Below are positions 1 to 64,000 of a stretch of DNA of 64,000 bases, piece by piece. Origin of the DNA: a virus. The stretch is from IMG/VR virus record IMGVR_UViG_3300020234_000021; one strand, written 5' to 3'. The notes below the pieces were generated by a model that saw only the letters and a program-made list of their open reading frames with translations, ran no database searches and was not told where the DNA came from. The translations under genes and the position numbers were made by a program. Every line of letters starts with the position of its first letter. Position 1 is the stretch's first letter.

Positions 1-1
1 T

Positions 2-1867
2 TTGATTCAGCAGGATGTCCTGAACGATCTGCTTGGTGTCGGTGACCGGGTCATACAACGTGGACTTCAAGCGATCGGCTGTTCGGGTGATGGTCAACCC
101 GTACACCGTATCGTCTTGCAAGGTGACTGGCGTGGTTAGAGTGGACAGGTCGATCCCGAAACCCCCGCTCGACAGCATCTCGTCTGAGCCATTGCGGCGC
201 TGGTATAGCCTGATGAAATTGAGCCCTACATTCATCCCAACGGTGAGGCCGGTGACGTTGTCTCCAGATGTGTTCTCTCCACCGTCGACGTCTTTGGCGT
301 TGAGGATCGCACCGAACCAGCGACTGTCGAGCCCGTTGTTGGTCTTGAAGGTGACCTCCAAATCCATGTCCAGCGGCGTCTCGATGGTTGCCGTGTTCTG
401 ACGAAGCCAGACCAGGTCGTAGTTCGTCGTCACATCTGTGGTGATCTCGGTGTAGCCCCCCGCGTTGAAACCCACGATGTACTTCACGCCGCCGGCCCAC
501 CTTTGAACGGCGTATTCGCTTTCCTTGGCGCTAGTCGTAAAATCCGTCTCGACCCAGACGGCAGCATCCTTGCCAGGGTAGAACCACCAGACTTCGTTGA
601 ATTCGCGGTTCAGCCCCGCATGGATCTTGTCCCGCTGGGCCGGATTCAAATTTTCGTACACGAAATTGCGCACATCGCAGGGCAGCACCCGGAGCACACC
701 GTCGTGAATGTAGAAGTCGCCCTCGGCCATGAAATACACACGGTAATCGACCTCGATCGCCGCGTTGGGTGACTGGATCGAGACGTTCTCACCCACCGTT
801 TGCAGGCCGTAAACCGCGAACCCGCCCAGGTAGTTGATCTGGTGTACCGAGACGTCGGTGAAGACCAGGATCTCACCTCGGGTCCGGACGGCCGCCTGGA
901 TCTTAGATCCCCGATACAGCCGCAGATCGCCTGCCGTGTTGACCGACGTCGGCTCCCAATCGCCAAAGTCCTCCTTCGAGCACCAGCGAATCAGGAGCGG
1001 ATCGAATTTGTTGGTGAACAGATCGGTGCAACCCAGCGCAAACACATGCCGATCTCTCTGGGAGATGATCATGTAGTTCACGTTGCGCGGCGCATTCGGC
1101 AACAAGGCGGCCCGGGATCCCGTACCAGAGCCACGGTCCCACCAGTAGATTGCTCCACCGCGCGGCACCGAGAGCAGATCCTCACCCCAGTTGTCGAGGC
1201 TCCAGATCCTCAAGGCCAGGACGGCGCTCGAAACGGTTCGCGGCGTGTTGTAGGCCTCGCCGTCGTACGGGCCTGTTCCATACCCCAGGCCAAACGCGCT
1301 GGTCGATAGACCGACACTGATCTGGTATTGAGTCTGCACGGTCCCACCACCTGATGCAGTCGAGCCGGCGTCGGATCCAGCGTCGATGGTGTAGTTCTCG
1401 AAGTCGACCACCTCCTGCACCCTGAATTCACCATTCAGGTCGAGACCGCCAACCGGGTTCCCGCCCGTGTAGATCACGTAATCGCCTTCCTGGGCGCCAT
1501 GGCTGGTATCAAAGACGTTGACGAGCGACTCGCCCGAGTCGGTATCGAACGGATCCACCAGCGTGATCACACGACGGATCGGCGTCATGTCGTAAAGGAA
1601 ACCCCCTTGCCAGAGGTAGAGCTTCGACTCGGTTCCGAGTGCCACCCAGAGCTTCGAGTCGAGACTGGCCCAGTCCCAGATCTTCCTGGCGAGGCCGATC
1701 ATTTCCGACGTGACCACCTGGGACCATCCGCCCATTTTCTCAGGCAGGCCGTACCGGAAGCGAACCTTGTCAGCGTCCTTCCAACGACCTGTCGCACCGC
1801 GCGCGGTCTGTTCGGTGTAGACCCCCGCCTCGATCGGCAGATCCAGTGTGCGTTTAACTTTGCTCAT
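2..1867 (-). CDS. Tail/virion stabilisation protein (P22 gp10-like position), truncated at window edge
   Basis: Missing from the ORF track because there is no stop in the window. Read by hand: ATG at 1867 overlaps the upstream stop (ATGA), MSKVKRTLDLPIEAGVYTEQTARGATGRWKDADKVRFRYGLPEKMGGW..., open to the edge. The D.DKVRFRYGLPEK.GGW motif is typical of this podovirus tail family. Confidence 0.75.
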   Translation of the reverse strand, partial: MSKVKRTLDLPIEAGVYTEQTARGATGRWKDADKVRFRYGLPEKMGGWSQVVTSEMIGLARKIWDWASLDSKLWVALGTESKLYLWQGGFLYDMTPIRRVITLVDPFDTDSGESLVNVFDTSHGAQEGDYVIYTGGNPVGGLDLNGEFRVQEVVDFENYTIDAGSDAGSTASGGGTVQTQYQISVGLSTSAFGLGYGTGPYDGEAYNTPRTVSSAVLALRIWSLDNWGEDLLSVPRGGAIYWWDRGSGTGSRAALLPNAPRNVNYMIISQRDRHVFALGCTDLFTNKFDPLLIRWCSKEDFGDWEPTSVNTAGDLRLYRGSKIQAAVRTRGEILVFTDVSVHQINYLGGFAVYGLQTVGENVSIQSPNAAIEVDYRVYFMAEGDFYIHDGVLRVLPCDVRNFVYENLNPAQRDKIHAGLNREFNEVWWFYPGKDAAVWVETDFTTSAKESEYAVQRWAGGVKYIVGFNAGGYTEITTDVTTNYDLVWLRQNTATIETPLDMDLEVTFKTNNGLDSRWFGAILNAKDVDGGENTSGDNVTGLTVGMNVGLNFIRLYQRRNGSDEMLSSGGFGIDLSTLTTPVTLQDDTVYGLTITRTADRLKSTLYDPVTDTKQIVQDILLNQ

Positions 1868-2724
1868 GGCAGCGTGTTCCTGGGTCCACGTTGTGAGGCA
1901 GGATCGGTCGTCAACTGGTTTTCAGTTAACGAGCCCACGTAGTTGACCGTGGCCGTCACGCCCTGGATGGATGCACCTGCCACACCGCCATCGCCGCCCG
2001 GGTTGTTGTTGAATGCAAACGGGACCGGGGTGAACTGGAAACAGTCGGCGCCGTCAAAGCCAGCGAGGCCCCAGCTTCTGCCGTCTCCGCCGAGCCCGTT
2101 CGGGTCGGGTTCTCCCGGAGTCTGATTCAACCGACCTGAATTACCGCCGAAGCCAGGAGATGCGGTGCCGCCGTTCGTTCCTGGATCACCATCGCGAGAC
2201 TGGTCGGTGCCGCCAATGCCGCCGAGGTTGACGTCCCAGCCCTGACCGCCGCCACCACCGCCCCCACCGTTGTGGTTCGGGTTGCCGTCAGTACCGCCAG
2301 TACCACCACCACCGCCACCACCGCCAGCGCCGCCGAAGATGAACCCGGTATCCATGTCGAGGTTCAGGGTGATTGCCGTGGGGATCGTGAGCGCAGCGCT
2401 ACCCGCGAACCCGTTATGGCCGTCCTGGCCATCGTTCTCGTTGTTGCCGTAGGGAACGGTCTCACCGCCATCACCGCCCGCACCACCACGACCCATGATC
2501 CTGGCGTTCTCGCTCAAGGTCAGGTTGATGACGCTGCCGGTGGCCCAGTTGCCCAGCGTCATGGTTCTGATATCCGCGTTCGAGTCGATCAGCACGTTCA
2601 CGTCTGCCACCCCCGTTGGCGAACCCAGCGCGGTATACAGGTTGAAGTCCTGCTGATCGGTGCTGATCACGATCGAAAAGCCTGGCCGATCGGAAAACAG
2701 CGGAATCAATAAATTCCAGGGCAT
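1864..2724 (-). CDS. Glycine-rich tail-fibre-associated protein
   Basis: Start moved to ATG 2724 (TGATG overlap with upstream stop). Poly-Gly GGAGGGGGGG tracts; lies in the tail module. Confidence 0.65.
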   Translation of the reverse strand: MPWNLLIPLFSDRPGFSIVISTDQQDFNLYTALGSPTGVADVNVLIDSNADIRTMTLGNWATGSVINLTLSENARIMGRGGAGGDGGETVPYGNNENDGQDGHNGFAGSAALTIPTAITLNLDMDTGFIFGGAGGGGGGGGTGGTDGNPNHNGGGGGGGGQGWDVNLGGIGGTDQSRDGDPGTNGGTASPGFGGNSGRLNQTPGEPDPNGLGGDGRSWGLAGFDGADCFQFTPVPFAFNNNPGGDGGVAGASIQGVTATVNYVGSLTENQLTTDPASQRGPRNTLP

Positions 2725-3563
2725 CAGGACATGTCCTTGACCATGTTTCCGAGCCATTTGCCTTTCAGCAGGTGATACTCGAACCCGGCGTAATCGATCT
2801 TGCTGTCACCGATCGACAGGGCTGGTTTGACCCCGCCTGGGAACTGATATTGACTGCCCCAGGTGATCGTGTTGGGCCCGCCACCGCTCTGCTCGAAGAT
2901 GATGCGTATGGTCTGACCGTCGCTTGGGTTGATTGGATTCTGGAGATTCCAGTTACCGGCCCAATCCACGTAGAAGGCATTCGAGAGGGCCGCGTTCAAC
3001 GCGACGTTGCTGCCCGACTCGCTGAGTGCCGCTGCTCGCCCAGTGTCCTGCGCCACGGTGAACCCCTGGACGACATCCAGGCGCGCGTACTGAGCCGCCG
3101 CCACACCGCCAAGCTGGTTCGCGTCCGTGGCCAGGGTCGCGGTAGCCGCGTTCTCCGCTTGCCCCACCTCGACCAGCATGGTGTCGCTCCCGTCACACCA
3201 GACAAACACCGACAGGCCGTTGGTGACCGCTGCGCGCGAGTTTCCGGCCACACCGATGTTGATCGTAAATCCGCCCGAGAGCTGGTTGTCGACCAGGTAG
3301 GTCTTCGACTGGGCCGGGATGTTCAGATCCAGATCCACGCCAGGGGCTCCCGTGACGCCCAGGATCATGTAGCGCGCCTCGTCGTTGGCGCCGTTGGATG
3401 TCGTCAGCGTCCTGGGGGAGGAGTTGGCCACCACCCCGATCCGGCCGGCCACCGCATCGTCGACCAGGTCGAACACGCCCGTGTTGAGCACCTGCCCCCA
3501 CGAGCCGTCGTTCTCGCCAGTCTCCTGGAGCGCCAGCCGCAGCCGGGTCGAATAATTGGTCAT
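2724..3563 (-). CDS. Tail fibre/baseplate protein
   Basis: N-terminus MTNYSTRLRLALQETGENDGSWG matches the common podovirus fibre head-binding motif; tail-module context. Confidence 0.7.
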   Translation of the reverse strand: MTNYSTRLRLALQETGENDGSWGQVLNTGVFDLVDDAVAGRIGVVANSSPRTLTTSNGANDEARYMILGVTGAPGVDLDLNIPAQSKTYLVDNQLSGGFTINIGVAGNSRAAVTNGLSVFVWCDGSDTMLVEVGQAENAATATLATDANQLGGVAAAQYARLDVVQGFTVAQDTGRAAALSESGSNVALNAALSNAFYVDWAGNWNLQNPINPSDGQTIRIIFEQSGGGPNTITWGSQYQFPGGVKPALSIGDSKIDYAGFEYHLLKGKWLGNMVKDMS

Positions 3564-4237
3564 GTTGCACTCCTCGGTGCTTGCGGCACGGGCACGGCGC
3601 TCAGATGGTCATATTGATTGCCGTACAGGTTGTAGAGCTCACGCTTGGCCGCCGGTAGCGCCTGGATGTACTGCTCGTTCCAGATCGCAATCCGATCGTC
3701 AGACTTCACGAAGCCCTCGGCCTCGGCCAGGCAGGCCTTGAACAAAATGTCGTAGATGTTGTCGCTCAACCAGTTGGTCTGGTTGCCTGCCGTCAGCGGA
3801 TCCGGTCGGGACAGAAAGACCACGTTCACCGCGTAGGTGGCGTCGGGCAGGGGCCCGAAAATCCAGTTGTCCTCATCCACCTCGCCGTAGTACTTAGGCG
3901 TGCCGTTTGCGCCGCCTGCGTTGTAGTCGCGGATGTACTCCTGCGAGCGCGTCTCAAGGAACGTATCGCCCCCCAGTGCTCCGCCGGACAGGAAGATGTT
4001 CTTGGTCGCGATCAGCAAGTCAGGTGGGGTAATCGTCGGTTTGGTGACCGTTGCGACCCCGACGCTCATCGTGGCCGAGTTGTCGAGTCTGCGGAAGATC
4101 GCGAGATCAATGTCTCGCAGCAGGCGCTTCTCGCCCAGGTCGATGACATCCTCGATCGAAGCAACGAACTCGTTGTCGTCGTCCTCGATCCAGTCCTGGA
4201 GACCCTGGGACAAGTCGGTGAATGTGTTGAGCGGCAT
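3560..4237 (-). CDS. Head-tail adaptor-like protein
   Basis: 225 aa with LS..LQDWIE..D.EF...I...I.LGEKRLLRD and G.PKYY...GP.PD..Y motifs typical of phage adaptor proteins. Confidence 0.65.
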   Translation of the reverse strand: MPLNTFTDLSQGLQDWIEDDDNEFVASIEDVIDLGEKRLLRDIDLAIFRRLDNSATMSVGVATVTKPTITPPDLLIATKNIFLSGGALGGDTFLETRSQEYIRDYNAGGANGTPKYYGEVDEDNWIFGPLPDATYAVNVVFLSRPDPLTAGNQTNWLSDNIYDILFKACLAEAEGFVKSDDRIAIWNEQYIQALPAAKRELYNLYGNQYDHLSAVPVPQAPRSAT

Positions 4238-6496
4238 CTATCCGTCTCCTCTGATCGGCAGACCCAAGCTAAGGGTCAACTGCTGAATTTCTAGCTGGGT
4301 CAGCTCTTGAGTCCTGAACATGATTAGCTCGTCGATGGTTCCGTCCCAGCCAGCGTCGGTAACTGAGGCAGACTTCACGAACCATCCGGGGCTGCTGGGG
4401 ACGTCGGCAAACCACATGCCTTTGTTTGAGCTGACACCCTCTACATCGGAGAAGCTCGTGATCCGACCGCCATCGATAAAGAGCGTGGCTACTTCGCTGT
4501 CATTTGATTTGACCATTGCCGCCAGATGGAACCCCGTGGCGTTGCCCAGGTCGCTCATGTCGTAGGTGCGAACGAACTCGAAATCCGTATCCTGCGGGGG
4601 CTGGTTGAGCGTCCGAAATTCCAAGCCGTCCAGACCGTTGATCTGGAGCTGGAAACACGAGCCGGAGTTGCCCTGCCGACCGTAGCTCCACATCACTGAG
4701 TAGCCATCGTTGTTGGTCGGAGGAGCACCCACCGGATGCCTGAACAGAATCAGGATGGTGCCCGTGGCCGCTGCCGGAGGCGTCCAGCCAGTGATGAAGT
4801 ACCTGCCCGCGCCGTCTTCCATATCCAGCGCGCCTGAAAGTCCTTCCGTCGCGACGTCCAAACCCGCGACATTGTGGTGATCGGCATCAAAGGCGGTGAA
4901 CCCATCCTGAAGATCCTCGCCACCGCTTCCGTCATCTGGAATGTGGGTGGTGGTCGGAACCTGCCGGGTCTGGAAACGCCACCAGTGATCCGGGTTCAAT
5001 GCCTCCATCAGTGGCGTCCACGTATCGTCTGCCACCAGCAACGGCGGAATGACGGTACACGTCCATGCGCCATTCGAGCCCACGTTCACCGCCGAACCTT
5101 TGAAGATGACACTGTCTGCATCCGCTGGAGCGGCTTGTTCGAGTGCGGCATCTATACTTCTGGAGCTTCGGTACAGGTTGATGAGTCGTGACAGGATGCC
5201 GACGGGCCTCAACGAACTGACGTTAAGCTCCTGAAAGCCTTGATCATCCGGCGTGACCATGTTCGGCAGATTGCCCGAAATAACCTGTTCGACCCCCTGC
5301 ATGTGCAGCGCGTAGCCTGCCAGTAAATTTCCACCTCCAACGCCCTCGATGCCACCGAGTGGAATCCAAAATTCATCAGGAGACGTAGCGATATCGAAGA
5401 CGTTGTCATCCATTTGGGTGGGGAAGCCGTCACTTCCTATTTCGACAATGTTCCAGTGATCTACCGGATTCCCCTCAATAGGCATGTACGAACCACTGCT
5501 CGAACGAGCTACCGCCGTGCCATCGAACCCGCCCGCAAAGGACACCACCCAGGTCCAGGGCCCGCGAGGATCGGAACCGGCGAAAGCCGGGTCGTTGTCC
5601 CGCACCACGAACAGGAACGTCGTCATATGCTGCGCACCAAAGTTCCCGTACTTGGTGTAGACGAAGTAATTCGCGTACTCGTTGCCCTCCTCCAGCGAAG
5701 TCCCATCGAGGGTGATGTCAGCAACGTCACTGGCAAGATTCCGGTTCCCAGCCAGGCAGAACTGGAGCACATGGAATGACCCACCGAAGGGCGTGTGGGA
5801 GGCTTTGAGTTGCTCGACCTCAATCTCGGAGCCCGTACTGAGCGTCTTTCCGGCATGCGCACTGTCCCACTGGACGCCTATCGTGGAAATCAGTTGAGCC
5901 ACCTCGGTGACTTCTACGCTGTAGTTCAGGAACGTCTCGAACTTGGTGCCCACGGCATCCTCGACGATCCCGCGAATGGTGCCTACGTGCGTACCGACGT
6001 CCACGCTAACGTCCACGGTAACGGCCACGCTTTCGCCGTCACCACCCGAGATCAACAGACCCAGGCCAGAGGCCGGCTGGCTGAAAAACCCGTGCGTGAA
6101 CGTATAGGGTGACACTCCGCCCGTGCCGCCACCCAGGGTCGCCGAATCGCTGGTCGTGGGAGTCTCCTCGTCCGTCAGCGCGCTGAGATTCAGCAGGTCG
6201 TACGCCCAGTCCCGGATCCCGACGACCTCGACCTGCACCTCCAGGACGCGATTGACCGTGTACCCGTTGGCGTCGATCACCGTGCCGACGATATTGGCCA
6301 GATAGGAACCTGGTGTGCAGTCGCCAGACGTGCGGATCTGGATCGAGTTGTCGGTCGGGCCACCGGCCTGCTCGATCGACAGTCCTGGCGTCGGAGGTGA
6401 GCCGGCCTGCCAGTCGAACCGGAAGGTGCGGGGCAGCGCTCCACCAGAGGCGACGTCCAGCGTGGCTACTTCAGCGGATAACGCATCCTGCTCCAT
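4238..6496 (-). CDS. Large virion accessory protein with Ig-like repeats and a C-terminal LamG/ConA-like domain
   Basis: 752 aa. The C-terminal third has HWWRF...FHLAAMV...ATLFIDG...WDGTIDELIMF (LamG-like). The N-terminus has two beta-rich repeats. Confidence 0.55.
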   Translation of the reverse strand: MEQDALSAEVATLDVASGGALPRTFRFDWQAGSPPTPGLSIEQAGGPTDNSIQIRTSGDCTPGSYLANIVGTVIDANGYTVNRVLEVQVEVVGIRDWAYDLLNLSALTDEETPTTSDSATLGGGTGGVSPYTFTHGFFSQPASGLGLLISGGDGESVAVTVDVSVDVGTHVGTIRGIVEDAVGTKFETFLNYSVEVTEVAQLISTIGVQWDSAHAGKTLSTGSEIEVEQLKASHTPFGGSFHVLQFCLAGNRNLASDVADITLDGTSLEEGNEYANYFVYTKYGNFGAQHMTTFLFVVRDNDPAFAGSDPRGPWTWVVSFAGGFDGTAVARSSSGSYMPIEGNPVDHWNIVEIGSDGFPTQMDDNVFDIATSPDEFWIPLGGIEGVGGGNLLAGYALHMQGVEQVISGNLPNMVTPDDQGFQELNVSSLRPVGILSRLINLYRSSRSIDAALEQAAPADADSVIFKGSAVNVGSNGAWTCTVIPPLLVADDTWTPLMEALNPDHWWRFQTRQVPTTTHIPDDGSGGEDLQDGFTAFDADHHNVAGLDVATEGLSGALDMEDGAGRYFITGWTPPAAATGTILILFRHPVGAPPTNNDGYSVMWSYGRQGNSGSCFQLQINGLDGLEFRTLNQPPQDTDFEFVRTYDMSDLGNATGFHLAAMVKSNDSEVATLFIDGGRITSFSDVEGVSSNKGMWFADVPSSPGWFVKSASVTDAGWDGTIDELIMFRTQELTQLEIQQLTLSLGLPIRGDG

Positions 6497-7419
6497 CAGG
6501 GAATGACCAGCGGATCGGTGTCCCAGGCCGCCACGATCGGGTTGACCGTGACCGTGTAGACCGCCAGTGGGCCCACCACAGTGTCCGTCAGCGAGTCAGT
6601 GACCCGTGGGGTCAGGGTCACCAGGTACGTGCCGCCTGGCTGCGCTGCGTCGCTGTTGAACGACATCTCCTCGTCATTCGCACCCGAGACTACCGCCACC
6701 AGGCCGGACGAACCGACGCTGGCGAAGTTGGTGAACGTGAAGGGCCCAGTGCCCAGCGTCACCTCTGCGGTGAATAGGGCCGGGAGCGCGTCTCCTGGAT
6801 CGATCGTGATGGAGTCGGTCAGGTTGTCCCAGGCCACGGACATCAGTGGGGCCTTGGATCCCTTGATGCCGATAAATACCTGGTTGCCTGGCGAGGCGAC
6901 CCCGCCCCGGAAGTCATTCAGCGAGTAAACGAGGAAGCATCGGGTGTCGTGGATCCGCGTCTCGGTATCGACGATGCCGATGAACCAGCCGCCACCATCG
7001 AGCTCGACGTAGTAGCACTCACCGATCGAGTAATTGACCGCGTCCTCGACCGGGATAAGTCGGTCACCCGCGACGATCGTCTTGTTGGCCACGAAGGTGG
7101 ACTCGAAGAACCGGAGATTCAGCGGCGAAGATGGACAGTTGGTCTCGATCCAGTCGTCCCACTGCGAGCGCACGTCGAACTCGCCCTCGTTGACCGAGAG
7201 CTCCGGCGCCGGCCGGTAGATGGCCACGGCGTCAGAGGCGTCGATCGGCAGCTCCTGGGGATGGCGCTCCTCGTACCAGTCCGGGTGAACCAGCAGGCCA
7301 GGGACATGACCGTCCTCGACCAGGTCGCGGTAGCGCATCTTCTGTCCGGAGCGCTGGCACTCAGCGATCGCGTTACGCCCTTTGGCGTAGCGCCGGCGCC
7401 GATGGCGAGGCGCGCTCAC
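6496..7419 (-). CDS. Conserved podovirus structural-module protein with C-terminal Ig-like extension
   Basis: N-terminal YAKGRNAIAECQRSGQK.RY.DL...GLLV.PDWYE..HPQ motif is common next to adaptor genes in this phage type. Confidence 0.6.
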   Translation of the reverse strand: MSAPRHRRRRYAKGRNAIAECQRSGQKMRYRDLVEDGHVPGLLVHPDWYEERHPQELPIDASDAVAIYRPAPELSVNEGEFDVRSQWDDWIETNCPSSPLNLRFFESTFVANKTIVAGDRLIPVEDAVNYSIGECYYVELDGGGWFIGIVDTETRIHDTRCFLVYSLNDFRGGVASPGNQVFIGIKGSKAPLMSVAWDNLTDSITIDPGDALPALFTAEVTLGTGPFTFTNFASVGSSGLVAVVSGANDEEMSFNSDAAQPGGTYLVTLTPRVTDSLTDTVVGPLAVYTVTVNPIVAAWDTDPLVIP

Positions 7420-8126
7420 CGGATCCTGCCACCCCGGCGGAGCCTGGTGTTGGACGCCGGAACGATCACCAGGTCGCCTCGGACCCGCTGTGCTCCGTTT
7501 GCCTTCTCGAAGGCCTCGTCATAGGTGCCTTTCAACCGCTCCAGGATCTGCTCTGGCGCGAACTTCTGGCCAAGCCACCAGGCCAAGCCTGAGACAAAGG
7601 CCTCGCGCATGTAGAACGGGATGTCGGGCTCGCTCTGCCCGCCCAGGCCCGCGTCCTGGAATCTGCGCATGCAGTCCATGAGCAGCGTGTCGGTACTGTT
7701 CTCAGGGACCGTCCACAACGACACCACCACGCTGCCCTGGCGCTTGTCAGCAAAGTACCGACTGGGACGGCCCTCGATATCCTTGTTCGGGATATCGAGC
7801 CACTCCTGCCGAGACATCGGGTAGATCGAGGTGTCGGTGTTGTCGCGAGTCAGCGCGACCTGGTTGACGTCGATGATCCGGCCGTCGGTGTCCGGATCGA
7901 TGATGTACTCCTGCGTACCCTCAACGAGCGGAATCACCAGGCGATCGATTCTCATCGACTGATTGTCGTCGGCTGCCCAGTCCGACAGCATGAAGTTGAT
8001 CGACCGGCGGGCACTGATCATGTGCTTGACGTCGAGAGTGCCGGGATCTATCCGGCACCGCTCAAACGCATCATCTACACACTCAGCGAGATCCGGCGAC
8101 CAGAGATAGGTTCCACTGGTCGGCAT
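7416..8126 (-). CDS. Head-tail adaptor/connector protein
   Basis: MPTSGTY...EC.DDAFERC...ARRSINFMLSDWA...GRPS.YF motif; downstream of capsid genes. Confidence 0.65.
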   Translation of the reverse strand: MPTSGTYLWSPDLAECVDDAFERCRIDPGTLDVKHMISARRSINFMLSDWAADDNQSMRIDRLVIPLVEGTQEYIIDPDTDGRIIDVNQVALTRDNTDTSIYPMSRQEWLDIPNKDIEGRPSRYFADKRQGSVVVSLWTVPENSTDTLLMDCMRRFQDAGLGGQSEPDIPFYMREAFVSGLAWWLGQKFAPEQILERLKGTYDEAFEKANGAQRVRGDLVIVPASNTRLRRGGRIR

Positions 8127-8129
8127 GGA

Positions 8130-8483
8130 TTACTCCTCCGTTTGCGTGATGACGATACGAGCCGTCCCTGTCCCTGTGCCCGTCAACCGCAACGCGAAGG
8201 CCTGAAGCGCCACACCTTCCTGCGCGTTGGTGATCGCATTGGCCTCCAGGATCGTCCATTCCGCATCGCCCGGCGCGAACAGACGTTGCGGCGCGTCGAT
8301 GACGTCATACGAACTGGTCGGCCCGCGAAGGATGTTGTCGTTCGTGTAGGCCACTTCGACCCCGGTCAGACCACCAGCGGTGATCTGGATCGTCATCCGA
8401 TGTCGCTCGCGGGCGAGCGGGACGTAGATGACTCCCGTATCGGTTACTTCTCGAATAATGGGGCGTGATGCTTGACCACTCAT
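8130..8483 (-). CDS. Hypothetical virion protein
   Basis: 117-aa ORF in the operon with an SD-like GGAG upstream; beta-rich. Confidence 0.55.
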   Translation of the reverse strand: MSGQASRPIIREVTDTGVIYVPLARERHRMTIQITAGGLTGVEVAYTNDNILRGPTSSYDVIDAPQRLFAPGDAEWTILEANAITNAQEGVALQAFALRLTGTGTGTARIVITQTEE

Positions 8484-8492
8484 GCGCTACCC

Positions 8493-8951
8493 CTAGTCTG
8501 CGAACTTGCCGTCGTCGGCCATCACGTAGGTGATATAGACCTCCGACGTACCCGTGCCCGGGGTGCCGCCGCCTGTGCCGGCTGAGATCTCGGTCGTCTC
8601 GGTCAGTTCTACGCCCAGGTCGGCACCTGCCGTGGCGCCATCGCCAATCACTGTGGTGACATCGACGTTGGCATCGATCCCGTCTACCAGCGCGTCACCA
8701 TCCGCACCTAGACCAACGTCCAGGAGTGGAGAGGAGCCGGTCACGTGGGTTGAAACCACCGCCACGCCCAGGACGATCGCCCCTTTCGGGAGTGCCTCGC
8801 CAGTGAGTGTGGCTGCTGAATCCGCAGCATCTACGGTAACGTGAACAACGATCGGCATGACGCCGATACTTGCTGCTGCTGGCGGTCGCTTGGACCCGCC
8901 ATCGACTCCCTGAGATCTCAGGTAGCCCTTGAAAGTGCTTCTCGTTCCCAT
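8493..8951 (-). CDS. Putative capsid decoration protein
   Basis: Directly after MCP; M.TRSTFKGYLRS N-terminus and LPKGAIVLGV motif. Confidence 0.55.
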   Translation of the reverse strand: MGTRSTFKGYLRSQGVDGGSKRPPAAASIGVMPIVVHVTVDAADSAATLTGEALPKGAIVLGVAVVSTHVTGSSPLLDVGLGADGDALVDGIDANVDVTTVIGDGATAGADLGVELTETTEISAGTGGGTPGTGTSEVYITYVMADDGKFAD

Positions 8952-9039
8952 CTGTCTGTCTCCAGTCGCTTTCGCGTCGTCAGGGGTGAGTTGGCCAGGG
9001 GGCCGAGATCGACCCCCTCACCAGTTGGTTGCCTTGGAT

Positions 9040-9948
9040 CTACGATCCGGAGGCGTAGCTTCCGCGATAGTCAGACCACCCGAAGCTGTAACGCTCCCGG
9101 CTCTTGTATCGCATGTTGCCTGTCTCGAAGTCGCCCTCGACACCGCGCTGGATGTTGACCCGAATCATGTGCTTCAGGCCGTCCATGCAGTCGGTGATGA
9201 GGAACCAGTTGTCGGGGTTGGTCAGACGGTGGTTTTCGTGAGCTCCACCCGGAATCTTGCCCTTTGAGCGCAGGGCGTTGATGTCGTTGTCTGCCGTACC
9301 CGGTCGGTACTGGGACTTCAGGATCCGCTCCGCGACGAAGCAGAGATCCGGCGGAATGATCATCTTCATGGCCGAGATCGCGGTTGGAATACCACGCTCG
9401 TCCACGAATTTGGAGATGGCGATGGACGCCTCCTCCAACGATGTCTCCGACAGATCCGCTGCCGTGGCGAAACGGTTCGATTGGGTACCGCCACCCCAGA
9501 GAGGGTGACCAGTCGAGTACAGCGGTTCCGCGTCACCACCTGGGAAGGCAGTGTCGAAGCCGTTGTTCAGGACCGCTGCGCCTTTGACTTCCTTGGTGTG
9601 AACCATGGAGCGTGCCAGGGCGCGGGCATACTTGGCACCGATGTCGCCGTAGAGGTTGTCCTCCTCGGCCTCCTCGGTGAGCGAGAACGCAAGCGCGATG
9701 GTTTCATGCACGTACCGTGAGGTGTATGCCTCTCCACCGCTGTCGTACGTTATCGGCGCGCCCTCTGGCTTGACTGGCGCTCCTGCCAGACCTGCCAACA
9801 GCACGTCCTCCTCGTACGCTTTGCGTGACCTGGTGACCTCAAAGACGGGCGCCCACTCGCGTGAGTAGCGCTTGTACTCCATCCCAAAGACCGTGTTCAG
9901 GCCTTCCTGCAACTGCCGCCGGAAGGTAGATCGATTCATTACAGCCAT
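9040..9948 (-). CDS. Major capsid protein
   Basis: MAVMNRSTFRRQLQEGLNTVFGMEY...G.APVKPEG..I.YD...HETIALAFSLTEEA.EDNLY...DFETGNMRYKSRERYSFGWSD is a well-conserved MCP signature. Confidence 0.9.
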   Translation of the reverse strand: MAVMNRSTFRRQLQEGLNTVFGMEYKRYSREWAPVFEVTRSRKAYEEDVLLAGLAGAPVKPEGAPITYDSGGEAYTSRYVHETIALAFSLTEEAEEDNLYGDIGAKYARALARSMVHTKEVKGAAVLNNGFDTAFPGGDAEPLYSTGHPLWGGGTQSNRFATAADLSETSLEEASIAISKFVDERGIPTAISAMKMIIPPDLCFVAERILKSQYRPGTADNDINALRSKGKIPGGAHENHRLTNPDNWFLITDCMDGLKHMIRVNIQRGVEGDFETGNMRYKSRERYSFGWSDYRGSYASGS

Positions 9949-9963
9949 ATTCGCCTATCCCCC

Positions 9964-10548
9964 TTAGATCGCAGTTACGTAGTTGTTTCGCTCGTGCTGG
10001 AGCGGTACACACCGCACCTTCGCGAACGCCCCGTACTCGGACGGGAAAATGCCACCGATGTTCTCCGCCAGACCCGTGATACGGACCTTGGGAGTTGAGG
10101 TGACGGCGTGGTCGATGAATGCCCCGGAGCGACCTGTCCGTGTATTGCCTGGCGTGGCAGTCTGGTCGATCGCATAGAGCAGTCCGATATCAGCCTCCAG
10201 GAGGGTGCTGATCTGAGCGATATACTCAAGTTGCGGATCGTCGTAGACCCAGCACTCGACTATCGTGTTCGAGTCAGCCAGCGCCACACCGGGCCAGAAC
10301 TGGCTCCAGATGATGTCGTTGGCATCGTTGACGTATTGGCAGCCAGCGAAGATACCCAGCAGGAAGTCGTCTGCCTCGTCAGGAACGGAAATGATCTCTC
10401 GTGCGCTGCCCGAACTACGGACAAGCTGGCCAGAGAAGATCGCGGTCGCGTAATCAAACGCGATGTTATATCCGCCTACGCGAGCAGGGGTACCACCGGC
10501 TTGATGCGAGTTTGGGCGGAACCCAAACGGTGCGTCGGTGTTAGCCAT
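9964..10548 (-). CDS. Putative capsid cement/auxiliary protein
   Basis: MANTDAPFGFRP N-terminus, typical of the gene upstream of MCP in this phage type. Confidence 0.65.
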   Translation of the reverse strand: MANTDAPFGFRPNSHQAGGTPARVGGYNIAFDYATAIFSGQLVRSSGSAREIISVPDEADDFLLGIFAGCQYVNDANDIIWSQFWPGVALADSNTIVECWVYDDPQLEYIAQISTLLEADIGLLYAIDQTATPGNTRTGRSGAFIDHAVTSTPKVRITGLAENIGGIFPSEYGAFAKVRCVPLQHERNNYVTAI

Positions 10549-10566
10549 GAGATAGTGCCTCGAAAA

Positions 10567-11127
10567 TCAGTCATTGCGGGCCTCTACCCTGCGACCAACT
10601 ACTCGCGCGGGATGGGACACCGAAGACCTATGTTGTCTCTGGATGCGGTGACCATCTACCTGCGCGTCTTCGAGGTCATGCTCCACGGCTGCCATCTGGG
10701 ACTCAGTAAGCTCACTGTAGTAGTCCTGACGGGCCTGGAACAATTCCATCGGCATCTCGCAAAGCATGAGGTCATCCACGACGAAGTGACCCCCTTTCGC
10801 GTCGGCACGTACTGCGAGAATCTGCCACTCGTCCCCGATCGTAGTGATGTCACGGGGGCGCCAGCCTTCTCTCATGCGCATATTGACGTTTCTGGGGTCA
10901 TCCTCACCTCGAATCGAAATCCGAATCCAGCGCTGCTCGTACCCGTCCCGGGCGGGAGGGGCTTCGAGGCTGGTTGCTCTGATCCAAGGACCAGTCGGAC
11001 GTTCTCGGTGGGTGGCACGTTCCTCCGTCGTCGCATCCACATGCGAGACGTGCTCGCGAGACTCAGTCTCGTGAGTGCTCTCAGCGCTTCTACGCGGCGA
11101 GAGTCTTGACTCATTCCATTCAGGCAT
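10567..11127 (-). CDS. Conserved head-module protein
   Basis: LEAPPARDGYEQRWIR...REGWRP...DLMLCEMP motif between scaffold and capsid genes. Confidence 0.6.
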   Translation of the reverse strand: MPEWNESRLSPRRSAESTHETESREHVSHVDATTEERATHRERPTGPWIRATSLEAPPARDGYEQRWIRISIRGEDDPRNVNMRMREGWRPRDITTIGDEWQILAVRADAKGGHFVVDDLMLCEMPMELFQARQDYYSELTESQMAAVEHDLEDAQVDGHRIQRQHRSSVSHPARVVGRRVEARND

Positions 11128-12181
11128 CAGCTTCCTCCTGCATGCGTTGTCTCTTGTTCAGCGCGTATTCCTTCAGCACTTCCGGGTCGCGGGAGTTGAG
11201 CCCGAACCGTTCCATGTTGGCGAAATCGTCTGAGTCCAATTCAACGCGAGAGGAGGAAGCAGAGCGGCGACGTCGACCCCGGTCAGCACCATCACCAGTA
11301 TCAGCAACGGGGGTCCGGCCCCGGTCCTTTCGTTTCTGGTTGCGGCCCCGACGTCCTGGGGTTTTCAGATCGCCACTCTTATCGAACAATTCGGGTAGGC
11401 GTTCGCGAACCCGTTTGTCCAGCTCCTCGTAGTAGTCCTCGTCTCGGGCGTCGAAACCCTCGGCGTGAACGTCGTCGTCCAGTTCGTTCGCGATTCTGGT
11501 CGCACGCTCGAAGCCACGGCGCTGATACCAGCTCCGGTTCTCTGACTTCCAGTCGTTGGCCATAGCCACTCGTTCCGGATCGGCTCGCGGCGGAGTCGGC
11601 GTGCGATCTGCGGGATCGTCATCGTCATCATCTACCACGTACTTCGCAGCTACCTTTTCGGCGTTCAGAGACTGAAGTTGCGACGTGAGGCGCACGTGCT
11701 TCTTCGTATCCCCGTCCTCGATTGCCTGTTCGAGCTCGCCCTCAAGGTCACTGATCTGCTTGTCGAAATTCGTTCCGCTGTCGGCCAATCTGGCTTTCTT
11801 GAGATCGCGCTCGGCTTTCACGGCTCGCTTCTCAGCTTCATCGGCACGGGTGCGTTCCGCCTCTTTGGCGCGGCGCTCCCGCTTCAGTCGCTTATCGAAT
11901 TTCGCATGAAAATCGTCTTCCCGGTCACGACCATCAGCGTCGTCATCGGGATCGTCATCGCGGGAGTCGTCTGATTTGGGGGCTCTGCGACGAGACTCGT
12001 CGTCGTCTCCCCACATATCATCGTTGTCATCGTCGCCACCGCTATCGATGCGTGCCGGACGTCGAGTGATGGCAGGATCGCCATCGGCATCGAGGTCCAC
12101 TTCTACAACGGTCTGGGCATCTTCCGCGTTTCCACGGAGATCCTCAAAGACGATTTCTTCTTCCAGGTGCTCTCTTGGCAT
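11120..12181 (-). CDS. Capsid scaffolding protein
   Basis: Highly acidic, coiled-coil, with WKSEN.SWY and YY.ELDKRVR..P..F motifs; lies between portal/GroES and MCP. Confidence 0.65.
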   Translation of the reverse strand: MPREHLEEEIVFEDLRGNAEDAQTVVEVDLDADGDPAITRRPARIDSGGDDDNDDMWGDDDESRRRAPKSDDSRDDDPDDDADGRDREDDFHAKFDKRLKRERRAKEAERTRADEAEKRAVKAERDLKKARLADSGTNFDKQISDLEGELEQAIEDGDTKKHVRLTSQLQSLNAEKVAAKYVVDDDDDDPADRTPTPPRADPERVAMANDWKSENRSWYQRRGFERATRIANELDDDVHAEGFDARDEDYYEELDKRVRERLPELFDKSGDLKTPGRRGRNQKRKDRGRTPVADTGDGADRGRRRRSASSSRVELDSDDFANMERFGLNSRDPEVLKEYALNKRQRMQEEADA

Positions 12182-12235
12182 GCTGGCTCAGTCCTATGTT
12201 GCGCGGAGTATGTCCTTCCCACCTTTCAGTGGCAA

Positions 12236-12610
12236 CTACCCCACTCGGTGATACATCTTTGGATCGTCGACCACCGCGAGCACGTCATCATCGTTCATGA
12301 TCACGAATTCACGGCCGTCGGACAGCAAGATTCGCTGCCCGGCGTACTTGCCGTACAGCACCCACGATTCCAGGCCCGGGTTGAAGCTATCAGCCAGTTT
12401 CGGTGACTGGTAGGCCTGCTCGCCCATGTCCACGACCTGCCCCACAACCGTCAGCCACTTCTGACCTTCGATCGTCTCGTCGGTGTACTCGATGCCACCG
12501 TCGGACCTTCTCGGCGTCTTGAAGGGACGCACCAGGATCTTCCACATCAGTGGCTTGGGCATCTGGATGACCAGGTCGCGCTCTGGCGGTATGAACTTGG
12601 TCTCGGTCAT
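12236..12610 (-). CDS. groES: Co-chaperonin GroES-like protein
   Basis: KPL.WKILVRP...GGI...VVGQVVDMG...WVLYGKYAG..I...G.EFVIMNDDDVLAVV is a Cpn10 pattern. Confidence 0.85.
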   Translation of the reverse strand: MTETKFIPPERDLVIQMPKPLMWKILVRPFKTPRRSDGGIEYTDETIEGQKWLTVVGQVVDMGEQAYQSPKLADSFNPGLESWVLYGKYAGQRILLSDGREFVIMNDDDVLAVVDDPKMYHRVG

Positions 12611-12939
12611 GAACGCGCCCTCGCACGCTTGTTCCCCTTGTTTCCCTTGCCACCCCCGGTAGGTGGAGGAGGTGGTGGTGGCGGTTTGCCGCCCGCTGGC
12701 GTGCCGTCGACACCTCCCAGCTCTTTCCCGTCACCCAGGCCGTCGTCTGCCATGTCCTTGTTTTTCATCAGTTGATAGGACAAATCAGCCGCCAAACGAA
12801 GCCCCTCGATTTGCCCGGTCATATGCTGATACTCCTCCCAGGATCCGATTTTCCGGGTGGCGAGCTTCCGGGCGAAGTCTTCCTGGACTTGCCCGCAGAC
12901 CCCTTGAAAGTCCCGTACGAACTCCGTCAATGTCGTCAT
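12607..12939 (-). CDS. Conserved small protein upstream of GroES
   Basis: WEEYQHMTGQIEGL motif; GAGGT SD upstream; Pro/Gly-rich tail. Confidence 0.6.
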   Translation of the reverse strand: MTTLTEFVRDFQGVCGQVQEDFARKLATRKIGSWEEYQHMTGQIEGLRLAADLSYQLMKNKDMADDGLGDGKELGGVDGTPAGGKPPPPPPPPTGGGKGNKGNKRARARS

Positions 12940-13096
12940 GCGTGTGTGCTACCTCTGCTAGAAATTCGAGCAGTTCTCGAAAGTTGAGTCCAGTCTCCTG
13001 GGAGCCCTGAACAAATAGGCGCGGCGATATCCCTCTGATTCCCCGCTTGCGCAGGAACTCACGGGCGGCACGGACCTGCCGGTTACCAATGGCCAC
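12785..13096 (-). CDS. Hypothetical protein (overlaps downstream gene by ~155 nt)
   Basis: GTG start abuts the portal stop and the N-terminal half looks coding. The large overlap lowers confidence. Confidence 0.35.
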   Translation of the reverse strand: MAIGNRQVRAAREFLRKRGIRGISPRLFVQGSQETGLNFRELLEFLAEVAHTHDDIDGVRTGLSRGLRASPGRLRPEARHPENRILGGVSAYDRANRGASFGG

Positions 13097-15537
13097 TATT
13101 CACCCCTGTCCTTCGCCAGACGTGCCTCCCGCTCGTCTCGTCGTTTGCGCTGACGCTCCTCCGCCGCGCTGGTCTCTTTGCGACTCTCCTCATTTGTGGA
13201 GCTGGTATTTTTGCGCTGGTTGTCGAGCTCACCGCTGCGATTGGTGCGGCGCTGATCTCCATCGAACTCGGCTTCTTTGCGGGCCTCCTCGTTGTGGAAC
13301 GACTGCTCTTTGCGACTCTCCTCCGCATCGAAGGACTTCTGCTCCTCGTCGGGCCCTTCCTCGTCAGGCGGCATGATCTGGATCGGCGGAGCCTGGGCCG
13401 CGAACTGAGCGATCATCGCTTCCATCTCGGGATCCAGCTCATCTTCCTCCGTCATCTCGCCGTCCATGAACGTCGGCGGTGGCAGTTGACCGTCGGCCAG
13501 CGCGTTCATTTCGTTGAAGTACTTGTAGGCGTAGTGCTCGGCCAGGTGGGCCTGCATCACCATGCCCATGACGTTGAGCGCATCCTCGTTGAGCCCCTGG
13601 AGGAAGTTCATATGGACCGCGATGTGAGCCTCGTGGTCCTGCTCGACGTAGGCCTTGGCGCCGCCCATGGTCAGCATGCGCATGTTCTCCGCGATCGGAT
13701 CCATCCGGTGCTGCTCGCTCTTGCCCTGGAGGAGCTCCTCGTGATCCGGGATCTTCAGTGCGCGGAACAGCCGGTCGATCGCTTTCGGGACATCCACCTC
13801 GCCAGGGAATTCCTTGGCCACCTCCAGCACGGTCTGGATCTGCGCGATGCGCTGGGTGTTCGAGAAGATGTTGGGATCCGAGATCGGGATCACATCTACC
13901 GCCCCGTCGTAGTCGGCCTTGGCGATCACCACGTCCTTGTTCTCGATCTGGTACGGGTACTCGTCGTCCAGGAAATCGAAATTGAGCTCGGCGCGCAGCT
14001 CGAATTCCTCCGCCTGGGCTACGTGCAGGCGTCTGTGGATGCCCGAGAAGACCTTGCCGGCCTGCTCGATCAGCGCCAGGGTCGTGCCGACTGGACCCGT
14101 GTTGGGGGCGTCTCCGACGTTCTCCTCGGTGATCGACGCGAACCGGCGCCCGGTATCGACCAAGATCCCAAACAACTGGGACAGGGCGGCGGAGGGCTCC
14201 TTGAACGGTGGCGTGTAGAAGGCCTTCTGGAGCTCCTCGGCGCTCATCTTCACCTGCTTCCAGGTTCCCGGGGTGATGGTCGCGTCCTCGGGGTTGATCC
14301 GCGCCTCGTCGGACATGAACCCGCCCTGGAGGTTGGCGTAGGCCGCCGCGTCCAGGAGCGCGCGCAAGGTGCCCGTCGATGCCTCTGCGATCGATCCGAT
14401 CAGGTGCAGCAGGCCGAATCCGTAGAAACCCAAGCCAGGCAGGTACTTGTAGTGCGTGAACCACATCCGCTTGGTGAACAGCTCGTCGTCCTCGTGCCAG
14501 TTGCGGCGGATCGAGAGCAACTGCTCGGAGGTCTTGTCCACGGTCACGATGTAGGGCATCGGCAAACCGATATCGACCACGTCCTTGTCGTCCAGATAGG
14601 TCTTCTGGTCCATCTCAAGTTCGAGGTCGCAGTGCATCTCCAGCACTTCGTAGATGAAATCGTCGTCGTGGAAGCTGGGCTGGCGATCGTCGGCCTCGTC
14701 CACCATCTCCCGGGAGGAGTCGAGCATGTCGTCGGAATCGATCTCCGCGTTGGCCGGCTTCTCCAGCTCCACCGTGCGATAGAACTCGGAAGCCATCAGG
14801 CGCTTCATGTCCTCCTCGGGCCGATACATCCGGTGGGTGTAGCGCGAAGCGGTGCGCAGGTCAGTACACATGTACGGCACGATGAAATCGCCGGCATGCA
14901 CCAGGCGCGAAACCACCATGTCGGAGATCGGATCGTAGTAGGTCTTTTTGAAGCAGGATCCAGCCAGCGGCAGCCAGAACAACATCTGATCGACGTGCCA
15001 GAAATAGGCCTTGTCCTGGTCCATCATCTGGTAGTTCATGTGCTGCGCTACGCGCTCGGCCTGCTCGACCTTCTCATCGGTTTTCTCGCCCACGATCCGC
15101 GTCTTGCAGGGCCCGCCACTGGGGAACACCTCCTCGATCGCCCGGGCCTGGAACTGCACGCAGGCCTCTCCGATCAGCGGGTAGGTGACCGCAGAGGCGC
15201 CCTCGAAGGGCAGGTCGTCGAGCGGCTCGTTGCGCAGACCAAGGAGCTCCATGGCCTGGTCGTTCCGGTTCTGCCAGGAGCTGCGTGATTCAAGGTCGGC
15301 CTTGAACTGCTCCAGCATCGTGGCGACGATCAGCACCTGCTCGTGCTCGGACAGCTCATCCGCGATGTTGGCCTGGTGTTCGTCGGAGTCCTCCATCGAG
15401 GTCCGATCCATGCCAGGGTTGAAATCGACAACGGCATTCTGCCCTCGCCGCGAGATCTTGACGCCGTTGATCGTGGTCTCCATCCCCTGGTCGGGGTCGG
15501 CCACCATCTCTGACGATCGATGCACTACTTCAGCCAT
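13096..15537 (-). CDS. Portal protein (P22-like)
   Basis: 813 aa: YPLIGEACVQFQARAIEEVFP..GP.KT, GSCFKKTYYDP, THYKYLPGLGFYGFGL, LLDAA..ANLQGGF; charged C-terminal tail. Confidence 0.9.
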   Translation of the reverse strand: MAEVVHRSSEMVADPDQGMETTINGVKISRRGQNAVVDFNPGMDRTSMEDSDEHQANIADELSEHEQVLIVATMLEQFKADLESRSSWQNRNDQAMELLGLRNEPLDDLPFEGASAVTYPLIGEACVQFQARAIEEVFPSGGPCKTRIVGEKTDEKVEQAERVAQHMNYQMMDQDKAYFWHVDQMLFWLPLAGSCFKKTYYDPISDMVVSRLVHAGDFIVPYMCTDLRTASRYTHRMYRPEEDMKRLMASEFYRTVELEKPANAEIDSDDMLDSSREMVDEADDRQPSFHDDDFIYEVLEMHCDLELEMDQKTYLDDKDVVDIGLPMPYIVTVDKTSEQLLSIRRNWHEDDELFTKRMWFTHYKYLPGLGFYGFGLLHLIGSIAEASTGTLRALLDAAAYANLQGGFMSDEARINPEDATITPGTWKQVKMSAEELQKAFYTPPFKEPSAALSQLFGILVDTGRRFASITEENVGDAPNTGPVGTTLALIEQAGKVFSGIHRRLHVAQAEEFELRAELNFDFLDDEYPYQIENKDVVIAKADYDGAVDVIPISDPNIFSNTQRIAQIQTVLEVAKEFPGEVDVPKAIDRLFRALKIPDHEELLQGKSEQHRMDPIAENMRMLTMGGAKAYVEQDHEAHIAVHMNFLQGLNEDALNVMGMVMQAHLAEHYAYKYFNEMNALADGQLPPPTFMDGEMTEEDELDPEMEAMIAQFAAQAPPIQIMPPDEEGPDEEQKSFDAEESRKEQSFHNEEARKEAEFDGDQRRTNRSGELDNQRKNTSSTNEESRKETSAAEERQRKRRDEREARLAKDRGE

Positions 15538-15540
15538 ATA

Positions 15541-17178
15541 TCACCCGTAAATTGGTTTCGTTCGCTTGGGCATGAGGTTCAGCTCGTTGGGATCTTCCTC
15601 ATCGGTGAACTCAGTCTCCCAGCGTCGGCGCAGCCACAGCAGGGCCATGACCACCGTGTCGAATACATCATCGTGTTCGCCGCTGGGGAACTCCCCGCAC
15701 TGGCGGATCACATCACGTGACCACTGACGATCCACGTACCAGATACATCCCCGCTCCAGCACCAGGGCAGCGGCGTGCGCGCGCGCGTGCTTGGAATCGG
15801 TGACTTTGATCCGCGTCACGGGCAGATCCGCCCGACGCAGCTCCTGGGCCAGGGAATGTCCGGATGCTTTCTTCTCAATCAGGATCCGGTCTGGCTTCCA
15901 TTCTTCGTACGATTTCCTGGCCTCCTCGCGGAGGTCAGGGAACGACAGTCGTTCTTCCATCCGTTCCAGCATGATCGCGCACAGGCGCGGCTGGTTGTTG
16001 TAGCGCAGGTGCCAGGGCATGTCCTTGATGGACTCGACACCTTCGACCCACTCGAAGATACCCCAGGTGGTCCGGGCGCTGTAATCGGCTTCCTCGTCCT
16101 CCTCGAACGCGGTGTCGTAGACCTGGACCACCATCTCGCAGGACGGCATGTTGCCGGCGTCCTCCCACTTGCGCCAGTGCTTTGACTTCAAGATGTTGCC
16201 GCCCTCGGCGGAGGGGTTCTGCTGGATCTGCGACTCGAAGCCACGCTCGGTCAGTTCCTGCTGGAGACGCTTCATCTCCTTGGGTCCGAATCGAGCCGGC
16301 GTCAGCAGTTGATTCTCGCGCTCCCGCCAGTCCTCCCAGATCAGCTCATCTTCTTCGAGCGGCTGGGTGAAGCGCGCGATGTTGGCCGGCGGCTGGAGCT
16401 CCAGGTCGCGTGCCGGGCCGGTTTTCAGCGCATGGGTCTGGCACTTGGTTTTGGTGCGGTAGTAGCCCGGCATGTTCAGGTGAACCCAGCCCCCGGTGGC
16501 CAGGCAGTGCCCGGGCAGATCCACGTGGTGACCGCGCTGGGCAATGATGACCCGGCCGGCCTTTTTGGGGTTGTTGGCCCGGGTGGACATGGTGTTCCGC
16601 CACCAGTTGATCACCGATCCACGGATCAGATCGGATTCGATCTCGTTCATGTTATGGGCATCGTCGACCACGATCCTGTCGCCCCCTTCTCCGGTCGCCG
16701 TACCCTTCACGGCGGTCGCGAGCCGGTATCCGTTGGAGGTGTTGTCGAATCGTTTCTTCTGGTTCAGGTCACCCGAGAGGTGATACACGTGGCCCCATCG
16801 CTCCTGGTACCAGGGTGATTGGATCAGGCGGCGGCACTTGACCGAGTCGCGCAGGGTCAGGTCCAGGGCGTAGGTCGCGAACAGCCACTGGATGTGCGGC
16901 TGCCAGGTCCACTCCCAGGCCGGCCACATGACCGCGCAGATAGTCGACTTCGAGTGCCGTGGCGGTACGTTGATGATCAGGTCGTCGATGTCGCCCAGGG
17001 ACACAAACGTCAGGTGATCGCAGATCGCGTCGATGTGCTTGCCGTTGACGAACGGAGCTCCGGGCTCGACGATCGGCCAGGCGCCCTTGACGAACCGACG
17101 CATCTCGCGGCGCATGTTCTCGGCCGCGACCAGCGTGTAGGTCCGGTCGTATTCGACAGCCTGGGCCAGGTCACTCAT
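15541..17178 (-). CDS. terL: Terminase large subunit
   Basis: Walker A-like NVPPRHSKST, Walker B IVVDDAH, RNase H-like YDTAF..DYSA and FPSGEHDDVFD. Start placed at ATG 17178 (ATGA overlap with small upstream ORF). Confidence 0.92.
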   Translation of the reverse strand: MSDLAQAVEYDRTYTLVAAENMRREMRRFVKGAWPIVEPGAPFVNGKHIDAICDHLTFVSLGDIDDLIINVPPRHSKSTICAVMWPAWEWTWQPHIQWLFATYALDLTLRDSVKCRRLIQSPWYQERWGHVYHLSGDLNQKKRFDNTSNGYRLATAVKGTATGEGGDRIVVDDAHNMNEIESDLIRGSVINWWRNTMSTRANNPKKAGRVIIAQRGHHVDLPGHCLATGGWVHLNMPGYYRTKTKCQTHALKTGPARDLELQPPANIARFTQPLEEDELIWEDWRERENQLLTPARFGPKEMKRLQQELTERGFESQIQQNPSAEGGNILKSKHWRKWEDAGNMPSCEMVVQVYDTAFEEDEEADYSARTTWGIFEWVEGVESIKDMPWHLRYNNQPRLCAIMLERMEERLSFPDLREEARKSYEEWKPDRILIEKKASGHSLAQELRRADLPVTRIKVTDSKHARAHAAALVLERGCIWYVDRQWSRDVIRQCGEFPSGEHDDVFDTVVMALLWLRRRWETEFTDEEDPNELNLMPKRTKPIYG

Positions 17179-17279
17179 TGAGAGATCCAAGCCACGAGAT
17201 CAGGGATCGCGTACATCACCAGCAACACCACGCCGAGAAGAACAAGGATCCCTGGCCATTCATTTCGTTCACCCTTCAC
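17175..17279 (-). CDS. 34-aa single-pass membrane peptide
   Basis: Read by hand: MKGERNEWPGILVLLGVVLLVMYAIPDLVAWISQ. GTGA overlap upstream and ATGA overlap with terL. Confidence 0.5.
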   Translation of the reverse strand: MKGERNEWPGILVLLGVVLLVMYAIPDLVAWISQ

Positions 17280-18019
17280 CCCAGCAAGAACTGTGCAAAG
17301 GTCAGCAGCTTCCGGCCGACCCACTCACCAAACGAACCCGACTCCACGTGGTCACTGCGCTGCGCATCCCAGACCGCACCCGCAACGTCGGTCGCGCTCG
17401 TGCCGGCGGCGGCGCGCGCAAGCACCACCTGGGTGAACGCGCTGGGCAGGATCGGGCTGATCGAGGCGCCAAACTCATCGACCGCCACCAGGTTCCCACC
17501 ATCCACCGTACATTGGATGATGTTGAAGACCTCGTAGACGTCACCCACCTCGAAGGTATTTCCGGATCCGTTGACCAGCGCCTTGCACTCCAACTGATCG
17601 GTGCCGATGACCCGGCGCACGTCGGTGATCGACCCGTCGCTGAAGTTGATGACGAACGAACCCGGCGCCACCCCAGCCGCGACGAAATCCGCCGCCGAAT
17701 CGATCAACTGGACGAAGCCGCGAGCATCGGTCAGGCCCTGGGTCGTGATCGTGCCGGTTTCAGCCGGCGTGCGCCGCGCCTCGAACTCCACCAGGTTGTT
17801 CTGGAAGGTCGCGGTAATCGCTACCTCCAGGCCGCCGCCCAGATCCTCCTTGCCGCCCGCGTCCACCAGGCGACCGAAGGTCGTGGCGTCGAACTGCTCC
17901 TCGATGACGCGCGAGGTGTCGACGATGTCCTGCACCAGGTACGACACCGACGGCGCCTCCACCGTCTGGATGCGCGGATCCGTCTGGAATTCCTGGAGGA
18001 TGTCGGTGCGGCTCGTCAT
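17276..18019 (-). CDS. Hypothetical acidic, probably virion-associated protein
   Basis: 247 aa, beta-rich; GGKEDLGGG motif; co-directional in the operon. Confidence 0.6.
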   Translation of the reverse strand: MTSRTDILQEFQTDPRIQTVEAPSVSYLVQDIVDTSRVIEEQFDATTFGRLVDAGGKEDLGGGLEVAITATFQNNLVEFEARRTPAETGTITTQGLTDARGFVQLIDSAADFVAAGVAPGSFVINFSDGSITDVRRVIGTDQLECKALVNGSGNTFEVGDVYEVFNIIQCTVDGGNLVAVDEFGASISPILPSAFTQVVLARAAAGTSATDVAGAVWDAQRSDHVESGSFGEWVGRKLLTFAQFLLG

Positions 18020-18020
18020 G

Positions 18021-18611
18021 CTATTCGACCGGGATCGGCTCGCTCATGGCCTGGCTGATACGACGGTCCCGCTCTGCGATCAGCAGCAGGCCTTCCCTCA
18101 AATCGTGGATCGAGTTTCGCTCCTGATCGATGGTCTCGTCGTAGCGCTCCACGTCCATCCGGAACTGCTTGATCTGCTTCCACAGACCCTGGCCGTCAAA
18201 CGGCGCGAGCTCCTCCTTGATCTCATGGATGGCGGCCATCTTCTCCTCCAGCGTGAGATCGGAATTGAGCGCCACCGCATCGATCGCCGGTTCCAGATCC
18301 ACCATGGTCTTGCCGGTGTTGTTGCGCATCAGCGTCTGGTACTCGTCCATCTTCTTCAGGGTCTCGAAGCGGTGGCGTTTGAACCCCTCGATGTTGGCCT
18401 CGCAGGCCCGGATCAGACTGTCGTACTGTTCCTTGGTGGCGCGCGGATAACGCGCCGTGATGGCGTTGACCCTGTTGATCCGTTCCTGCTGGATGAACGC
18501 CTGAACCCCTTCAGCGATGTCGTTGGCCTGGCCAAGCGGCAGCTCCGAGATCTTTCGACCCCGGAACCGCATGGACGCAGGACCACGAATCCCTTTGTTT
18601 TCCTTGCTCAT
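18021..18611 (-). CDS. Hypothetical coiled-coil protein
   Basis: 196 aa helical, charged; GGAGGTG SD upstream. Confidence 0.6.
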   Translation of the reverse strand: MSKENKGIRGPASMRFRGRKISELPLGQANDIAEGVQAFIQQERINRVNAITARYPRATKEQYDSLIRACEANIEGFKRHRFETLKKMDEYQTLMRNNTGKTMVDLEPAIDAVALNSDLTLEEKMAAIHEIKEELAPFDGQGLWKQIKQFRMDVERYDETIDQERNSIHDLREGLLLIAERDRRISQAMSEPIPVE

Positions 18612-18619
18612 GTCACCTC

Positions 18620-21229
18620 CTACGTTGCGATGGTGTCGTCCTGACGAACCACGGTGATCGTCACCGAGTTGTCACCGACCGCCTGGTTGATCTCGAACGG
18701 CAGGATCACCTTGCCCTGTCGGGCGGTTGCGGCGACGTCCCAGGGCGAAGACGTGATCTTGATCAAGGTGTTGCCCTCCACTCCCGGCGAACCGTCGGTC
18801 CCGATGTCTTCCTCAACGTCGAGGATCAGGTCGAACAGGTTGTCGCCAGTCGCGTAGGTCTGGATCAGCGCGTTGATGATGTAGGTGTCACCCGAATCCC
18901 AGTCGTCAGCACCGCCGTACAGCGCCCGGACGTTCAGCGTCTCGCTGTCCACCACCTCGGTGACCTCCCAGACGTGAGTGGTCTTACCGCCGAAGGTGTT
19001 GCGGATCATCATCCCGACCTCGACCGGCGTGGCGCCGTCAAACGACTGCCCCGTGTCGATCAACTGAGTGGACGAGCTCGATGTCGCCGTCCCCGTCGCA
19101 GACGTCGGTACCGTCAGTGAGAACTCACCGTTGGAGACCTTGGTGACCGAATCGTAGTAGTAGCGATGCTCCTCCAGGAGTGTGGTTTCCACGATCCGTA
19201 CTACGCTGGCCAGGACCACTTCCGAGTCGATCGTGCCCGCCACCCGGATGATCACGTCGTCCTGGGAGTTGAACGCGCCACCAGGCGCCTCGATGCCACC
19301 GTACTTGTCACGGTCGATCACGCCGGCCGTGCCATCGTCCCTGGCGATCATCAGCCTATCGCCTGCTCGTGTGTTCGAGAAGCCGATGCTGATCGTGTTG
19401 GGTGGGTTGAGCGGCGTGGCCGAGTTATTCGGCGTTGCCGTGTAGGCCTGGGTGTCGGCCGACGCGGGATTGATGATGATCACCCCCCGAGTCAGGAACA
19501 CCGCCGTACCTGTTGAAGTGCCCAGAGGCGACTGCTTGGAGACCGTGAAGCGCTGGATCCCCAGGGTGCCAGCGCCATGGACGGTAATGTCCTCAACGCC
19601 GTCACCACCCTCACCAGAGATCAGGTCATCATTGGCCGGCTGGCTGGAAGTCAGCGACGTCTGGATGTCCATCAAGGTGATGTGGGTGTCCACCGAATCG
19701 GCTGGTGTGTCCAACTGCGCGACCATTCGCGCCGAGAACCCGGATCGGGCGGTGATGCTCACATCGTCGCCGTCGACCATGGCGCCGGTATTGGCGTCGT
19801 ACTCGAAGGTGCCCTCCAGGCCACGAAACGTCTCGCCAGGTACGTTGGTGCCCGCGCCGAATAGATCCGCCGCATCCGCACCCCTGCGCGTGACGTACTT
19901 GAAGCGCTCGTAGACCTTGCCGAATCCCACGTCGGACTGGGCATCGACCGTGATCGAGTAGTTCTCGAACGCGCCATCCCCGTCGAAATCGACGTTGGTG
20001 ACCGGGCCCAGGGCGAGGGTGACTGTCGCGCCCTCTCCGCTAGCTCCGTCTGTCGGCCCGGTCAGGTTATCCGCGACGGTGCCGGTCGTGGCATCCGCGT
20101 CACCGTCGGCGGCCAGGACGAAGTCGTACTCCTGGATCGCCTGGGTGTTCGAGAAGTCGGTCAGATCCCCAACCAGGTAGTACTCAAGGTCGGTGTTGCC
20201 GTTGGTCTCGGTGATCACTCCCTTGACCGTGGCCGTGTCCCAGGTGCCGCCGACATAGATGCCATTACCGACATTGAAGGTGCCCGTGACGCCCGTCAGG
20301 GTGCCTGTGGTCCGGTAGCCTGTCGTGTTGTTCAGGTCCGGGCTTGAGGCCAACGGCAGGGCTTGGAAACCCCCTGCGGCGACGTTCAACTGGAAGTTGT
20401 CGTACAACGCCGTGTAGCGCCGCGCGAACACCTCAAGGTCAGCATCCGCGATCAGCGAACCGGAGTCCTGCACCATCACCAGGATCGAGATGATCCCCAG
20501 CGAGACGTCCTGATCGGTGTCCCACCATTGGAACGTGCCGGTAGCGGCGTCGGCCAGCTTGACCCGGTTCTGGATCACGTAGACCTCGGTCGCGGTCGGT
20601 ACGGCACCAATCGCCTGGATGGCGGAGAACTGGGTGTCACCCGAGACGCCAGGCGTGGAGTTGGTGGTGCTGCCGGTACCCGCCAGTGCGACCAGCGTGC
20701 CCGTGCCGTCGAACGTGTCACCCGTGCTGGGTGTCGAATCGTCCGGTCGGATCCAGGCCACGGTAGTGCCATCGGGATCCAGGTCGAACTCAAGCAGCGT
20801 GCCTTCATCACCCGAGTCGCCCTGGGTGACCCTGCGACCGATGTCGCCGGCATTGAAGTTGGTGCCGCCCGAGTAGGCCACTTTGAGCACACCGTGCCCG
20901 GCCGTATCTGAGTCGGCGCCGACGGTCTTCATCGACCAGGCCGCGTTCAGCGCTCCTTCCTTCAGGAACTCCGTCGAGGTACGCGAGATGAAGTAGTCGT
21001 TCGCCATGACGTACGCATTCGGCGTCGTTGGCGTCATTCCGTTTTTGAAGGTCATCGCCTGGAAGAAGTCCGAGTTGGCCGCGAAGTCTGAGTAGACCTC
21101 GTTGGTGGTTCGCACAGGCCCGGAGATGTACTCCAGCATGCGCAATCCGGCCTGGCCGCTCTGCGGGTTCACTTTCTCGTCATCGAACGAGATCTTCCAG
21201 TCGCCTCCCAGTAGGTCGAGGGTGGTCAT
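18620..21229 (-). CDS. Large acidic Thr/Gly/Asp-rich protein, putative virion appendage
   Basis: 869-aa ORF, beta-strand-rich, no enzyme motif recognised. Confidence 0.6.
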   Translation of the reverse strand: MTTLDLLGGDWKISFDDEKVNPQSGQAGLRMLEYISGPVRTTNEVYSDFAANSDFFQAMTFKNGMTPTTPNAYVMANDYFISRTSTEFLKEGALNAAWSMKTVGADSDTAGHGVLKVAYSGGTNFNAGDIGRRVTQGDSGDEGTLLEFDLDPDGTTVAWIRPDDSTPSTGDTFDGTGTLVALAGTGSTTNSTPGVSGDTQFSAIQAIGAVPTATEVYVIQNRVKLADAATGTFQWWDTDQDVSLGIISILVMVQDSGSLIADADLEVFARRYTALYDNFQLNVAAGGFQALPLASSPDLNNTTGYRTTGTLTGVTGTFNVGNGIYVGGTWDTATVKGVITETNGNTDLEYYLVGDLTDFSNTQAIQEYDFVLAADGDADATTGTVADNLTGPTDGASGEGATVTLALGPVTNVDFDGDGAFENYSITVDAQSDVGFGKVYERFKYVTRRGADAADLFGAGTNVPGETFRGLEGTFEYDANTGAMVDGDDVSITARSGFSARMVAQLDTPADSVDTHITLMDIQTSLTSSQPANDDLISGEGGDGVEDITVHGAGTLGIQRFTVSKQSPLGTSTGTAVFLTRGVIIINPASADTQAYTATPNNSATPLNPPNTISIGFSNTRAGDRLMIARDDGTAGVIDRDKYGGIEAPGGAFNSQDDVIIRVAGTIDSEVVLASVVRIVETTLLEEHRYYYDSVTKVSNGEFSLTVPTSATGTATSSSSTQLIDTGQSFDGATPVEVGMMIRNTFGGKTTHVWEVTEVVDSETLNVRALYGGADDWDSGDTYIINALIQTYATGDNLFDLILDVEEDIGTDGSPGVEGNTLIKITSSPWDVAATARQGKVILPFEINQAVGDNSVTITVVRQDDTIAT

Positions 21230-21241
21230 TGTGCGTAACTC

Positions 21242-23635
21242 CTAATCACTTGGATCGAATTTTGAGATTGAATCGATAGTCCAAGGGATTGTCTCCGCTA
21301 GACCTGTAGAAATGATGGTTCGGACGGCGACCCCTTCTTGAGGGAAGGCCAAATAGCGTGTTGCGTCGATTGTAATCGTGCGCCCGCGAGTCTGGTTCGA
21401 GTTGGTCGAGTCTGCGAGCCGTGAGCGAACGTAGTAAAACGGTCCCTGGCCATTGACCGTGGTGAGGGCCATTGAAGCGAGCCCGGTCTTTTGCGCGATC
21501 TGAAGGATCGTGCCGAAGTCGATGATCAGGTTGCCCAGGTTCTCGTATTGGATGTTGCCGGTGACGTTGTTCAGGCTAATCGTTACCCAGTTGGGCACGG
21601 GATTGGTAGTCCAGTACTCCCACTGCACCACGGAGCCCACGCCGTTGGCGTCGGTGATGTCGACCTTGACCCGGTTGAACCTCTCGGTGTGGCCGAAGTA
21701 GAAGGCATCGTCATCGGCTGGCGTGGCCGGGAAGATGTTGACGTCGTCGGCCGTGGGCTCGGAGGCCTCCAGGGTCTCGTCGGTGAAGACGCCGCCGTCA
21801 TCCGCAATAGCCGCGACCGCAACACCCTGGTTGCGCGCTTTGATCAGCACGTCCAGGTCGCCTTCGTAGTTGTGGCTGAATCCGGTCTGGCCGTTGACGT
21901 CGGCAAAGGACTCATCGAGCACGTCACCGTCAGTGACGCCGCCCACGCTCTCATTGGCGATGACACTCACGGGGGTGCCTTCCGTCACGCCGCTCAGGGT
22001 CACGCTGACCGTCTGGATCACTAAGACTGTGCCGGTGTAGCCGGCCGCACGCTCGTAGCTGAAGGTGCCCTCACCGTCGGTGACGTTGATCGTGACGTCC
22101 CCGTCCAGGGCATTGTCCACGATGAACACCGTGTTGCCGGTCGTGCCGTCAGAGGCGGTCTCGTAGCCCGACACCGAGTAGCCCGAGATGTTGAAGGTGG
22201 TCAGGCTGGCCGTGTTCAGGGCGATCTCGATCGCGTGCCCGCTTCCGTCCGAGGTGAACGAGAAGTTGTCCTGGTTCTCCTCGACCGAGCTCGCGGTCCA
22301 GAGGATCGCGCCCAGCGGATCGGTGGTGCCGTTGAAGATGCAACCATCCGCGTCCATCGACAGGAAAGTGATTTGGCCACAGTTGACGAAGATGACGTCG
22401 TTGACGAACTTCTGGCCGACGTCCTGGGCGGGAAAAACGAACGTACCGCAGTCAACGAACTGGCCGTTGGTCCACTGACCCTCATCGAGATCCGCACTCA
22501 TCGTCCAGTTGGCGACCGTGCCCACTGACTGGATGAAGAAGTTGTCGAAGTTGACCACGTTGGTGGATCCGGAGTCGCCCACGCAATCGATGTCCATCGA
22601 GCCGGCGGTGATCCCGGCGCCGGCATCGGGGATGTCCCCGTTCAGGTAGAGCTGGAAGTCCGAGTCCTCGAACCACGCATCAGAGTCGAGCGAGCCGATC
22701 TGGAGCCCGAACTGCAATTCAAACGCCTTGGATCCAGCGATCAGGATCCGTGCGATACCCCAGGCGTTGTTGCTGTCTTCGTCCTCGGTGACGATCTCCT
22801 GGAACGTGCCTCGATCACCTGTAGCGCCCCCTTCGATCAGCAGCGCCGGGTCGGCGTTGTCCACGTAGCGCAGCACGTCAAAACCGACGTTGTCTGCGTT
22901 ACCAGCCGCCTTGCCAGGGAAGTCTCCACCGTAGCCAAGGTCGACAATGATCTCTGGAGCGAGGTCAGCCAGGACACCCGTCAGCACCCGCGTATTGGAT
23001 GGCAGGTCTGCGAGGTTCAGCCGGAAACTCGACCAGCCCTGGAAGAAGAATCCGAAGTTGTCCTGGCCGCCTGTTGCAAAGGCTATGCGATTCGGGATCG
23101 CTGCAAACGTGAGCGTGAACGTAGCACCCGAACCCCCTCCACCCGAGACCGTATCTGGCGAGGAGGCATCAATCGAATAGCCGCCGCCATCGGTCAGCGT
23201 AGAGGTCAGAATCTCACCGCTTCCACCCACGGTATCCACCCGGATCGTTGCGGCCGTGTTGCCAGCAACCACCGTGCCCGTGGCGACAGTCAACACCTCC
23301 AGCGCGGCATACCCAGTCCCTGCCGCTGCGATAACTGCGGTCGCCACATCGCGCAGTGCGTCACCCAGCACCATCGAGAGACCCGCCGGGTCAGCCTCGA
23401 CCGATGGAGCGCCCGACTTCTGCCAGCCGAACACCGTGCGACCAATGTAATCCTCCGACGTGATCGTGTGGAACACCTCATAACTTTCTTCCGAGGCCTG
23501 ATCCTGCAACGCGATCCCACCTTCTCGGGCCGCAGCAGTCACCGTGTTCAAGCCGCCCATCGAAGACGTCCACCCGGTCGTTGCGTCACCCGCGTCGATC
23601 AGCACCAGGTTGGCAGCATCGATGGTGACACTCAC
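21242..23635 (-). CDS. Large acidic beta-rich protein, putative virion appendage/tailspike-like
   Basis: 797-aa ORF; the central N/D/F/C-patterned stretch suggests a beta-helix. Confidence 0.55.
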   Translation of the reverse strand: MSVTIDAANLVLIDAGDATTGWTSSMGGLNTVTAAAREGGIALQDQASEESYEVFHTITSEDYIGRTVFGWQKSGAPSVEADPAGLSMVLGDALRDVATAVIAAAGTGYAALEVLTVATGTVVAGNTAATIRVDTVGGSGEILTSTLTDGGGYSIDASSPDTVSGGGGSGATFTLTFAAIPNRIAFATGGQDNFGFFFQGWSSFRLNLADLPSNTRVLTGVLADLAPEIIVDLGYGGDFPGKAAGNADNVGFDVLRYVDNADPALLIEGGATGDRGTFQEIVTEDEDSNNAWGIARILIAGSKAFELQFGLQIGSLDSDAWFEDSDFQLYLNGDIPDAGAGITAGSMDIDCVGDSGSTNVVNFDNFFIQSVGTVANWTMSADLDEGQWTNGQFVDCGTFVFPAQDVGQKFVNDVIFVNCGQITFLSMDADGCIFNGTTDPLGAILWTASSVEENQDNFSFTSDGSGHAIEIALNTASLTTFNISGYSVSGYETASDGTTGNTVFIVDNALDGDVTINVTDGEGTFSYERAAGYTGTVLVIQTVSVTLSGVTEGTPVSVIANESVGGVTDGDVLDESFADVNGQTGFSHNYEGDLDVLIKARNQGVAVAAIADDGGVFTDETLEASEPTADDVNIFPATPADDDAFYFGHTERFNRVKVDITDANGVGSVVQWEYWTTNPVPNWVTISLNNVTGNIQYENLGNLIIDFGTILQIAQKTGLASMALTTVNGQGPFYYVRSRLADSTNSNQTRGRTITIDATRYLAFPQEGVAVRTIISTGLAETIPWTIDSISKFDPSD

Positions 23636-23991
23636 TGGAGTTTGGCCTCGCGATCGGCCAGCACGATCGCCGCCGCAGAGATGCCGAACAGGGAGATCGG
23701 ATGGGGCGTGTCGATGCGCACTGAGTGATCGTGCTGGATCTCCTGGAGCATGCGGTTCATGCCGGTGCGCCCGAACACGTAGGTGGCCTCCACAGGGTGC
23801 TCGAACTCGGTCAGGGGCGTGGCTCCTCGCTGGTCCACCAACACCACGGCACTCTGGGCATCATCGGGTGGATCCCATTGGTCCCAGAGCGAGGTCGTCA
23901 CACCGTAGGCGCGACCCAACTGATTCCACATCCGGCGATCCGTTTTCGGATCCATCCACGTCGATTCAGCAAAGGCGACGACCTTGCTCAA
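23632..23991 (-). CDS. Minimal SPOUT (TrmH/SpoU-like) methyltransferase-fold protein
   Basis: TTG start at 23991 overlaps the upstream stop. L.EFEHP.EATYVFG..G ... VRIDT...SL....AAAIVLADR resembles SPOUT motifs 2 and 3. Confidence 0.55.
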   Translation of the reverse strand: MSKVVAFAESTWMDPKTDRRMWNQLGRAYGVTTSLWDQWDPPDDAQSAVVLVDQRGATPLTEFEHPVEATYVFGRTGMNRMLQEIQHDHSVRIDTPHPISLFGISAAAIVLADREAKLQ

Positions 23992-24461
23992 TGAATCACC
24001 TTCTTGGCTGGCTCGACCAGGACCAGCAGCGCAACCCGAGACCGGGAGCCCCGGTTCTTCATGAACGCATGCGTGTCCATGCCGTCGAGCACGATCGTGC
24101 CGTGCTCCCAGGGGATCTCGACAATCGCATCCTCGACGATCAGCGGGGCTGGGTTGTCGCCCGGATCCAGCCAGTGGATCAGTGCCACGGTGTGGGCCAG
24201 GTGATCGTGCGGGTAGCCCGGCTCGAAGTTGCCGGGCTCGCTCGTCGGGGGCGTGATCGTGACCCAGGCATGCAGGTTGCCGTGCCACCCAGGCAGGAGC
24301 GACACCACGCCGATCGCGTAGCGCATGAACTCCTGGACTTCCTTGCACTGACCCCAGGTGTTGAAGTTGATCGGCTGGGAACGCGGGTTCCCCGCATGGT
24401 TCGCTCGAACCACATCGATCAGCCCCTCGGGCCCTTGCCAGGTGTCACGGTAGAGGATCAC
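23988..24461 (-). CDS. 2OG-Fe(II) oxygenase-like protein (HxH type)
   Basis: PGYPHDH...ALIHWL...GTIVLDG..TH....N.G.RSRVALL: DSBH pattern with distal His and Arg. Confidence 0.55.
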   Translation of the reverse strand: MILYRDTWQGPEGLIDVVRANHAGNPRSQPINFNTWGQCKEVQEFMRYAIGVVSLLPGWHGNLHAWVTITPPTSEPGNFEPGYPHDHLAHTVALIHWLDPGDNPAPLIVEDAIVEIPWEHGTIVLDGMDTHAFMKNRGSRSRVALLVLVEPAKKVIH

Positions 24462-24706
24462 TACTCGACGGCTTCCGAGACCGTGCCTTCACCGACCACC
24501 CCGCTACCGACGACCACCTGGTAGGTGGTTGTTTTGGCCGTGACCTTGCTCTCACCCAGGGTGACTTCATCACCCACCAAAGGCACGTCCCCGGTCACGT
24601 CGAGGGTGAATGCCCGCCAGTCCTTGGTCAGGAACCGTGGCAAGCGAGAAGCATCGTTCTCGATCTGGATGGCGCTGCCCGCTTCGTTGACTAACAGGTA
24701 ACTCAC
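24461..24706 (-). CDS. Hypothetical protein
   Basis: 81 aa, coupled start/stop with neighbours. Confidence 0.5.
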   Translation of the reverse strand: MSYLLVNEAGSAIQIENDASRLPRFLTKDWRAFTLDVTGDVPLVGDEVTLGESKVTAKTTTYQVVVGSGVVGEGTVSEAVE

Positions 24707-24999
24707 GTTACGGCCTCCGGGTCTTGGGCTTCTGGGGAACCGGCTTGATCGCCTGTGGTGAGCGCGTCGGGCGCCTGCCCTCCACCGCTCTCCTGAGTCG
24801 GTTGGACTGGATCGTCTGAGGTCGGGTCACTCGTTGTGCCCGTAGCAGGGTCCGTGACTTTTTCATCGTCGCTCACCTGGTTGACTCGAATGGGTTGACC
24901 CGTCGGGCACATCTTCCCGGCGAGCGCGGCACTGTCGGCGTCGACAACGATCGTGTCGCTGCCTCCGGCGATCGTGTATTCAACTGCGAACTTGCTCAT
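24703..24999 (-). CDS. Hypothetical acidic protein
   Basis: 98 aa, ATGA-coupled, low-complexity acidic tail. Confidence 0.5.
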   Translation of the reverse strand: MSKFAVEYTIAGGSDTIVVDADSAALAGKMCPTGQPIRVNQVSDDEKVTDPATGTTSDPTSDDPVQPTQESGGGQAPDALTTGDQAGSPEAQDPEAVT

Positions 25000-25769
25000 T
25001 CTGGTTGCCTCCCGGCTATGAGTTGCTCTGCGAGCAGATATCCTTCCAGCGGCCAGAGCTGCCGGAATGCGTTGTCGTAGGCGATACGCTCACCTACCTC
25101 GGCGTCGTAGTTGTCGGGGTGGACGCAGGCCGAGTGACCCACGACGTCGAATCCGTTGTTCATGGTGATCACGACGATCGTCGAGGTCGGCGGATGACTG
25201 ATCACCTGGACGCCCTCGATTCGAGCCTCGATCGACTCCATGGTCACCGTGGGCTGGGTCGGCTCCGGCCTGGATGGCACGCCCCTTTTGGCGACCCCTT
25301 CCTTGGCCTGGATGATCAGTTCCTCGATCAATCCCTCGACGTCATCGGCGTGCCCGGTGGACAACCCGGCCGCGATCACCGCTTCACACAACGCCTCCAA
25401 GTCAGGGATGATGATCTCCTTGCCCTGTTCCAGGATCGTGACCTTCTCACCCTCGGGGATGGTGAGTTTGATCTCCTCCGTGGGCTCGTCGGTCTCGGTT
25501 TGCAGTGCGTCCATACGTTTGATCTCATCGTTGAGTCGGGCGGATCGCTCGCTGCCGGTCTCGTTGACAGGCGGCTCGTCGGATTTCTCGGGCTCCGGTT
25601 CGAGCGATGAGAAGTCCAGCACACAGTGGCGCTGGGACGTCCCCTGGATCTCACTCGACGCTTGGGATCGCGTATGGCACCCCTCGGTGCAATCCACACC
25701 CGTGTGTGGGCAAAACGTGTCAACGGTCGACTCTGCGACGGTTGGTTCGGACATCTCAGCCTCCTTCAA
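24996..25769 (-). CDS. Gp49/Sf6 gp66-family domain protein with long N-terminal extension
   Basis: C-terminal VITMNNGFDVVGHSACVHPDNYDAEVGERIAYDNAFRQLWPLEGYLL is the Phage_gp49_66 signature. Confidence 0.7.
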   Translation of the reverse strand: MKEAEMSEPTVAESTVDTFCPHTGVDCTEGCHTRSQASSEIQGTSQRHCVLDFSSLEPEPEKSDEPPVNETGSERSARLNDEIKRMDALQTETDEPTEEIKLTIPEGEKVTILEQGKEIIIPDLEALCEAVIAAGLSTGHADDVEGLIEELIIQAKEGVAKRGVPSRPEPTQPTVTMESIEARIEGVQVISHPPTSTIVVITMNNGFDVVGHSACVHPDNYDAEVGERIAYDNAFRQLWPLEGYLLAEQLIAGRQPE

Positions 25770-25787
25770 TGTTCAATAGTTTGCCGG

Positions 25788-26060
25788 TCATTTGGTGCCT
25801 TGGCGTCTCCTGGTCGCGAGACCGGAACGTCGGCGTTTGGCCAGGCCCTTGGTCTTGGCCAGCCCCTTGCCTGCCCCCTTGTAACCAGCGGAGGTCTTGC
25901 CCATGGTGGACGCCGGCACGGGGGCGCGCTCCGGGGTTGCCATCAGGGCCTTGCCTGCCTCGGCACCCGCCTTGCCAACGGCCGTCTTGGTGCGCGCCGT
26001 GCGCTCCTTCTTCTGCTGGGTGGTCATCGGCTTTTTCTTTGGTGCAGCGTGCTTTGTCAT
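25788..26060 (-). CDS. Lys/Arg/Ala-rich basic (histone-like) protein
   Basis: 90 aa, strongly basic low-complexity sequence; AAGGAGAG SD. Confidence 0.55.
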   Translation of the reverse strand: MTKHAAPKKKPMTTQQKKERTARTKTAVGKAGAEAGKALMATPERAPVPASTMGKTSAGYKGAGKGLAKTKGLAKRRRSGLATRRRQGTK

Positions 26061-26161
26061 GTCGCTCTCCTTCGTCGCCTGGCGGTACGCCGGACGGGCG
26101 GTGTTTTTCGTTTCGGTCGCGTGGCTTTACGGCTCGTGCCGTAGCCTCGTTTCTCAGTCAT
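26057..26161 (-). CDS. 34-aa protamine-like peptide
   Basis: Read by hand: MTEKRGYGTSRKATRPKRKTPPVRRTARRRRRAT. ATGA overlaps at both ends. Confidence 0.45.
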   Translation of the reverse strand: MTEKRGYGTSRKATRPKRKTPPVRRTARRRRRAT

Positions 26162-26385
26162 TCATCAGGCGCCCGGAGCGCTTCGACGACCAATTCAAGG
26201 ACGTTCGCCAGCTCAAGCGCGTTCGCGGGATCCATGTTCTCGGACCACGCCAGCGCCTCGATATCCCAGCGCACCTTCCCGGTCGCACCCAGTCGATAGC
26301 CGTCGATGTCCAGCACCAGGTGGTAGGTCGGATCCATCTTGGCGCGGCGCGCAGCGGTGAACTGGTCCACTGGTTTGGTTTTCAT
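26158..26385 (-). CDS. Hypothetical protein
   Basis: 75 aa, TGATG-coupled. Confidence 0.5.
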   Translation of the reverse strand: MKTKPVDQFTAARRAKMDPTYHLVLDIDGYRLGATGKVRWDIEALAWSENMDPANALELANVLELVVEALRAPDE

Positions 26386-26483
26386 CAGTACTCCAGCAGC
26401 GGGTTGGTGTAGTCGTCGGCCGGCGGATCCGGATCATCTGGATCACCTCGATGAGTCTGACCGCGTGTTCTCGGGGCCTTCAC
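26385..26483 (-). CDS. 32-aa peptide
   Basis: Read by hand: MKAPRTRGQTHRGDPDDPDPPADDYTNPLLEY. Coupled at both ends (GTGA, TGATG). Confidence 0.35.
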   Translation of the reverse strand: MKAPRTRGQTHRGDPDDPDPPADDYTNPLLEY

Positions 26484-26614
26484 CTGTTCGCCTTCCGGGA
26501 CGCCTTGGCGATCCGTTGTCGGTTTCGATTTCGAGCGCGTTGCTTTGTGAACCATGGTGCCTCCCGGCCGCGAATGTCGTTACGTGCTGACTTGTTGCCA
26601 CTAAGCCGCGTCAT
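26480..26614 (-). CDS. 44-aa Arg-rich peptide
   Basis: MTRLSGNKSARNDIRGREAPWFTKQRARNRNRQRIAKASRKANR; fills the operon gap. Confidence 0.4.
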   Translation of the reverse strand: MTRLSGNKSARNDIRGREAPWFTKQRARNRNRQRIAKASRKANR

Positions 26615-26870
26615 CGTCGTCCTCGACGTGATCGAGTACCTGTTCCATGAGCTGGCCCAGGCGGATCGAGCCATGGGTCAAGAGCCCGTACAGCTTGATC
26701 GGCAGCGCCGTGCTCCACAGCACGTGCAGGGTCTTGTCTTTGTCGCCGCCCATGGCGACCACCACCACGCAGTCGAGCGCGTCGTCATTCGCGAGCTGGG
26801 TGAGCTCGACCGCGACCTGGGCCGGCGTGCGCCCATCGCCAAAGGTCTCCACGACGACGTTGCTGCTCAT
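26601..26870 (-). CDS. Hypothetical protein
   Basis: 89 aa, ATGA-coupled. Confidence 0.55.
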   Translation of the reverse strand: MSSNVVVETFGDGRTPAQVAVELTQLANDDALDCVVVVAMGGDKDKTLHVLWSTALPIKLYGLLTHGSIRLGQLMEQVLDHVEDDDDAA

Positions 26871-27100
26871 AGGCAGGTGCCGCTTCCCAGGGTCGTGTCG
26901 CCATCACCCACACTTCGACAATCTCCGTGTACTGCTGGATCAGGGGACTTGCCGACCGGGCAGGCGACCAGCGTGTTGGCCGCACCACACTCGAAGAAGT
27001 CCTTCTGCGCGATGTCGACCTCCACCACCTCGGGGTTGCACCCGGTCAGCGTGATCAGGGCGGCGGCGAAGCCGGTCAGTGCCAGTGCTGATAGATTCAT
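26867..27100 (-). CDS. Small Cys-rich lipoprotein
   Basis: Hydrophobic N-terminus ending in lipobox LTGC; four further Cys. Confidence 0.55.
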   Translation of the reverse strand: MNLSALALTGFAAALITLTGCNPEVVEVDIAQKDFFECGAANTLVACPVGKSPDPAVHGDCRSVGDGDTTLGSGTCL

Positions 27101-27261
27101 CGCTTCCCCCTGCCACGATTGATGTGGCCCATGATCTCGTCCAGCTTCTTGGATTGGACGCGGTTGCGGCGAGTCGCGACCCCTTCACCCTTGTGGGTGT
27201 GATCGCTCTCGTTGTGCTGCGCCTCTCGTTTGGCTCTCGAACCTCCAGCTCCTCCAGGCAT
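27097..27261 (-). CDS. 54-aa basic peptide
   Basis: MPGGAGGSRAKREAQ...RGRGKR; TAATG and ATGA coupling. Confidence 0.4.
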   Translation of the reverse strand: MPGGAGGSRAKREAQHNESDHTHKGEGVATRRNRVQSKKLDEIMGHINRGRGKR

Positions 27262-27539
27262 TAGCGTGCTCCTCTGATGGCTTCTCGGGCTTGTTCTTTC
27301 GTGAAACTGTCCGGCGGTCTGGCCGGGTCCAGGACGCGACGTTTGGTCGGGCTCCCGCGTGCCGGATCCTCCAGGATCAGCGATTCGCGCAAGGCCTTCA
27401 TGCACGCCTGTTCGGAGCGGTTGGCCTCGACCTCGACGTCCATGGCCGTAGCTCGCTTGAACGGTTCGCGCTGGATCTTCACGCCGATCTCGACGACCTG
27501 ATCCTTGACGCTGTGGGATACGCGGCAGTAGTACTTCAT
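27261..27539 (-). CDS. Hypothetical protein
   Basis: 92-aa ORF in the operon. Confidence 0.5.
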   Translation of the reverse strand: MKYYCRVSHSVKDQVVEIGVKIQREPFKRATAMDVEVEANRSEQACMKALRESLILEDPARGSPTKRRVLDPARPPDSFTKEQAREAIRGAR

Positions 27540-27554
27540 GATCTTAGGCTCCAG

Positions 27555-28082
27555 TTATGTGATCGACACCGCCACCAGCATGATGCGGTAGCGCTGACCC
27601 CTGACAGGTCGGACCCCGTGCGCCAGCGCATCGTCGCTGCCCATGGGGAAGGTGATCGAGGTGCCCGGGATCGGGCGGAAGGTGAACGGGAGATCGCCAT
27701 CGAATATCACCAGGTCGCCGCCGTCATCGGGTGCCTGGAGACACGTGACCATGCACCGCGCCCCGGGCGTCCAGCCATGGATGTGGGGAAACCCAGGGAT
27801 CCACGGGCCGGGTGCCTCAATGGCAGCACGGGCACTCGCACTGTTTGGCCAGGCCCGTAGCGCAGATCCGGAGCACGTCTGGTCCTCGTTGAAGGCGCTG
27901 CCCCAGTATCGGACGTTGTCGGTGCCCAGCCTTTGCGCGGCATGCGCTGCGAACCCGTGGTGCATCTGAGCGCGGCCGAAGTCGATCAGCTCAGGTCGAT
28001 GCGAGTGCGGCTCCCGCGTGGCGAACATGTGGTCGAGGATCTCAGCCCCCGGCATCCCGTCCCAGTGGTGCTCGAAGATCAT
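27555..28082 (-). CDS. Second 2OG-Fe(II) oxygenase-like protein (HxH type)
   Basis: Start at ATG 28082 (ATGA overlap). PGFPHIH...MVTCLQAPDDGGDLVIF...P.PGTSITF......HGVRPVRG.RYRIML. Confidence 0.65.
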   Translation of the reverse strand: MIFEHHWDGMPGAEILDHMFATREPHSHRPELIDFGRAQMHHGFAAHAAQRLGTDNVRYWGSAFNEDQTCSGSALRAWPNSASARAAIEAPGPWIPGFPHIHGWTPGARCMVTCLQAPDDGGDLVIFDGDLPFTFRPIPGTSITFPMGSDDALAHGVRPVRGQRYRIMLVAVSIT

Positions 28083-28408
28083 TTGACCCCCGTGACCAGG
28101 TCGGCCGTGGGATCGGACAACGGGCACTCGTCCTTGCGCTCGATCTGATCCTCAAGGGTCATGATCCACTTCTCGATCGCGGTGCGCAGGCCCTCGAAGT
28201 CGACGTTGGGTGGCGTATGGCAGATGAAGTGCGGATCGCCGTCGCAGTCGATGTACAGCTCACCGTGCGGTTGGTCCATGTCCACCTCGGTGACGTTGAG
28301 ATCGTACGGGGCGGCACAGACCTGACTCGGCGGGCCGTTGCCGCAGCGCACGCAGACGTCCACGCCAGCGACTAGGCGCATGGCCAGGTGGCACTTGGGA
28401 CAATTCAC
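28079..28408 (-). CDS. Zn-finger (CxxC...CxxC) protein
   Basis: GTG at 28408 overlaps upstream stop; MNCPKC...CVRC. Confidence 0.5.
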   Translation of the reverse strand: MNCPKCHLAMRLVAGVDVCVRCGNGPPSQVCAAPYDLNVTEVDMDQPHGELYIDCDGDPHFICHTPPNVDFEGLRTAIEKWIMTLEDQIERKDECPLSDPTADLVTGVK

Positions 28409-28722
28409 GTCATCACCCCGATCATGCCCATGACGGCCACGCCGACGACCGTACCGATGCCGGCACCCAGGATGAACACGCCCGTGTCCCGCGAACTGAT
28501 GACCCGGTCTGCCTCCCTCATCTGCCAGGCGATCCGCCGGCACAGCGTGGCACTGATCTGGACGATGACGGTCCCCTCGGGCTCATCGATCTCCCCGGAC
28601 TCGGCGGCGGCCTTCAGTAGTCCATCGGCATGCGCCAGCAACGGGCGATCGAGATCCTCATCGGGATCCATGAATTGGCCCGTCCACGGGGGGTTGGCCA
28701 GGGTGATGTCGTCGAGCCTCAT
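28405..28722 (-). CDS. Hypothetical membrane-anchored protein
   Basis: ATGA-coupled; C-terminal hydrophobic helix GVFILGAGIGTVVGVAVMGMIGV. Confidence 0.5.
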   Translation of the reverse strand: MRLDDITLANPPWTGQFMDPDEDLDRPLLAHADGLLKAAAESGEIDEPEGTVIVQISATLCRRIAWQMREADRVISSRDTGVFILGAGIGTVVGVAVMGMIGVMT

Positions 28723-29240
28723 GCGCGCCCTATCTGAATGTTGGACGTGTCGAGCATGGCCATCGAGGCGCCCTCCACCTTGACGATGCCACCGAGGCGA
28801 TACTGCTTGCCGGCCAGGTCGGTGAGTGCCAGGCGCATGCGGTAGGCCCACATGTTGGGCTCGGTCTCCTCGGGGAGCTGCTCACGAGCATACGGTGGCG
28901 CTATCAGTTTCGGCCGGGCCCGCCAGTACAGTCGAAGGGGCGGCACATGTTTCGGGGCGCCTGCGGCCAGGATCGCGTTGACCAGGTCGTGAGTGACCAC
29001 CTCTATCAGCATCGAGACGTCGCCGGCCAGGGTGCAGCCCAGACACACCGTCTCGTAGATCACGGGGGTCTCACCTGGCTCACCCGCACTCGGCATGCCA
29101 TCGTCTCGTTCGTCGGGCTTGCCGACCTCCGACGGGTAGAACCATGCCCTCGGTGGCCCATCGACGGCGTTACGGGCAACGGCGGCCTCGATGCGGTCAA
29201 CGGACGCCTGGACGTATTCATCGACCTCGATGGTCAGCAT
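28719..29240 (-). CDS. Hypothetical protein
   Basis: ATG 29240 overlaps the upstream stop; 173 aa. Confidence 0.5.
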   Translation of the reverse strand: MLTIEVDEYVQASVDRIEAAVARNAVDGPPRAWFYPSEVGKPDERDDGMPSAGEPGETPVIYETVCLGCTLAGDVSMLIEVVTHDLVNAILAAGAPKHVPPLRLYWRARPKLIAPPYAREQLPEETEPNMWAYRMRLALTDLAGKQYRLGGIVKVEGASMAMLDTSNIQIGRA

Positions 29241-29659
29241 CGGGGATCCTCCCAACCAGGCTGGTACTGCTCGCGCGTCGACGGTCGGGTCCATGAGCGG
29301 GGGTAGTAGACACCAGCGACTCGGTGGCCACGCTCGAATGCAGCGTAGAGGCCCTGGCCGCGATCGTGATCCTTGGTCCTGACCGGCATGAGCACCTCAC
29401 CGCAGTCGGGCTCGATGGTGACGTCCACGCCGCCACCTCCATTCCAGGGGCGCACCAGTCCGACGATCGGCCAGTGCTCTGAGCTGGAGTGCGCATGCTT
29501 CAACCAGTTGTCGTATTGGATCTGGGTGAAGGGCTCGGTGTGCCCGACGTGATGGCCAGGTCGGTACTCGATCGAGCCATGGTCATCGATCACCATCCAG
29601 CCGCGCATCGGGTTGTCGTTGGCATCGAGCGCCGGCACGTCGTGAGTGGTGAGCTCCAT
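29234..29659 (-). CDS. Hypothetical protein
   Basis: 141 aa, TAATG-coupled. Confidence 0.5.
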   Translation of the reverse strand: MELTTHDVPALDANDNPMRGWMVIDDHGSIEYRPGHHVGHTEPFTQIQYDNWLKHAHSSSEHWPIVGLVRPWNGGGGVDVTIEPDCGEVLMPVRTKDHDRGQGLYAAFERGHRVAGVYYPRSWTRPSTREQYQPGWEDPRC

Positions 29660-30180
29660 TACTGGGCCCGTCGATTGTTGCGTGGCGGCTTGGGCGTGCG
29701 TCGAGTCCAGGCCTTGCAGACGACGTTCGAGTTGGTCGACTCGTGCGTCTCGGTGATCAGGGTGCCGTCCTCCTGCTCGACTGGCCCACGCCAGTACGCG
29801 GTAGCAATGAAGCAGTGCTGCGAGGTCGGTTGTCGATCGGCGCCTACCGGGTTGAATGGCAGGTTGAAGGAGCCCGACCAGGCCAGGTTATCCCATGGCT
29901 CGATGTCGGCCACCATGATGTCGAGGTGTTGGTTGTTCGCCACCCCGGCGCAGGCGTCGTTGGTGTCGGAGTGCAGGATCTCGGTGCAGGCCACGAGGTA
30001 GATGTTGTACCCGGTCAGGCCCTCACTCAGATCGCCGTCGCCGTTGGCATCGAGGGGCTCATCGCTCACGTTCTCGACGGGGTTGTCCCACTCGAAGCTG
30101 ATCGGCCGGTTGGCGCCCCATGCCAGGCTCGATGCCGTCATCAGCAGCGCAGCGGTCAGGATCGCGGGTATCAGTCTCAT
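29659..30180 (-). CDS. Secreted fibronectin type III-like protein
   Basis: Sec signal peptide, then FEWDNP..N....L...GYNIY ... CF.ATAY ... ES.NSN.VCK pattern. Confidence 0.55.
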   Translation of the reverse strand: MRLIPAILTAALLMTASSLAWGANRPISFEWDNPVENVSDEPLDANGDGDLSEGLTGYNIYLVACTEILHSDTNDACAGVANNQHLDIMVADIEPWDNLAWSGSFNLPFNPVGADRQPTSQHCFIATAYWRGPVEQEDGTLITETHESTNSNVVCKAWTRRTPKPPRNNRRAQ

Positions 30181-30506
30181 TCGGTCATCCTCAGTGGTTC
30201 AGCGGGATTCGGGCTCTCTGTGCGTCCACTGGCGACGTCTTCGAGGGTAGGCCCTTGCCATGCTATGGGGTAAATCACCCGTTTGTACTTCCCGTCGGCG
30301 GCGTGGATCCACGGGTGCAGCTCCATCGATCTGGCCAGCGCTCGCGAGTATCGGTTGGCCATGATCTGGATCCCGTCGGGCGTGGTCTGGATCAGCGGGT
30401 TGCCATCGAAGTACAGGGCGACCTGGTCGAGCTGTTTCGGCGGCACCGCCAGTCGAGCGGCGATCGCCATGATGCTGATCGAGTAGAGGAAGCCGCGCCT
30501 ATTCAT
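30177..30506 (-). CDS. Protein with twin-arginine-like N-terminus
   Basis: MNRRGFLYSISIMAIAA: RRxFL followed by a hydrophobic stretch. Confidence 0.45.
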   Translation of the reverse strand: MNRRGFLYSISIMAIAARLAVPPKQLDQVALYFDGNPLIQTTPDGIQIMANRYSRALARSMELHPWIHAADGKYKRVIYPIAWQGPTLEDVASGRTESPNPAEPLRMTE

Positions 30507-30726
30507 CGTCGAGTACCTCGAACATCCGGGCTGCCTTGCCACCGCGTGCTGCGATCTGAGCCTTGAGGTACTCGACCGTGCCTTCGAGGATCGATAGCGC
30601 CTCGACGTCGGTCGCGCCATCCTCCATCCACTGCACCAGGTAGACGACGTGAGCATGCGCATTCGCCTGGAGTCGCGCCAGCGTCACCCCAACACCGTGG
30701 CCAAGGTCGATCTCGCGCAGGCTCAT
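30499..30726 (-). CDS. Hypothetical protein
   Basis: 75 aa, ATGA-coupled. Confidence 0.5.
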   Translation of the reverse strand: MSLREIDLGHGVGVTLARLQANAHAHVVYLVQWMEDGATDVEALSILEGTVEYLKAQIAARGGKAARMFEVLDDE

Positions 30727-31322
30727 GAGTAGCTCAGCCCCAGTCGGTCGTCCCAGATGTTGTCGAAGTTCGAGTTGCCATCGGCCCAGAGCACCGAGAT
30801 GTCCCCATCCGCGAACTGGCTGATCTGCCGGATCCGCCAGACGGCGTTGGCGGTGAGCTCGCCTGGCGTGGCGTCTCCCGCGTAGGTGATGTTGGTCGGG
30901 CTCACGTTGGTGTCGTCGACCTGCTGCGCGAAACTCAAGTTGGCGTTCCCCGTGAGTGTCCAGACGGTGTCTGACGTCTTGTTGAAGATGTCACCCGAGT
31001 CGATGTCCAGGTAGGTGTCGCCTTGCTTGCCCAGGCCCGAGCCAGGGGATCCGATGCCTTGCAGGAAGCTGAGCCCGTCCGACCCATCAGCGCCACCGAT
31101 CCCCGATACACCCTGCGAACCGTTGTCGCCAGTAGGGCCCTTGGGCCCGGCCGGACCCCGTGGCGGCGTGGTCGAACCTGAGCCCTCCGCGAACCCCTCG
31201 GAGTACGCGCGGAAGCTGGCCGGCACCGTCTGAATGTTGTACGGGTTGTCGTTGGCCCTGGACCAAATGGCATCGTCATACCCTAGCTGATACCCCTTTC
31301 GCTCCTGTCCACTGTAGGCCAC
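30723..31322 (-). CDS. Collagen-repeat protein
   Basis: GPAGPKGPTGDNGSQGVSGIGGADGSDG (Gly-X-Y), GDTYLD...G..F.K, and a C-terminal YAGDA.PG......W.I...WADGNSNFDNIWDDR..LSYS domain. Confidence 0.6.
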   Translation of the reverse strand: MAYSGQERKGYQLGYDDAIWSRANDNPYNIQTVPASFRAYSEGFAEGSGSTTPPRGPAGPKGPTGDNGSQGVSGIGGADGSDGLSFLQGIGSPGSGLGKQGDTYLDIDSGDIFNKTSDTVWTLTGNANLSFAQQVDDTNVSPTNITYAGDATPGELTANAVWRIRQISQFADGDISVLWADGNSNFDNIWDDRLGLSYS

Positions 31323-31325
31323 CGA

Positions 31326-31505
31326 TCACACCTCACCCGATTCGGGTTTGTGCCCGTAGCTCACGTGACACCGTGGACATTCCATGCGCCCGTCGCTGTT
31401 CTCGACCAGCAGTGGGCCTATGACATGGTTCGGGTGGTACTGGGTACAGCGTGTTGGCATCTCGAAGATGTCCTCGCCGCCTTCCTCGGTGCCAGGCTCA
31501 CTCAT
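31326..31505 (-). CDS. 59-aa Zn-finger-like protein
   Basis: Read by hand: MSEPGTEEGG...RCTQYH...ECPRCHVSYG; ATGA-coupled. Confidence 0.45.
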   Translation of the reverse strand: MSEPGTEEGGEDIFEMPTRCTQYHPNHVIGPLLVENSDGRMECPRCHVSYGHKPESGEV

Positions 31506-31756
31506 ACCTGGTGCTCGACCTGGTCATCGAGTTTCGCCCGTGTTGCATCAGTCACAGTCTGGCGTACTGCTCGCTGGCGTTGTCTCACATGTTCGCGCTT
31601 GGTTTCGAGTCGCTTTGCCTGAAAGCGCTCTCTGCGTTCTCCATCTGCTACGGCCTTGGCCACCCAGTTGACTCTACGTACCCCCAGTGCTATCGGGCAC
31701 ACCCCAACAGTTTCTGGATCTGCTGGTACCACGCCACGGTAGGGCCTGGTGCTCAC
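31502..31756 (-). CDS. Hypothetical protein
   Basis: 84 aa, ATGA-coupled. Confidence 0.45.
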   Translation of the reverse strand: MSTRPYRGVVPADPETVGVCPIALGVRRVNWVAKAVADGERRERFQAKRLETKREHVRQRQRAVRQTVTDATRAKLDDQVEHQV

Positions 31757-32055
31757 GGCGCGAGAATCTCAGGGGCAGGCTGGCTGGGGTCTATCACTTG
31801 AGGGACCACGGCCCCATTGGGCAACAGGATCTGTGATTTCGACTCAGCCGCTTGTGACTCCCTGAGCTCATCGTTACCCATGCCGCGCAGTATCGTGACG
31901 AATTGAAACAGGCAGTACTGAGCCGGCGTGAGTGCCTCCACATTATCAGGCAGCACCTCACCCTCGGGCATGCCGAAATCGGCCGCGTGTTGGAAGTCGA
32001 CCATCCCCTCACCCTGGACATCGAGATCCTCAATCAGCAGGTAGCACTTCGCCAT
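31753..32055 (-). CDS. Hypothetical protein
   Basis: 100-aa ORF after terS. Confidence 0.5.
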   Translation of the reverse strand: MAKCYLLIEDLDVQGEGMVDFQHAADFGMPEGEVLPDNVEALTPAQYCLFQFVTILRGMGNDELRESQAAESKSQILLPNGAVVPQVIDPSQPAPEILAP

Positions 32056-32617
32056 CGACGGTTTCCTGTGGTGCGTTGATCATGGTCACATTGAGTGCGG
32101 CCTCGATGCGATCGAGTTGCTCCTGAGACATGGTGGCAAACGGATTCGCTTTCCGGTCGACCGCCTTGGTGTCCCCGAAGATCTCGAAGTGCTGGCCCAG
32201 TTGGTTGAGTGCTGACATTTTGTCGTGTAGCTGGTAGCTGTATTCCTGGACGACCTCGCCAGACGCCAGCGTGACATCGGTGATCTGGATCGTGCGCACG
32301 GCGGCGCGTTGCATCGAGGTGAGCTGGTCGGGTGATTTGTACACGTAGCGCCCGTCATCCTCCAGGCGCAAGAGGTCCAGGTGCTGCGTCATGCCGATCG
32401 CGCCGAGCTGGTTGACTACCTGCGCAGCGCCGAGCGCCACATGCTCGACCATTTCCCGGCCGAATGACGCGATGGTCTCGCGGATGTGTGGGCGTTCGAG
32501 CAGCAGGTAGGCGCGCGAGCTGGCATAGGCGTTCGAGTAGCCGGCCTCGCGTGCGGCCTGGGGCACTGATCGACAGACCGCGTATGCGGTGCAGAAGGCG
32601 AGCTCGCGTCGGTTCAT
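32030..32617 (-). CDS. terS: Terminase small subunit
   Basis: R.LAFC.AY......QAAR.AGYS...A......LL..P.I...I HTH, plus LHDKMSALNQLGQHF C-terminal motif typical of Terminase_2 proteins. Confidence 0.85.
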   Translation of the reverse strand: MNRRELAFCTAYAVCRSVPQAAREAGYSNAYASSRAYLLLERPHIRETIASFGREMVEHVALGAAQVVNQLGAIGMTQHLDLLRLEDDGRYVYKSPDQLTSMQRAAVRTIQITDVTLASGEVVQEYSYQLHDKMSALNQLGQHFEIFGDTKAVDRKANPFATMSQEQLDRIEAALNVTMINAPQETVDGEVLPAD

Positions 32618-32919
32618 TTGCGCTCCCTTGGAGTGATATCGATTCGCAGGTGAGCCGAGCCGTCAGAGAGCTGAACCTCTCGCTTTGCCCGAGCTGCGGC
32701 CACGCCACGAACCACGCGCTGGTACTCGCCATCTTCCCTGAGTTTGTACGATGCGACCAATGGATCCTTGGTCGAAGCCGAGATCAGATCGTAGACACCG
32801 ACCAGGCCCGTGTGAATATCACCGCCCGTGAGTTTCCTGAACGGCGGCCAGATCGGCGTCTGAAGATCAAACGCCTGGCCATCCATCGGCCCGCCATTGA
32901 CTACCAGTGTCGCTTTCAT
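32614..32919 (-). CDS. Hypothetical protein, first gene of virion operon
   Basis: MKATLVVNGGPMDGQ motif; ATG at 32919 preferred over TTG 32928. Confidence 0.5.
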   Translation of the reverse strand: MKATLVVNGGPMDGQAFDLQTPIWPPFRKLTGGDIHTGLVGVYDLISASTKDPLVASYKLREDGEYQRVVRGVAAARAKREVQLSDGSAHLRIDITPRERK

Positions 32920-32927
32920 GGCGCTCA

Positions 32928-32956
32928 ATGATAATCACCACAGATAGTTGACACAA
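32928..32956 (-). promoter_or_regulatory. Candidate sigma70 promoter for the terS/virion operon
   Basis: Minus strand TTGTGT-N17-TATCAT; its -35 overlaps the -35 of the divergent plus-strand promoter. Confidence 0.4.
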
Positions 32957-32976
32957 CTGACAACGTCAGGTACGGT
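32948..32976 (+). promoter_or_regulatory. sigma70 promoter of the early plus-strand island
   Basis: TTGACA(32948-53)-N17-TACGGT(32971-76). Confidence 0.65.
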
Positions 32977-33003
32977 CGCAGCGACCGCCATGACAACGTC
33001 AGG
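32957..33003. promoter_or_regulatory. Two palindromic operators TGAC-AAC-GTCA(GG)
   Basis: Identical 13-mer TGACAACGTCAGG at 32958-32970 (promoter spacer) and 32991-33003 (downstream of predicted TSS). Confidence 0.65.
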
Positions 33004-33014
33004 CGGCCAAGGAA

Positions 33015-33032
33015 TCCCCGCCGAGTGGCGGG
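33015..33032 (+). promoter_or_regulatory. Leader hairpin CCCGCC-GAGT-GGCGGG
   Basis: 6-bp stem; covarying copy at 47190-47207. Confidence 0.5.
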
Positions 33033-33059
33033 AGACAATGAAACGAACGAGGCAACGAC

Positions 33060-33266
33060 ATGAAACGATCGACAAAACGCAGACTCAAGCAGGCCTGGCG
33101 CCGCGACGGGGAGTGGATTTCCATGGCCCTGGTCGTAGTGCTCCTGGCGAGCGCTGGCTCCTTCTTTGCCAGCGAAGCGTACTCCACATTCAGCAACGAC
33201 CTGGTCGCGCCGGATATGGGCAAGTACGACGTAGAGTACGACGCGCTGCGCGGCGACTTCGAGTGA
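33060..33266 (+). CDS. Small membrane-anchored protein
   Basis: 68 aa with a central hydrophobic helix; first gene after the promoter. Confidence 0.5.
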   Translation: MKRSTKRRLKQAWRRDGEWISMALVVVLLASAGSFFASEAYSTFSNDLVAPDMGKYDVEYDALRGDFE

Positions 33267-33430
33267 GCTCAGTCAAGGTCTACGACAACGGCCAAGGCGA
33301 TAGCGCCTACGTGATGAGCGACGGCTACGTTGATTTTCACAAGTTCGACATGGAATTCGACACCGAGGCGCAGGCCATCGCGTGGCTGGTAGCCAACGGT
33401 TGGGAGTACGCGGGAGTGGAATCGATATGA
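33263..33430 (+). CDS. 55-aa acidic protein
   Basis: GTGA-coupled start; MSSVKVYDNGQGDSAY... Confidence 0.5.
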   Translation: MSSVKVYDNGQGDSAYVMSDGYVDFHKFDMEFDTEAQAIAWLVANGWEYAGVESI

Positions 33431-33816
33431 GAGTCCACCGCAACTTGCACAACGCCAAGCGTGGCGGCCCGCAATGGGTCGTCACCGAGCGCGGCAAGGT
33501 CGTCGAGTATCTGGTCTCGGTGGCGCTTGTCGATGTCACCACGCGCATTCAACCGGGGGGCGCGGCCAAGTGTCGCACCTCCGGCGTGCGCAGTGTGGTG
33601 GCGTTCTTCGATGGCACCCACGCCGACAACCAGGCGCTGATTGCCGCCGTCAAAGATGAGGGCGGCCAGCGCATCACGTACGACCCACGCAGCGATTCCG
33701 AGTTCTATTCCTATGCGCTGCTGGGCTCGCTGCCCAAGCGCTGGAACACGGCCGACGCGGTCATCCTGAACGCCGACGGCACCTCTTATGCCTACAACCC
33801 ACGGTGGCAGGAATGA
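33427..33816 (+). CDS. Hypothetical phage protein
   Basis: ATGA-coupled; MRVHRNLH...WVV...GKV motif seen in phage early genes. Confidence 0.55.
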   Translation: MRVHRNLHNAKRGGPQWVVTERGKVVEYLVSVALVDVTTRIQPGGAAKCRTSGVRSVVAFFDGTHADNQALIAAVKDEGGQRITYDPRSDSEFYSYALLGSLPKRWNTADAVILNADGTSYAYNPRWQE

Positions 33817-34001
33817 AGATTACCAAGCGAGACATTCTGACCGATTTGCAGGCGCTGGCTGACACCGGCATCTGCGATACCACAACGACCATCGCGGCCG
33901 TTATCAATGGTGACTTCGACGACGTGATTGCGTCGTTCGAGGCTATCAGCGTGACGGACGCGACGGACCTTATCCGCGACCTGGAGAACATGACACCATG
34001 A
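33813..34001 (+). CDS. 62-aa highly acidic protein
   Basis: ATGA-coupled at both ends; Asp/Thr/Ile-rich. Confidence 0.5.
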   Translation: MKITKRDILTDLQALADTGICDTTTTIAAVINGDFDDVIASFEAISVTDATDLIRDLENMTP

Positions 34002-34570
34002 AAGTCTATTGCAGCATCTGCGGCGGCACCTTGCCGACCGACGACGACACGGCCATGGCCGACCATCACGTGAACAACGCCGAAGGCGACCTACGGTACA
34101 TCGAGCTCGCGCACCTCTCATGCGCGCAGCACGACAACCGCTTTTCGCCCACGCGCGGCCAGCAGTACTGGACCTGGGACGCGACGATCCCGCGCGTGCC
34201 AACCGACGCCGAGTGTGAGGAGCTGGGGATCGCGACGATCAACGACTTCGACTACACCTTCACCTGGATCTCGATCTTCGATCACTACATCACCGACGGC
34301 CCGGGATTCGCCGGCAAGCTGGCGATCCTGGTTGGTGGGGATCCGTGGTGCGCTGGCCCAGTGTCCTATTCCTATGACCCCAGCCTGAAGTGCTGGCACC
34401 TCATCGAGTCCGACGATAGCGCTCGCCTGGCACAACGACGCCAGGATCGTGGCTATGGTCCCCGGGAGCTGAAGCAACAGATCGAGGACGAGTCGACTCT
34501 GAACGCGCAACGCAATCTCGATGCCGATCTGGAAGGAAAAGTGTATGGACCCAAGGGGTTGATCGAGTGA
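33998..34570 (+). CDS. Hypothetical protein with N-terminal CxxC
   Basis: 190 aa, coupled to neighbours. Confidence 0.55.
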   Translation: MKVYCSICGGTLPTDDDTAMADHHVNNAEGDLRYIELAHLSCAQHDNRFSPTRGQQYWTWDATIPRVPTDAECEELGIATINDFDYTFTWISIFDHYITDGPGFAGKLAILVGGDPWCAGPVSYSYDPSLKCWHLIESDDSARLAQRRQDRGYGPRELKQQIEDESTLNAQRNLDADLEGKVYGPKGLIE

Positions 34571-35460
34571 CAAAGCAGTCATTCATCGACAAGCAATTTC
34601 GGCCGGCCACGCTCGCGACGATCGAGCAGGCCGACGTCATCATCCGCGAGTACCAGGCGCAGGGATTCTCGCTCACGTTACGCCAACTGTATTACCAGTT
34701 CGTGGCGCGCGGGCTGATCGAGAATACCCAGCGATCGTACAAGAGCCTGGGCAAGACCATCTCCGACGCGCGCCTGGCTGGCCTGCTGGACTGGGACGCG
34801 ATCGAGGATCGTACCCGCAACGTCCAGACCTGGATCCGGCGCCGCAGCCCGTCCCAGGCGATCCAGTTAGCCCGGGATCACTACGGGATCGACATGTGGA
34901 AGAACCAGGAAACCCGCGTCGAAGTGTGGATCGAAAAAGAGGCGCTCTCGGGCGTCATCGACGGCGTGTGCGGCGAGTACGACGTGCCCTACTTCGCGTG
35001 CCGTGGCTACGTGTCCCAGTCGGAGCAGTACAGCGCCGGGCGGCGATTCAATTATCACAAGCGAGTCCATGGCCAGAACACCATCGTCCTGCACTTAGGC
35101 GACCATGACCCATCGGGCATCGACATGACCCGCGACAACGGCGACCGCCTGGACCTGTTCGCCCGTTCGGGCAACGTGGTGAAGGTGCGCCGGATCGCAT
35201 TGGAGTATGACCAGGTCGTCGAATACGCGTGCCCGTCCAACCCGGCGAAAATGACCGACTCTCGCTTCGAGAGCTACCAGGCAGAACACGGCGATGAGTC
35301 CTGGGAACTGGACGCGCTCGAACCGTCCGTCCTGGTCGCGCTGATCAGGGAGCACCTCGACGGGATCATCGATCCCGACGCTTGGGCCGAGCGCCAGGCG
35401 CACCTCGATGACGACCTGGCCACGATGGATAACATCATTGCGCAACTGGAGGATATGTAA
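34567..35460 (+). CDS. Spo11/Top6A-like WHD-Toprim nuclease-family protein
   Basis: LTLRQLYYQ (CAP/WHD Tyr), VEVWIEKEAL, RGY.S.S, LHLGDHDPSG and ELDALEP Toprim acidic motifs. Confidence 0.7.
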   Translation: MTKQSFIDKQFRPATLATIEQADVIIREYQAQGFSLTLRQLYYQFVARGLIENTQRSYKSLGKTISDARLAGLLDWDAIEDRTRNVQTWIRRRSPSQAIQLARDHYGIDMWKNQETRVEVWIEKEALSGVIDGVCGEYDVPYFACRGYVSQSEQYSAGRRFNYHKRVHGQNTIVLHLGDHDPSGIDMTRDNGDRLDLFARSGNVVKVRRIALEYDQVVEYACPSNPAKMTDSRFESYQAEHGDESWELDALEPSVLVALIREHLDGIIDPDAWAERQAHLDDDLATMDNIIAQLEDM

Positions 35461-35769
35461 GTGGCGAAAACGAAAGGCAACGACCTGTACGTCTGCCCAC
35501 GCTGCGGCGAAGGCGACAACGACCTGACCATCATCGGCACGTGCGAGTGGCACCTGTACCACGGGAAGCTGGTCTCTGATCCGAGCTCGATGACGTTCGA
35601 CGACACGAACCCGGCGCGCTGCGAATGCGGCTTCTCGGGCACGGTGGAGTCGTTCAAGACCCAGGGCGATATGTTCGCCGCCGATCCTGGCGACGATCCC
35701 CTGGCCGACCGCGTGAAGGTGGCCGAATCAGGCCCCTGGAATGGATGGTTCGGGAAGGAGCCCTCATGA
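35461..35769 (+). CDS. Zn-finger protein
   Basis: CPRCG...CECG; 102 aa. Confidence 0.5.
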   Translation: MAKTKGNDLYVCPRCGEGDNDLTIIGTCEWHLYHGKLVSDPSSMTFDDTNPARCECGFSGTVESFKTQGDMFAADPGDDPLADRVKVAESGPWNGWFGKEPS

Positions 35770-35987
35770 AAAAACAGATCGACGCGACCAACGCCGAGCT
35801 GCGAGTGATCATGGCCGACTATGGTCTCACTCGAAAACAGGCAGCCAGATTGTGCATGGCCAGCGAGAGTGCCGTCGATCGATGGCTGCTCGCGCCGCTC
35901 AATTCAGGCTACCGTCGGATGTCCCCGCATCGGCTGAAATTGCTGGTGCTGGAGATCGCCAACAAGCGGTTGCGCAAGCTGACTTAG
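35766..35987 (+). CDS. XRE-family helix-turn-helix regulator
   Basis: LRVIMADYGLTRKQAARLCMASESAVDRWL HTH; ATGA-coupled; last gene of the small-ORF operon. Confidence 0.7.
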   Translation: MKKQIDATNAELRVIMADYGLTRKQAARLCMASESAVDRWLLAPLNSGYRRMSPHRLKLLVLEIANKRLRKLT

Positions 35988-35998
35988 TCAGGCACTAT
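35970..35998 (+). promoter_or_regulatory. Candidate sigma70 promoter with CTGAC-TTA-GTCAGG operator in its spacer
   Basis: TTGCGC(35970-75)-N17-CACTAT(35993-98); the operator occupies the same spacer position as in the 32948 promoter. Confidence 0.5.
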
Positions 35999-36003
35999 TG
36001 ATT

Positions 36004-36168
36004 CGCAGGAAAGCGCGCGGTAGCCAACCCGCCAGGCCTACGGAAGGCCCGCACCTCCTCCCGGTAACCAGCCCGGGCGCACGCTGAGACCCTGGTAGAC
36101 CAGGCGAGCCGGAAAGCGATACACCAAGCGAAAACAAGCAACGCCCCTGTTTGTGGGGGCGTATTTCT
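36004..36168 (+). ncRNA. Candidate structured leader or CsrA-binding (RsmY-like) sRNA
   Basis: Starts at the predicted TSS. Hairpins CGC-AGGAAA-GCG, GGCCT-ACGGA-AGGCC, CCTGG-TAGA-CCAGG and a final 7-bp GC stem followed by ATTTCT. Confidence 0.35.
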
Positions 36169-36193
36169 ACTCTCATTTGCAAGGACAACTATC

Positions 36194-37390
36194 ATGCAAA
36201 ACGGAATGAAACTCGAAGGTCTGCTCGAAAAAGTGATCCGCCAGAACGACGTCAAACACGACTATGTCACGTCCACGAAGGACAATGTGCGCATGGTCGA
36301 AGATGACGACCAAGTCTGGCTGGTGTTGCTGAAGGCAGGCTCAGGTGAGTTCTCCCGATTCGCCATTGCAGAGCAAGCACACCGACAGATCTCGTATCGC
36401 CTCGGCATTCCCTGGAAGTACTACCAGCGGTGCCTCAACGATCACCGAGACCTGATTGTGATCCAGGTCAACGCGCTGTTCGAGCGCGAGCCCGAGACCC
36501 GATTGTTTCGAGTCCTGGACGGCCGGGTGCGTGCCTTCCTGTCGAATCGCTACCGTACCCTCGACAACTATGAGGTGCTGGCCAAGGTGCTGCCACCGCT
36601 TACCAATGGGGACATCGAGTCCCAGTTGATCAGCTCGAATGTTGGCGAAAACAAGATGCACCTCAAGGTGCTGTTCACCGACGACAAACTGGCGATCGAC
36701 CTGGGCGAAAACCCACACGGTAAGACCACGAACGGCTGGGGAGATCCTGGCCAGAACGTGGACATGGACGCAGCCCACAACGTGATCGCTCAACGCGATG
36801 CCGGCCGGCGAATCGTTCGCCCCGGGATCCGACTGAGCAATTCCGAGACCGGGCAAGGCGGCCTGAACGTCGAGGGATTCCTGTTCGACAGCTACTGTCT
36901 GAACGGGCTCGTTTGGGGCGTCGAAACCGCTTTCAAGTTCAGCCGGAACCACATCGGTGGTCGCCTGATCGAAGGCGTGGATTTCGAGGTGTTCACGGAT
37001 GAGACCAAGCGCAAGCAAGATGAGGTGATCATGGCAGAGGTGGCCGACGCCTTGGCGGCCATGGTCGATCCGGAGCGCGTACGCGCGATGGGCGAACGGT
37101 TGCACGCTATCAAGGATGGCGAAAAAGCCGGCAAGCCCGTTGCTGCGGTTGAAGCGATCGCGGAGGTGGTCGAGCTGACTGAGAACGAGCAGGCCTCGGT
37201 GCTGGAGACGTTCCTCAAGGACGGCGACTACTCTCAGTGGGGCATGGTCAGCGCGGTCACGGAGGTGGCCAACACTGGTGATTACGCTCGTGCCTGCGAG
37301 CTGGAAACGATCGGTGCGAAAATCATCGATCTCGATCTCAACCAGTGGGCGAAGATTGCGCGGGCCGAGCCCGTTCTGATCGCCGCCTGA
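36194..37390 (+). CDS. DUF932-type phage/plasmid protein
   Basis: RAFLSNRYRTLDNYEVL, GIRLSNSETG.G.L.V..FLF...C.NG.V, S.WGMVSAVTEVAN motifs. Confidence 0.75.
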   Translation: MQNGMKLEGLLEKVIRQNDVKHDYVTSTKDNVRMVEDDDQVWLVLLKAGSGEFSRFAIAEQAHRQISYRLGIPWKYYQRCLNDHRDLIVIQVNALFEREPETRLFRVLDGRVRAFLSNRYRTLDNYEVLAKVLPPLTNGDIESQLISSNVGENKMHLKVLFTDDKLAIDLGENPHGKTTNGWGDPGQNVDMDAAHNVIAQRDAGRRIVRPGIRLSNSETGQGGLNVEGFLFDSYCLNGLVWGVETAFKFSRNHIGGRLIEGVDFEVFTDETKRKQDEVIMAEVADALAAMVDPERVRAMGERLHAIKDGEKAGKPVAAVEAIAEVVELTENEQASVLETFLKDGDYSQWGMVSAVTEVANTGDYARACELETIGAKIIDLDLNQWAKIARAEPVLIAA

Positions 37391-37413
37391 TACAATACGA
37401 TCCCCCCCGACTC

Positions 37414-37442
37414 GGGCGCCCATCGCGGGCGCCCTTTTTTTT
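37414..37442 (+). terminator. Rho-independent terminator
   Basis: GGGCGCCC-ATCGC-GGGCGCCC followed by T8, 24 nt after the stop at the convergence point. Confidence 0.85.
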
Positions 37443-37499
37443 GGCCGAAATACCCCATAGCAGCATATGGCCCGGGGTGCGAACGTGGCGCCAGCGGCC

Positions 37500-37739
37500 T
37501 TACAGAGCCCCGTATTTCCACAATTTCGTGAATATCGGGTGCATGCCCAGTTTGGCCTGAACAATGCGATCGTGGCGCGCGAGTACCATTCGGATCGACG
37601 CGCTGGCGCGGCAACCTGCGCAGTAGTTCACCACCTGGCCGAGCTGGCCGACGAAGTCGTCGATCGATCGCCATTTGTAGCAATTCGGGCATTTCCTTTC
37701 CAGGCGGTTGAAGCTGATTCGATCCGGCGTTTCCTTCAT
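37500..37739 (-). CDS. Zn-finger protein
   Basis: ATGA-coupled start; CPNC...CAGC. Confidence 0.5.
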   Translation of the reverse strand: MKETPDRISFNRLERKCPNCYKWRSIDDFVGQLGQVVNYCAGCRASASIRMVLARHDRIVQAKLGMHPIFTKLWKYGAL

Positions 37740-38128
37740 ACCAACTTGACCTCGATCCCCGTCATCGCCTCGAACACCGCGCGCTTGAACCGCATCGGGT
37801 AGGTGTCCATGCCCTTGACGTCCTCGACCACCACGGTCGCCTCGCACCGCGTCGAGTCGAGCTCCACGTATCTGAAGTCATCGGTGTAGCTCGCCTGGCG
37901 GCCGTTGGGATAGCCCTTGCTGCGGATCAGGACGGGGCGCCCCTCGATTACCAACTTCGTTTTGGTGTGGACCTTCAGCTTGAAGATCTCGCCAGCGCGT
38001 TCCAGCAACTTGAGCTCGACATATCGAGCGTGCTCGCGCTTCGAGTCGAACTGGATCCCGTCCTGGCTGACCTTGGTGTTGTGGTACTTCGCGGCGTTCG
38101 GTCCAAACCGCATCACTGCCCTAACCAT
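37736..38128 (-). CDS. DUF1064-type PD-(D/E)xK nuclease (putative resolvase)
   Basis: KYHNTKV..DGIQFDSKRE..RY.ELK...GEI..L...Y..DF.Y...VEDVKG. Start may be 38113. Confidence 0.75.
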   Translation of the reverse strand: MVRAVMRFGPNAAKYHNTKVSQDGIQFDSKREHARYVELKLLERAGEIFKLKVHTKTKLVIEGRPVLIRSKGYPNGRQASYTDDFRYVELDSTRCEATVVVEDVKGMDTYPMRFKRAVFEAMTGIEVKLV

Positions 38129-38315
38129 GTGCTTCGAGGAGCTCGATTGCCTTGGCCATGCACGCGATCCGGTGGTCAGCGTCACGCTGGCTGATCTTGT
38201 CCCGCTCGATCCAGCGCGGGTACAACTGCTGGCGCATCTCCAGCTCGCGGCGCACCTCGTTGATGACCATGACCACGTCCACCTCGGGTGCGCCAAACAT
38301 GTCGGGTTCACTCAT
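38121..38315 (-). CDS. Hypothetical protein
   Basis: EVRRELEMR..LYPRWI...KI...A..RI motif; ATGA-coupled. Confidence 0.6.
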   Translation of the reverse strand: MSEPDMFGAPEVDVVMVINEVRRELEMRQQLYPRWIERDKISQRDADHRIACMAKAIELLEAHG

Positions 38316-38650
38316 GCGAATCGATCCTTGATTTTGTAGCCGGCCCACGCCAGGCCGATGGCAATGAACGGCACCGCCCAGGACCAGAGGATGACCTCCA
38401 CGCCGCCCCAGACGTCGCCAGCGCCGATCCGATACCAACCCACACTGGCGACTATCAACAGATAGATCACCCAGGGGACGTACACGTGCGAGCTCCAGTA
38501 CGGCCCATGGCGAAAACTCTCGGTGAACACGTCGAGCGCGTGGTGGTGAGCTCGCCACGGGCTGTCCAGCAGCGCGTTGAAGTTCGAGACCAGCGCATGC
38601 TCTTTCACCGCCGGCCACTCAGCTCTCATCTTCTCGATTCTCATTCCCAT
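38312..38650 (-). CDS. Membrane protein
   Basis: Two hydrophobic C-terminal helices. Confidence 0.5.
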   Translation of the reverse strand: MGMRIEKMRAEWPAVKEHALVSNFNALLDSPWRAHHHALDVFTESFRHGPYWSSHVYVPWVIYLLIVASVGWYRIGAGDVWGGVEVILWSWAVPFIAIGLAWAGYKIKDRFA

Positions 38651-38660
38651 CAGTTCGCTC

Positions 38661-38942
38661 CTACCATTGAAGTTGTTGCCCCGTGCCCGCTTTGGACATG
38701 GGTTCCGGTGGCCTGGGGTAGCGCTTGTTCAGCGCCTGTTCCAACGGCCACGCCTCGATGTCTGTGTACTGCCACTCCAGGGGCATCGTTCGCTCCCCGG
38801 CGGCACCGCACCCACCGCACGTGATGACTACCAACTTGCCCACCTTGGCCGGGTACGGGTGAGTGCCCAGGCGTTCGAGCCCGCAGTTGGGACAATCCAC
38901 TGCCATCAGCCGGTTGATCATCTGTTTGTGAAAATCAGTCAT
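38661..38942 (-). CDS. Zn-finger protein
   Basis: CPNCG...CGGCG. Confidence 0.5.
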   Translation of the reverse strand: MTDFHKQMINRLMAVDCPNCGLERLGTHPYPAKVGKLVVITCGGCGAAGERTMPLEWQYTDIEAWPLEQALNKRYPRPPEPMSKAGTGQQLQW

Positions 38943-39271
38943 GGTCGTTCCTCAAGGTTCCTGGCGAGCTCGAAGATGCTAACCGGGTACGCCAGGTGAT
39001 CGTCCACCCACTCCAGCCACTCCACCTGGGTACCGAATAGGCGCTCCCAACTCAGCACGCCCACGCCTGCGTCGATGCCGAAGGAGCCGGTGTGATATTT
39101 CGCGAGCAGTGGGATCTGTAAAAAGGGATTCTGCCGTAGTCCCATGCCAACGTGCCATCCGACGTCCTTCATGGAACCACCATGGCAATGGTGGAGCGTC
39201 ACTGGGGTCTGTCTGCTTACAGCACATGGCAACATCCTCAGTCGTTTCTCGTGGGACGTGATCGTGATCAC
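38939..39271 (-). CDS. Ref/DUF968-like HNH-related nuclease
   Basis: LPC....TLHH..GG...GMG.R....QIPL...YH.G..GI..G...WE..FGTQ. Two expected Cys ligands appear replaced. Confidence 0.55.
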   Translation of the reverse strand: MITITSHEKRLRMLPCAVSRQTPVTLHHCHGGSMKDVGWHVGMGLRQNPFLQIPLLAKYHTGSFGIDAGVGVLSWERLFGTQVEWLEWVDDHLAYPVSIFELARNLEERP

Positions 39272-39624
39272 GGGTATAGCAGGCCGCCGACGGCGAACTT
39301 GTGCGGATCCACATGGAGCTCACGTGGCAGCGCCCCATCCGACGACCTGACCTTCGACCAGGCGAGACGGCAACGGAACTTGACCACCTCCAACTGGGTG
39401 TCGTACTCGTGCTCTCTGAGCACCGCCGGCCGGCTGCGCCAGAAAAATGTCTCGGGCTGGAAGCTGTCGCGGTAGTCGAGCACGGCCTTCTTAAAGGCCC
39501 GGGCGGCAGCGTGGACCGCGAGTAGCTCGAACTCCTCCACGGTCAGTCTCATGATCACCGCGCAGGTGCCGCCCATGTAGTGCTCGTTCTCGAACGGGAT
39601 CCACTGAAATATCTCAGGAATCAT
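39268..39624 (-). CDS. Hypothetical protein
   Basis: Start moved to ATG 39624 (ATGA overlap). Confidence 0.45.
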   Translation of the reverse strand: MIPEIFQWIPFENEHYMGGTCAVIMRLTVEEFELLAVHAAARAFKKAVLDYRDSFQPETFFWRSRPAVLREHEYDTQLEVVKFRCRLAWSKVRSSDGALPRELHVDPHKFAVGGLLYP

Positions 39625-40520
39625 GACGTCACTCGCTCCTCGTTCCAGGCAACAAACGGCTTGCGGATGGTCCGATGATAGCGCTCTGCGGCGACCGAGT
39701 CCGTGTCCAGCTCGCGCCGAGACTCGATCTCCAGATCCTCCTTCATCCAGCGCGCGGCGTGCTCCGCAGTCGTGATCGGGAGACTGTCCGGGCTCACGTG
39801 GGCGTAGTTCAGCCACTCCCAGAACAACTCGTTGTGACACAGCATCGCGGCCCAGTTCGCCAGGGTCTTTTTGTGCCTGACCTTGGTGTCGTGACTCGCG
39901 TCACCATGTGGGACATCTGTGTCCACAGGCGTACCACCCCTCGCCGCCCACTCGTGGGGAAACTCCTTGAAGCACCAGACTCCATCCGGATTCTCCATCT
40001 TGCAAAGATCCACACCCTCATCTGTGCAATCGCACGGTACTCGGTCATCGACAGCGGGCGCCGACTCCGCCGGTTCACCTCCTTTGGCTTTCGCATGCGC
40101 GGCTTCGACGCGCTCCCGTTGCTTCTGGTCGACGGCGATCCCATCGTCTCCCATCTCTACCAGCGCAACCATGAAAGAGTGATCGTTCCGGGCGTACCCT
40201 TCGAGCGGGTGATTCCCCGCATCCGGTGGTTCCATCCAAAACGTCACGGTGTAGCCCTGGGTGGAGGTATCCCCCCAGCCGGCGAGCATCAGTTCACCGT
40301 CGTAGGCGACGGATTTCTCAATCTTGACCACGGGCGACATGACGGCATGGAACACAGTTCCCGCCCGTTTGCCGCGCCGCTTGGTGAATGCCTTGAACGG
40401 GTTGGGCCGGTCCTCGTTCGGAGACGCGATCCGGAACCGCGCCATGTGCCCATCCTTGTCGTTCCACTTCGCTTCGAGCAGCATCAGCTCGCCAGTCCAG
40501 GCCAGGGGTGCGCTGGTCAT
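39621..40520 (-). CDS. Hypothetical phage protein
   Basis: 299 aa; C-terminal AAMLC.N..FW.WL...IESRRELD motif. Confidence 0.55.
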   Translation of the reverse strand: MTSAPLAWTGELMLLEAKWNDKDGHMARFRIASPNEDRPNPFKAFTKRRGKRAGTVFHAVMSPVVKIEKSVAYDGELMLAGWGDTSTQGYTVTFWMEPPDAGNHPLEGYARNDHSFMVALVEMGDDGIAVDQKQRERVEAAHAKAKGGEPAESAPAVDDRVPCDCTDEGVDLCKMENPDGVWCFKEFPHEWAARGGTPVDTDVPHGDASHDTKVRHKKTLANWAAMLCHNELFWEWLNYAHVSPDSLPITTAEHAARWMKEDLEIESRRELDTDSVAAERYHRTIRKPFVAWNEERVTS

Positions 40521-41095
40521 TTTTTCGCCTCCAATAGCGCCATCTCCTTGTGGACCCAGCGCTTGAGTAGGCCCAGGTCACGGTCCAGGTGCTTCTGCTC
40601 ACACCAGTAGCACGCCCCGTGGGTCCATGATCGATTCGGCGGCGGATAGTGGTGGAGTTTCTCCTTCTTCTCCCCTTCCCCCCACACGTCGGCGTGGTCG
40701 ATCGCGTGCTGGCCTCGCGCCCATCCTTGGATCCGCCACGGTCCAATGCCCGTGACCAACACGAACAGATCCTTGGGGTTGTCCCACTCCTCGATGCGAA
40801 GCGGCCAGGAGTGCCCCTCGGCCGTGCGCACCTGGAGGACATTGCCCACGTCCTTGGCGCCGAGATCACCCAGGCACCCGTCCCAGGGCACCTCGGCAAA
40901 GCGCGCCACAACCAGCTCACCCGAGGCGCCGTTGATGTTGTACCAGAACCCGTTCTGGGCAATGTTGGGATCCACCACGCCGGAGCGCTTGTACTTCCGG
41001 GCGCTGTTCTGGCGACGGACACCGACGTCCCCTCCGGCGAGGTTCCTGTCGTCCTCGCTCAGGTCGAGCTCGAAGGGGCCTATGATCTTCTTCAC
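40517..41095 (-). CDS. Hypothetical protein (possible restriction-endonuclease-like fold)
   Basis: GA.GELVVARF...DVG...QVRT pattern; 192 aa. Confidence 0.5.
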   Translation of the reverse strand: MKKIIGPFELDLSEDDRNLAGGDVGVRRQNSARKYKRSGVVDPNIAQNGFWYNINGASGELVVARFAEVPWDGCLGDLGAKDVGNVLQVRTAEGHSWPLRIEEWDNPKDLFVLVTGIGPWRIQGWARGQHAIDHADVWGEGEKKEKLHHYPPPNRSWTHGACYWCEQKHLDRDLGLLKRWVHKEMALLEAKK

Positions 41096-41364
41096 GGCGT
41101 CGAGAACGGGCGCGCCTGCCCGAACTGCTCCTGCTTGTCCTGGTGCAGGTCGTACACCTCCATGATGGTCCGGAACGAATCGTTCTGGATCGCCTTGTGG
41201 ATGCGCCAGTAGGTCTCTCGGGGTCCGTCCTTGATGAAGTGCGACTCGTACTGCATATCCTTCGTGTTCGAGATCACCAGCAACCAGTGCTCGTCGTTCA
41301 TCACACCTTCGTCGAACCAGTCACTCGCCATCGACCGCCAGGCCGGGGCGCCCTTCGAGGTCAT
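41092..41364 (-). CDS. Hypothetical protein
   Basis: ATG 41364 overlaps the upstream stop. Confidence 0.5.
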   Translation of the reverse strand: MTSKGAPAWRSMASDWFDEGVMNDEHWLLVISNTKDMQYESHFIKDGPRETYWRIHKAIQNDSFRTIMEVYDLHQDKQEQFGQARPFSTP

Positions 41365-41549
41365 AACATCCCTTCCTTCCTGGCGAACCAGGTCTCGACC
41401 ATCAGAACCCCGTCCCGGTGCCAGTCGGACACCGACAGGGGTACCCAAAATATCTTGCCCGTACTCTCCAACTTGATCTGGCGAGCTCGAAGCGTGGCGG
41501 TCATCTCGGCCGCCTTGAAGTAGTCGCGATCCGCGTCGTCGTCCATCAT
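41361..41549 (-). CDS. Small hypothetical protein
   Basis: 62 aa; FWVPLSV...ETWFARKEGM motif. Confidence 0.55.
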   Translation of the reverse strand: MMDDDADRDYFKAAEMTATLRARQIKLESTGKIFWVPLSVSDWHRDGVLMVETWFARKEGML

Positions 41550-41656
41550 TTCTTGCCCGTGAAATTGTGAGGCTCCCGGCTCCAGTGCTTGGTCTCACAG
41601 ATCGGGCACATCGGCGTCTGTTTCTCGCCGCGTTTCTTTGGGGTTCCCTTCTTCAT
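41546..41656 (-). CDS. 36-aa peptide with CxxC...H
   Basis: Read by hand: MKKGTPKKRGEKQTPMCPICETKHWSREPHNFTGKK; ATGA-coupled at both ends. Confidence 0.45.
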   Translation of the reverse strand: MKKGTPKKRGEKQTPMCPICETKHWSREPHNFTGKK

Positions 41657-42612
41657 CCGTAATTCACTCCTACGTCTTTGCTGACGACATCGAGCATGTC
41701 ACACCCAGTTTCGACCGGCGTAACCACCTCCACTGCCTGGGTACCCTTCCGCGCCTGGAGCCTCCTGGCCAGGGTGTATGCAGCGGCTTGCCCGGTGTAA
41801 CTTTGGTCCTTGTCAGCGCAGATGATGAACCGCTCGTAGTGATCTGGAACCACCAACCCATCCATCCCGTTGGCAGTTAGGGTGGCCCAGCAATCGGCCG
41901 GATCCGAGACGTAGATAGAGCCCGCCAACGCGGTCTCGATCCCTTCCGCCACCAGCAGCGTCGACGCGCCATAACCATTGGTGGTCAGGCGCACGGCGCC
42001 ACCGATCAGATTCTCCAGGGTGGGCATGGTCTTTTTCTCGCGCCCCAGGTCGGCGGTGCCGATGTAGGTCCGGTGGATCGAGATCGGCCGGCCGGCGGCG
42101 CTACGAACCCGGGCCAGCATCGCTTCTCGTATGCGGTTCACTCCGCCCGCCCAGTACGGCGTCATCCGGCAGCCCTTCACGTCGGGCATGTGCTGCGCCA
42201 TCTCGTCGGGCAGACCGCGCGAGACCAGGTAGCTGTCGACCAGGGCCGGGAAGTCATCCAGGTTCCACAGCTCATTCAGGGCACGCTGCTTGTCAGCGAT
42301 CGAGCGCTCCTGCTTGAACGATTTCTTCGCATCCGGCTGTTTGGTGTCGCCCAGGATCTCGTCGACTCGCGCCGCCGTGCCGGCGAAGTCCATACTCAAC
42401 CAGCGACCCAACAGCGTCATGCCGTCTCCGGATCCACACTGGTTACAAAAAAACGTGCCCCGGCCCTCCTTGTCATCGAACCGGAAGCGGTCGCTGCCGC
42501 CACAGATCGGGCAGGCAGTGTGCTTGTCGGTGAGCAGATCCGGATCCATGTTGGCGTACTCCAGGATCCAGTGCCAATAGCCCTTCGCCCGCTCAACCGT
42601 CGATGTCTGCAC
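41653..42612 (-). CDS. DNA primase (Zn-ribbon + Toprim, P4 alpha-like)
   Basis: HTACPICGGSDRFRFDDKEGRGTFFCNQCGSGDG; SIHRTY; VAEGIETALA; ADKD....GQAAA. Confidence 0.85.
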   Translation of the reverse strand: MQTSTVERAKGYWHWILEYANMDPDLLTDKHTACPICGGSDRFRFDDKEGRGTFFCNQCGSGDGMTLLGRWLSMDFAGTAARVDEILGDTKQPDAKKSFKQERSIADKQRALNELWNLDDFPALVDSYLVSRGLPDEMAQHMPDVKGCRMTPYWAGGVNRIREAMLARVRSAAGRPISIHRTYIGTADLGREKKTMPTLENLIGGAVRLTTNGYGASTLLVAEGIETALAGSIYVSDPADCWATLTANGMDGLVVPDHYERFIICADKDQSYTGQAAAYTLARRLQARKGTQAVEVVTPVETGCDMLDVVSKDVGVNYG

Positions 42613-44125
42613 GCCGTGACTCCTGCTTTTTCTTGGCGAATGAGAACTTCATGTTGAGGTGCCTGATGTAGGCCATGAACTCGGGCTCCAGCAACACGTT
42701 GTCGAATTCGGGGAAGTCCCGATCCGGAAATTCCTTGAACTTGTCCTTGTATTTGTAGTGGGCCCAGTTGCGCTTGTAGCCCTTCTGATCGGCGTATTTC
42801 AGGAACTGGTTGAACCACTTCACCCGCTCATAGCGGCGCCACTGACGTGGGTTGGCTGGGCGCTTGGCGTCCTCCACCGCGACCAGGTCGCCGGTCAGCG
42901 AGTTAACGTACCGACCCATCCGCTCGGGGACGTGACCGCACATCGGACAGTTGATCTGGCCCGCGTAGACGGCCGCGCATTTCATGCAGGTGATCGTGGT
43001 CTTTTCGCGCAGCTTCTGGATCTTGAGCGTCTCGCGCTCCGCGATCCCGCCCGAGTCCAATGTCCAGGGGTACGGCTCGTCCAGCTTGCCGTGGCGGTAC
43101 ACCGCACCCGAATGATCGATCACGTAGAAGTCTTCCTTGCCAGGGGCAGTCCTGGCGCCTCGACCGCCCATCTGCACGTACAACGAGTAGTTCTTGGTCG
43201 GCCGTGCCAGCACGATGCAACTGATCTCGGGCTCGTCGAACCCCTCGGTCAGCACCATGCAGTTGCAGATCACCTGGACGCGGCCGTCGCGCACCTGCTC
43301 GATGATCTTGTCTCGATCGTGCTGGGGCGTGGTGCCGTCGATGTGCGCGGCGTGGATCCCAAACTTCAAGAACTCGTCACGCAGGTGGATGGAATGGGCC
43401 ACGCCTGATGCGAACACGATGGTGCGTCTATCCTTGGCCAAACGTAGCCAGTTCTGTACAACATCACCCACAAGTGTCGCGTCGTCCATGAACTCCTGGA
43501 GCGAGGACTCGTCGTAGTCGCCGCGCTTTGTTTTCACCCCGCTCAGGTCTGGCTTCGAGGGCGCGAAGTGCTTGGGCGGCACCAGAAATCCCATGGCAAT
43601 GAGCTCGGTGATGCCGGGTGTCTGGACCATGTGTTCGTAAACGTGACCAAGACCCTTTCCGTCCGGGCGCTGGGGTGTCGCGGTCAGGCCCAGGATCACC
43701 GCGCCCCGCTCCTTGTACGTGTCGATCATCCGCAGGTAGGTCGGTGCCAGCGATCGATGCGCCTCGTCGATGATCACCACCTTCGCCTCGGGGAAGGCCC
43801 GCGTACCTCTCATGTATCGAGCTCGAAACGTGTCGATCGACGCGACTCGCACGCCAACCCAGTCGTCCTCGAACTCGCCCGACATGATCAGCCCGTGCGG
43901 CACGCCGAACTTCTCCAGCTTGTCGGAGCACTGGTAGACCAGCTCGCGGCGGTGAGCGAAAAATATGGTGCCGGATCCTTTGTCGGCGGCGGCCTTGACC
44001 AACTGCGCAGCGATCACCGTCTTGCCGGATCCGGTCGGTGCCTGGAGGAGCATGGCGCGATAGCCGGCCAGGAAGCCGTCGCGCAGATCCATGTGGCTCT
44101 TGGTCTGGTAGTCGCGCAGCTCCAC
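42593..44125 (-). CDS. SF2 DEAD/DEAH-box helicase
   Basis: LRDYQ, QAPTGSGKT, IIDEAH, GLTATP, VLTEGFD.P, Q..GRG.R, C-terminal Zn ribbon. Start moved to GTG 44125. Confidence 0.9.
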   Translation of the reverse strand: MELRDYQTKSHMDLRDGFLAGYRAMLLQAPTGSGKTVIAAQLVKAAADKGSGTIFFAHRRELVYQCSDKLEKFGVPHGLIMSGEFEDDWVGVRVASIDTFRARYMRGTRAFPEAKVVIIDEAHRSLAPTYLRMIDTYKERGAVILGLTATPQRPDGKGLGHVYEHMVQTPGITELIAMGFLVPPKHFAPSKPDLSGVKTKRGDYDESSLQEFMDDATLVGDVVQNWLRLAKDRRTIVFASGVAHSIHLRDEFLKFGIHAAHIDGTTPQHDRDKIIEQVRDGRVQVICNCMVLTEGFDEPEISCIVLARPTKNYSLYVQMGGRGARTAPGKEDFYVIDHSGAVYRHGKLDEPYPWTLDSGGIAERETLKIQKLREKTTITCMKCAAVYAGQINCPMCGHVPERMGRYVNSLTGDLVAVEDAKRPANPRQWRRYERVKWFNQFLKYADQKGYKRNWAHYKYKDKFKEFPDRDFPEFDNVLLEPEFMAYIRHLNMKFSFAKKKQESRRADIDG

Positions 44126-44502
44126 TACAACTTGATCCCCACCATCCACTCGGGTGGCGTCGGGATCACGATGCTGGAGTCGGCTGGGCGCCAGAGGTGC
44201 AGGCAGTACGGGTGGCAGTTGATGTACTTGGACTCGGGCGGATGGTATTGAAGCACGCAGTCCTCCGGCTCCCAGAACACCGCCTTGATATGACACATCT
44301 CCCACCAGGTCGGCGTTCGATGGGCCAGCGACACGCTCGCGTGTTCCCAGCCACCCCCGTCCGATGCGATCACTTGCAGGAGATAGCTGCGCCTGGGCGG
44401 CTTGTCGCTGTTGTTGATTACCTTGACCTCGAACACGCCGTTGTTGCCGTCGCTCGCGTTCGAGAGGGCCTTGAGTCGAAACTTTTCGGGGACGCAGAAC
44501 AT
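44125..44502 (-). CDS. Conserved phage protein
   Basis: GGWEHASVS...RTPTW.EMC..K..FW...VLQYHP....Y.N.HPYCLHLWRP motif. Confidence 0.65.
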   Translation of the reverse strand: MFCVPEKFRLKALSNASDGNNGVFEVKVINNSDKPPRRSYLLQVIASDGGGWEHASVSLAHRTPTWWEMCHIKAVFWEPEDCVLQYHPPESKYINCHPYCLHLWRPADSSIVIPTPPEWMVGIKL

Positions 44503-44846
44503 CAGGCGGGACGCGGAAAAGTCTCGTCGCTGGTCCCGATGTTCATCTCCTTCACCGTGGTGCCGGGTTCCAGCGTCTCCAGCTTCTGCCCGTCTGGCAT
44601 GGTGATGTCGATCTTGGTCCCGTCACCCAGGGCCGCGACCATCGCGCAGCCCAGGTCAGCAACGATCGTCGCCAACACGTCGAGGTTCGTGGCGTTCTCG
44701 AAGCGCCCAGAGACCCCCAACTGGTGTTCATCATCGGTTTTCACAATCAGGCACGTCACCCGTTCAGCGCCCGTGGCCTTGCGCACCATCGTGCAGAGGT
44801 GGTTCAGTTGCTCCTGGTCGGTAGTCAGGTCAAAGTCATCGTTCAT
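44502..44846 (-). CDS. Hypothetical protein
   Basis: 114 aa, TGATG-coupled. Confidence 0.5.
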   Translation of the reverse strand: MNDDFDLTTDQEQLNHLCTMVRKATGAERVTCLIVKTDDEHQLGVSGRFENATNLDVLATIVADLGCAMVAALGDGTKIDITMPDGQKLETLEPGTTVKEMNIGTSDETFPRPA

Positions 44847-45015
44847 TACGTATCACCTGCTTCAACTTCTTGCGGAACTCCTTCACGTGGTCCCGGCACA
44901 TGTATTCAACTACACCGTATTGGGTCTCGATCACGATCGTTGCGGGGATCGGGACCGTGTGCTCCGGGTGCTCGCAGATCAGGTCGTTACCCAGGTCAAG
45001 GGACCGGGCCTTCAT
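44836..45015 (-). CDS. Small hypothetical protein
   Basis: ATG 45015 (ATGA); C..H...C..H pattern. Confidence 0.4.
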   Translation of the reverse strand: MKARSLDLGNDLICEHPEHTVPIPATIVIETQYGVVEYMCRDHVKEFRKKLKQVIRNER

Positions 45016-45182
45016 GATCGTAGCTTCGTGCGCAGGCAAGTGCAGAGTAGGCTGGCGTTCCTCCTGGCCAGGCGCCGGCTGGAGAATCCCTGGGACGACG
45101 CCCCAATGATCTCGCCGTTCGCTCCGGTCAGGCGCCAGCGCCACTTCTCGCCCTTGTCGCTGTAGAAATCAAGCGTGAGCAT
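45012..45182 (-). CDS. DUF1508/YegP-like small protein
   Basis: Not in the ORF track (56 aa). MLTLDFYSDKGEKWRWRLTGANGEIIGASSQGFSSRRLARRN matches the YegP repeat pattern. Confidence 0.65.
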   Translation of the reverse strand: MLTLDFYSDKGEKWRWRLTGANGEIIGASSQGFSSRRLARRNASLLCTCLRTKLRS

Positions 45183-45426
45183 CGTCGGACCCCAGCAGTT
45201 TCCCAGGTGCCGCGATGACCTCGTTGGTCAGGGCCTCCGCCACCTCTTTGCTGGCCTTCATCAGTTCCTCCGCGACGATCGCCAGCAAACGCCTGCTGAC
45301 TTCATCACCAAGCGGCATCGTGACGTTGGATCCGCTGGTGTCGCTCTCGAACTGCACCTCGCACTCGTACTTGCCTTTGTTCGCGCCATATCGCATTCGC
45401 TCAATCGTCAGTCGTTGTAATTGCAT
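45169..45426 (-). CDS. Hypothetical protein
   Basis: Start moved to ATG 45426 (GAGGGA SD-like). Confidence 0.5.
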   Translation of the reverse strand: MQLQRLTIERMRYGANKGKYECEVQFESDTSGSNVTMPLGDEVSRRLLAIVAEELMKASKEVAEALTNEVIAAPGKLLGSDDAHA

Positions 45427-45838
45427 CTCTCGGTCCCTCGTTCGCTTTGAAAAATTCCTCCTCGCCGTCCCAGACTGACTTGTTCGCGTCGTTGATCTGT
45501 TCGAGCGTGATTCGATTCCACCACCTCGCTTCGAGCTCCTCGTCCTCCTCGATCGCGTACTCCCAGGGGATGTTGCCGCTGCCGTTGCGCAGGTACATGT
45601 AGAGCGCACCAAAACAGTGCTGACTGGATCCATCGATTCGTGGGTAGTAGCCCTCGGGGGTGATCACATAGTCGCCGTCCTCGACCACATCAGCGTGCTC
45701 GTGACAGACGAACCCCTCGCGGTAGGCCAGCTCCTCGATCTCCTCGGCGCGCGACCTGGCCGCGAACACGATGCGATGCTCGTTCTTCGAGAACGGGCAG
45801 TTCTCACAGGGCTTGATCAGGTCGAACCTCATCGTCAC
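45401..45838 (-). CDS. Cys/His-rich hypothetical protein
   Basis: KPCENCPF...FVCH...QHC.GA motif. Confidence 0.55.
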   Translation of the reverse strand: MTMRFDLIKPCENCPFSKNEHRIVFAARSRAEEIEELAYREGFVCHEHADVVEDGDYVITPEGYYPRIDGSSQHCFGALYMYLRNGSGNIPWEYAIEEDEELEARWWNRITLEQINDANKSVWDGEEEFFKANEGPRDAITTTDD

Positions 45839-46233
45839 AAGTTGTCGGACCCCGGATTCTCGTTCCAGTCGTCCATGTAGAAATCCATGTACGCATAGTC
45901 CTGGCCGTCAGCGCTCGACCAGACGGCGGCCGACAGATCGCCCCAGGCCCGGTAGCTGAAGCTGCCGAACCAACCGTTGCTGAAGATTGGAGTGCCTCGG
46001 GGATCGACCTGGTGCCAGTCACCGCCGTGGCGGATCCGGTGCTCGATCATCGATCGGCGCAGGGCCTCGAACATCTCGACCTGATCTTCGTTGTCGTGAT
46101 CCTTGAGGTCGGCCAGGTAGTCATCCCAGCGCATGCCCTCTTTGAACCAACCGCCCAGCCCTCCGATGAAGGAACCCGAACCGAAATTGGGAACGTCTTT
46201 GGCGTCACCCCAGGTGACAGTAATCTCATCCAT
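45835..46233 (-). CDS. Hypothetical protein
   Basis: 132 aa, aromatic and acidic. Confidence 0.55.
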   Translation of the reverse strand: MDEITVTWGDAKDVPNFGSGSFIGGLGGWFKEGMRWDDYLADLKDHDNEDQVEMFEALRRSMIEHRIRHGGDWHQVDPRGTPIFSNGWFGSFSYRAWGDLSAAVWSSADGQDYAYMDFYMDDWNENPGSDNL

Positions 46234-46296
46234 CTGTCTGGCCCATTGAGCTCAGATACGTGGATCAGATTACCATAGGGTGGTGACGGTGCAAGC

Positions 46297-46338
46297 AAAA
46301 AAAGGCCCGCAACCTGTAGGTAAACGGGCCCTTTTCTT
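46297..46338 (-). terminator. Rho-independent terminator (possibly bidirectional)
   Basis: A7-GGCCCG...CGGGCC-CTTTTCTT: U7 tail on the minus strand and a weaker U-tract on the plus strand. Confidence 0.6.
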
Positions 46339-46607
46339 GATCGTTATCCCGGGAGGGATTAGGATCAGTCGTCGGCCGCCGAAACGACCAACTATCACAG
46401 GACCGCAGGATACCTTCTCGGCCCTTATCAGACAAGACCCGTTTCGGCAGTGCAAAAACCCCCAAGGGAGTGGTGGCGAGGCTCGATCTGCCCTCTCGAC
46501 ACAAGCGATTCGGCACCCGTGGCCCTTGTGCCGTTAGACCGAAGTGGAACGCGAGGAGAAAGGGGACCGGAGTACCCACCACGTGGGGAAAGGGCCACAG
46601 GCGTGAC

Positions 46608-46952
46608 TCAGATTCCGTAGAACTTCCAGATATCTTCGAGCCTGAGCGGGTAGTAGTTGGTCCTGGCGATGTCGACCATGCGCATGATCGTCTGGCTTTT
46701 CGGCATCACTGGCTTGGGCCGTTCCCAGGATCGCGAGGTCTCCATCGGCACCCCCAGCAACTTGGCAAACCCCGTTCGATCGAGCCGCAGCTCCTCGCGG
46801 AATCTCCGGATCGGGTTGGGGTGCCTGGGTGCTGCGCCAGGCCGATACACGGGCGCAACGATCTTGCCCATGAGGGTCTCCTGGTCGACGGGGTTGGTTG
46901 CTGTATAGACCTTGCCACGGCGCGTTTTGCGCCAAATCACGTCATCGTCCAT
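46608..46952 (-). CDS. Cro/XRE-type HTH regulator
   Basis: NPIRRFREELRLDRTGFAKLLGVPMETSRSWE..P. Start 46952 follows an extended -10 (TG-G-TATGGT) by 7 nt. Confidence 0.7.
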   Translation of the reverse strand: MDDDVIWRKTRRGKVYTATNPVDQETLMGKIVAPVYRPGAAPRHPNPIRRFREELRLDRTGFAKLLGVPMETSRSWERPKPVMPKSQTIMRMVDIARTNYYPLRLEDIWKFYGI

Positions 46953-47189
46953 GGGTAACACCATACCATATAGTGGTGGTATCCTTTGCGAGTGACCTGA
47001 GCCCGGCAACGACGTCGGGGGTTTGCCTGGATCCGCGCGATCGTGTGAAGGGTGAGCGGATGGGTGTTTGGTTGGCGGCGAGGTTAGCTACTTCGCCGCC
47101 GTCATCGCAACGCACCCCATAGTCCGGCAGGGTGAGCTCATTGGCGGCTTGGTAGCGACAGTGCGCAACGACTGGTAGGTCACACCGAC

Positions 47190-47207
47190 TCCCCTCCGAG
47201 TGGAGGG
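47190..47207 (+). promoter_or_regulatory. Leader hairpin CCCTCC-GAGT-GGAGGG
   Basis: Covarying partner of 33015-33032; 24 nt before the annealase ATG. Confidence 0.5.
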
Positions 47208-47231
47208 CTGACATAACTAGGGAGACTACCA

Positions 47232-48113
47232 ATGCCTGACAACATCATTGATTTGATCACAGGACTACCACGCAGTGACGGCGGCGAAAACGAGGAAGTC
47301 CCGCCGACGCTCACGATCTGGGACGAGATCGATATCACCGATCCGACCCAGACCAAACCGATGGACGACGGCGCCAAGCTGACCACCATCGATCCCATGT
47401 ACCAGATGAAGAAATTCACCAAGCTATTCGGTCCCGTTGGAATCGGCTGGGGCTGGCAGGTGATGACCCAGGAGCTGATCGACGCCGGACCAATCTACGC
47501 CCGCGACTACAACGGCTTGCTCCGCAACGAGGCCGGCGACCTGATCCCGTTGAACGTGAACGCCAAACTCCACACCTGCCGGATCCAGCTCTGGTACGTG
47601 CTACCCCAGAACGTGGAGAAGCGCTACTTCATCGAGGGGACCGGGCACACCAAGTTCATCTCTCAGGGGCGCAAGGGCGGCGTCACGATCGACTGGGAGT
47701 ACGAGAAAAAGTCGGTCACCGACGCCGTGACCAAGGCGATGTCGTTCCTGGGCATGTCTGCCGACGTCCGGATGGGCATGTTCGAGGACACCGAGTATGT
47801 GGCGCAGCTTCGCCGCGATGTCGAGCTCGCTGACTCGGAGGACAAGATCGAGACCGAGACCGTCCACCGCCAGGAGTACGACGAGTGGTACGTCAAGACG
47901 CTGAACCTGATCAAGACGTCGGTCGGCATCAACGAGCTGGAGGTGCTGTTCAAGTCCTCACAGCCGCGCCTGGATGTCCAGTCGAACCCGGAGCAACGCA
48001 AGGAATTCAGAATCGCGAAGAACGAGCGGTTCCGCGAGCTGATGCCCCAGCCGGACCCGGAGGAGATCGACTTGAACCTGCCGCCTGGCCAGGGAGGACC
48101 GCCACATGAGTGA
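47232..48113 (+). CDS. Rad52/Sak-like single-strand annealing protein
   Basis: TDP..TK.....LT.IDP......T..FGP.G.GWG...EKKSVTDA.TKA.S.LG..AD..MG.FED..Y. Confidence 0.7.
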   Translation: MPDNIIDLITGLPRSDGGENEEVPPTLTIWDEIDITDPTQTKPMDDGAKLTTIDPMYQMKKFTKLFGPVGIGWGWQVMTQELIDAGPIYARDYNGLLRNEAGDLIPLNVNAKLHTCRIQLWYVLPQNVEKRYFIEGTGHTKFISQGRKGGVTIDWEYEKKSVTDAVTKAMSFLGMSADVRMGMFEDTEYVAQLRRDVELADSEDKIETETVHRQEYDEWYVKTLNLIKTSVGINELEVLFKSSQPRLDVQSNPEQRKEFRIAKNERFRELMPQPDPEEIDLNLPPGQGGPPHE

Positions 48114-48753
48114 CGCTCTCTACGAAATCGCAGAGGAAATGAACTCGCTCCTGGACATCATCGCGGAGGCGACCGACCCCAACCCGCGCTGCAAGTACTG
48201 CATCGATCAGTGGATGCAGGACAGCGACGGGCGCTGGCTCCACCTGGTGGATCCGGAGCAAGAGGGCTACCTGCCCTGCCCGAGCTGCGACGACGTCGGC
48301 AGCGTGGAACCGATGGACAACCCCGACATGGACGAGGCGCTGACCGAAGCGCTCAAAGACATCGAGGGATCCTTCGCCATCAAGTGCCACGGGATCCTCC
48401 AGGTCATGGCGAACTGGGACGGCTGGGCAGACATGATCAGGGAGGAGGAAAAGAAACTCGCGGCCCGGCGCCAATCCCTGGTGAGGCGCAAGGATCGACT
48501 GCGAGGCTACCTGGCCAGGCATATGAATAGGGTCGGCCTGAAGAAGGTCGAGACCCCTTTGAAAAACATCAGCCTGATCGCTGGATCCAAGTCGGTGGTC
48601 ATCGATGACGAGATGAAGCTGCCCCAGGGCACATTCGACACGGAGATGATCATCAAACCCGACAAGAAAACGATCAAAGGGCTCCTGGCGAAGGATATCG
48701 ACGTGCCCGGCGCCCACATTGCGACTGGCGAACCCACAGTGAGGATCAAATGA
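48106..48753 (+). CDS. Siphovirus Gp157-family protein with inserted CxxC...CxxC segment
   Basis: IREEEKKLAARRQSL......L..YL...M...G.KK..T....I...S..VVI......P...PDKK.IK..L.....VPGA motif. Confidence 0.75.
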   Translation: MSDALYEIAEEMNSLLDIIAEATDPNPRCKYCIDQWMQDSDGRWLHLVDPEQEGYLPCPSCDDVGSVEPMDNPDMDEALTEALKDIEGSFAIKCHGILQVMANWDGWADMIREEEKKLAARRQSLVRRKDRLRGYLARHMNRVGLKKVETPLKNISLIAGSKSVVIDDEMKLPQGTFDTEMIIKPDKKTIKGLLAKDIDVPGAHIATGEPTVRIK

Positions 48754-49157
48754 TGAGCAGAGTCACCGTTGCCACTCTGGAAGGGAAACTGGCCAAGCAG
48801 GACGACGTGCTCCTGCGCACCGAAGCCGATCTCAAGGAAACCATTGATCGGGGTGTCGCCGCCAGCCAGGAAGTGACGCAACTCCAAAAGCGGAACAAGG
48901 AGCTCGGCGCCATTGCCAAAGACGCAGAGGAAGCCGTCGCCCTGATCAAATACCAGCGCGATGCGCTGATCGGGTTCGTTGAGTCTCGACGAGCTGACCG
49001 CGACGTCGAGCGAGACAAGGACGGGCACGTGGTTCAGACCCACCTCGATCGGTTCCTCTCTGACTGTGGGCGGCCCCACTTCGACAGGCACCAGACGGAG
49101 CTGGACCTGGACCTGAGACCTGGCGAGTGGATGCCGGTACAGAGCCGCCAACGATGA
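48750..49157 (+). CDS. Coiled-coil hypothetical protein
   Basis: 135 aa, ATGA-coupled. Confidence 0.5.
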   Translation: MMSRVTVATLEGKLAKQDDVLLRTEADLKETIDRGVAASQEVTQLQKRNKELGAIAKDAEEAVALIKYQRDALIGFVESRRADRDVERDKDGHVVQTHLDRFLSDCGRPHFDRHQTELDLDLRPGEWMPVQSRQR

Positions 49158-49501
49158 GCGGTGGATTCGGCGGAGGGGGCTACCAGGCCGACAATCCCAA
49201 GGCCCCAACGCACTATGTCCGGATCTACAACACCGCTGGCGTGATCGTGCGCCAGTTTGGGCCCATGGACGAGACCCGGGCCGGCATGATGAAGTCTGGC
49301 CTGGAAGCAAAAGAAGATCACACGCAGTTCCGCGTTGAGATCGAGGAGAAAACGGATGCTGATACTGACCAGGAAGGAAGGGGAGTCGATCATGATCGGG
49401 GATTCGGTGGAGCTGAAAGTCCTGGGGATCACAAACCATCAGGTCCGGCTGGGGATCATGGCGCCGAAAAATATCACGGTTCATCGGAGAGAGATCTATG
49501 A
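49154..49501 (+). CDS. Hypothetical protein overlapping csrA
   Basis: ATGA-coupled start; the 3' ~145 nt overlap csrA in another frame. Confidence 0.4.
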
Positions 49502-49568
49502 GCGGATCCAACGCGAGCATGAGGCGCGAGCTGGTGAGGAGCCTGATAGAGAACCTGATAACGGCTGA
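49356..49568 (+). CDS. csrA: Carbon storage regulator CsrA/RsmA homolog
   Basis: [24 protein letters not shown]....[21 protein letters not shown]; GAGGAG SD upstream. Confidence 0.9.
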
Positions 49569-49767
49569 CTGGGAGAGCGAGGAGATCACGCGCGGCCTCA
49601 CCGTGGCGCTCGACGCCTTCAACCAGCTCATGCACGACACCGACGAGGTGGTTCGTGCCGGCCTTGAGATCCACGCCGAGTACCTGTCGCAGATCAAGAA
49701 CATGGTCTCCCAGGACTACGCTCGGCTCAACACATTCCCGGCGCTCTGCGCCGCAGTGACCCCGTAG
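49498..49767 (+). CDS. Hypothetical protein (5' end overlaps csrA)
   Basis: 89-aa ORF; true start uncertain. Confidence 0.4.
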
Positions 49768-49777
49768 GAGGATCACC

Positions 49778-50218
49778 ATGCCATCCATGCAACAACTGAC
49801 GATCATCGGCTACCTGGGTAAAGACCCAGAGATGCGATACGTTCGAGACGGTTCTGCCGTGGCCAACTTCAGTGTGGCCGTCACCGAGAACTGGAAGGAT
49901 CGCGGGACTGGCGAGCCCCGGGAGCACACCGAGTGGTTCGATTGCTCGGCATTCGGCCGCACTGGCGAGGTGGTGGGGGAGTTTCTGCACAAGGGCTCGT
50001 TGGTCCACCTGGTCGGCAAGCTGAAGACCCGCTCCTACGAGAAGGACGGGGTCAAGCGGTACGCCACCGACGTGCGCGTCGACAACATCCTGTTCCTCGA
50101 CAAGAAAGGCGACTCCAGCGCGCCCTACAAGAAACCCGACGCCCAGGAGCCGGCGAAGACCCCAGCCACGGCAGGTACGGTCGACGACGACGATCTGGAC
50201 GATGACATTCCATTCTAG
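49778..50218 (+). CDS. ssb: Single-stranded DNA-binding protein
   Basis: IIGYLGKDPEMRY...AVANFSVA..E.WKD..GE..E.TEW...KGSLV...GKL.TRSY; C-terminal DDDIPF. Confidence 0.95.
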   Translation: MPSMQQLTIIGYLGKDPEMRYVRDGSAVANFSVAVTENWKDRGTGEPREHTEWFDCSAFGRTGEVVGEFLHKGSLVHLVGKLKTRSYEKDGVKRYATDVRVDNILFLDKKGDSSAPYKKPDAQEPAKTPATAGTVDDDDLDDDIPF

Positions 50219-50354
50219 GTACGAGAGAACCCCGCTCTCAACCATGCGCCTGCGGGGTGGGGGACCGACCCAGGCCCCCTCCGAACCGCCCTGGATCTCG
50301 CGAATGCCCTGGTCTCGCCGGGAGCTTAACTGGGTGCCGTCGAACATCGTTGGG

Positions 50355-50633
50355 ATGGTGGCACCCTACTATCCCGATCTGTTCGACGACGACCAGGGCG
50401 AGCTGCTGGTCTGCCAGCAGGCGGCAGTCGCGATTCTCACGCCAGTCGAAGTCTCGGCGGGGATGGAACGAAAGCGCCGGCATAAAAAGAGCATGGCGTC
50501 GTATCGGCAGCGGGGTGAGAAGGCGTACTGGAAGGGACGACTGAGGCGGCTCGACCTCGAAAAGTGCGGCTTTTGGAATGAGCGCAACCTGATACTGGAT
50601 CGACTCGACGTACTGAGGACAGAAAATGACTGA
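50355..50633 (+). CDS. Hypothetical protein
   Basis: Start moved to ATG 50355; the upstream part of the track ORF overlaps ssb and a GC hairpin region. Confidence 0.4.
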   Translation: MVAPYYPDLFDDDQGELLVCQQAAVAILTPVEVSAGMERKRRHKKSMASYRQRGEKAYWKGRLRRLDLEKCGFWNERNLILDRLDVLRTEND

Positions 50634-50994
50634 ACCATCAGAACCGACCCTGGCCATGGTGGAGAAGATCTGGGGGCTCGTGCCGATCCACGTCGGTGGC
50701 AAGGTCTATGGCATGTGGCGCGGTGGGGTTCTACACTCCGTCGCGCTGGGGGATACGCATGACAGCTCTGATCTCGCCTTCATTTTCGTTTCGATCTCGG
50801 ATTGGATCGATCTCAGGATGTGCGGGGATCAGCTCCTGGTCCAGACGACGGTCTACACCCCGACCAAGGAAGGCGTGAGTTACGTGAACTGGAAACCGTC
50901 GTCAGGCGTGAGCTACAGACCCCAGCGCGCCGGCATCGGCATCCCCATCCGTGAATTCAAACAGGTTCAATCCAAATCGAAGGAGAAAACATGA
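50626..50994 (+). CDS. Hypothetical protein
   Basis: 122 aa with GAGGA SD. Confidence 0.5.
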   Translation: MTEPSEPTLAMVEKIWGLVPIHVGGKVYGMWRGGVLHSVALGDTHDSSDLAFIFVSISDWIDLRMCGDQLLVQTTVYTPTKEGVSYVNWKPSSGVSYRPQRAGIGIPIREFKQVQSKSKEKT

Positions 50995-51668
50995 CACCGC
51001 AATTCAAGCGGGTACTCCCGCTCCTGGCCGCGATCGTGCTGATGCTGATGCTCGCGCCGGCACTCGCCCGAGAGCAAGACCATACCTGCCAGGGCGGGCA
51101 CAACTGCAACCAAGGAGAATCCGATGGAACTGCTACTGCTGACGCTGACGCTGAGTCTCGTTCTGAGTCTGAGTCTGAATCTTTTTCTGATTCTACGAGC
51201 ACCGCGACAGGAACTGGTGGTGATGCCACTGCAAGCACGGGTGACGCCACAGCCTCCGGCTCCACTGTCGTAACCACGACCACGTCCAATAGGTACAAGG
51301 AGGCACCGCGCGCCTACGCTGGGACAGCGTCCGGCCCAAAGGACATAGACTGCCGGACCATCTGGGGCTTCGACTTTCGCGGAGCGACCAACGACGGGGC
51401 TGGTGGTGCGACCTTTGGTATCCCAGGGAAAGAACGCAAGGACTGCAAGTTCGAGCGCCAGGCCGCCAGGGCCTTCGCGAAGGGCGACCTGGAGCGTGGC
51501 TGGGCAAACCACTGTCTGTCGCCTACGAACCTCGAAGCCACCATCATGGTCGCCCGGGTTGTTCACGACGAGCAACTCGACACCGATGGGGCCTTCAAGC
51601 GCTGCATGCGAACTGCACAGCTCCCGTCCCCGGAGGTGGCGGATCTGGAGGGAAAGTCGCGACCTTGA
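50991..51668 (+). CDS. Secreted protein with Ser/Glu/Thr low-complexity linker and Cys pairs
   Basis: Sec signal peptide (…LAPALA), ADAESRSESESES tract, 7 Cys. Confidence 0.6.
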   Translation: MTPQFKRVLPLLAAIVLMLMLAPALAREQDHTCQGGHNCNQGESDGTATADADAESRSESESESFSDSTSTATGTGGDATASTGDATASGSTVVTTTTSNRYKEAPRAYAGTASGPKDIDCRTIWGFDFRGATNDGAGGATFGIPGKERKDCKFERQAARAFAKGDLERGWANHCLSPTNLEATIMVARVVHDEQLDTDGAFKRCMRTAQLPSPEVADLEGKSRP

Positions 51669-51904
51669 CCCAGACGTTGATGGTGGCGGAAGCCACGATC
51701 AACGAGCAAGAGGTCGAACGTGAGGAACTGACTGAACGAGTAGTGGAGCTGGAGAAGCAGAAAGGCCAGGTGCAGCGCACCAGTGCCACGCTGAATTCAG
51801 CAATAACCTTTCGCCGCGCCACGCGCCGTGATGCCAACGAATATCTTGATAAGATGGACGAGCGTCAGGAGATGATGGAGCAGGCGGAGGAGCCGGATGA
51901 GTGA
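51665..51904 (+). CDS. Coiled-coil hypothetical protein
   Basis: TTGA-coupled; 79 aa. Confidence 0.45.
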   Translation: MTQTLMVAEATINEQEVEREELTERVVELEKQKGQVQRTSATLNSAITFRRATRRDANEYLDKMDERQEMMEQAEEPDE

Positions 51905-52196
51905 CACGGTCAAGCACATAGTCTACACAGTGATCGCTGTGGTCGTGACGGGCGCACTGACCTGGTTTGCCACGTCCTGGGGTGAGGGCACCGCCGCCGT
52001 CGATGACGCGCACATCAGGACGATCGTCGAGAAGATCGTCGAAAAGGAGATGGAGCTCGACACGGGGATGAACCACGCCCAGGCGATCAACCAGATGAAT
52101 ACGATCCTGACTCGCATGACGACCAAGATCGAAGGGTTCGACGACGACATCCAAGATATGCGTAATGCGTTGAGAGCCCTGGCCAGGGAACAATAG
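51897..52196 (+). CDS. Single-TM coiled-coil membrane protein
   Basis: N-terminal TM helix followed by heptad repeats. Confidence 0.55.
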   Translation: MSDTVKHIVYTVIAVVVTGALTWFATSWGEGTAAVDDAHIRTIVEKIVEKEMELDTGMNHAQAINQMNTILTRMTTKIEGFDDDIQDMRNALRALAREQ

Positions 52197-52282
52197 CCAG
52201 AGTAGAGTCGGCGTGAAGGCTTCCAGACCTGCGCCGGCTGGCTCCCTGATCTCTCCCTTCCAAAGTCCAGTCGGCGTTTCTT

Positions 52283-52462
52283 CTATCCCAGCGCCACCAA
52301 GATGACCACAGACACGAGCCCAATGGAGAACACCAGGGCGTCAGTGTCGTAGCGGGGGATGCGGTCGTAGAGCCAGTAGCCGGCGAAGCACACAGGCACA
52401 CCTAGCCAGGGCATGCCGATGCACAGGATCCCACCTGCTATGAACAGCAGGGCCGGGATCAC
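52283..52462 (-). CDS. 59-aa hydrophobic membrane protein
   Basis: Read by hand: MIPALLFIAGGILCIGMPWLGVPVCFAGYWLYDRIPRYDTDALVFSIGLVSVVILVALG; starts right after the holin stop. Confidence 0.5.
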   Translation of the reverse strand: MIPALLFIAGGILCIGMPWLGVPVCFAGYWLYDRIPRYDTDALVFSIGLVSVVILVALG

Positions 52463-52981
52463 CTATCTCAGCGCCGCCACGTTTTTGTCCTGGCTGCCCT
52501 TGGTCGTGCCAACGAAGAACGCGATCGATCCGCCCCACTCGCGCAGCAGCGCACCCAGCACCATGTAGAGCACCTCGGCACTACCGTCCGGGATGTCCAC
52601 CCAGAACAGCGCGTAGATCACCGACGCGATCATCAGGGTGAGCACCATGGCGATCGAGAACTGCGGCCAGATCTTGCCCATCGATTTGGCGAGGCCACGT
52701 GCATCCGATCGATCGTCGAGGTAGATCTCCTGCTCCGCGATCCCCAGCTTCCGCAGCTCGACCCGCAGATCCTTGTCGATGCCCTTGATCGCCAGTAGCG
52801 TCTCGGGACTACCCTCCGCCAGCTTCGCCTCGATCTCCGACTCATCGCTGGTGCCCAGTGCAGCGCCCAGCAACTTCGCAACCAGGCCGCCGGTCGCCGG
52901 CCCACCGATCGCAGTGGCAGCCAGCGGCGCGATTGTTTTCAGTACTTGTCTGGCGATCTTTCCAAGGTCTAGACCCATCAC
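52463..52981 (-). CDS. Holin-like membrane protein
   Basis: IAPL.ATA.GGP...DR.DAR...two TM helices...FFVGT.KGSQDK motif; in the lysis cassette. Confidence 0.6.
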   Translation of the reverse strand: MMGLDLGKIARQVLKTIAPLAATAIGGPATGGLVAKLLGAALGTSDESEIEAKLAEGSPETLLAIKGIDKDLRVELRKLGIAEQEIYLDDRSDARGLAKSMGKIWPQFSIAMVLTLMIASVIYALFWVDIPDGSAEVLYMVLGALLREWGGSIAFFVGTTKGSQDKNVAALR

Positions 52982-53232
52982 ATACCCTCCGGTTTCGGCC
53001 CGTCATAACACCTGTCGTTAACCAACGTGTCCATCCGCTTGTGCAGTCGGATGATCGCGTTGTAGGTCTTCATGTGTTCAGCATCGTTCTTCTCGAACTC
53101 CCGTCGTACGTACGTGTGCTGGCGCTTGAACTCATGCCTCACCCACCACACGAACCCGCCCACGAGCGCAATGACCAGCCCAAGGACTAGGCCGATGAGC
53201 CACTCGATCACGGCGCCCCCGACCTCTTGCAT
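52978..53232 (-). CDS. Single-TM lysis-cassette protein (holin/antiholin-like)
   Basis: N-terminal TM helix; start may be GTG 53211. Confidence 0.5.
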   Translation of the reverse strand: MQEVGGAVIEWLIGLVLGLVIALVGGFVWWVRHEFKRQHTYVRREFEKNDAEHMKTYNAIIRLHKRMDTLVNDRCYDGPKPEGM

Positions 53233-53577
53233 CTACTTGACCCCGTTGTGCTCGAAGCTGAAGTGGACCGCGTCCCTGCCCTTGAAGTCGCCGCCCCAGC
53301 GCGCCAGTTTGTGCATCGATTTCCACTTCTTTCCGACTGGTGCGTAGTCATCCGGATTCCAGGTGATCTTGCCGCTCATCATCCGGAACATGTCGGCGGC
53401 CAGCTTCTTGCGGTGGTTGGAATTTTTGATTCCCTTGCCCGTCTTGGCCATCAGCTCGGCCTGCTCTGGCGGGCGGAACACCTCGGCCAGGATCATCTCG
53501 TAGCCGTGCTGCTCGCACCACGCGAGGAGCCTCCCCAGGCACGCCGTGAATTCAACTTGCTTCTGATTCAGTGACAT
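53233..53577 (-). CDS. Endolysin, M15-family peptidase
   Basis: E..R.PEQA......G.GI.NS.H...LA.D...WGGDF...D..HFS Zn-peptidase motifs. Confidence 0.85.
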   Translation of the reverse strand: MSLNQKQVEFTACLGRLLAWCEQHGYEMILAEVFRPPEQAELMAKTGKGIKNSNHRKKLAADMFRMMSGKITWNPDDYAPVGKKWKSMHKLARWGGDFKGRDAVHFSFEHNGVK

Positions 53578-53578
53578 C

Positions 53579-56500
53579 TCATCTCCTAGCCAGGCCCATT
53601 ACTCGTTGATCAAGAATCTCTCGAACCATGTCTGCCGTGGCTGGGGCCCGGTCCTGGATCTCGGCTGGGAGATCCGCAGCGCCGAACTCAAGCAGCAGCT
53701 TCTGGTAGTCATCCTTTTTCGGCTGGCGCGGCCGGTTCTCTGCCCCACCTGGCCGGAACTGATAGCCCTCCTTGAATAGGGCATTCTTTTCCCGCTGCAT
53801 TTGGTTGATTTCTTCACGTTTTTTGGCCGGCGACATGTCCTTGTCGATCCAGGTCTCGCCCATCTCCTTGTTGAGCGCGCGGATTTGCTTCTGGATCCCG
53901 GCCACGTCCTCGAACACATCGACCACCTGGGCGAACTCGCTCTCGATCTCGTCGAAGCGCTCCTCGCGCTCCTCGCGTTCCATCTTGACCAGGGATCCCT
54001 TGACCCTGGTGATCTGGCGCAGCAGGTCGTAGTAGGGCTCCTGGTAGCCACTCGCCCGTGGCTGGTCGCCGTGATAGAAGGCCTGGATCACGGGGTAGTT
54101 CTCCAGCTCCCATTCCGGGCCCGGGGCGTACTTGTCCGAGTAGGCGCGCATGAGCTGGTCCGACGCCTGAAGCGCATAGCGACCCAGCGTGCCGGTGTAG
54201 CCTGCGTATAGGTTCTCCAGGTGGAGCGGGGATCCGACCTTCTCGCCCACGGCGCCCCTGGTCATCCACTCAGGGATGTTCTGAGCCAGCTCTCGCATGG
54301 TCGGGCTCGTGTAGTAGCGGTACTGATCGGCCGGCAGTGTGCCTTCCTCGAAGGCCCGGACGATGTCCGACGAGCGGAAGAAGTTCATGTTCATTCCCGA
54401 CTCAACGACCGGCCGCACAGCCTGGGGTATCGGGTTGAACGAAAACGTCTCCATGATCATGAACCACAGGCGCTTCAGGAGGATCTTGTTGGCGTCACCT
54501 TCCTGGGACATCATGCGCTCGGTGATGCGCTCGGGCAGCGTGCCAAAGAACGCGCCCACCTCGAACGGTTTCGGCAGCGCGTAGTGATCGTCACCTACCC
54601 ACCAGTGCCAGTAGAGATCCTTCTGCACGTCGGTGAGTTGCTGGTAGCGCTCGTCGTCCCGGTTCATCCCGTACAGGGCCAAGGTCGCGAGCATCAGCAT
54701 CGAGCCCTTGATCGCGAAGGCCATCGGGTTCTCACCCGCACCCCTGGCCAGGCGATGAATGCCCTGCATGCGCGCACCCATGAACGGCACCACCTGGATC
54801 AACCACTGGATCAATCCGTAGTCGCCGCCCATCGAGAAGTCCATCAGATCCTTGGCCTCGAAGGCCGCCTGCTTCTTCGATCGGCCGGCCTTGATCGCGG
54901 CGTTGTAGACCGCGACCCGGTTCGCGTTCTCGGCGGCGTTGGACAGTTTCTTGTAGGCCTCGAACAGCTTCCCTGGGGCATCGAGGATGAAAACGTCTTT
55001 GCCCATTTTCGCTTTCTTACGGACTCGTTCGCCGGCCGACGCGGCGTCGGTGAAGTTCACGTAGCCCTGGTCGAATGCGGCGCCGGCACTGAGCATGGAT
55101 CGATAGGTCTCGTTCTCACGCATCACCTCACCGAACCCCTTCATGGCGCTGGTGATCGGCTCGTAGTGATCCCTGGAGATCACGAACGAGGACAGCAGGT
55201 CTCGCTCGAAGTTGCGGATGATGAAGTCCGGCGCCAGGGTGATTGTCTGGGTGAAGAACCGTTTGAATCCCCGCATGAAGCGCGTGATCTTCCCGAATGC
55301 CCTCATGTTGATGTTGGAGATGGCTCGGAACAGCAGCTTGTCGTCGGTCTCGTACCACTCCCGCTGGCCGTCGCGCAATATGCTGAAGACGTTGTCGCCC
55401 TCGGGGCGCCCAATGGAAGTCATTTTGCGCAGACCCTTGGTCACCTTGGGGTCGATGGTGTCCGGATCGATTCCGGCTTCGCGCATTATTTTCTTGAGCT
55501 CGCTCCCGGGAACCATCGCCTTGCTGATTTTGTACTTCGCTTTGCGCACCAGGCCGGTGCCTTTCAGAGCGTCGACTGTTTCCATCGCTGCCTTGTTCTT
55601 CAGCGAGGCATCGACCAGGTGGGTCATGTTGGCAACGATGTTGTCGAACACGTTGCCGATCCCCATCTCGCCGCCTTTGAGGTACTTCACGCCGCTTTTC
55701 TGGTCGACGACGCCACGACCTCCCGCCTTGATCGGCCCCACGACTCGATCGTCCTGGATCCGCCAGAACGGCACGTAGTCAGCGTGCTCCCAGAATGGCC
55801 GCGTCTCCGGATCGATCACGCCCGCTTCCTGGGCGTAGTCGAGCACGGCTTTGTGGAACTCAGCGTACTCGCGCGCCACCTCCCGGAACTCGGGATTGCG
55901 GAATCCCAGGTTGACTGCCGCGTTGATCATCTCCGGTGTGAAGTTCTTTTCGCGCCCAGCCTGGATCACCATGTCCCTGACGAATCCGCCGTCCGGGCCC
56001 TCCTCCAACATCAGTGTGAACGCAGCTTCCTTGGTCTGCGGTCGTCCCCTGCCGGCCAGTTCGTTGTTAATCACGTCGGAGTTGTCGTCATAGCCCTCCA
56101 TCAGCAAGCGCTTCGCGCGCGTGCCGGCCATGTACTTGTTCCAGTCGTCGATCTTCCCTCTGATCGGATCCATGATCTCCAGGAAGCCCTTGCCACCCGT
56201 GGTTGTAACGCCATCTTTCCAGGCCGGCGGCCCGTACTTCATGATCGAGTGCATCACGGTGTCCAGGCCCGTGGAGAACCGCGCGGTCATGTAGGCGCCG
56301 ATGTCCTCGCCGGCATCGGTGAGCGCGTTCTTCAGGCCGGAGAATCGATCGAATATGCCCTGGTCGAGCTCGCGCCGCGTCACGGCCATGGCGCTGGCAA
56401 TGAGTTGCCTGATGCCAGTCGGACCCACCTTCGAGCCGATCCGCTTGCCCATTTCTTCGAGCGCCCGGGCCTCCTCCGGATTCATATCGGGTGGCCGGTC

Positions 56501-59500
56501 CTCGGACATGTAGGTCTCGTTTGGACCGACCAGGCCGGCGCCGACCCAGGAAAGCGACTCCGTCTCGCTGACCTGGATCCCGTCAATCACTCTCAGCCCG
56601 ATCGCGTTACCGAACGCAATCATGTTGGCCATCGCCTTGCGGCCGGCATCGCCCATCGGAGCGATCGGAACCATGGCATTCGCGTTGCCTCGGTGCGAGC
56701 CTATGAGGAGGCGGGTCTTGCCTGACTGTTCTTGCCCCAGTCGCAGCGAGATCTGCTCGCCCGCCGTCAGCGGGATCCAGGCGACGACGTGGTTGCGCGT
56801 GTCGAGCAACATGACCCCGTAGTCTTTGGTCTCTGAGCGCCGCCACTGGTCGATGACTCGCTGCGAGCTGCTCATCACGTCTCGCTCGGAGAGGTCACGG
56901 TAGGTGATGATCCGCTCCTGGACCTCGATCGTTTGCTTGTTCTTGCGCTCTTTGCCGACCGGGCGCGACCGGGTGACATATCCTTCCGGGTCGATCTCGG
57001 AGAACACGTTGGGGTCGTCGTTCCCGATGACGATGTGCGGCAGCGGCTCGACGTGGGTGTCCAAGAACATCCCGTCGCCAAAGTACAGGGCGAAACTCAC
57101 GGTCAGGTTGATGTCGGCTGAGCTGGGCTCGTCGGATCCTGACGGGTGGTTGTGGCCCATGTAGAACTTCGCGGCCCCTGGGACTGACAGGATCGCGCCA
57201 GCCAGGATGTGCGGCTCGATCGCGGCGGCGTCAGTACGGCCCATTTGGTGCCTGAGTAGGGCCAGCGGCTTGTCGTTGACGTCGAGCACCAGGGCGACCA
57301 GGTTCTCCTGGGCGAACTTCAGGAGCTCGCGCATCACCAGGGCCGCGTCCCGCGTCGATCGAACCGCTTTCCCGATCGGCACCTTGATCTTCTGGGTGGT
57401 GACGTTGTCCACGTGCATCGAGTAGATGTCGCGCAGATCCTGGGCCATGACCTCGAACGTCTCTTTGGTCAGCTCAACCCGCACATCACCGTCCTCGATC
57501 GCCTTGGCGGCGTCGTGGAGCGCTCCGACGATGTCAGCGTCCGTAAACGTCAGATCGAAGCCCAGGCTTCGCAGGAGCTTGCGTACGGCCGTGATGGCCC
57601 GTTTCACGAGCGGTAGGGTCGGGTTGCGTTCAGCGAGCACAGCGAGGATCTCAGCGGCTTCTCGCTGGGGCGAAAGGGGCTTCCTGCCGGGCACGTTGTA
57701 CCGGGCCTGAACCGCCGCTCGCACGGTCGCAATGATCGAGTCGCTGGTGTTGCCGATGATATCCGCGATGATCTGGTCGAAGTCGCCGCGCCGCATCATC
57801 ATGGCGTGGCCCACAGCCTCGTGCATCAGCACTGACCGGACCTTGGCGTCATCGAACATCCGGTCAGCCACCAGATAGATCTGGTCGCCCACGATCATGC
57901 CGGACGTGAAGGTGCGATCCTGAGCCTGCTGACCCCTGGCCACGGGGAGATCTGTGCCTGACTGGACCACGGTCACATTCGGCGCGTCGTCGGCCCAGTT
58001 CTCCGTCAGCTCACTGACCAGGGCCTCCACATCTTCAACTGTCTGGCCAGGTGAATCCCGGCCCTCGATGATGTCGAGCTCCTTGCTGGAGAACCCAAGG
58101 ATCCGGATCGAGGCGTCGTCGTAGATGACGAAGTTCTCGGCTTGGGTGCCATGGCCGAGATATCGGTGGCCCTGGATGTCAAAGGACGACAGCAGCAGCG
58201 AGGCCAGCATGTCGGTTTCCCAGCGGGGATTCAGCCCGCCAAATTGCTGCGCACGCGCCTCGATCTCATCGAATTTTGCCTGCACTGCCGGGAGCGCTTC
58301 CCCGATGTATTGATAGTCGATCGACCGCTTGATGACGCTGTAGAGCTCGCGGCCGGTGTACACCGCAAGGTCCGGTACCTCGTTGGTCTCGTCGCCCAGC
58401 CAGTCTTCGAGATCGCTCCGGAAGTCGGCCGGGATCTTCGCCAGGATCTCGGGCTGGTTCTCCAGCGGAATGTCCCAATTCATGATCTGGTCGGGGCTCA
58501 GGTCGAAGCCGACCTCGTAGAGCCGACCCGGAGACTCCGTTGTCGTGTTGTCGTTGATCACCAGCATCTGAGTCAGATCGACAATCGCCTGGTCGATCGC
58601 CTCCAGGCGTGTCTGGCCGCCCAGAATCCGGTCAGACGTCGGGAGCATCTCTATCTGGGTGGCTTGATCGCCTTCGGCTCGGCGCTTGTGACCCTGCTGG
58701 GTGTTCAGCAGGTTCCTGATACGGGTTCCGACATCGATCCGGACGCCACGAGCCGACTCGACGATAACCGCGTACCAGGCGACGGCCGTCTCGCTGGCCT
58801 CGATCCCCTGGTCTTTCAGGGCAGCTTGCAGAGTGTCCAGATTCGTCTGGCGTTGATCGAAGGTCGCGTCGGATCCAATGTCGATGGAAACATCACCGAC
58901 CTGGATGCGCGCGCCAGGCTGACTGGTCTGGTGGCGGTAATGCCCGCCGATGCCTTTGGAGGTGGTCGCGTAGTAGCCCCAGCCGTACGCGATGTTGCCC
59001 TCGCCAGATCCTACGGCGGCAATATCAACGGCGGAGTAGATTGAACCGGAGCCGTGCCAGCCCCGTAGTCCGGGGTCGTCTAGGCTTTCAAGCGCAGTTC
59101 GTCGGGCAGCTCCGCTTCTTCCTCGGGCCCCAGTTCCGCCTGCTCGTCGCCCCACCCCAGAGCGAGGTAGTTCTCCCTGGTAACTGGTAGTCCCTGTTGC
59201 TTCAAGGCCTCCAAGATCGGATCGCCCTGGGTCTCCTGACGCGGCAAGGATCATCTCCCGTGCTTTATCGGCCTCGATAGTACCATTTTCGTAACGCTTC
59301 CAGATGCCGTCAGCTCGACGCTGGGCCTGGGGATGCTTGTTGGCAAACATGGCCCGAGACGCCTCCCAGACGATGCTCTGGAGCTCCCTGGGCTGGAGTC
59401 CAAGTTCGCGCGCCGCCTGGCGGTAGCCCTCCGCATACAGCCAATACGCTCCCTTGAGTCCCGTGGGACCACTGTCAGCCGATCCCTTGGCGTCCCCGAA

Positions 59501-62500
59501 GTTCTGCTGCACCTCGATGTTGGCCTGCCCCAGGGGCCGCAGGAGCGCCGCTGCGACGGCGTGCGTGTCGATCGTGACGTCCTGGCCAGCGCCGTTCGGG
59601 TTGATGATGTTGTTGTAGAACGAGCGCACCTTCTGGGCCTTGCCCACGACCGCGCTGATCGTGTCGACTCTCGGGTCATCCAGGATCTGCAACGCCTTGG
59701 CGATCGACTTGAATGACTTCCAGCGCATCGTCCCCATGGCCAGGCCGTCCGGCTCAGCGATACTCAGCGACGGCGCAAAGTTGCCTTCTGGCGTGGGCAT
59801 GAAGAACCCGGGGTTGTGGTAGGCCTCGGAGTAAGACCGGACCCACATCGCCTGCTCGAACGGTGCCAGTTCTTTCAGTGGCAAGGTCTTGAGTCGCTCC
59901 AGGTGCCATCCCTGCTGCTGCGTCGGCAGGTTCTGATCGAGCATGCCCTGAACGGCGGTATCCGCCACCGTGTCCTGCTGGGTCGTCCAGATCGACAGGA
60001 TCCGCTCGGCCATGGCGACATTGTTGCCCCAGTCGTTCTGAGGGCTGACCGCCGCGAGCACAGCCGCCGCTGTCGTCTCGCTCACGCCGTACTGGCGGGC
60101 GAAGCGCTTGGCGATCCGGTTCGCGCCTTCGTACCACTTCTGGCTGCGGTCTCGGATCTCCGCCGGCACCTGGTTGTAGAGCCACGTCAGGTTGCCCGCC
60201 ACGTGATCGATGAAGTTCTGGGCGCCTTCCTCGGGGGTGGCGTTGCGCTCAGAGCGGATCCCCAGGTACCTGTTCACCACCTTGACGTTCTTGGCCATGG
60301 CCCGCATGTCTGTGCGAGCCGCATCGATGCCGACATTCAGGAACCTGGCCACGGCTGATATCGGGCCTTTCAGCGGAGTCCAGGGCAGGCGCGCGGATAT
60401 CTGTCGTGCGTCCGGCCGGCGGAACCGATCCACCGACTCCAATGGCCCTTCATCTGCTTCAATGAAGGAGATCATTTTGGCGCGCCATTTGATCAGACTG
60501 TCCCGCCACTCCTCCAGGGAGCGACCCGGCTTGTAGATGTTGGGATGACCTGGCTTGAAGCGCCGCATGCTGCCCTGGCGGATCGACGTTTTCATGTCGC
60601 GCAGGTCGTCCCGTTCTGCCTTGGTGGCAGTGGTCGGGTCGTCCAGCGCTTCAAGGTTCAGCGCATCGATCGACCGGACCTGGTCGTAGAGCCGCCGCAG
60701 GAACAGCGCATTCTCTGGCTTGGTTCCGCGCGGCCCACCGATCGCCAGCACCAGCGCTCCAAGTTCCTTGGCGTTCATCGAGTCTGCGATCTCGGGCTCG
60801 CTCATGGCCACGAGATCCGGATACTTGCGTGACACCTCAAGTCCCATCGGTACCTTGTCAGCAGGCTCCTCGCCCAGCGCCTTGGCCTTCTCGTAACCCT
60901 CCCGATACAGCAGCACGAACGACCTGGGGTCGTACCCCTCGGGCGCCTCGGGCGTCATCGGCAGGTCCGACTGAGCATCCAACATGCCCAGGGTGATCGC
61001 CTGGAAGTCGAGCTCGGCCTGCTCATCGTCGACCGAGACCTCCTTCAACTCCTCTTTGCGCCTGGCCAGGAACTCATCCTCGGTTTCCGGGATCCCCTCG
61101 GTCGGCGTGAACTCGCGCAGGATCTGCGCTTCCTCGGTGGTGATCGCTCCCGCGTTGCGGTACGCAACGATCGCAGCGGTCATGCTGTTGACGCCCTCCG
61201 CCCTCTGCTTTTTGATGTCCGTCTCGACGGCTGCCAGGGCTGTTTCATCGAGCTCAATGTCCCGGCCCACTCGGTTCTCGATTTCTTCCTGGAACACCTC
61301 TACCGCGATGGCCCCGTATTCCAGTGGTGCCGCGTCAGAGTCGAAGCGCAACGTGCTCCATTCTTCCGGTGAGATCTGGTAGTAATCCGCGAGCACATCG
61401 GCCGGGCGCAGCCCCCTGCTCAGGTCCACCTGCATCTCAGCGAGACCAGATTCGCCTAGCTCTTTGCGGAACTGCTCCAGGAAGCGCCCGCCCTGTTCCT
61501 CCGGCGCATCGGCCGACTCATCGATCAGCTCGTCGCGCAGCCGCATGACCTCGCGCATCTGCGTGGTGATCTCCAAACCGCCAGTACGCTTGGTCTGGAG
61601 ATAGAGCGGCAACGCGCCTTTCGGGCGTTTGATCTTGATCGCTTTCCAGGTGGTCGCCCAACTCAGCACCTTGGCCAGGTTCTGGTGTGTGTTCTCGGGT
61701 GAATTTTCGGCGGCGCTGCCTTTGCGGGTGGCTTTGTGCCATTCCCAGAGCTGTTCTTTGGAGATCGCGCCCGAGTCGACTGCCTCGTAGATCTCGACCT
61801 CGGTGTCGAACTGGTTGAGCACGTCGCTTGCTTCTCGGGCCGTGATGGCCCGATCGACTCGGCGCTGGACATCATCGTTGGCCGACGCGCGCAATCCGGA
61901 TTTGCGCAGTACCTCCTGGAGCTGGTTCATCGACAGACCTTCTAAGGCGGCCTGCATCCGGGCCTTGGTCTCCTGGAACACATCGGTCAGCTCTCCGGTT
62001 TTGGCGCCTTCAGGTCGTCCGGCGTCATCCCCTTCTTCCTGAGCGCTTGGGCCAGTATCAGCGCCTTCCTCAGTTGCGCCTTCGGCAGGCTCGGTAATTT
62101 CAACTGCTGCGGCATCTATAGCCTCCTCGATTTCCTCGACCGCCACGCCCTCGGTGAGCGCGTCGTGAATTGTTTTGACTGCTCCGAATGCCTTGTCGGC
62201 TGCCTCATCGGAAGTGAGGTTCGGGTCGTCTGCTATCCCACCCTGCAAGTCAACAAAGGCGTTCGGCGTATCGTCGAGCGCCTGCTGGCCATACGCATCT
62301 TCGGTCTTGGTCCTGGTGATCTCGTCCATGACGTCTTTGATGAACGTCGCTTCCCGGGATCCCAGGTGCTCGCCGGCCAGCGCTCGTTCGATCGCCTTCT
62401 GTCCCGCGCGCGGCGTCAGTCGACCAGACTCATCGCCAAACCACTCCGGCGTGATCGAAGCAAAGTCGACTGAGGGCGCGTACTGGTCCTCGCCACGGAT

Positions 62501-64000
62501 CTGTGCCTCGATCTTGTTCAACAGGTCGTTGACAGTCGCGTCCTCGGGGAGGTAGCCCTCCTCGACCAGTTCCTCGCGCAGGCTGTCGATGCTCCCGTGT
62601 TTTGCATTTTCTGCCGGGAACACCCGCGAAGTACCCTCACGCTTCTGGACCTTCATATCCGCGACGTCGAATCCCTCGGTCTCCGCGACCTCTCGGCTCA
62701 GGCCGCCGAGTTTGGCCATCGCCTGGAACAAGGTGTCCGACTGCGGGTTGACCTTCTTCGAGTCGGCCGGTGCCACCGTCGATAGCTCCTTGGCCTTGCC
62801 CTCCAGGTTGGCCCGCATTTCCGCGTCCTGGATCCTCTCGTCGCCTTCGAGCTCCGGCGAGATCCCTGGCTCCAGCACCTCGGGCATGACCTTGGCCGGC
62901 GGCTCCCAGGCACGCCAACCCCCACCCTCCTCGGTGGGCACCATGCTGCGAGCGCTGGGCGGCGCTATCTCCGCGCTACCTGATCGCAACCCGATGTCAA
63001 CGCGCTCGCGCTTCCGGTCCTGCATGGCGGCGTCGGCAGAATCTATGTTCCGCCCGTAGTCCCAGGTGATCGTCGGATTCATGGTGGTCTCGCCGTCCGA
63101 GATCTCGGTCGTTTCGAGCTCGGCGGCCACCTCCTGGAGCGCGGTTTCGATTTCTTCCCGTTCGTAGCCGGTAACGAAGAACTCGTCACCAGACTTGTGG
63201 TACGCGCTGATGTCTTTGTCTGCCAGGGCCAGGCCTACCGCATCGAGGAGCTCATCGCCGCGCGGGCTGCCCATCTGCTTGTTGACCCAGCCCAGGGAGT
63301 CCACGTCGATCGCCACGATGATGGGCGGATCCTCGGATTTGATGTCCTCCTGGAGTGCGCGCCAGTTCGCCAGGCCGCCCTTGCCACTCTGGTAGATCTC
63401 CTGCTGGCGCTCCTCGGGTGTCATCGCCTCGACTCGGGCCCGGCGCTTGGCATCGCGGCGCCGATCGACGCCCGTCCAGTCGCCCGCCTTCACCTCCGAG
63501 AGTCGCTTCTGGATGTCCCCCAGCGCCCTCCGGCCCTTCGGCAGCATCGCCGCTCGACCCACGTCATTGACCCTGACATAGCCCAGCTCGACCAGCGCTT
63601 CCTGCATGTCCGGTTTCAGCGGGTCGCCGGCCTGTAGCGCCTCCAACTCCTCCACAACCATGCTCATCGTGGTGTGGTCGTCGCCCCACTCGTCTGCCAG
63701 GCTGGGCCCCTCATCGGGCGCATCTGTCTCTGGCGAGGACTCACCCTCAATCGACTGCAAGATCCGTTGGTTTTCGCGCTCCCGCCAGGCCTTCATCTCC
63801 TCGGGTGTGCCACCTGGTGTGTCAACGTCGTCGGACGGTGGTGGCGGTGGCGGATCGGTGGGATCGATCGGGTTCTCCGGATCCACCGCAGGTCTGCCTT
63901 TGCGATCCTCGACGTCGGCCTTGGGTGGCATGACCGGCTTGTCCGGCTGCATCGCATCAACGGCCGCAGGCACCCCCCGCAGCGTCATGCCGATCGTTGC
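53579..64000 (-). CDS. Giant polyvalent (probable injected virion) protein, >3,470 aa, open at window edge
   Basis: The frame stays open from 63988 to 64000. Motifs: SGDEF (63179-63193), HhH-like TIDTH/LQSIVW, ART-like WHGS...GEG..AYGWGYY, HEAVGH (57806-57823), RadC HNHPSG..PS..D (57140-57154), degenerate second RadC, LPD38-like PKPFEVG.FF...PER. Confidence 0.85.
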   Translation of the reverse strand, partial: ATIGMTLRGVPAAVDAMQPDKPVMPPKADVEDRKGRPAVDPENPIDPTDPPPPPPSDDVDTPGGTPEEMKAWRERENQRILQSIEGESSPETDAPDEGPSLADEWGDDHTTMSMVVEELEALQAGDPLKPDMQEALVELGYVRVNDVGRAAMLPKGRRALGDIQKRLSEVKAGDWTGVDRRRDAKRRARVEAMTPEERQQEIYQSGKGGLANWRALQEDIKSEDPPIIVAIDVDSLGWVNKQMGSPRGDELLDAVGLALADKDISAYHKSGDEFFVTGYEREEIETALQEVAAELETTEISDGETTMNPTITWDYGRNIDSADAAMQDRKRERVDIGLRSGSAEIAPPSARSMVPTEEGGGWRAWEPPAKVMPEVLEPGISPELEGDERIQDAEMRANLEGKAKELSTVAPADSKKVNPQSDTLFQAMAKLGGLSREVAETEGFDVADMKVQKREGTSRVFPAENAKHGSIDSLREELVEEGYLPEDATVNDLLNKIEAQIRGEDQYAPSVDFASITPEWFGDESGRLTPRAGQKAIERALAGEHLGSREATFIKDVMDEITRTKTEDAYGQQALDDTPNAFVDLQGGIADDPNLTSDEAADKAFGAVKTIHDALTEGVAVEEIEEAIDAAAVEITEPAEGATEEGADTGPSAQEEGDDAGRPEGAKTGELTDVFQETKARMQAALEGLSMNQLQEVLRKSGLRASANDDVQRRVDRAITAREASDVLNQFDTEVEIYEAVDSGAISKEQLWEWHKATRKGSAAENSPENTHQNLAKVLSWATTWKAIKIKRPKGALPLYLQTKRTGGLEITTQMREVMRLRDELIDESADAPEEQGGRFLEQFRKELGESGLAEMQVDLSRGLRPADVLADYYQISPEEWSTLRFDSDAAPLEYGAIAVEVFQEEIENRVGRDIELDETALAAVETDIKKQRAEGVNSMTAAIVAYRNAGAITTEEAQILREFTPTEGIPETEDEFLARRKEELKEVSVDDEQAELDFQAITLGMLDAQSDLPMTPEAPEGYDPRSFVLLYREGYEKAKALGEEPADKVPMGLEVSRKYPDLVAMSEPEIADSMNAKELGALVLAIGGPRGTKPENALFLRRLYDQVRSIDALNLEALDDPTTATKAERDDLRDMKTSIRQGSMRRFKPGHPNIYKPGRSLEEWRDSLIKWRAKMISFIEADEGPLESVDRFRRPDARQISARLPWTPLKGPISAVARFLNVGIDAARTDMRAMAKNVKVVNRYLGIRSERNATPEEGAQNFIDHVAGNLTWLYNQVPAEIRDRSQKWYEGANRIAKRFARQYGVSETTAAAVLAAVSPQNDWGNNVAMAERILSIWTTQQDTVADTAVQGMLDQNLPTQQQGWHLERLKTLPLKELAPFEQAMWVRSYSEAYHNPGFFMPTPEGNFAPSLSIAEPDGLAMGTMRWKSFKSIAKALQILDDPRVDTISAVVGKAQKVRSFYNNIINPNGAGQDVTIDTHAVAAALLRPLGQANIEVQQNFGDAKGSADSGPTGLKGAYWLYAEGYRQAARELGLQPRELQSIVWEASRAMFANKHPQAQRRADGIWKRYENGTIEADKAREMILAASGDPGRSDLGGLEATGTTSYQGELPRSGVGRRAGGTGARGRSGAARRTALESLDDPGLRGWHGSGSIYSAVDIAAVGSGEGNIAYGWGYYATTSKGIGGHYRHQTSQPGARIQVGDVSIDIGSDATFDQRQTNLDTLQAALKDQGIEASETAVAWYAVIVESARGVRIDVGTRIRNLLNTQQGHKRRAEGDQATQIEMLPTSDRILGGQTRLEAIDQAIVDLTQMLVINDNTTTESPGRLYEVGFDLSPDQIMNWDIPLENQPEILAKIPADFRSDLEDWLGDETNEVPDLAVYTGRELYSVIKRSIDYQYIGEALPAVQAKFDEIEARAQQFGGLNPRWETDMLASLLLSSFDIQGHRYLGHGTQAENFVIYDDASIRILGFSSKELDIIEGRDSPGQTVEDVEALVSELTENWADDAPNVTVVQSGTDLPVARGQQAQDRTFTSGMIVGDQIYLVADRMFDDAKVRSVLMHEAVGHAMMMRRGDFDQIIADIIGNTSDSIIATVRAAVQARYNVPGRKPLSPQREAAEILAVLAERNPTLPLVKRAITAVRKLLRSLGFDLTFTDADIVGALHDAAKAIEDGDVRVELTKETFEVMAQDLRDIYSMHVDNVTTQKIKVPIGKAVRSTRDAALVMRELLKFAQENLVALVLDVNDKPLALLRHQMGRTDAAAIEPHILAGAILSVPGAAKFYMGHNHPSGSDEPSSADINLTVSFALYFGDGMFLDTHVEPLPHIVIGNDDPNVFSEIDPEGYVTRSRPVGKERKNKQTIEVQERIITYRDLSERDVMSSSQRVIDQWRRSETKDYGVMLLDTRNHVVAWIPLTAGEQISLRLGQEQSGKTRLLIGSHRGNANAMVPIAPMGDAGRKAMANMIAFGNAIGLRVIDGIQVSETESLSWVGAGLVGPNETYMSEDRPPDMNPEEARALEEMGKRIGSKVGPTGIRQLIASAMAVTRRELDQGIFDRFSGLKNALTDAGEDIGAYMTARFSTGLDTVMHSIMKYGPPAWKDGVTTTGGKGFLEIMDPIRGKIDDWNKYMAGTRAKRLLMEGYDDNSDVINNELAGRGRPQTKEAAFTLMLEEGPDGGFVRDMVIQAGREKNFTPEMINAAVNLGFRNPEFREVAREYAEFHKAVLDYAQEAGVIDPETRPFWEHADYVPFWRIQDDRVVGPIKAGGRGVVDQKSGVKYLKGGEMGIGNVFDNIVANMTHLVDASLKNKAAMETVDALKGTGLVRKAKYKISKAMVPGSELKKIMREAGIDPDTIDPKVTKGLRKMTSIGRPEGDNVFSILRDGQREWYETDDKLLFRAISNINMRAFGKITRFMRGFKRFFTQTITLAPDFIIRNFERDLLSSFVISRDHYEPITSAMKGFGEVMRENETYRSMLSAGAAFDQGYVNFTDAASAGERVRKKAKMGKDVFILDAPGKLFEAYKKLSNAAENANRVAVYNAAIKAGRSKKQAAFEAKDLMDFSMGGDYGLIQWLIQVVPFMGARMQGIHRLARGAGENPMAFAIKGSMLMLATLALYGMNRDDERYQQLTDVQKDLYWHWWVGDDHYALPKPFEVGAFFGTLPERITERMMSQEGDANKILLKRLWFMIMETFSFNPIPQAVRPVVESGMNMNFFRSSDIVRAFEEGTLPADQYRYYTSPTMRELAQNIPEWMTRGAVGEKVGSPLHLENLYAGYTGTLGRYALQASDQLMRAYSDKYAPGPEWELENYPVIQAFYHGDQPRASGYQEPYYDLLRQITRVKGSLVKMEREEREERFDEIESEFAQVVDVFEDVAGIQKQIRALNKEMGETWIDKDMSPAKKREEINQMQREKNALFKEGYQFRPGGAENRPRQPKKDDYQKLLLEFGAADLPAEIQDRAPATADMVREILDQRVMGLARR

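Follow-up and report, generated by a model that had tools for sequence, protein, structure and literature searches.

A divergent GGDEF domain in a giant phage polyvalent protein is a candidate for a c-di-GMP synthase ejected with the DNA

The window analyzed here, a 64,000-nucleotide stretch of the viral record IMGVR_UViG_3300020234_000021, contains phage terminase, portal, capsid, primase and helicase genes (window ORFs, PHROGs) around one giant gene on the minus strand (positions 53579..64000). The in-window part of this gene codes for 3,469 residues counted from the first in-window ATG, and its frame stays open to the window end; the full-length protein, retrieved from the database, has 3,945 residues, the first 476 of which fall past the window end. 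Directly downstream on the same strand lies a gene for an M15-like peptidase, a probable lysis gene (53233-53577). Pfam searches of about 40 of the other, larger window ORFs, together with PHROGs, identified no PilZ, EAL, HD-GYP or other c-di-GMP-related family, and blastn of the region against phage records gave no match.

Pfam analysis of the 3,945-residue protein revealed that it unites unrelated enzymatic domains, namely GGDEF, DUF7178 and RadC/JAB. The GGDEF core occupies 62984..63391 (minus strand), corresponding to residues 200-335 of the window ORF and 676-811 of the full protein, as placed by translation, Pfam, a PDB profile, AlphaFold2, Foldseek and VIA. A slightly longer stretch (62954..63436, minus strand; residues 185-345, in the window-ORF numbering used hereafter) is alignable across the GGDEF subfamily in alignments of 150 and 111 relatives together with YuA gp44 and LK3 ORF70. 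The DUF7178 domain (59354..60208, minus strand; residues 1261-1545) is made up of two matching stretches, with a Pfam E value of 2.8e-27 and additional segment scans. At 57806..57823 (minus strand; residues 2056-2061), a HEAVGH motif of the HExxGH form suggests by itself a candidate zincin-type metallopeptidase site; a Pfam scan of the stretch holding it returned no family match. The RadC-like JAB domain (57086..57355, minus strand; residues 2212-2301; Pfam RadC E 6e-14 on the segment) has the sequence motif HNHPSG inside it, at 57137-57154 (minus strand).

Near the C-terminus, an LPD38 domain (54086..54655, minus strand; residues 3112-3301; Pfam E 2.8e-39) sits within a module of about 900 residues that is common to other phage giant proteins and supplies the LPD domain by which phage polyvalent proteins are recognized. 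The module was matched by tblastn in phages PTXU04 and phiARM81mr and in Vibrio phages, PTXU04_00025 aligning with the C-terminus of the 3,945-residue protein at E 4e-105, and is present in 36 of the 150 listed GGDEF relatives. Two proteins that have this module in common with the window protein have been studied: the LPD38 giant phi24B gp47 is detected in abundance in the virion proteome and has been proposed as an ejection protein, and Escherichia phage PTXU04_00025 is required for efficient infection. No GGDEF domain is reported for either in their papers. Its domain composition places the 3,945-residue protein among the phage polyvalent proteins, a kind predicted to be carried in virions and ejected into the host.

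A sequence-only reading of this DNA had proposed an SGDEF-type GGDEF domain at 63000-63400, and the translation of 62984-63391 (minus strand) is identical to the peptide it quoted. As single sequences, pieces of the protein score near the limit of the Pfam GGDEF family (PF00990): a 161-residue piece reached 23.9 bits, a borderline pass of the gathering threshold of 23.8, a 181-residue piece 23.3 bits and the whole protein only 15.2 bits. The same family matched 111 of 111 aligned relatives (best 1.8e-18), and a profile of these relatives matched nothing in the PDB except GGDEF diguanylate cyclases (best E 4e-16). The AlphaFold2 model of the domain has a pLDDT of 96.4, and Foldseek gave a probability of 1.00, with GGDEF domains making up all listed fold matches. 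VIA aligned the model with 3ign at Z 16.2 and an rmsd of 2.0 Å over 135 residues, and with PleD (2v0n) at Z 14.4, so that both the proposed domain and the GGDEF fold for which structure prediction had been suggested as a check are borne out. The second-best structural match in BFVD was the homologue of Bordetella phage CN1. On profile and predicted structure, this is a real but unusually divergent, compact GGDEF domain. The listed profile and fold matches are all GGDEF cyclase domains, and on this ground we rejected a reading as a minimal CRISPR polymerase or another palm domain.

We compared the domain with PleD, in which D327, N335, D344, E370, E371, K442 and R446 are the metal, guanine and phosphate contacts (PMC7288161). 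In the alignment of relatives these correspond in order to D228, N236, D245, D268, E269, K326 and R329, all of them kept; by alignment, none of the side chains with which PleD touches metal, guanine or phosphate lacks its counterpart here. D228 belongs to the D-V-D at 63299..63307 (minus strand; residues 228-230) and was equated with the metal-binding PleD D327 through the DosC alignment. The guanine-binding Asn and Asp are present as N236 and D245, the latter within the GD at residues 244-245 and retained as Asp in about 89% of the subfamily. K326 and R329, both in ADAAMQDRKRER (residues 318-329), are conserved in 98% and 90% of the subfamily, respectively; R329 is one residue off the canonical spacing and its assignment as a phosphate contact is by alignment only. 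The signature at 63179..63193 (minus strand) is SGDEF in place of the canonical GG(D/E)EF, Ser being the majority residue (112 of the 150 listed relatives). Because the SGDEF enzymes ECA3270 and MbaA are reported to be active (PMC3974145, PMC8079147), this signature excludes neither GGDEF membership nor activity. In the place of the RxxD I-site the domain has K-D-I-S, and the alignment contains no Arg there in the subfamily. A role as an I-site receptor that only binds its ligand is unlikely and was rejected, since RxxD is missing from the subfamily.

These residues agree with the earlier assignment of a kept DVD (228-230), Asn (N236), GD (244-245) and DEF core (SGDEF, 266-270), as well as with its listing of an FK lysine changed to Gly, ND to NK and GH to GS and of a missing RxxD. 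The numbering of SGDEF as residues 266-270 is right for the window ORF, but the position in the real protein is 742-746, as the ORF runs off the window. Poor conservation of the acidic residues had been named as part of an outcome that would tell against the domain; in the alignments D228, D268 and E269 are invariant across the subfamily. In a suggested survey of the substituted residues among homologs, position 237 is Asp in 98% of relatives, and the FK lysine is missing in about 20 of the 149 other listed relatives, where the remaining contact residues are kept.

At positions 233, 237 and 241 the window copy has G for K, K for D and S for H, respectively. In PleD the FK lysine (K332) touches phosphate through its main chain (PMC7288161), and positions 237 and 241 are not among the listed substrate contacts. 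Across the 29 positions conserved in at least 85% of the subfamily, the window copy departs at six (T204G, K233G, D237K, G310D, R338S and G339A), the subfamily median being one, and has H241S in addition; on this count, catalytic activity of the domain is likely but not assured. The nearest relative of the domain has 46% identity, and searching IMG/VR for close relatives yielded nothing above 39%. The variant with G233, K237 and S241 could represent a lineage with altered kinetics or product.

The same departures are what a GGDEF fold that is catalytically dead or crippled, and kept as a structural spacer or GTP-binding module, would be expected to display, and we regard this as an unlikely reading that nonetheless deserves serious weight. 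D237K is found in only 2 of the 149 other listed relatives, G310D falls within the conserved S-x-G-x-G strand, and the Pfam score lies at threshold. Moreover, degenerate GGDEF domains with other roles exist, including GTP sensing and the YybT ATPase (PMC7288161, PMC3974145). Against a dead copy, the listed metal, base and phosphate contacts are all intact and the AlphaFold2 model is very confident. GGDEF identity divided by C-terminal-module identity gives 0.82 when the protein is set against its 16 nearest relatives, and 0.80-0.91 when these are compared with one another; relative to them, the domain thus gives no sign in its sequence of decaying faster than the C-terminal module.

A representative search retrieved 252 sequence clusters at E 1e-10 or better and 150 listed relatives at E < 1e-12, which puts the size of the subfamily between a minimum of 150 and about 250 sequence clusters. 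Its members are marked by a conserved M-[ST]-P-E-E in an N-terminal helix and by the consensus G-x-R-A-x-R-G-E-x-P-P in a C-terminal tail. This compact subfamily also includes, at 29-36% identity, Pseudomonas phage YuA gp44 and Bordetella phage LK3 ORF70 (156 residues); both have the M-T-x-x-E N-terminal helix, the short first helix, [SA]GDEF and a G-x-R-A-A-R-G-x-x-P tail, and both likewise lack the I-site. In contrast to the domain inside the giant protein, they are free-standing early genes adjoining anti-restriction genes, and at the three positions substituted in the window copy they still have K, D and H. With the bacterial diguanylate cyclases PleD, WspR, DgcZ, DgcR and DosC the window domain has in common its fold (Z 14-16) and the residues for metal, guanine and phosphate. 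It differs from them in having neither a sensor or receiver domain nor RxxD, in the Ser that replaces the first signature Gly and in an extra conserved C-terminal tail; aligned with DgcR, it falls about 11 residues short in the helix that precedes the first strand.

The idea of GGDEF domains in ejected phage polyvalent proteins is not new. Iyer, Burroughs, Anand, de Souza and Aravind catalogued such domains computationally in 2017, predicted their delivery with the DNA and gave as rationale a cyclic nucleotide made on entry (PMC5512222). Their example from Acetonema longum (WP_004096050.1) is likewise a giant phage protein in which GGDEF is joined to LPD modules and to enzymatic domains unrelated to it; the partners there are SWI2/SNF2, methylase and ART, and here DUF7178, RadC/JAB and LPD38. 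GGDEF was described in that work as "not very widespread" in polyvalent proteins, as against the 252 clusters found here at E 1e-10 or better. Our literature search for an assayed phage GGDEF enzyme, this phage subfamily included, found none.

The best explanation, which we hold to have a little over an even chance of being right, is that the GGDEF domain is cargo ejected with the DNA and makes c-di-GMP in the newly infected cell. Its basis is the computed fold together with membership in the family, the catalytic residues that are kept and the polyvalent design of the protein; the fold, the kept contact residues and the virion-borne homologues of the C-terminal module would all fit an ejected cyclic-dinucleotide synthase. 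By analogy with these homologues, the giant protein is most likely carried in the capsid and enters the cell along with the DNA, the GGDEF domain being one cargo module of its 3,945 residues. Two copies of the domain, each with GTP and Mg2+, would then meet and condense two GTP to c-di-GMP, and the missing RxxD inhibitory site would leave the enzyme unregulated. The resulting rise in c-di-GMP may push the newly infected cell toward a high-c-di-GMP state in which motility is reduced and pili are fewer. The phage might plausibly benefit because competing phages could no longer adsorb: high c-di-GMP induces PlzR, upon which type IV pili are lost and pilus-dependent phages including YuA are blocked (PMC11461919). 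It counts against this explanation that the ejected chain is probably unfolded, yet c-di-GMP synthesis needs a dimer.

An active enzyme might instead yield another product (cGAMP, c-di-AMP or linear pppGpG) or mainly drain GTP, disturbing nucleotide-based immunity and not c-di-GMP signalling. A single substitution changes the product in Hypr GGDEF enzymes (PMC7288161), Iyer et al. suggest interference with host nucleotide signalling (PMC5512222), and the anti-restriction neighbors of the stand-alone YuA and LK3 relatives point the same way. However, N236 and D245, the pair that reads guanine, are both retained here, the Hypr enzymes having Ser at the 245 position, and no feature of the sequence suggests that adenine is used; we consider this reading improbable, and interference with nucleotide-based immunity by the phage domain found no specific support. 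Less probable again is that the enzyme is active but the giant is made late and, without being ejected, acts in the already infected cell, for instance by influencing when the cell lyses or whether the host population aggregates. The probable lysis gene directly downstream on the same strand suggests late expression, but late expression is also what a virion component needs. In addition, LPD38 giants occur in virions (phi24B gp47), and LPD38 is restricted to phage-type polyvalent proteins according to Iyer et al. (PMC5512222). A chance resemblance of the SGDEF region to GGDEF domains, to which the low single-sequence Pfam score of the whole protein might be ascribed, is refuted by the profile match to solved cyclases, the AlphaFold2 model, the Foldseek and VIA matches and the 150 listed relatives, and retains practically no probability.

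Returning to the ejected c-di-GMP synthase, we tentatively extend the proposal to the whole subfamily, at somewhat under an even chance: a compact SGDEF type without I-site and with its own C-terminal tail, spread over hundreds of phage giants and stand-alone early genes, might form a phage effector class of its own, dedicated to raising c-di-GMP in the host from DNA entry on, before phage gene expression. If so, it would be the first virion-delivered second-messenger synthase. Phage c-di-GMP enzymes are still called rare in reviews; the subfamily described here has at least 150 to about 250 clusters. If active and ejected, the enzyme could enable a phage to reset a central bacterial lifestyle signal seconds after infection, with no transcription needed; motility, surface receptors, biofilm formation and the exclusion of rival phages would all be affected. 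The window copy, as a natural variant at three normally conserved positions, could become informative once a consensus member is characterised. The literature match for "phage-encoded diguanylate cyclase" was a YfiN-interacting peptide and no cyclase (PMC11461919). Such YIP peptides of Pseudomonas phages, as cited in that paper, also raise host c-di-GMP, acting as small activators of the host cyclase YfiN, whereas the window phage would bring its own cyclase.

The giant gene that carries the GGDEF domain is on the minus strand and runs from 53579 to beyond 64000, its frame still open at the window end in the ORF list. The full-length product, a database protein of 3,945 aa, starts 476 codons past position 64000, leaving 476 residues outside the window; a Pfam scan of the N-terminal part of the giant protein gave no match. 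Translation placed the domain core at 62984-63391 (minus strand), and the SGDEF signature was located at 63179-63193 on the same strand (aa 266-270 of P0001, the window-limited ORF whose numbering is used here). P0001 further contains GLANWRAL at 205-212, IDVD at 227-230, Asn-236, GD at 244-245 and ADAAMQDRKRER at 318-329. The peptide from which an earlier sequence-only reading had proposed a cyclase domain in a phage ejection-type protein matches this translation exactly.

Pfam evidence from the single sequence is borderline: with a GGDEF threshold of 23.8 bits, the whole protein scored 15.2 bits, a 181-aa piece 23.3 and a 161-aa piece 23.9. Among 1.84 billion representative proteins searched, 862 matched at E≤0.001 and 252 at E≤1e-10. 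Pfam GGDEF was found in all 111 aligned relatives (best 1.8e-18), and their profile, run against solved structures, matched diguanylate cyclases exclusively (best 4e-16). An AlphaFold2 model built with the relatives' alignment (pLDDT 96.4) identified GGDEF cyclase domains in Foldseek, including those of DgcZ, PleD, WspR and DosC; VIA-align superimposed it on 3ign with a Z score of 16.2 (rmsd 2.0 Å, 135 residues) and on PleD (2v0n) with a Z score of 14.4. These results establish the fold and family membership of the domain and confirm the sequence-only observation.

By alignment, the window's copy retains Asp-228, Asn-236, Asp-245, Asp-268, Glu-269, Lys-326 and Arg-329. The contacts made in PleD are described in PMC7288161: Asn-335 and Asp-344 read guanine, and Lys-332 is a main-chain contact. 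Gly-233 aligns with PleD Lys-332, the lysine noted earlier as lost; about 20 of the 149 other relatives listed carry Gly, Ala, Ser or Arg there with all else kept. Most of the family (112 of 150 listed relatives) has serine where the canonical signature begins with glycine, a change compatible with activity, as in ECA3270 and MbaA. No RxxD site was found in the window's copy, as the sequence-only reading had noted, or in the alignment of listed relatives. Its absence argues against a c-di-GMP receptor and for an enzyme free of product inhibition. The proposal that the phage may inject an enzyme making or binding a cyclic dinucleotide is partly supported: the fold and the retained residues fit a cyclase, and the receptor side is disfavored.

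The peculiarity of this copy is the divergent surround of its active site. Across positions 228, 230, 233, 236, 237, 241, 244, 245, 264, 266-270, 319, 326 and 329, the family consensus is D-D-K-N-D-H-G-D-H-S-G-D-E-F-D-K-R and the window's copy reads D-D-G-N-K-S-G-D-H-S-G-D-E-F-D-K-R; the three substitutions described from the sequence (K233G, D237K and His to Ser at 241) are therefore real, and the homologue survey found Asp at position 237 in 98% of relatives. Among 29 columns conserved at ≥85%, the copy is off consensus at six (T204G, K233G, D237K, G310D, R338S and G339A; median 1). A crude rate test used the 16 relatives whose C-terminal modules most resemble that of the giant protein. GGDEF identity divided by C-terminal-module identity was 0.82 for the window's protein against these relatives; among the relatives themselves it was 0.80 overall and 0.91 for pairs of similar divergence, indicating no accelerated decay. 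Given the departures from the family together with this absence of accelerated decay, the copy is judged slightly likelier to be enzymatically active than inactive. After the last helix, the subfamily has a tail absent from canonical cyclases (consensus G-x-R-A-x-R-G-E-x-P-P), which is modeled with high confidence and also occurs in YuA gp44; in the window's copy (62954-62983, minus strand; aa 336-345) it has diverged through R338S and G339A in family alignment A1.

YuA gp44 and Bordetella phage LK3 ORF70 belong to the same compact subfamily as stand-alone 156-aa early proteins, sharing the short first helix and conserved C-terminal tail. In a 2023 review, c-di-GMP elements on phages are still few, and the short YuA GGDEF is among those listed. 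LK3 lysogens overproduce biofilm, an observation on the lysogens rather than on ORF70 itself; we found no published biochemical assay of any subfamily member. In Pseudomonas, PlzR is induced when c-di-GMP is high; it eliminates type IV pili and shuts out phages that depend on them, YuA among these. This route offers a rationale for a phage-borne cyclase, as a Pseudomonas precedent rather than evidence for the window's phage.

Pfam identified DUF7178, a RadC-like JAB domain (57086-57355, minus strand, E 6e-14) and a C-terminal LPD38 in the giant protein; a HEAVGH motif is also present, with no Pfam support in segment scans. The last ~900 residues match giants of many phages, among them the LPD38 protein of Escherichia phage PTXU04, which is necessary for efficient infection. 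Virion proteomics found phi24B gp47, a related LPD38 giant and proposed ejection protein, at high abundance. The best 150 GGDEF relatives have a median length of 2,087 aa; 36 share the C-terminal module while the inter-domain stretches are unshared, which is the shuffled-cargo pattern of polyvalent proteins. Iyer et al. (2017) defined these proteins, listed GGDEF among the nucleotide-signalling cargo of phage-type members and suggested that these enzymes serve invading elements to interfere with host signalling or to act against rivals (PMC5512222). The window's domain, in a phage-type polyvalent protein, is a further, somewhat atypical instance of this widespread design. Two GGDEF copies per chain occur in seven of the 150 relatives (P0004, P0006 and P0007, of 478-544 aa, and the giants P0009, P0011, P0016 and P0029), and one in the window's protein; paired copies could supply the dimer needed for catalysis.

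The window encodes a phage, with large and small terminases, portal, major capsid, primase, helicase and SSB (49778-50218, plus strand, 3.6e-30); the nearest terminases are those of Roseobacter phages CRP-901 and CRP-902 (42-43% identity). Directly downstream of the giant gene, a 114-aa ORF (53233-53577, minus strand) has a weak, below-threshold Peptidase_M15_4 match (E 2e-4) and is probably an endolysin; this match fits a late position for the giant gene. The small terminase (Terminase_2, 32030-32617, Pfam 2.4e-18) and large terminase (15541-17190), both on the minus strand, lie ~15 kb apart, and many of the ORFs in this interval lack annotation. Two large minus-strand ORFs of 869 and 797 aa (18620-21229 and 21242-23635), located upstream of the terminase region, had no PHROG match. 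Also on the minus strand are an N4 gp49/Sf6 gp66 family ORF (24996-25769, 1.9e-21) and a DUF1064 ORF (37736-38311, 1.8e-14).
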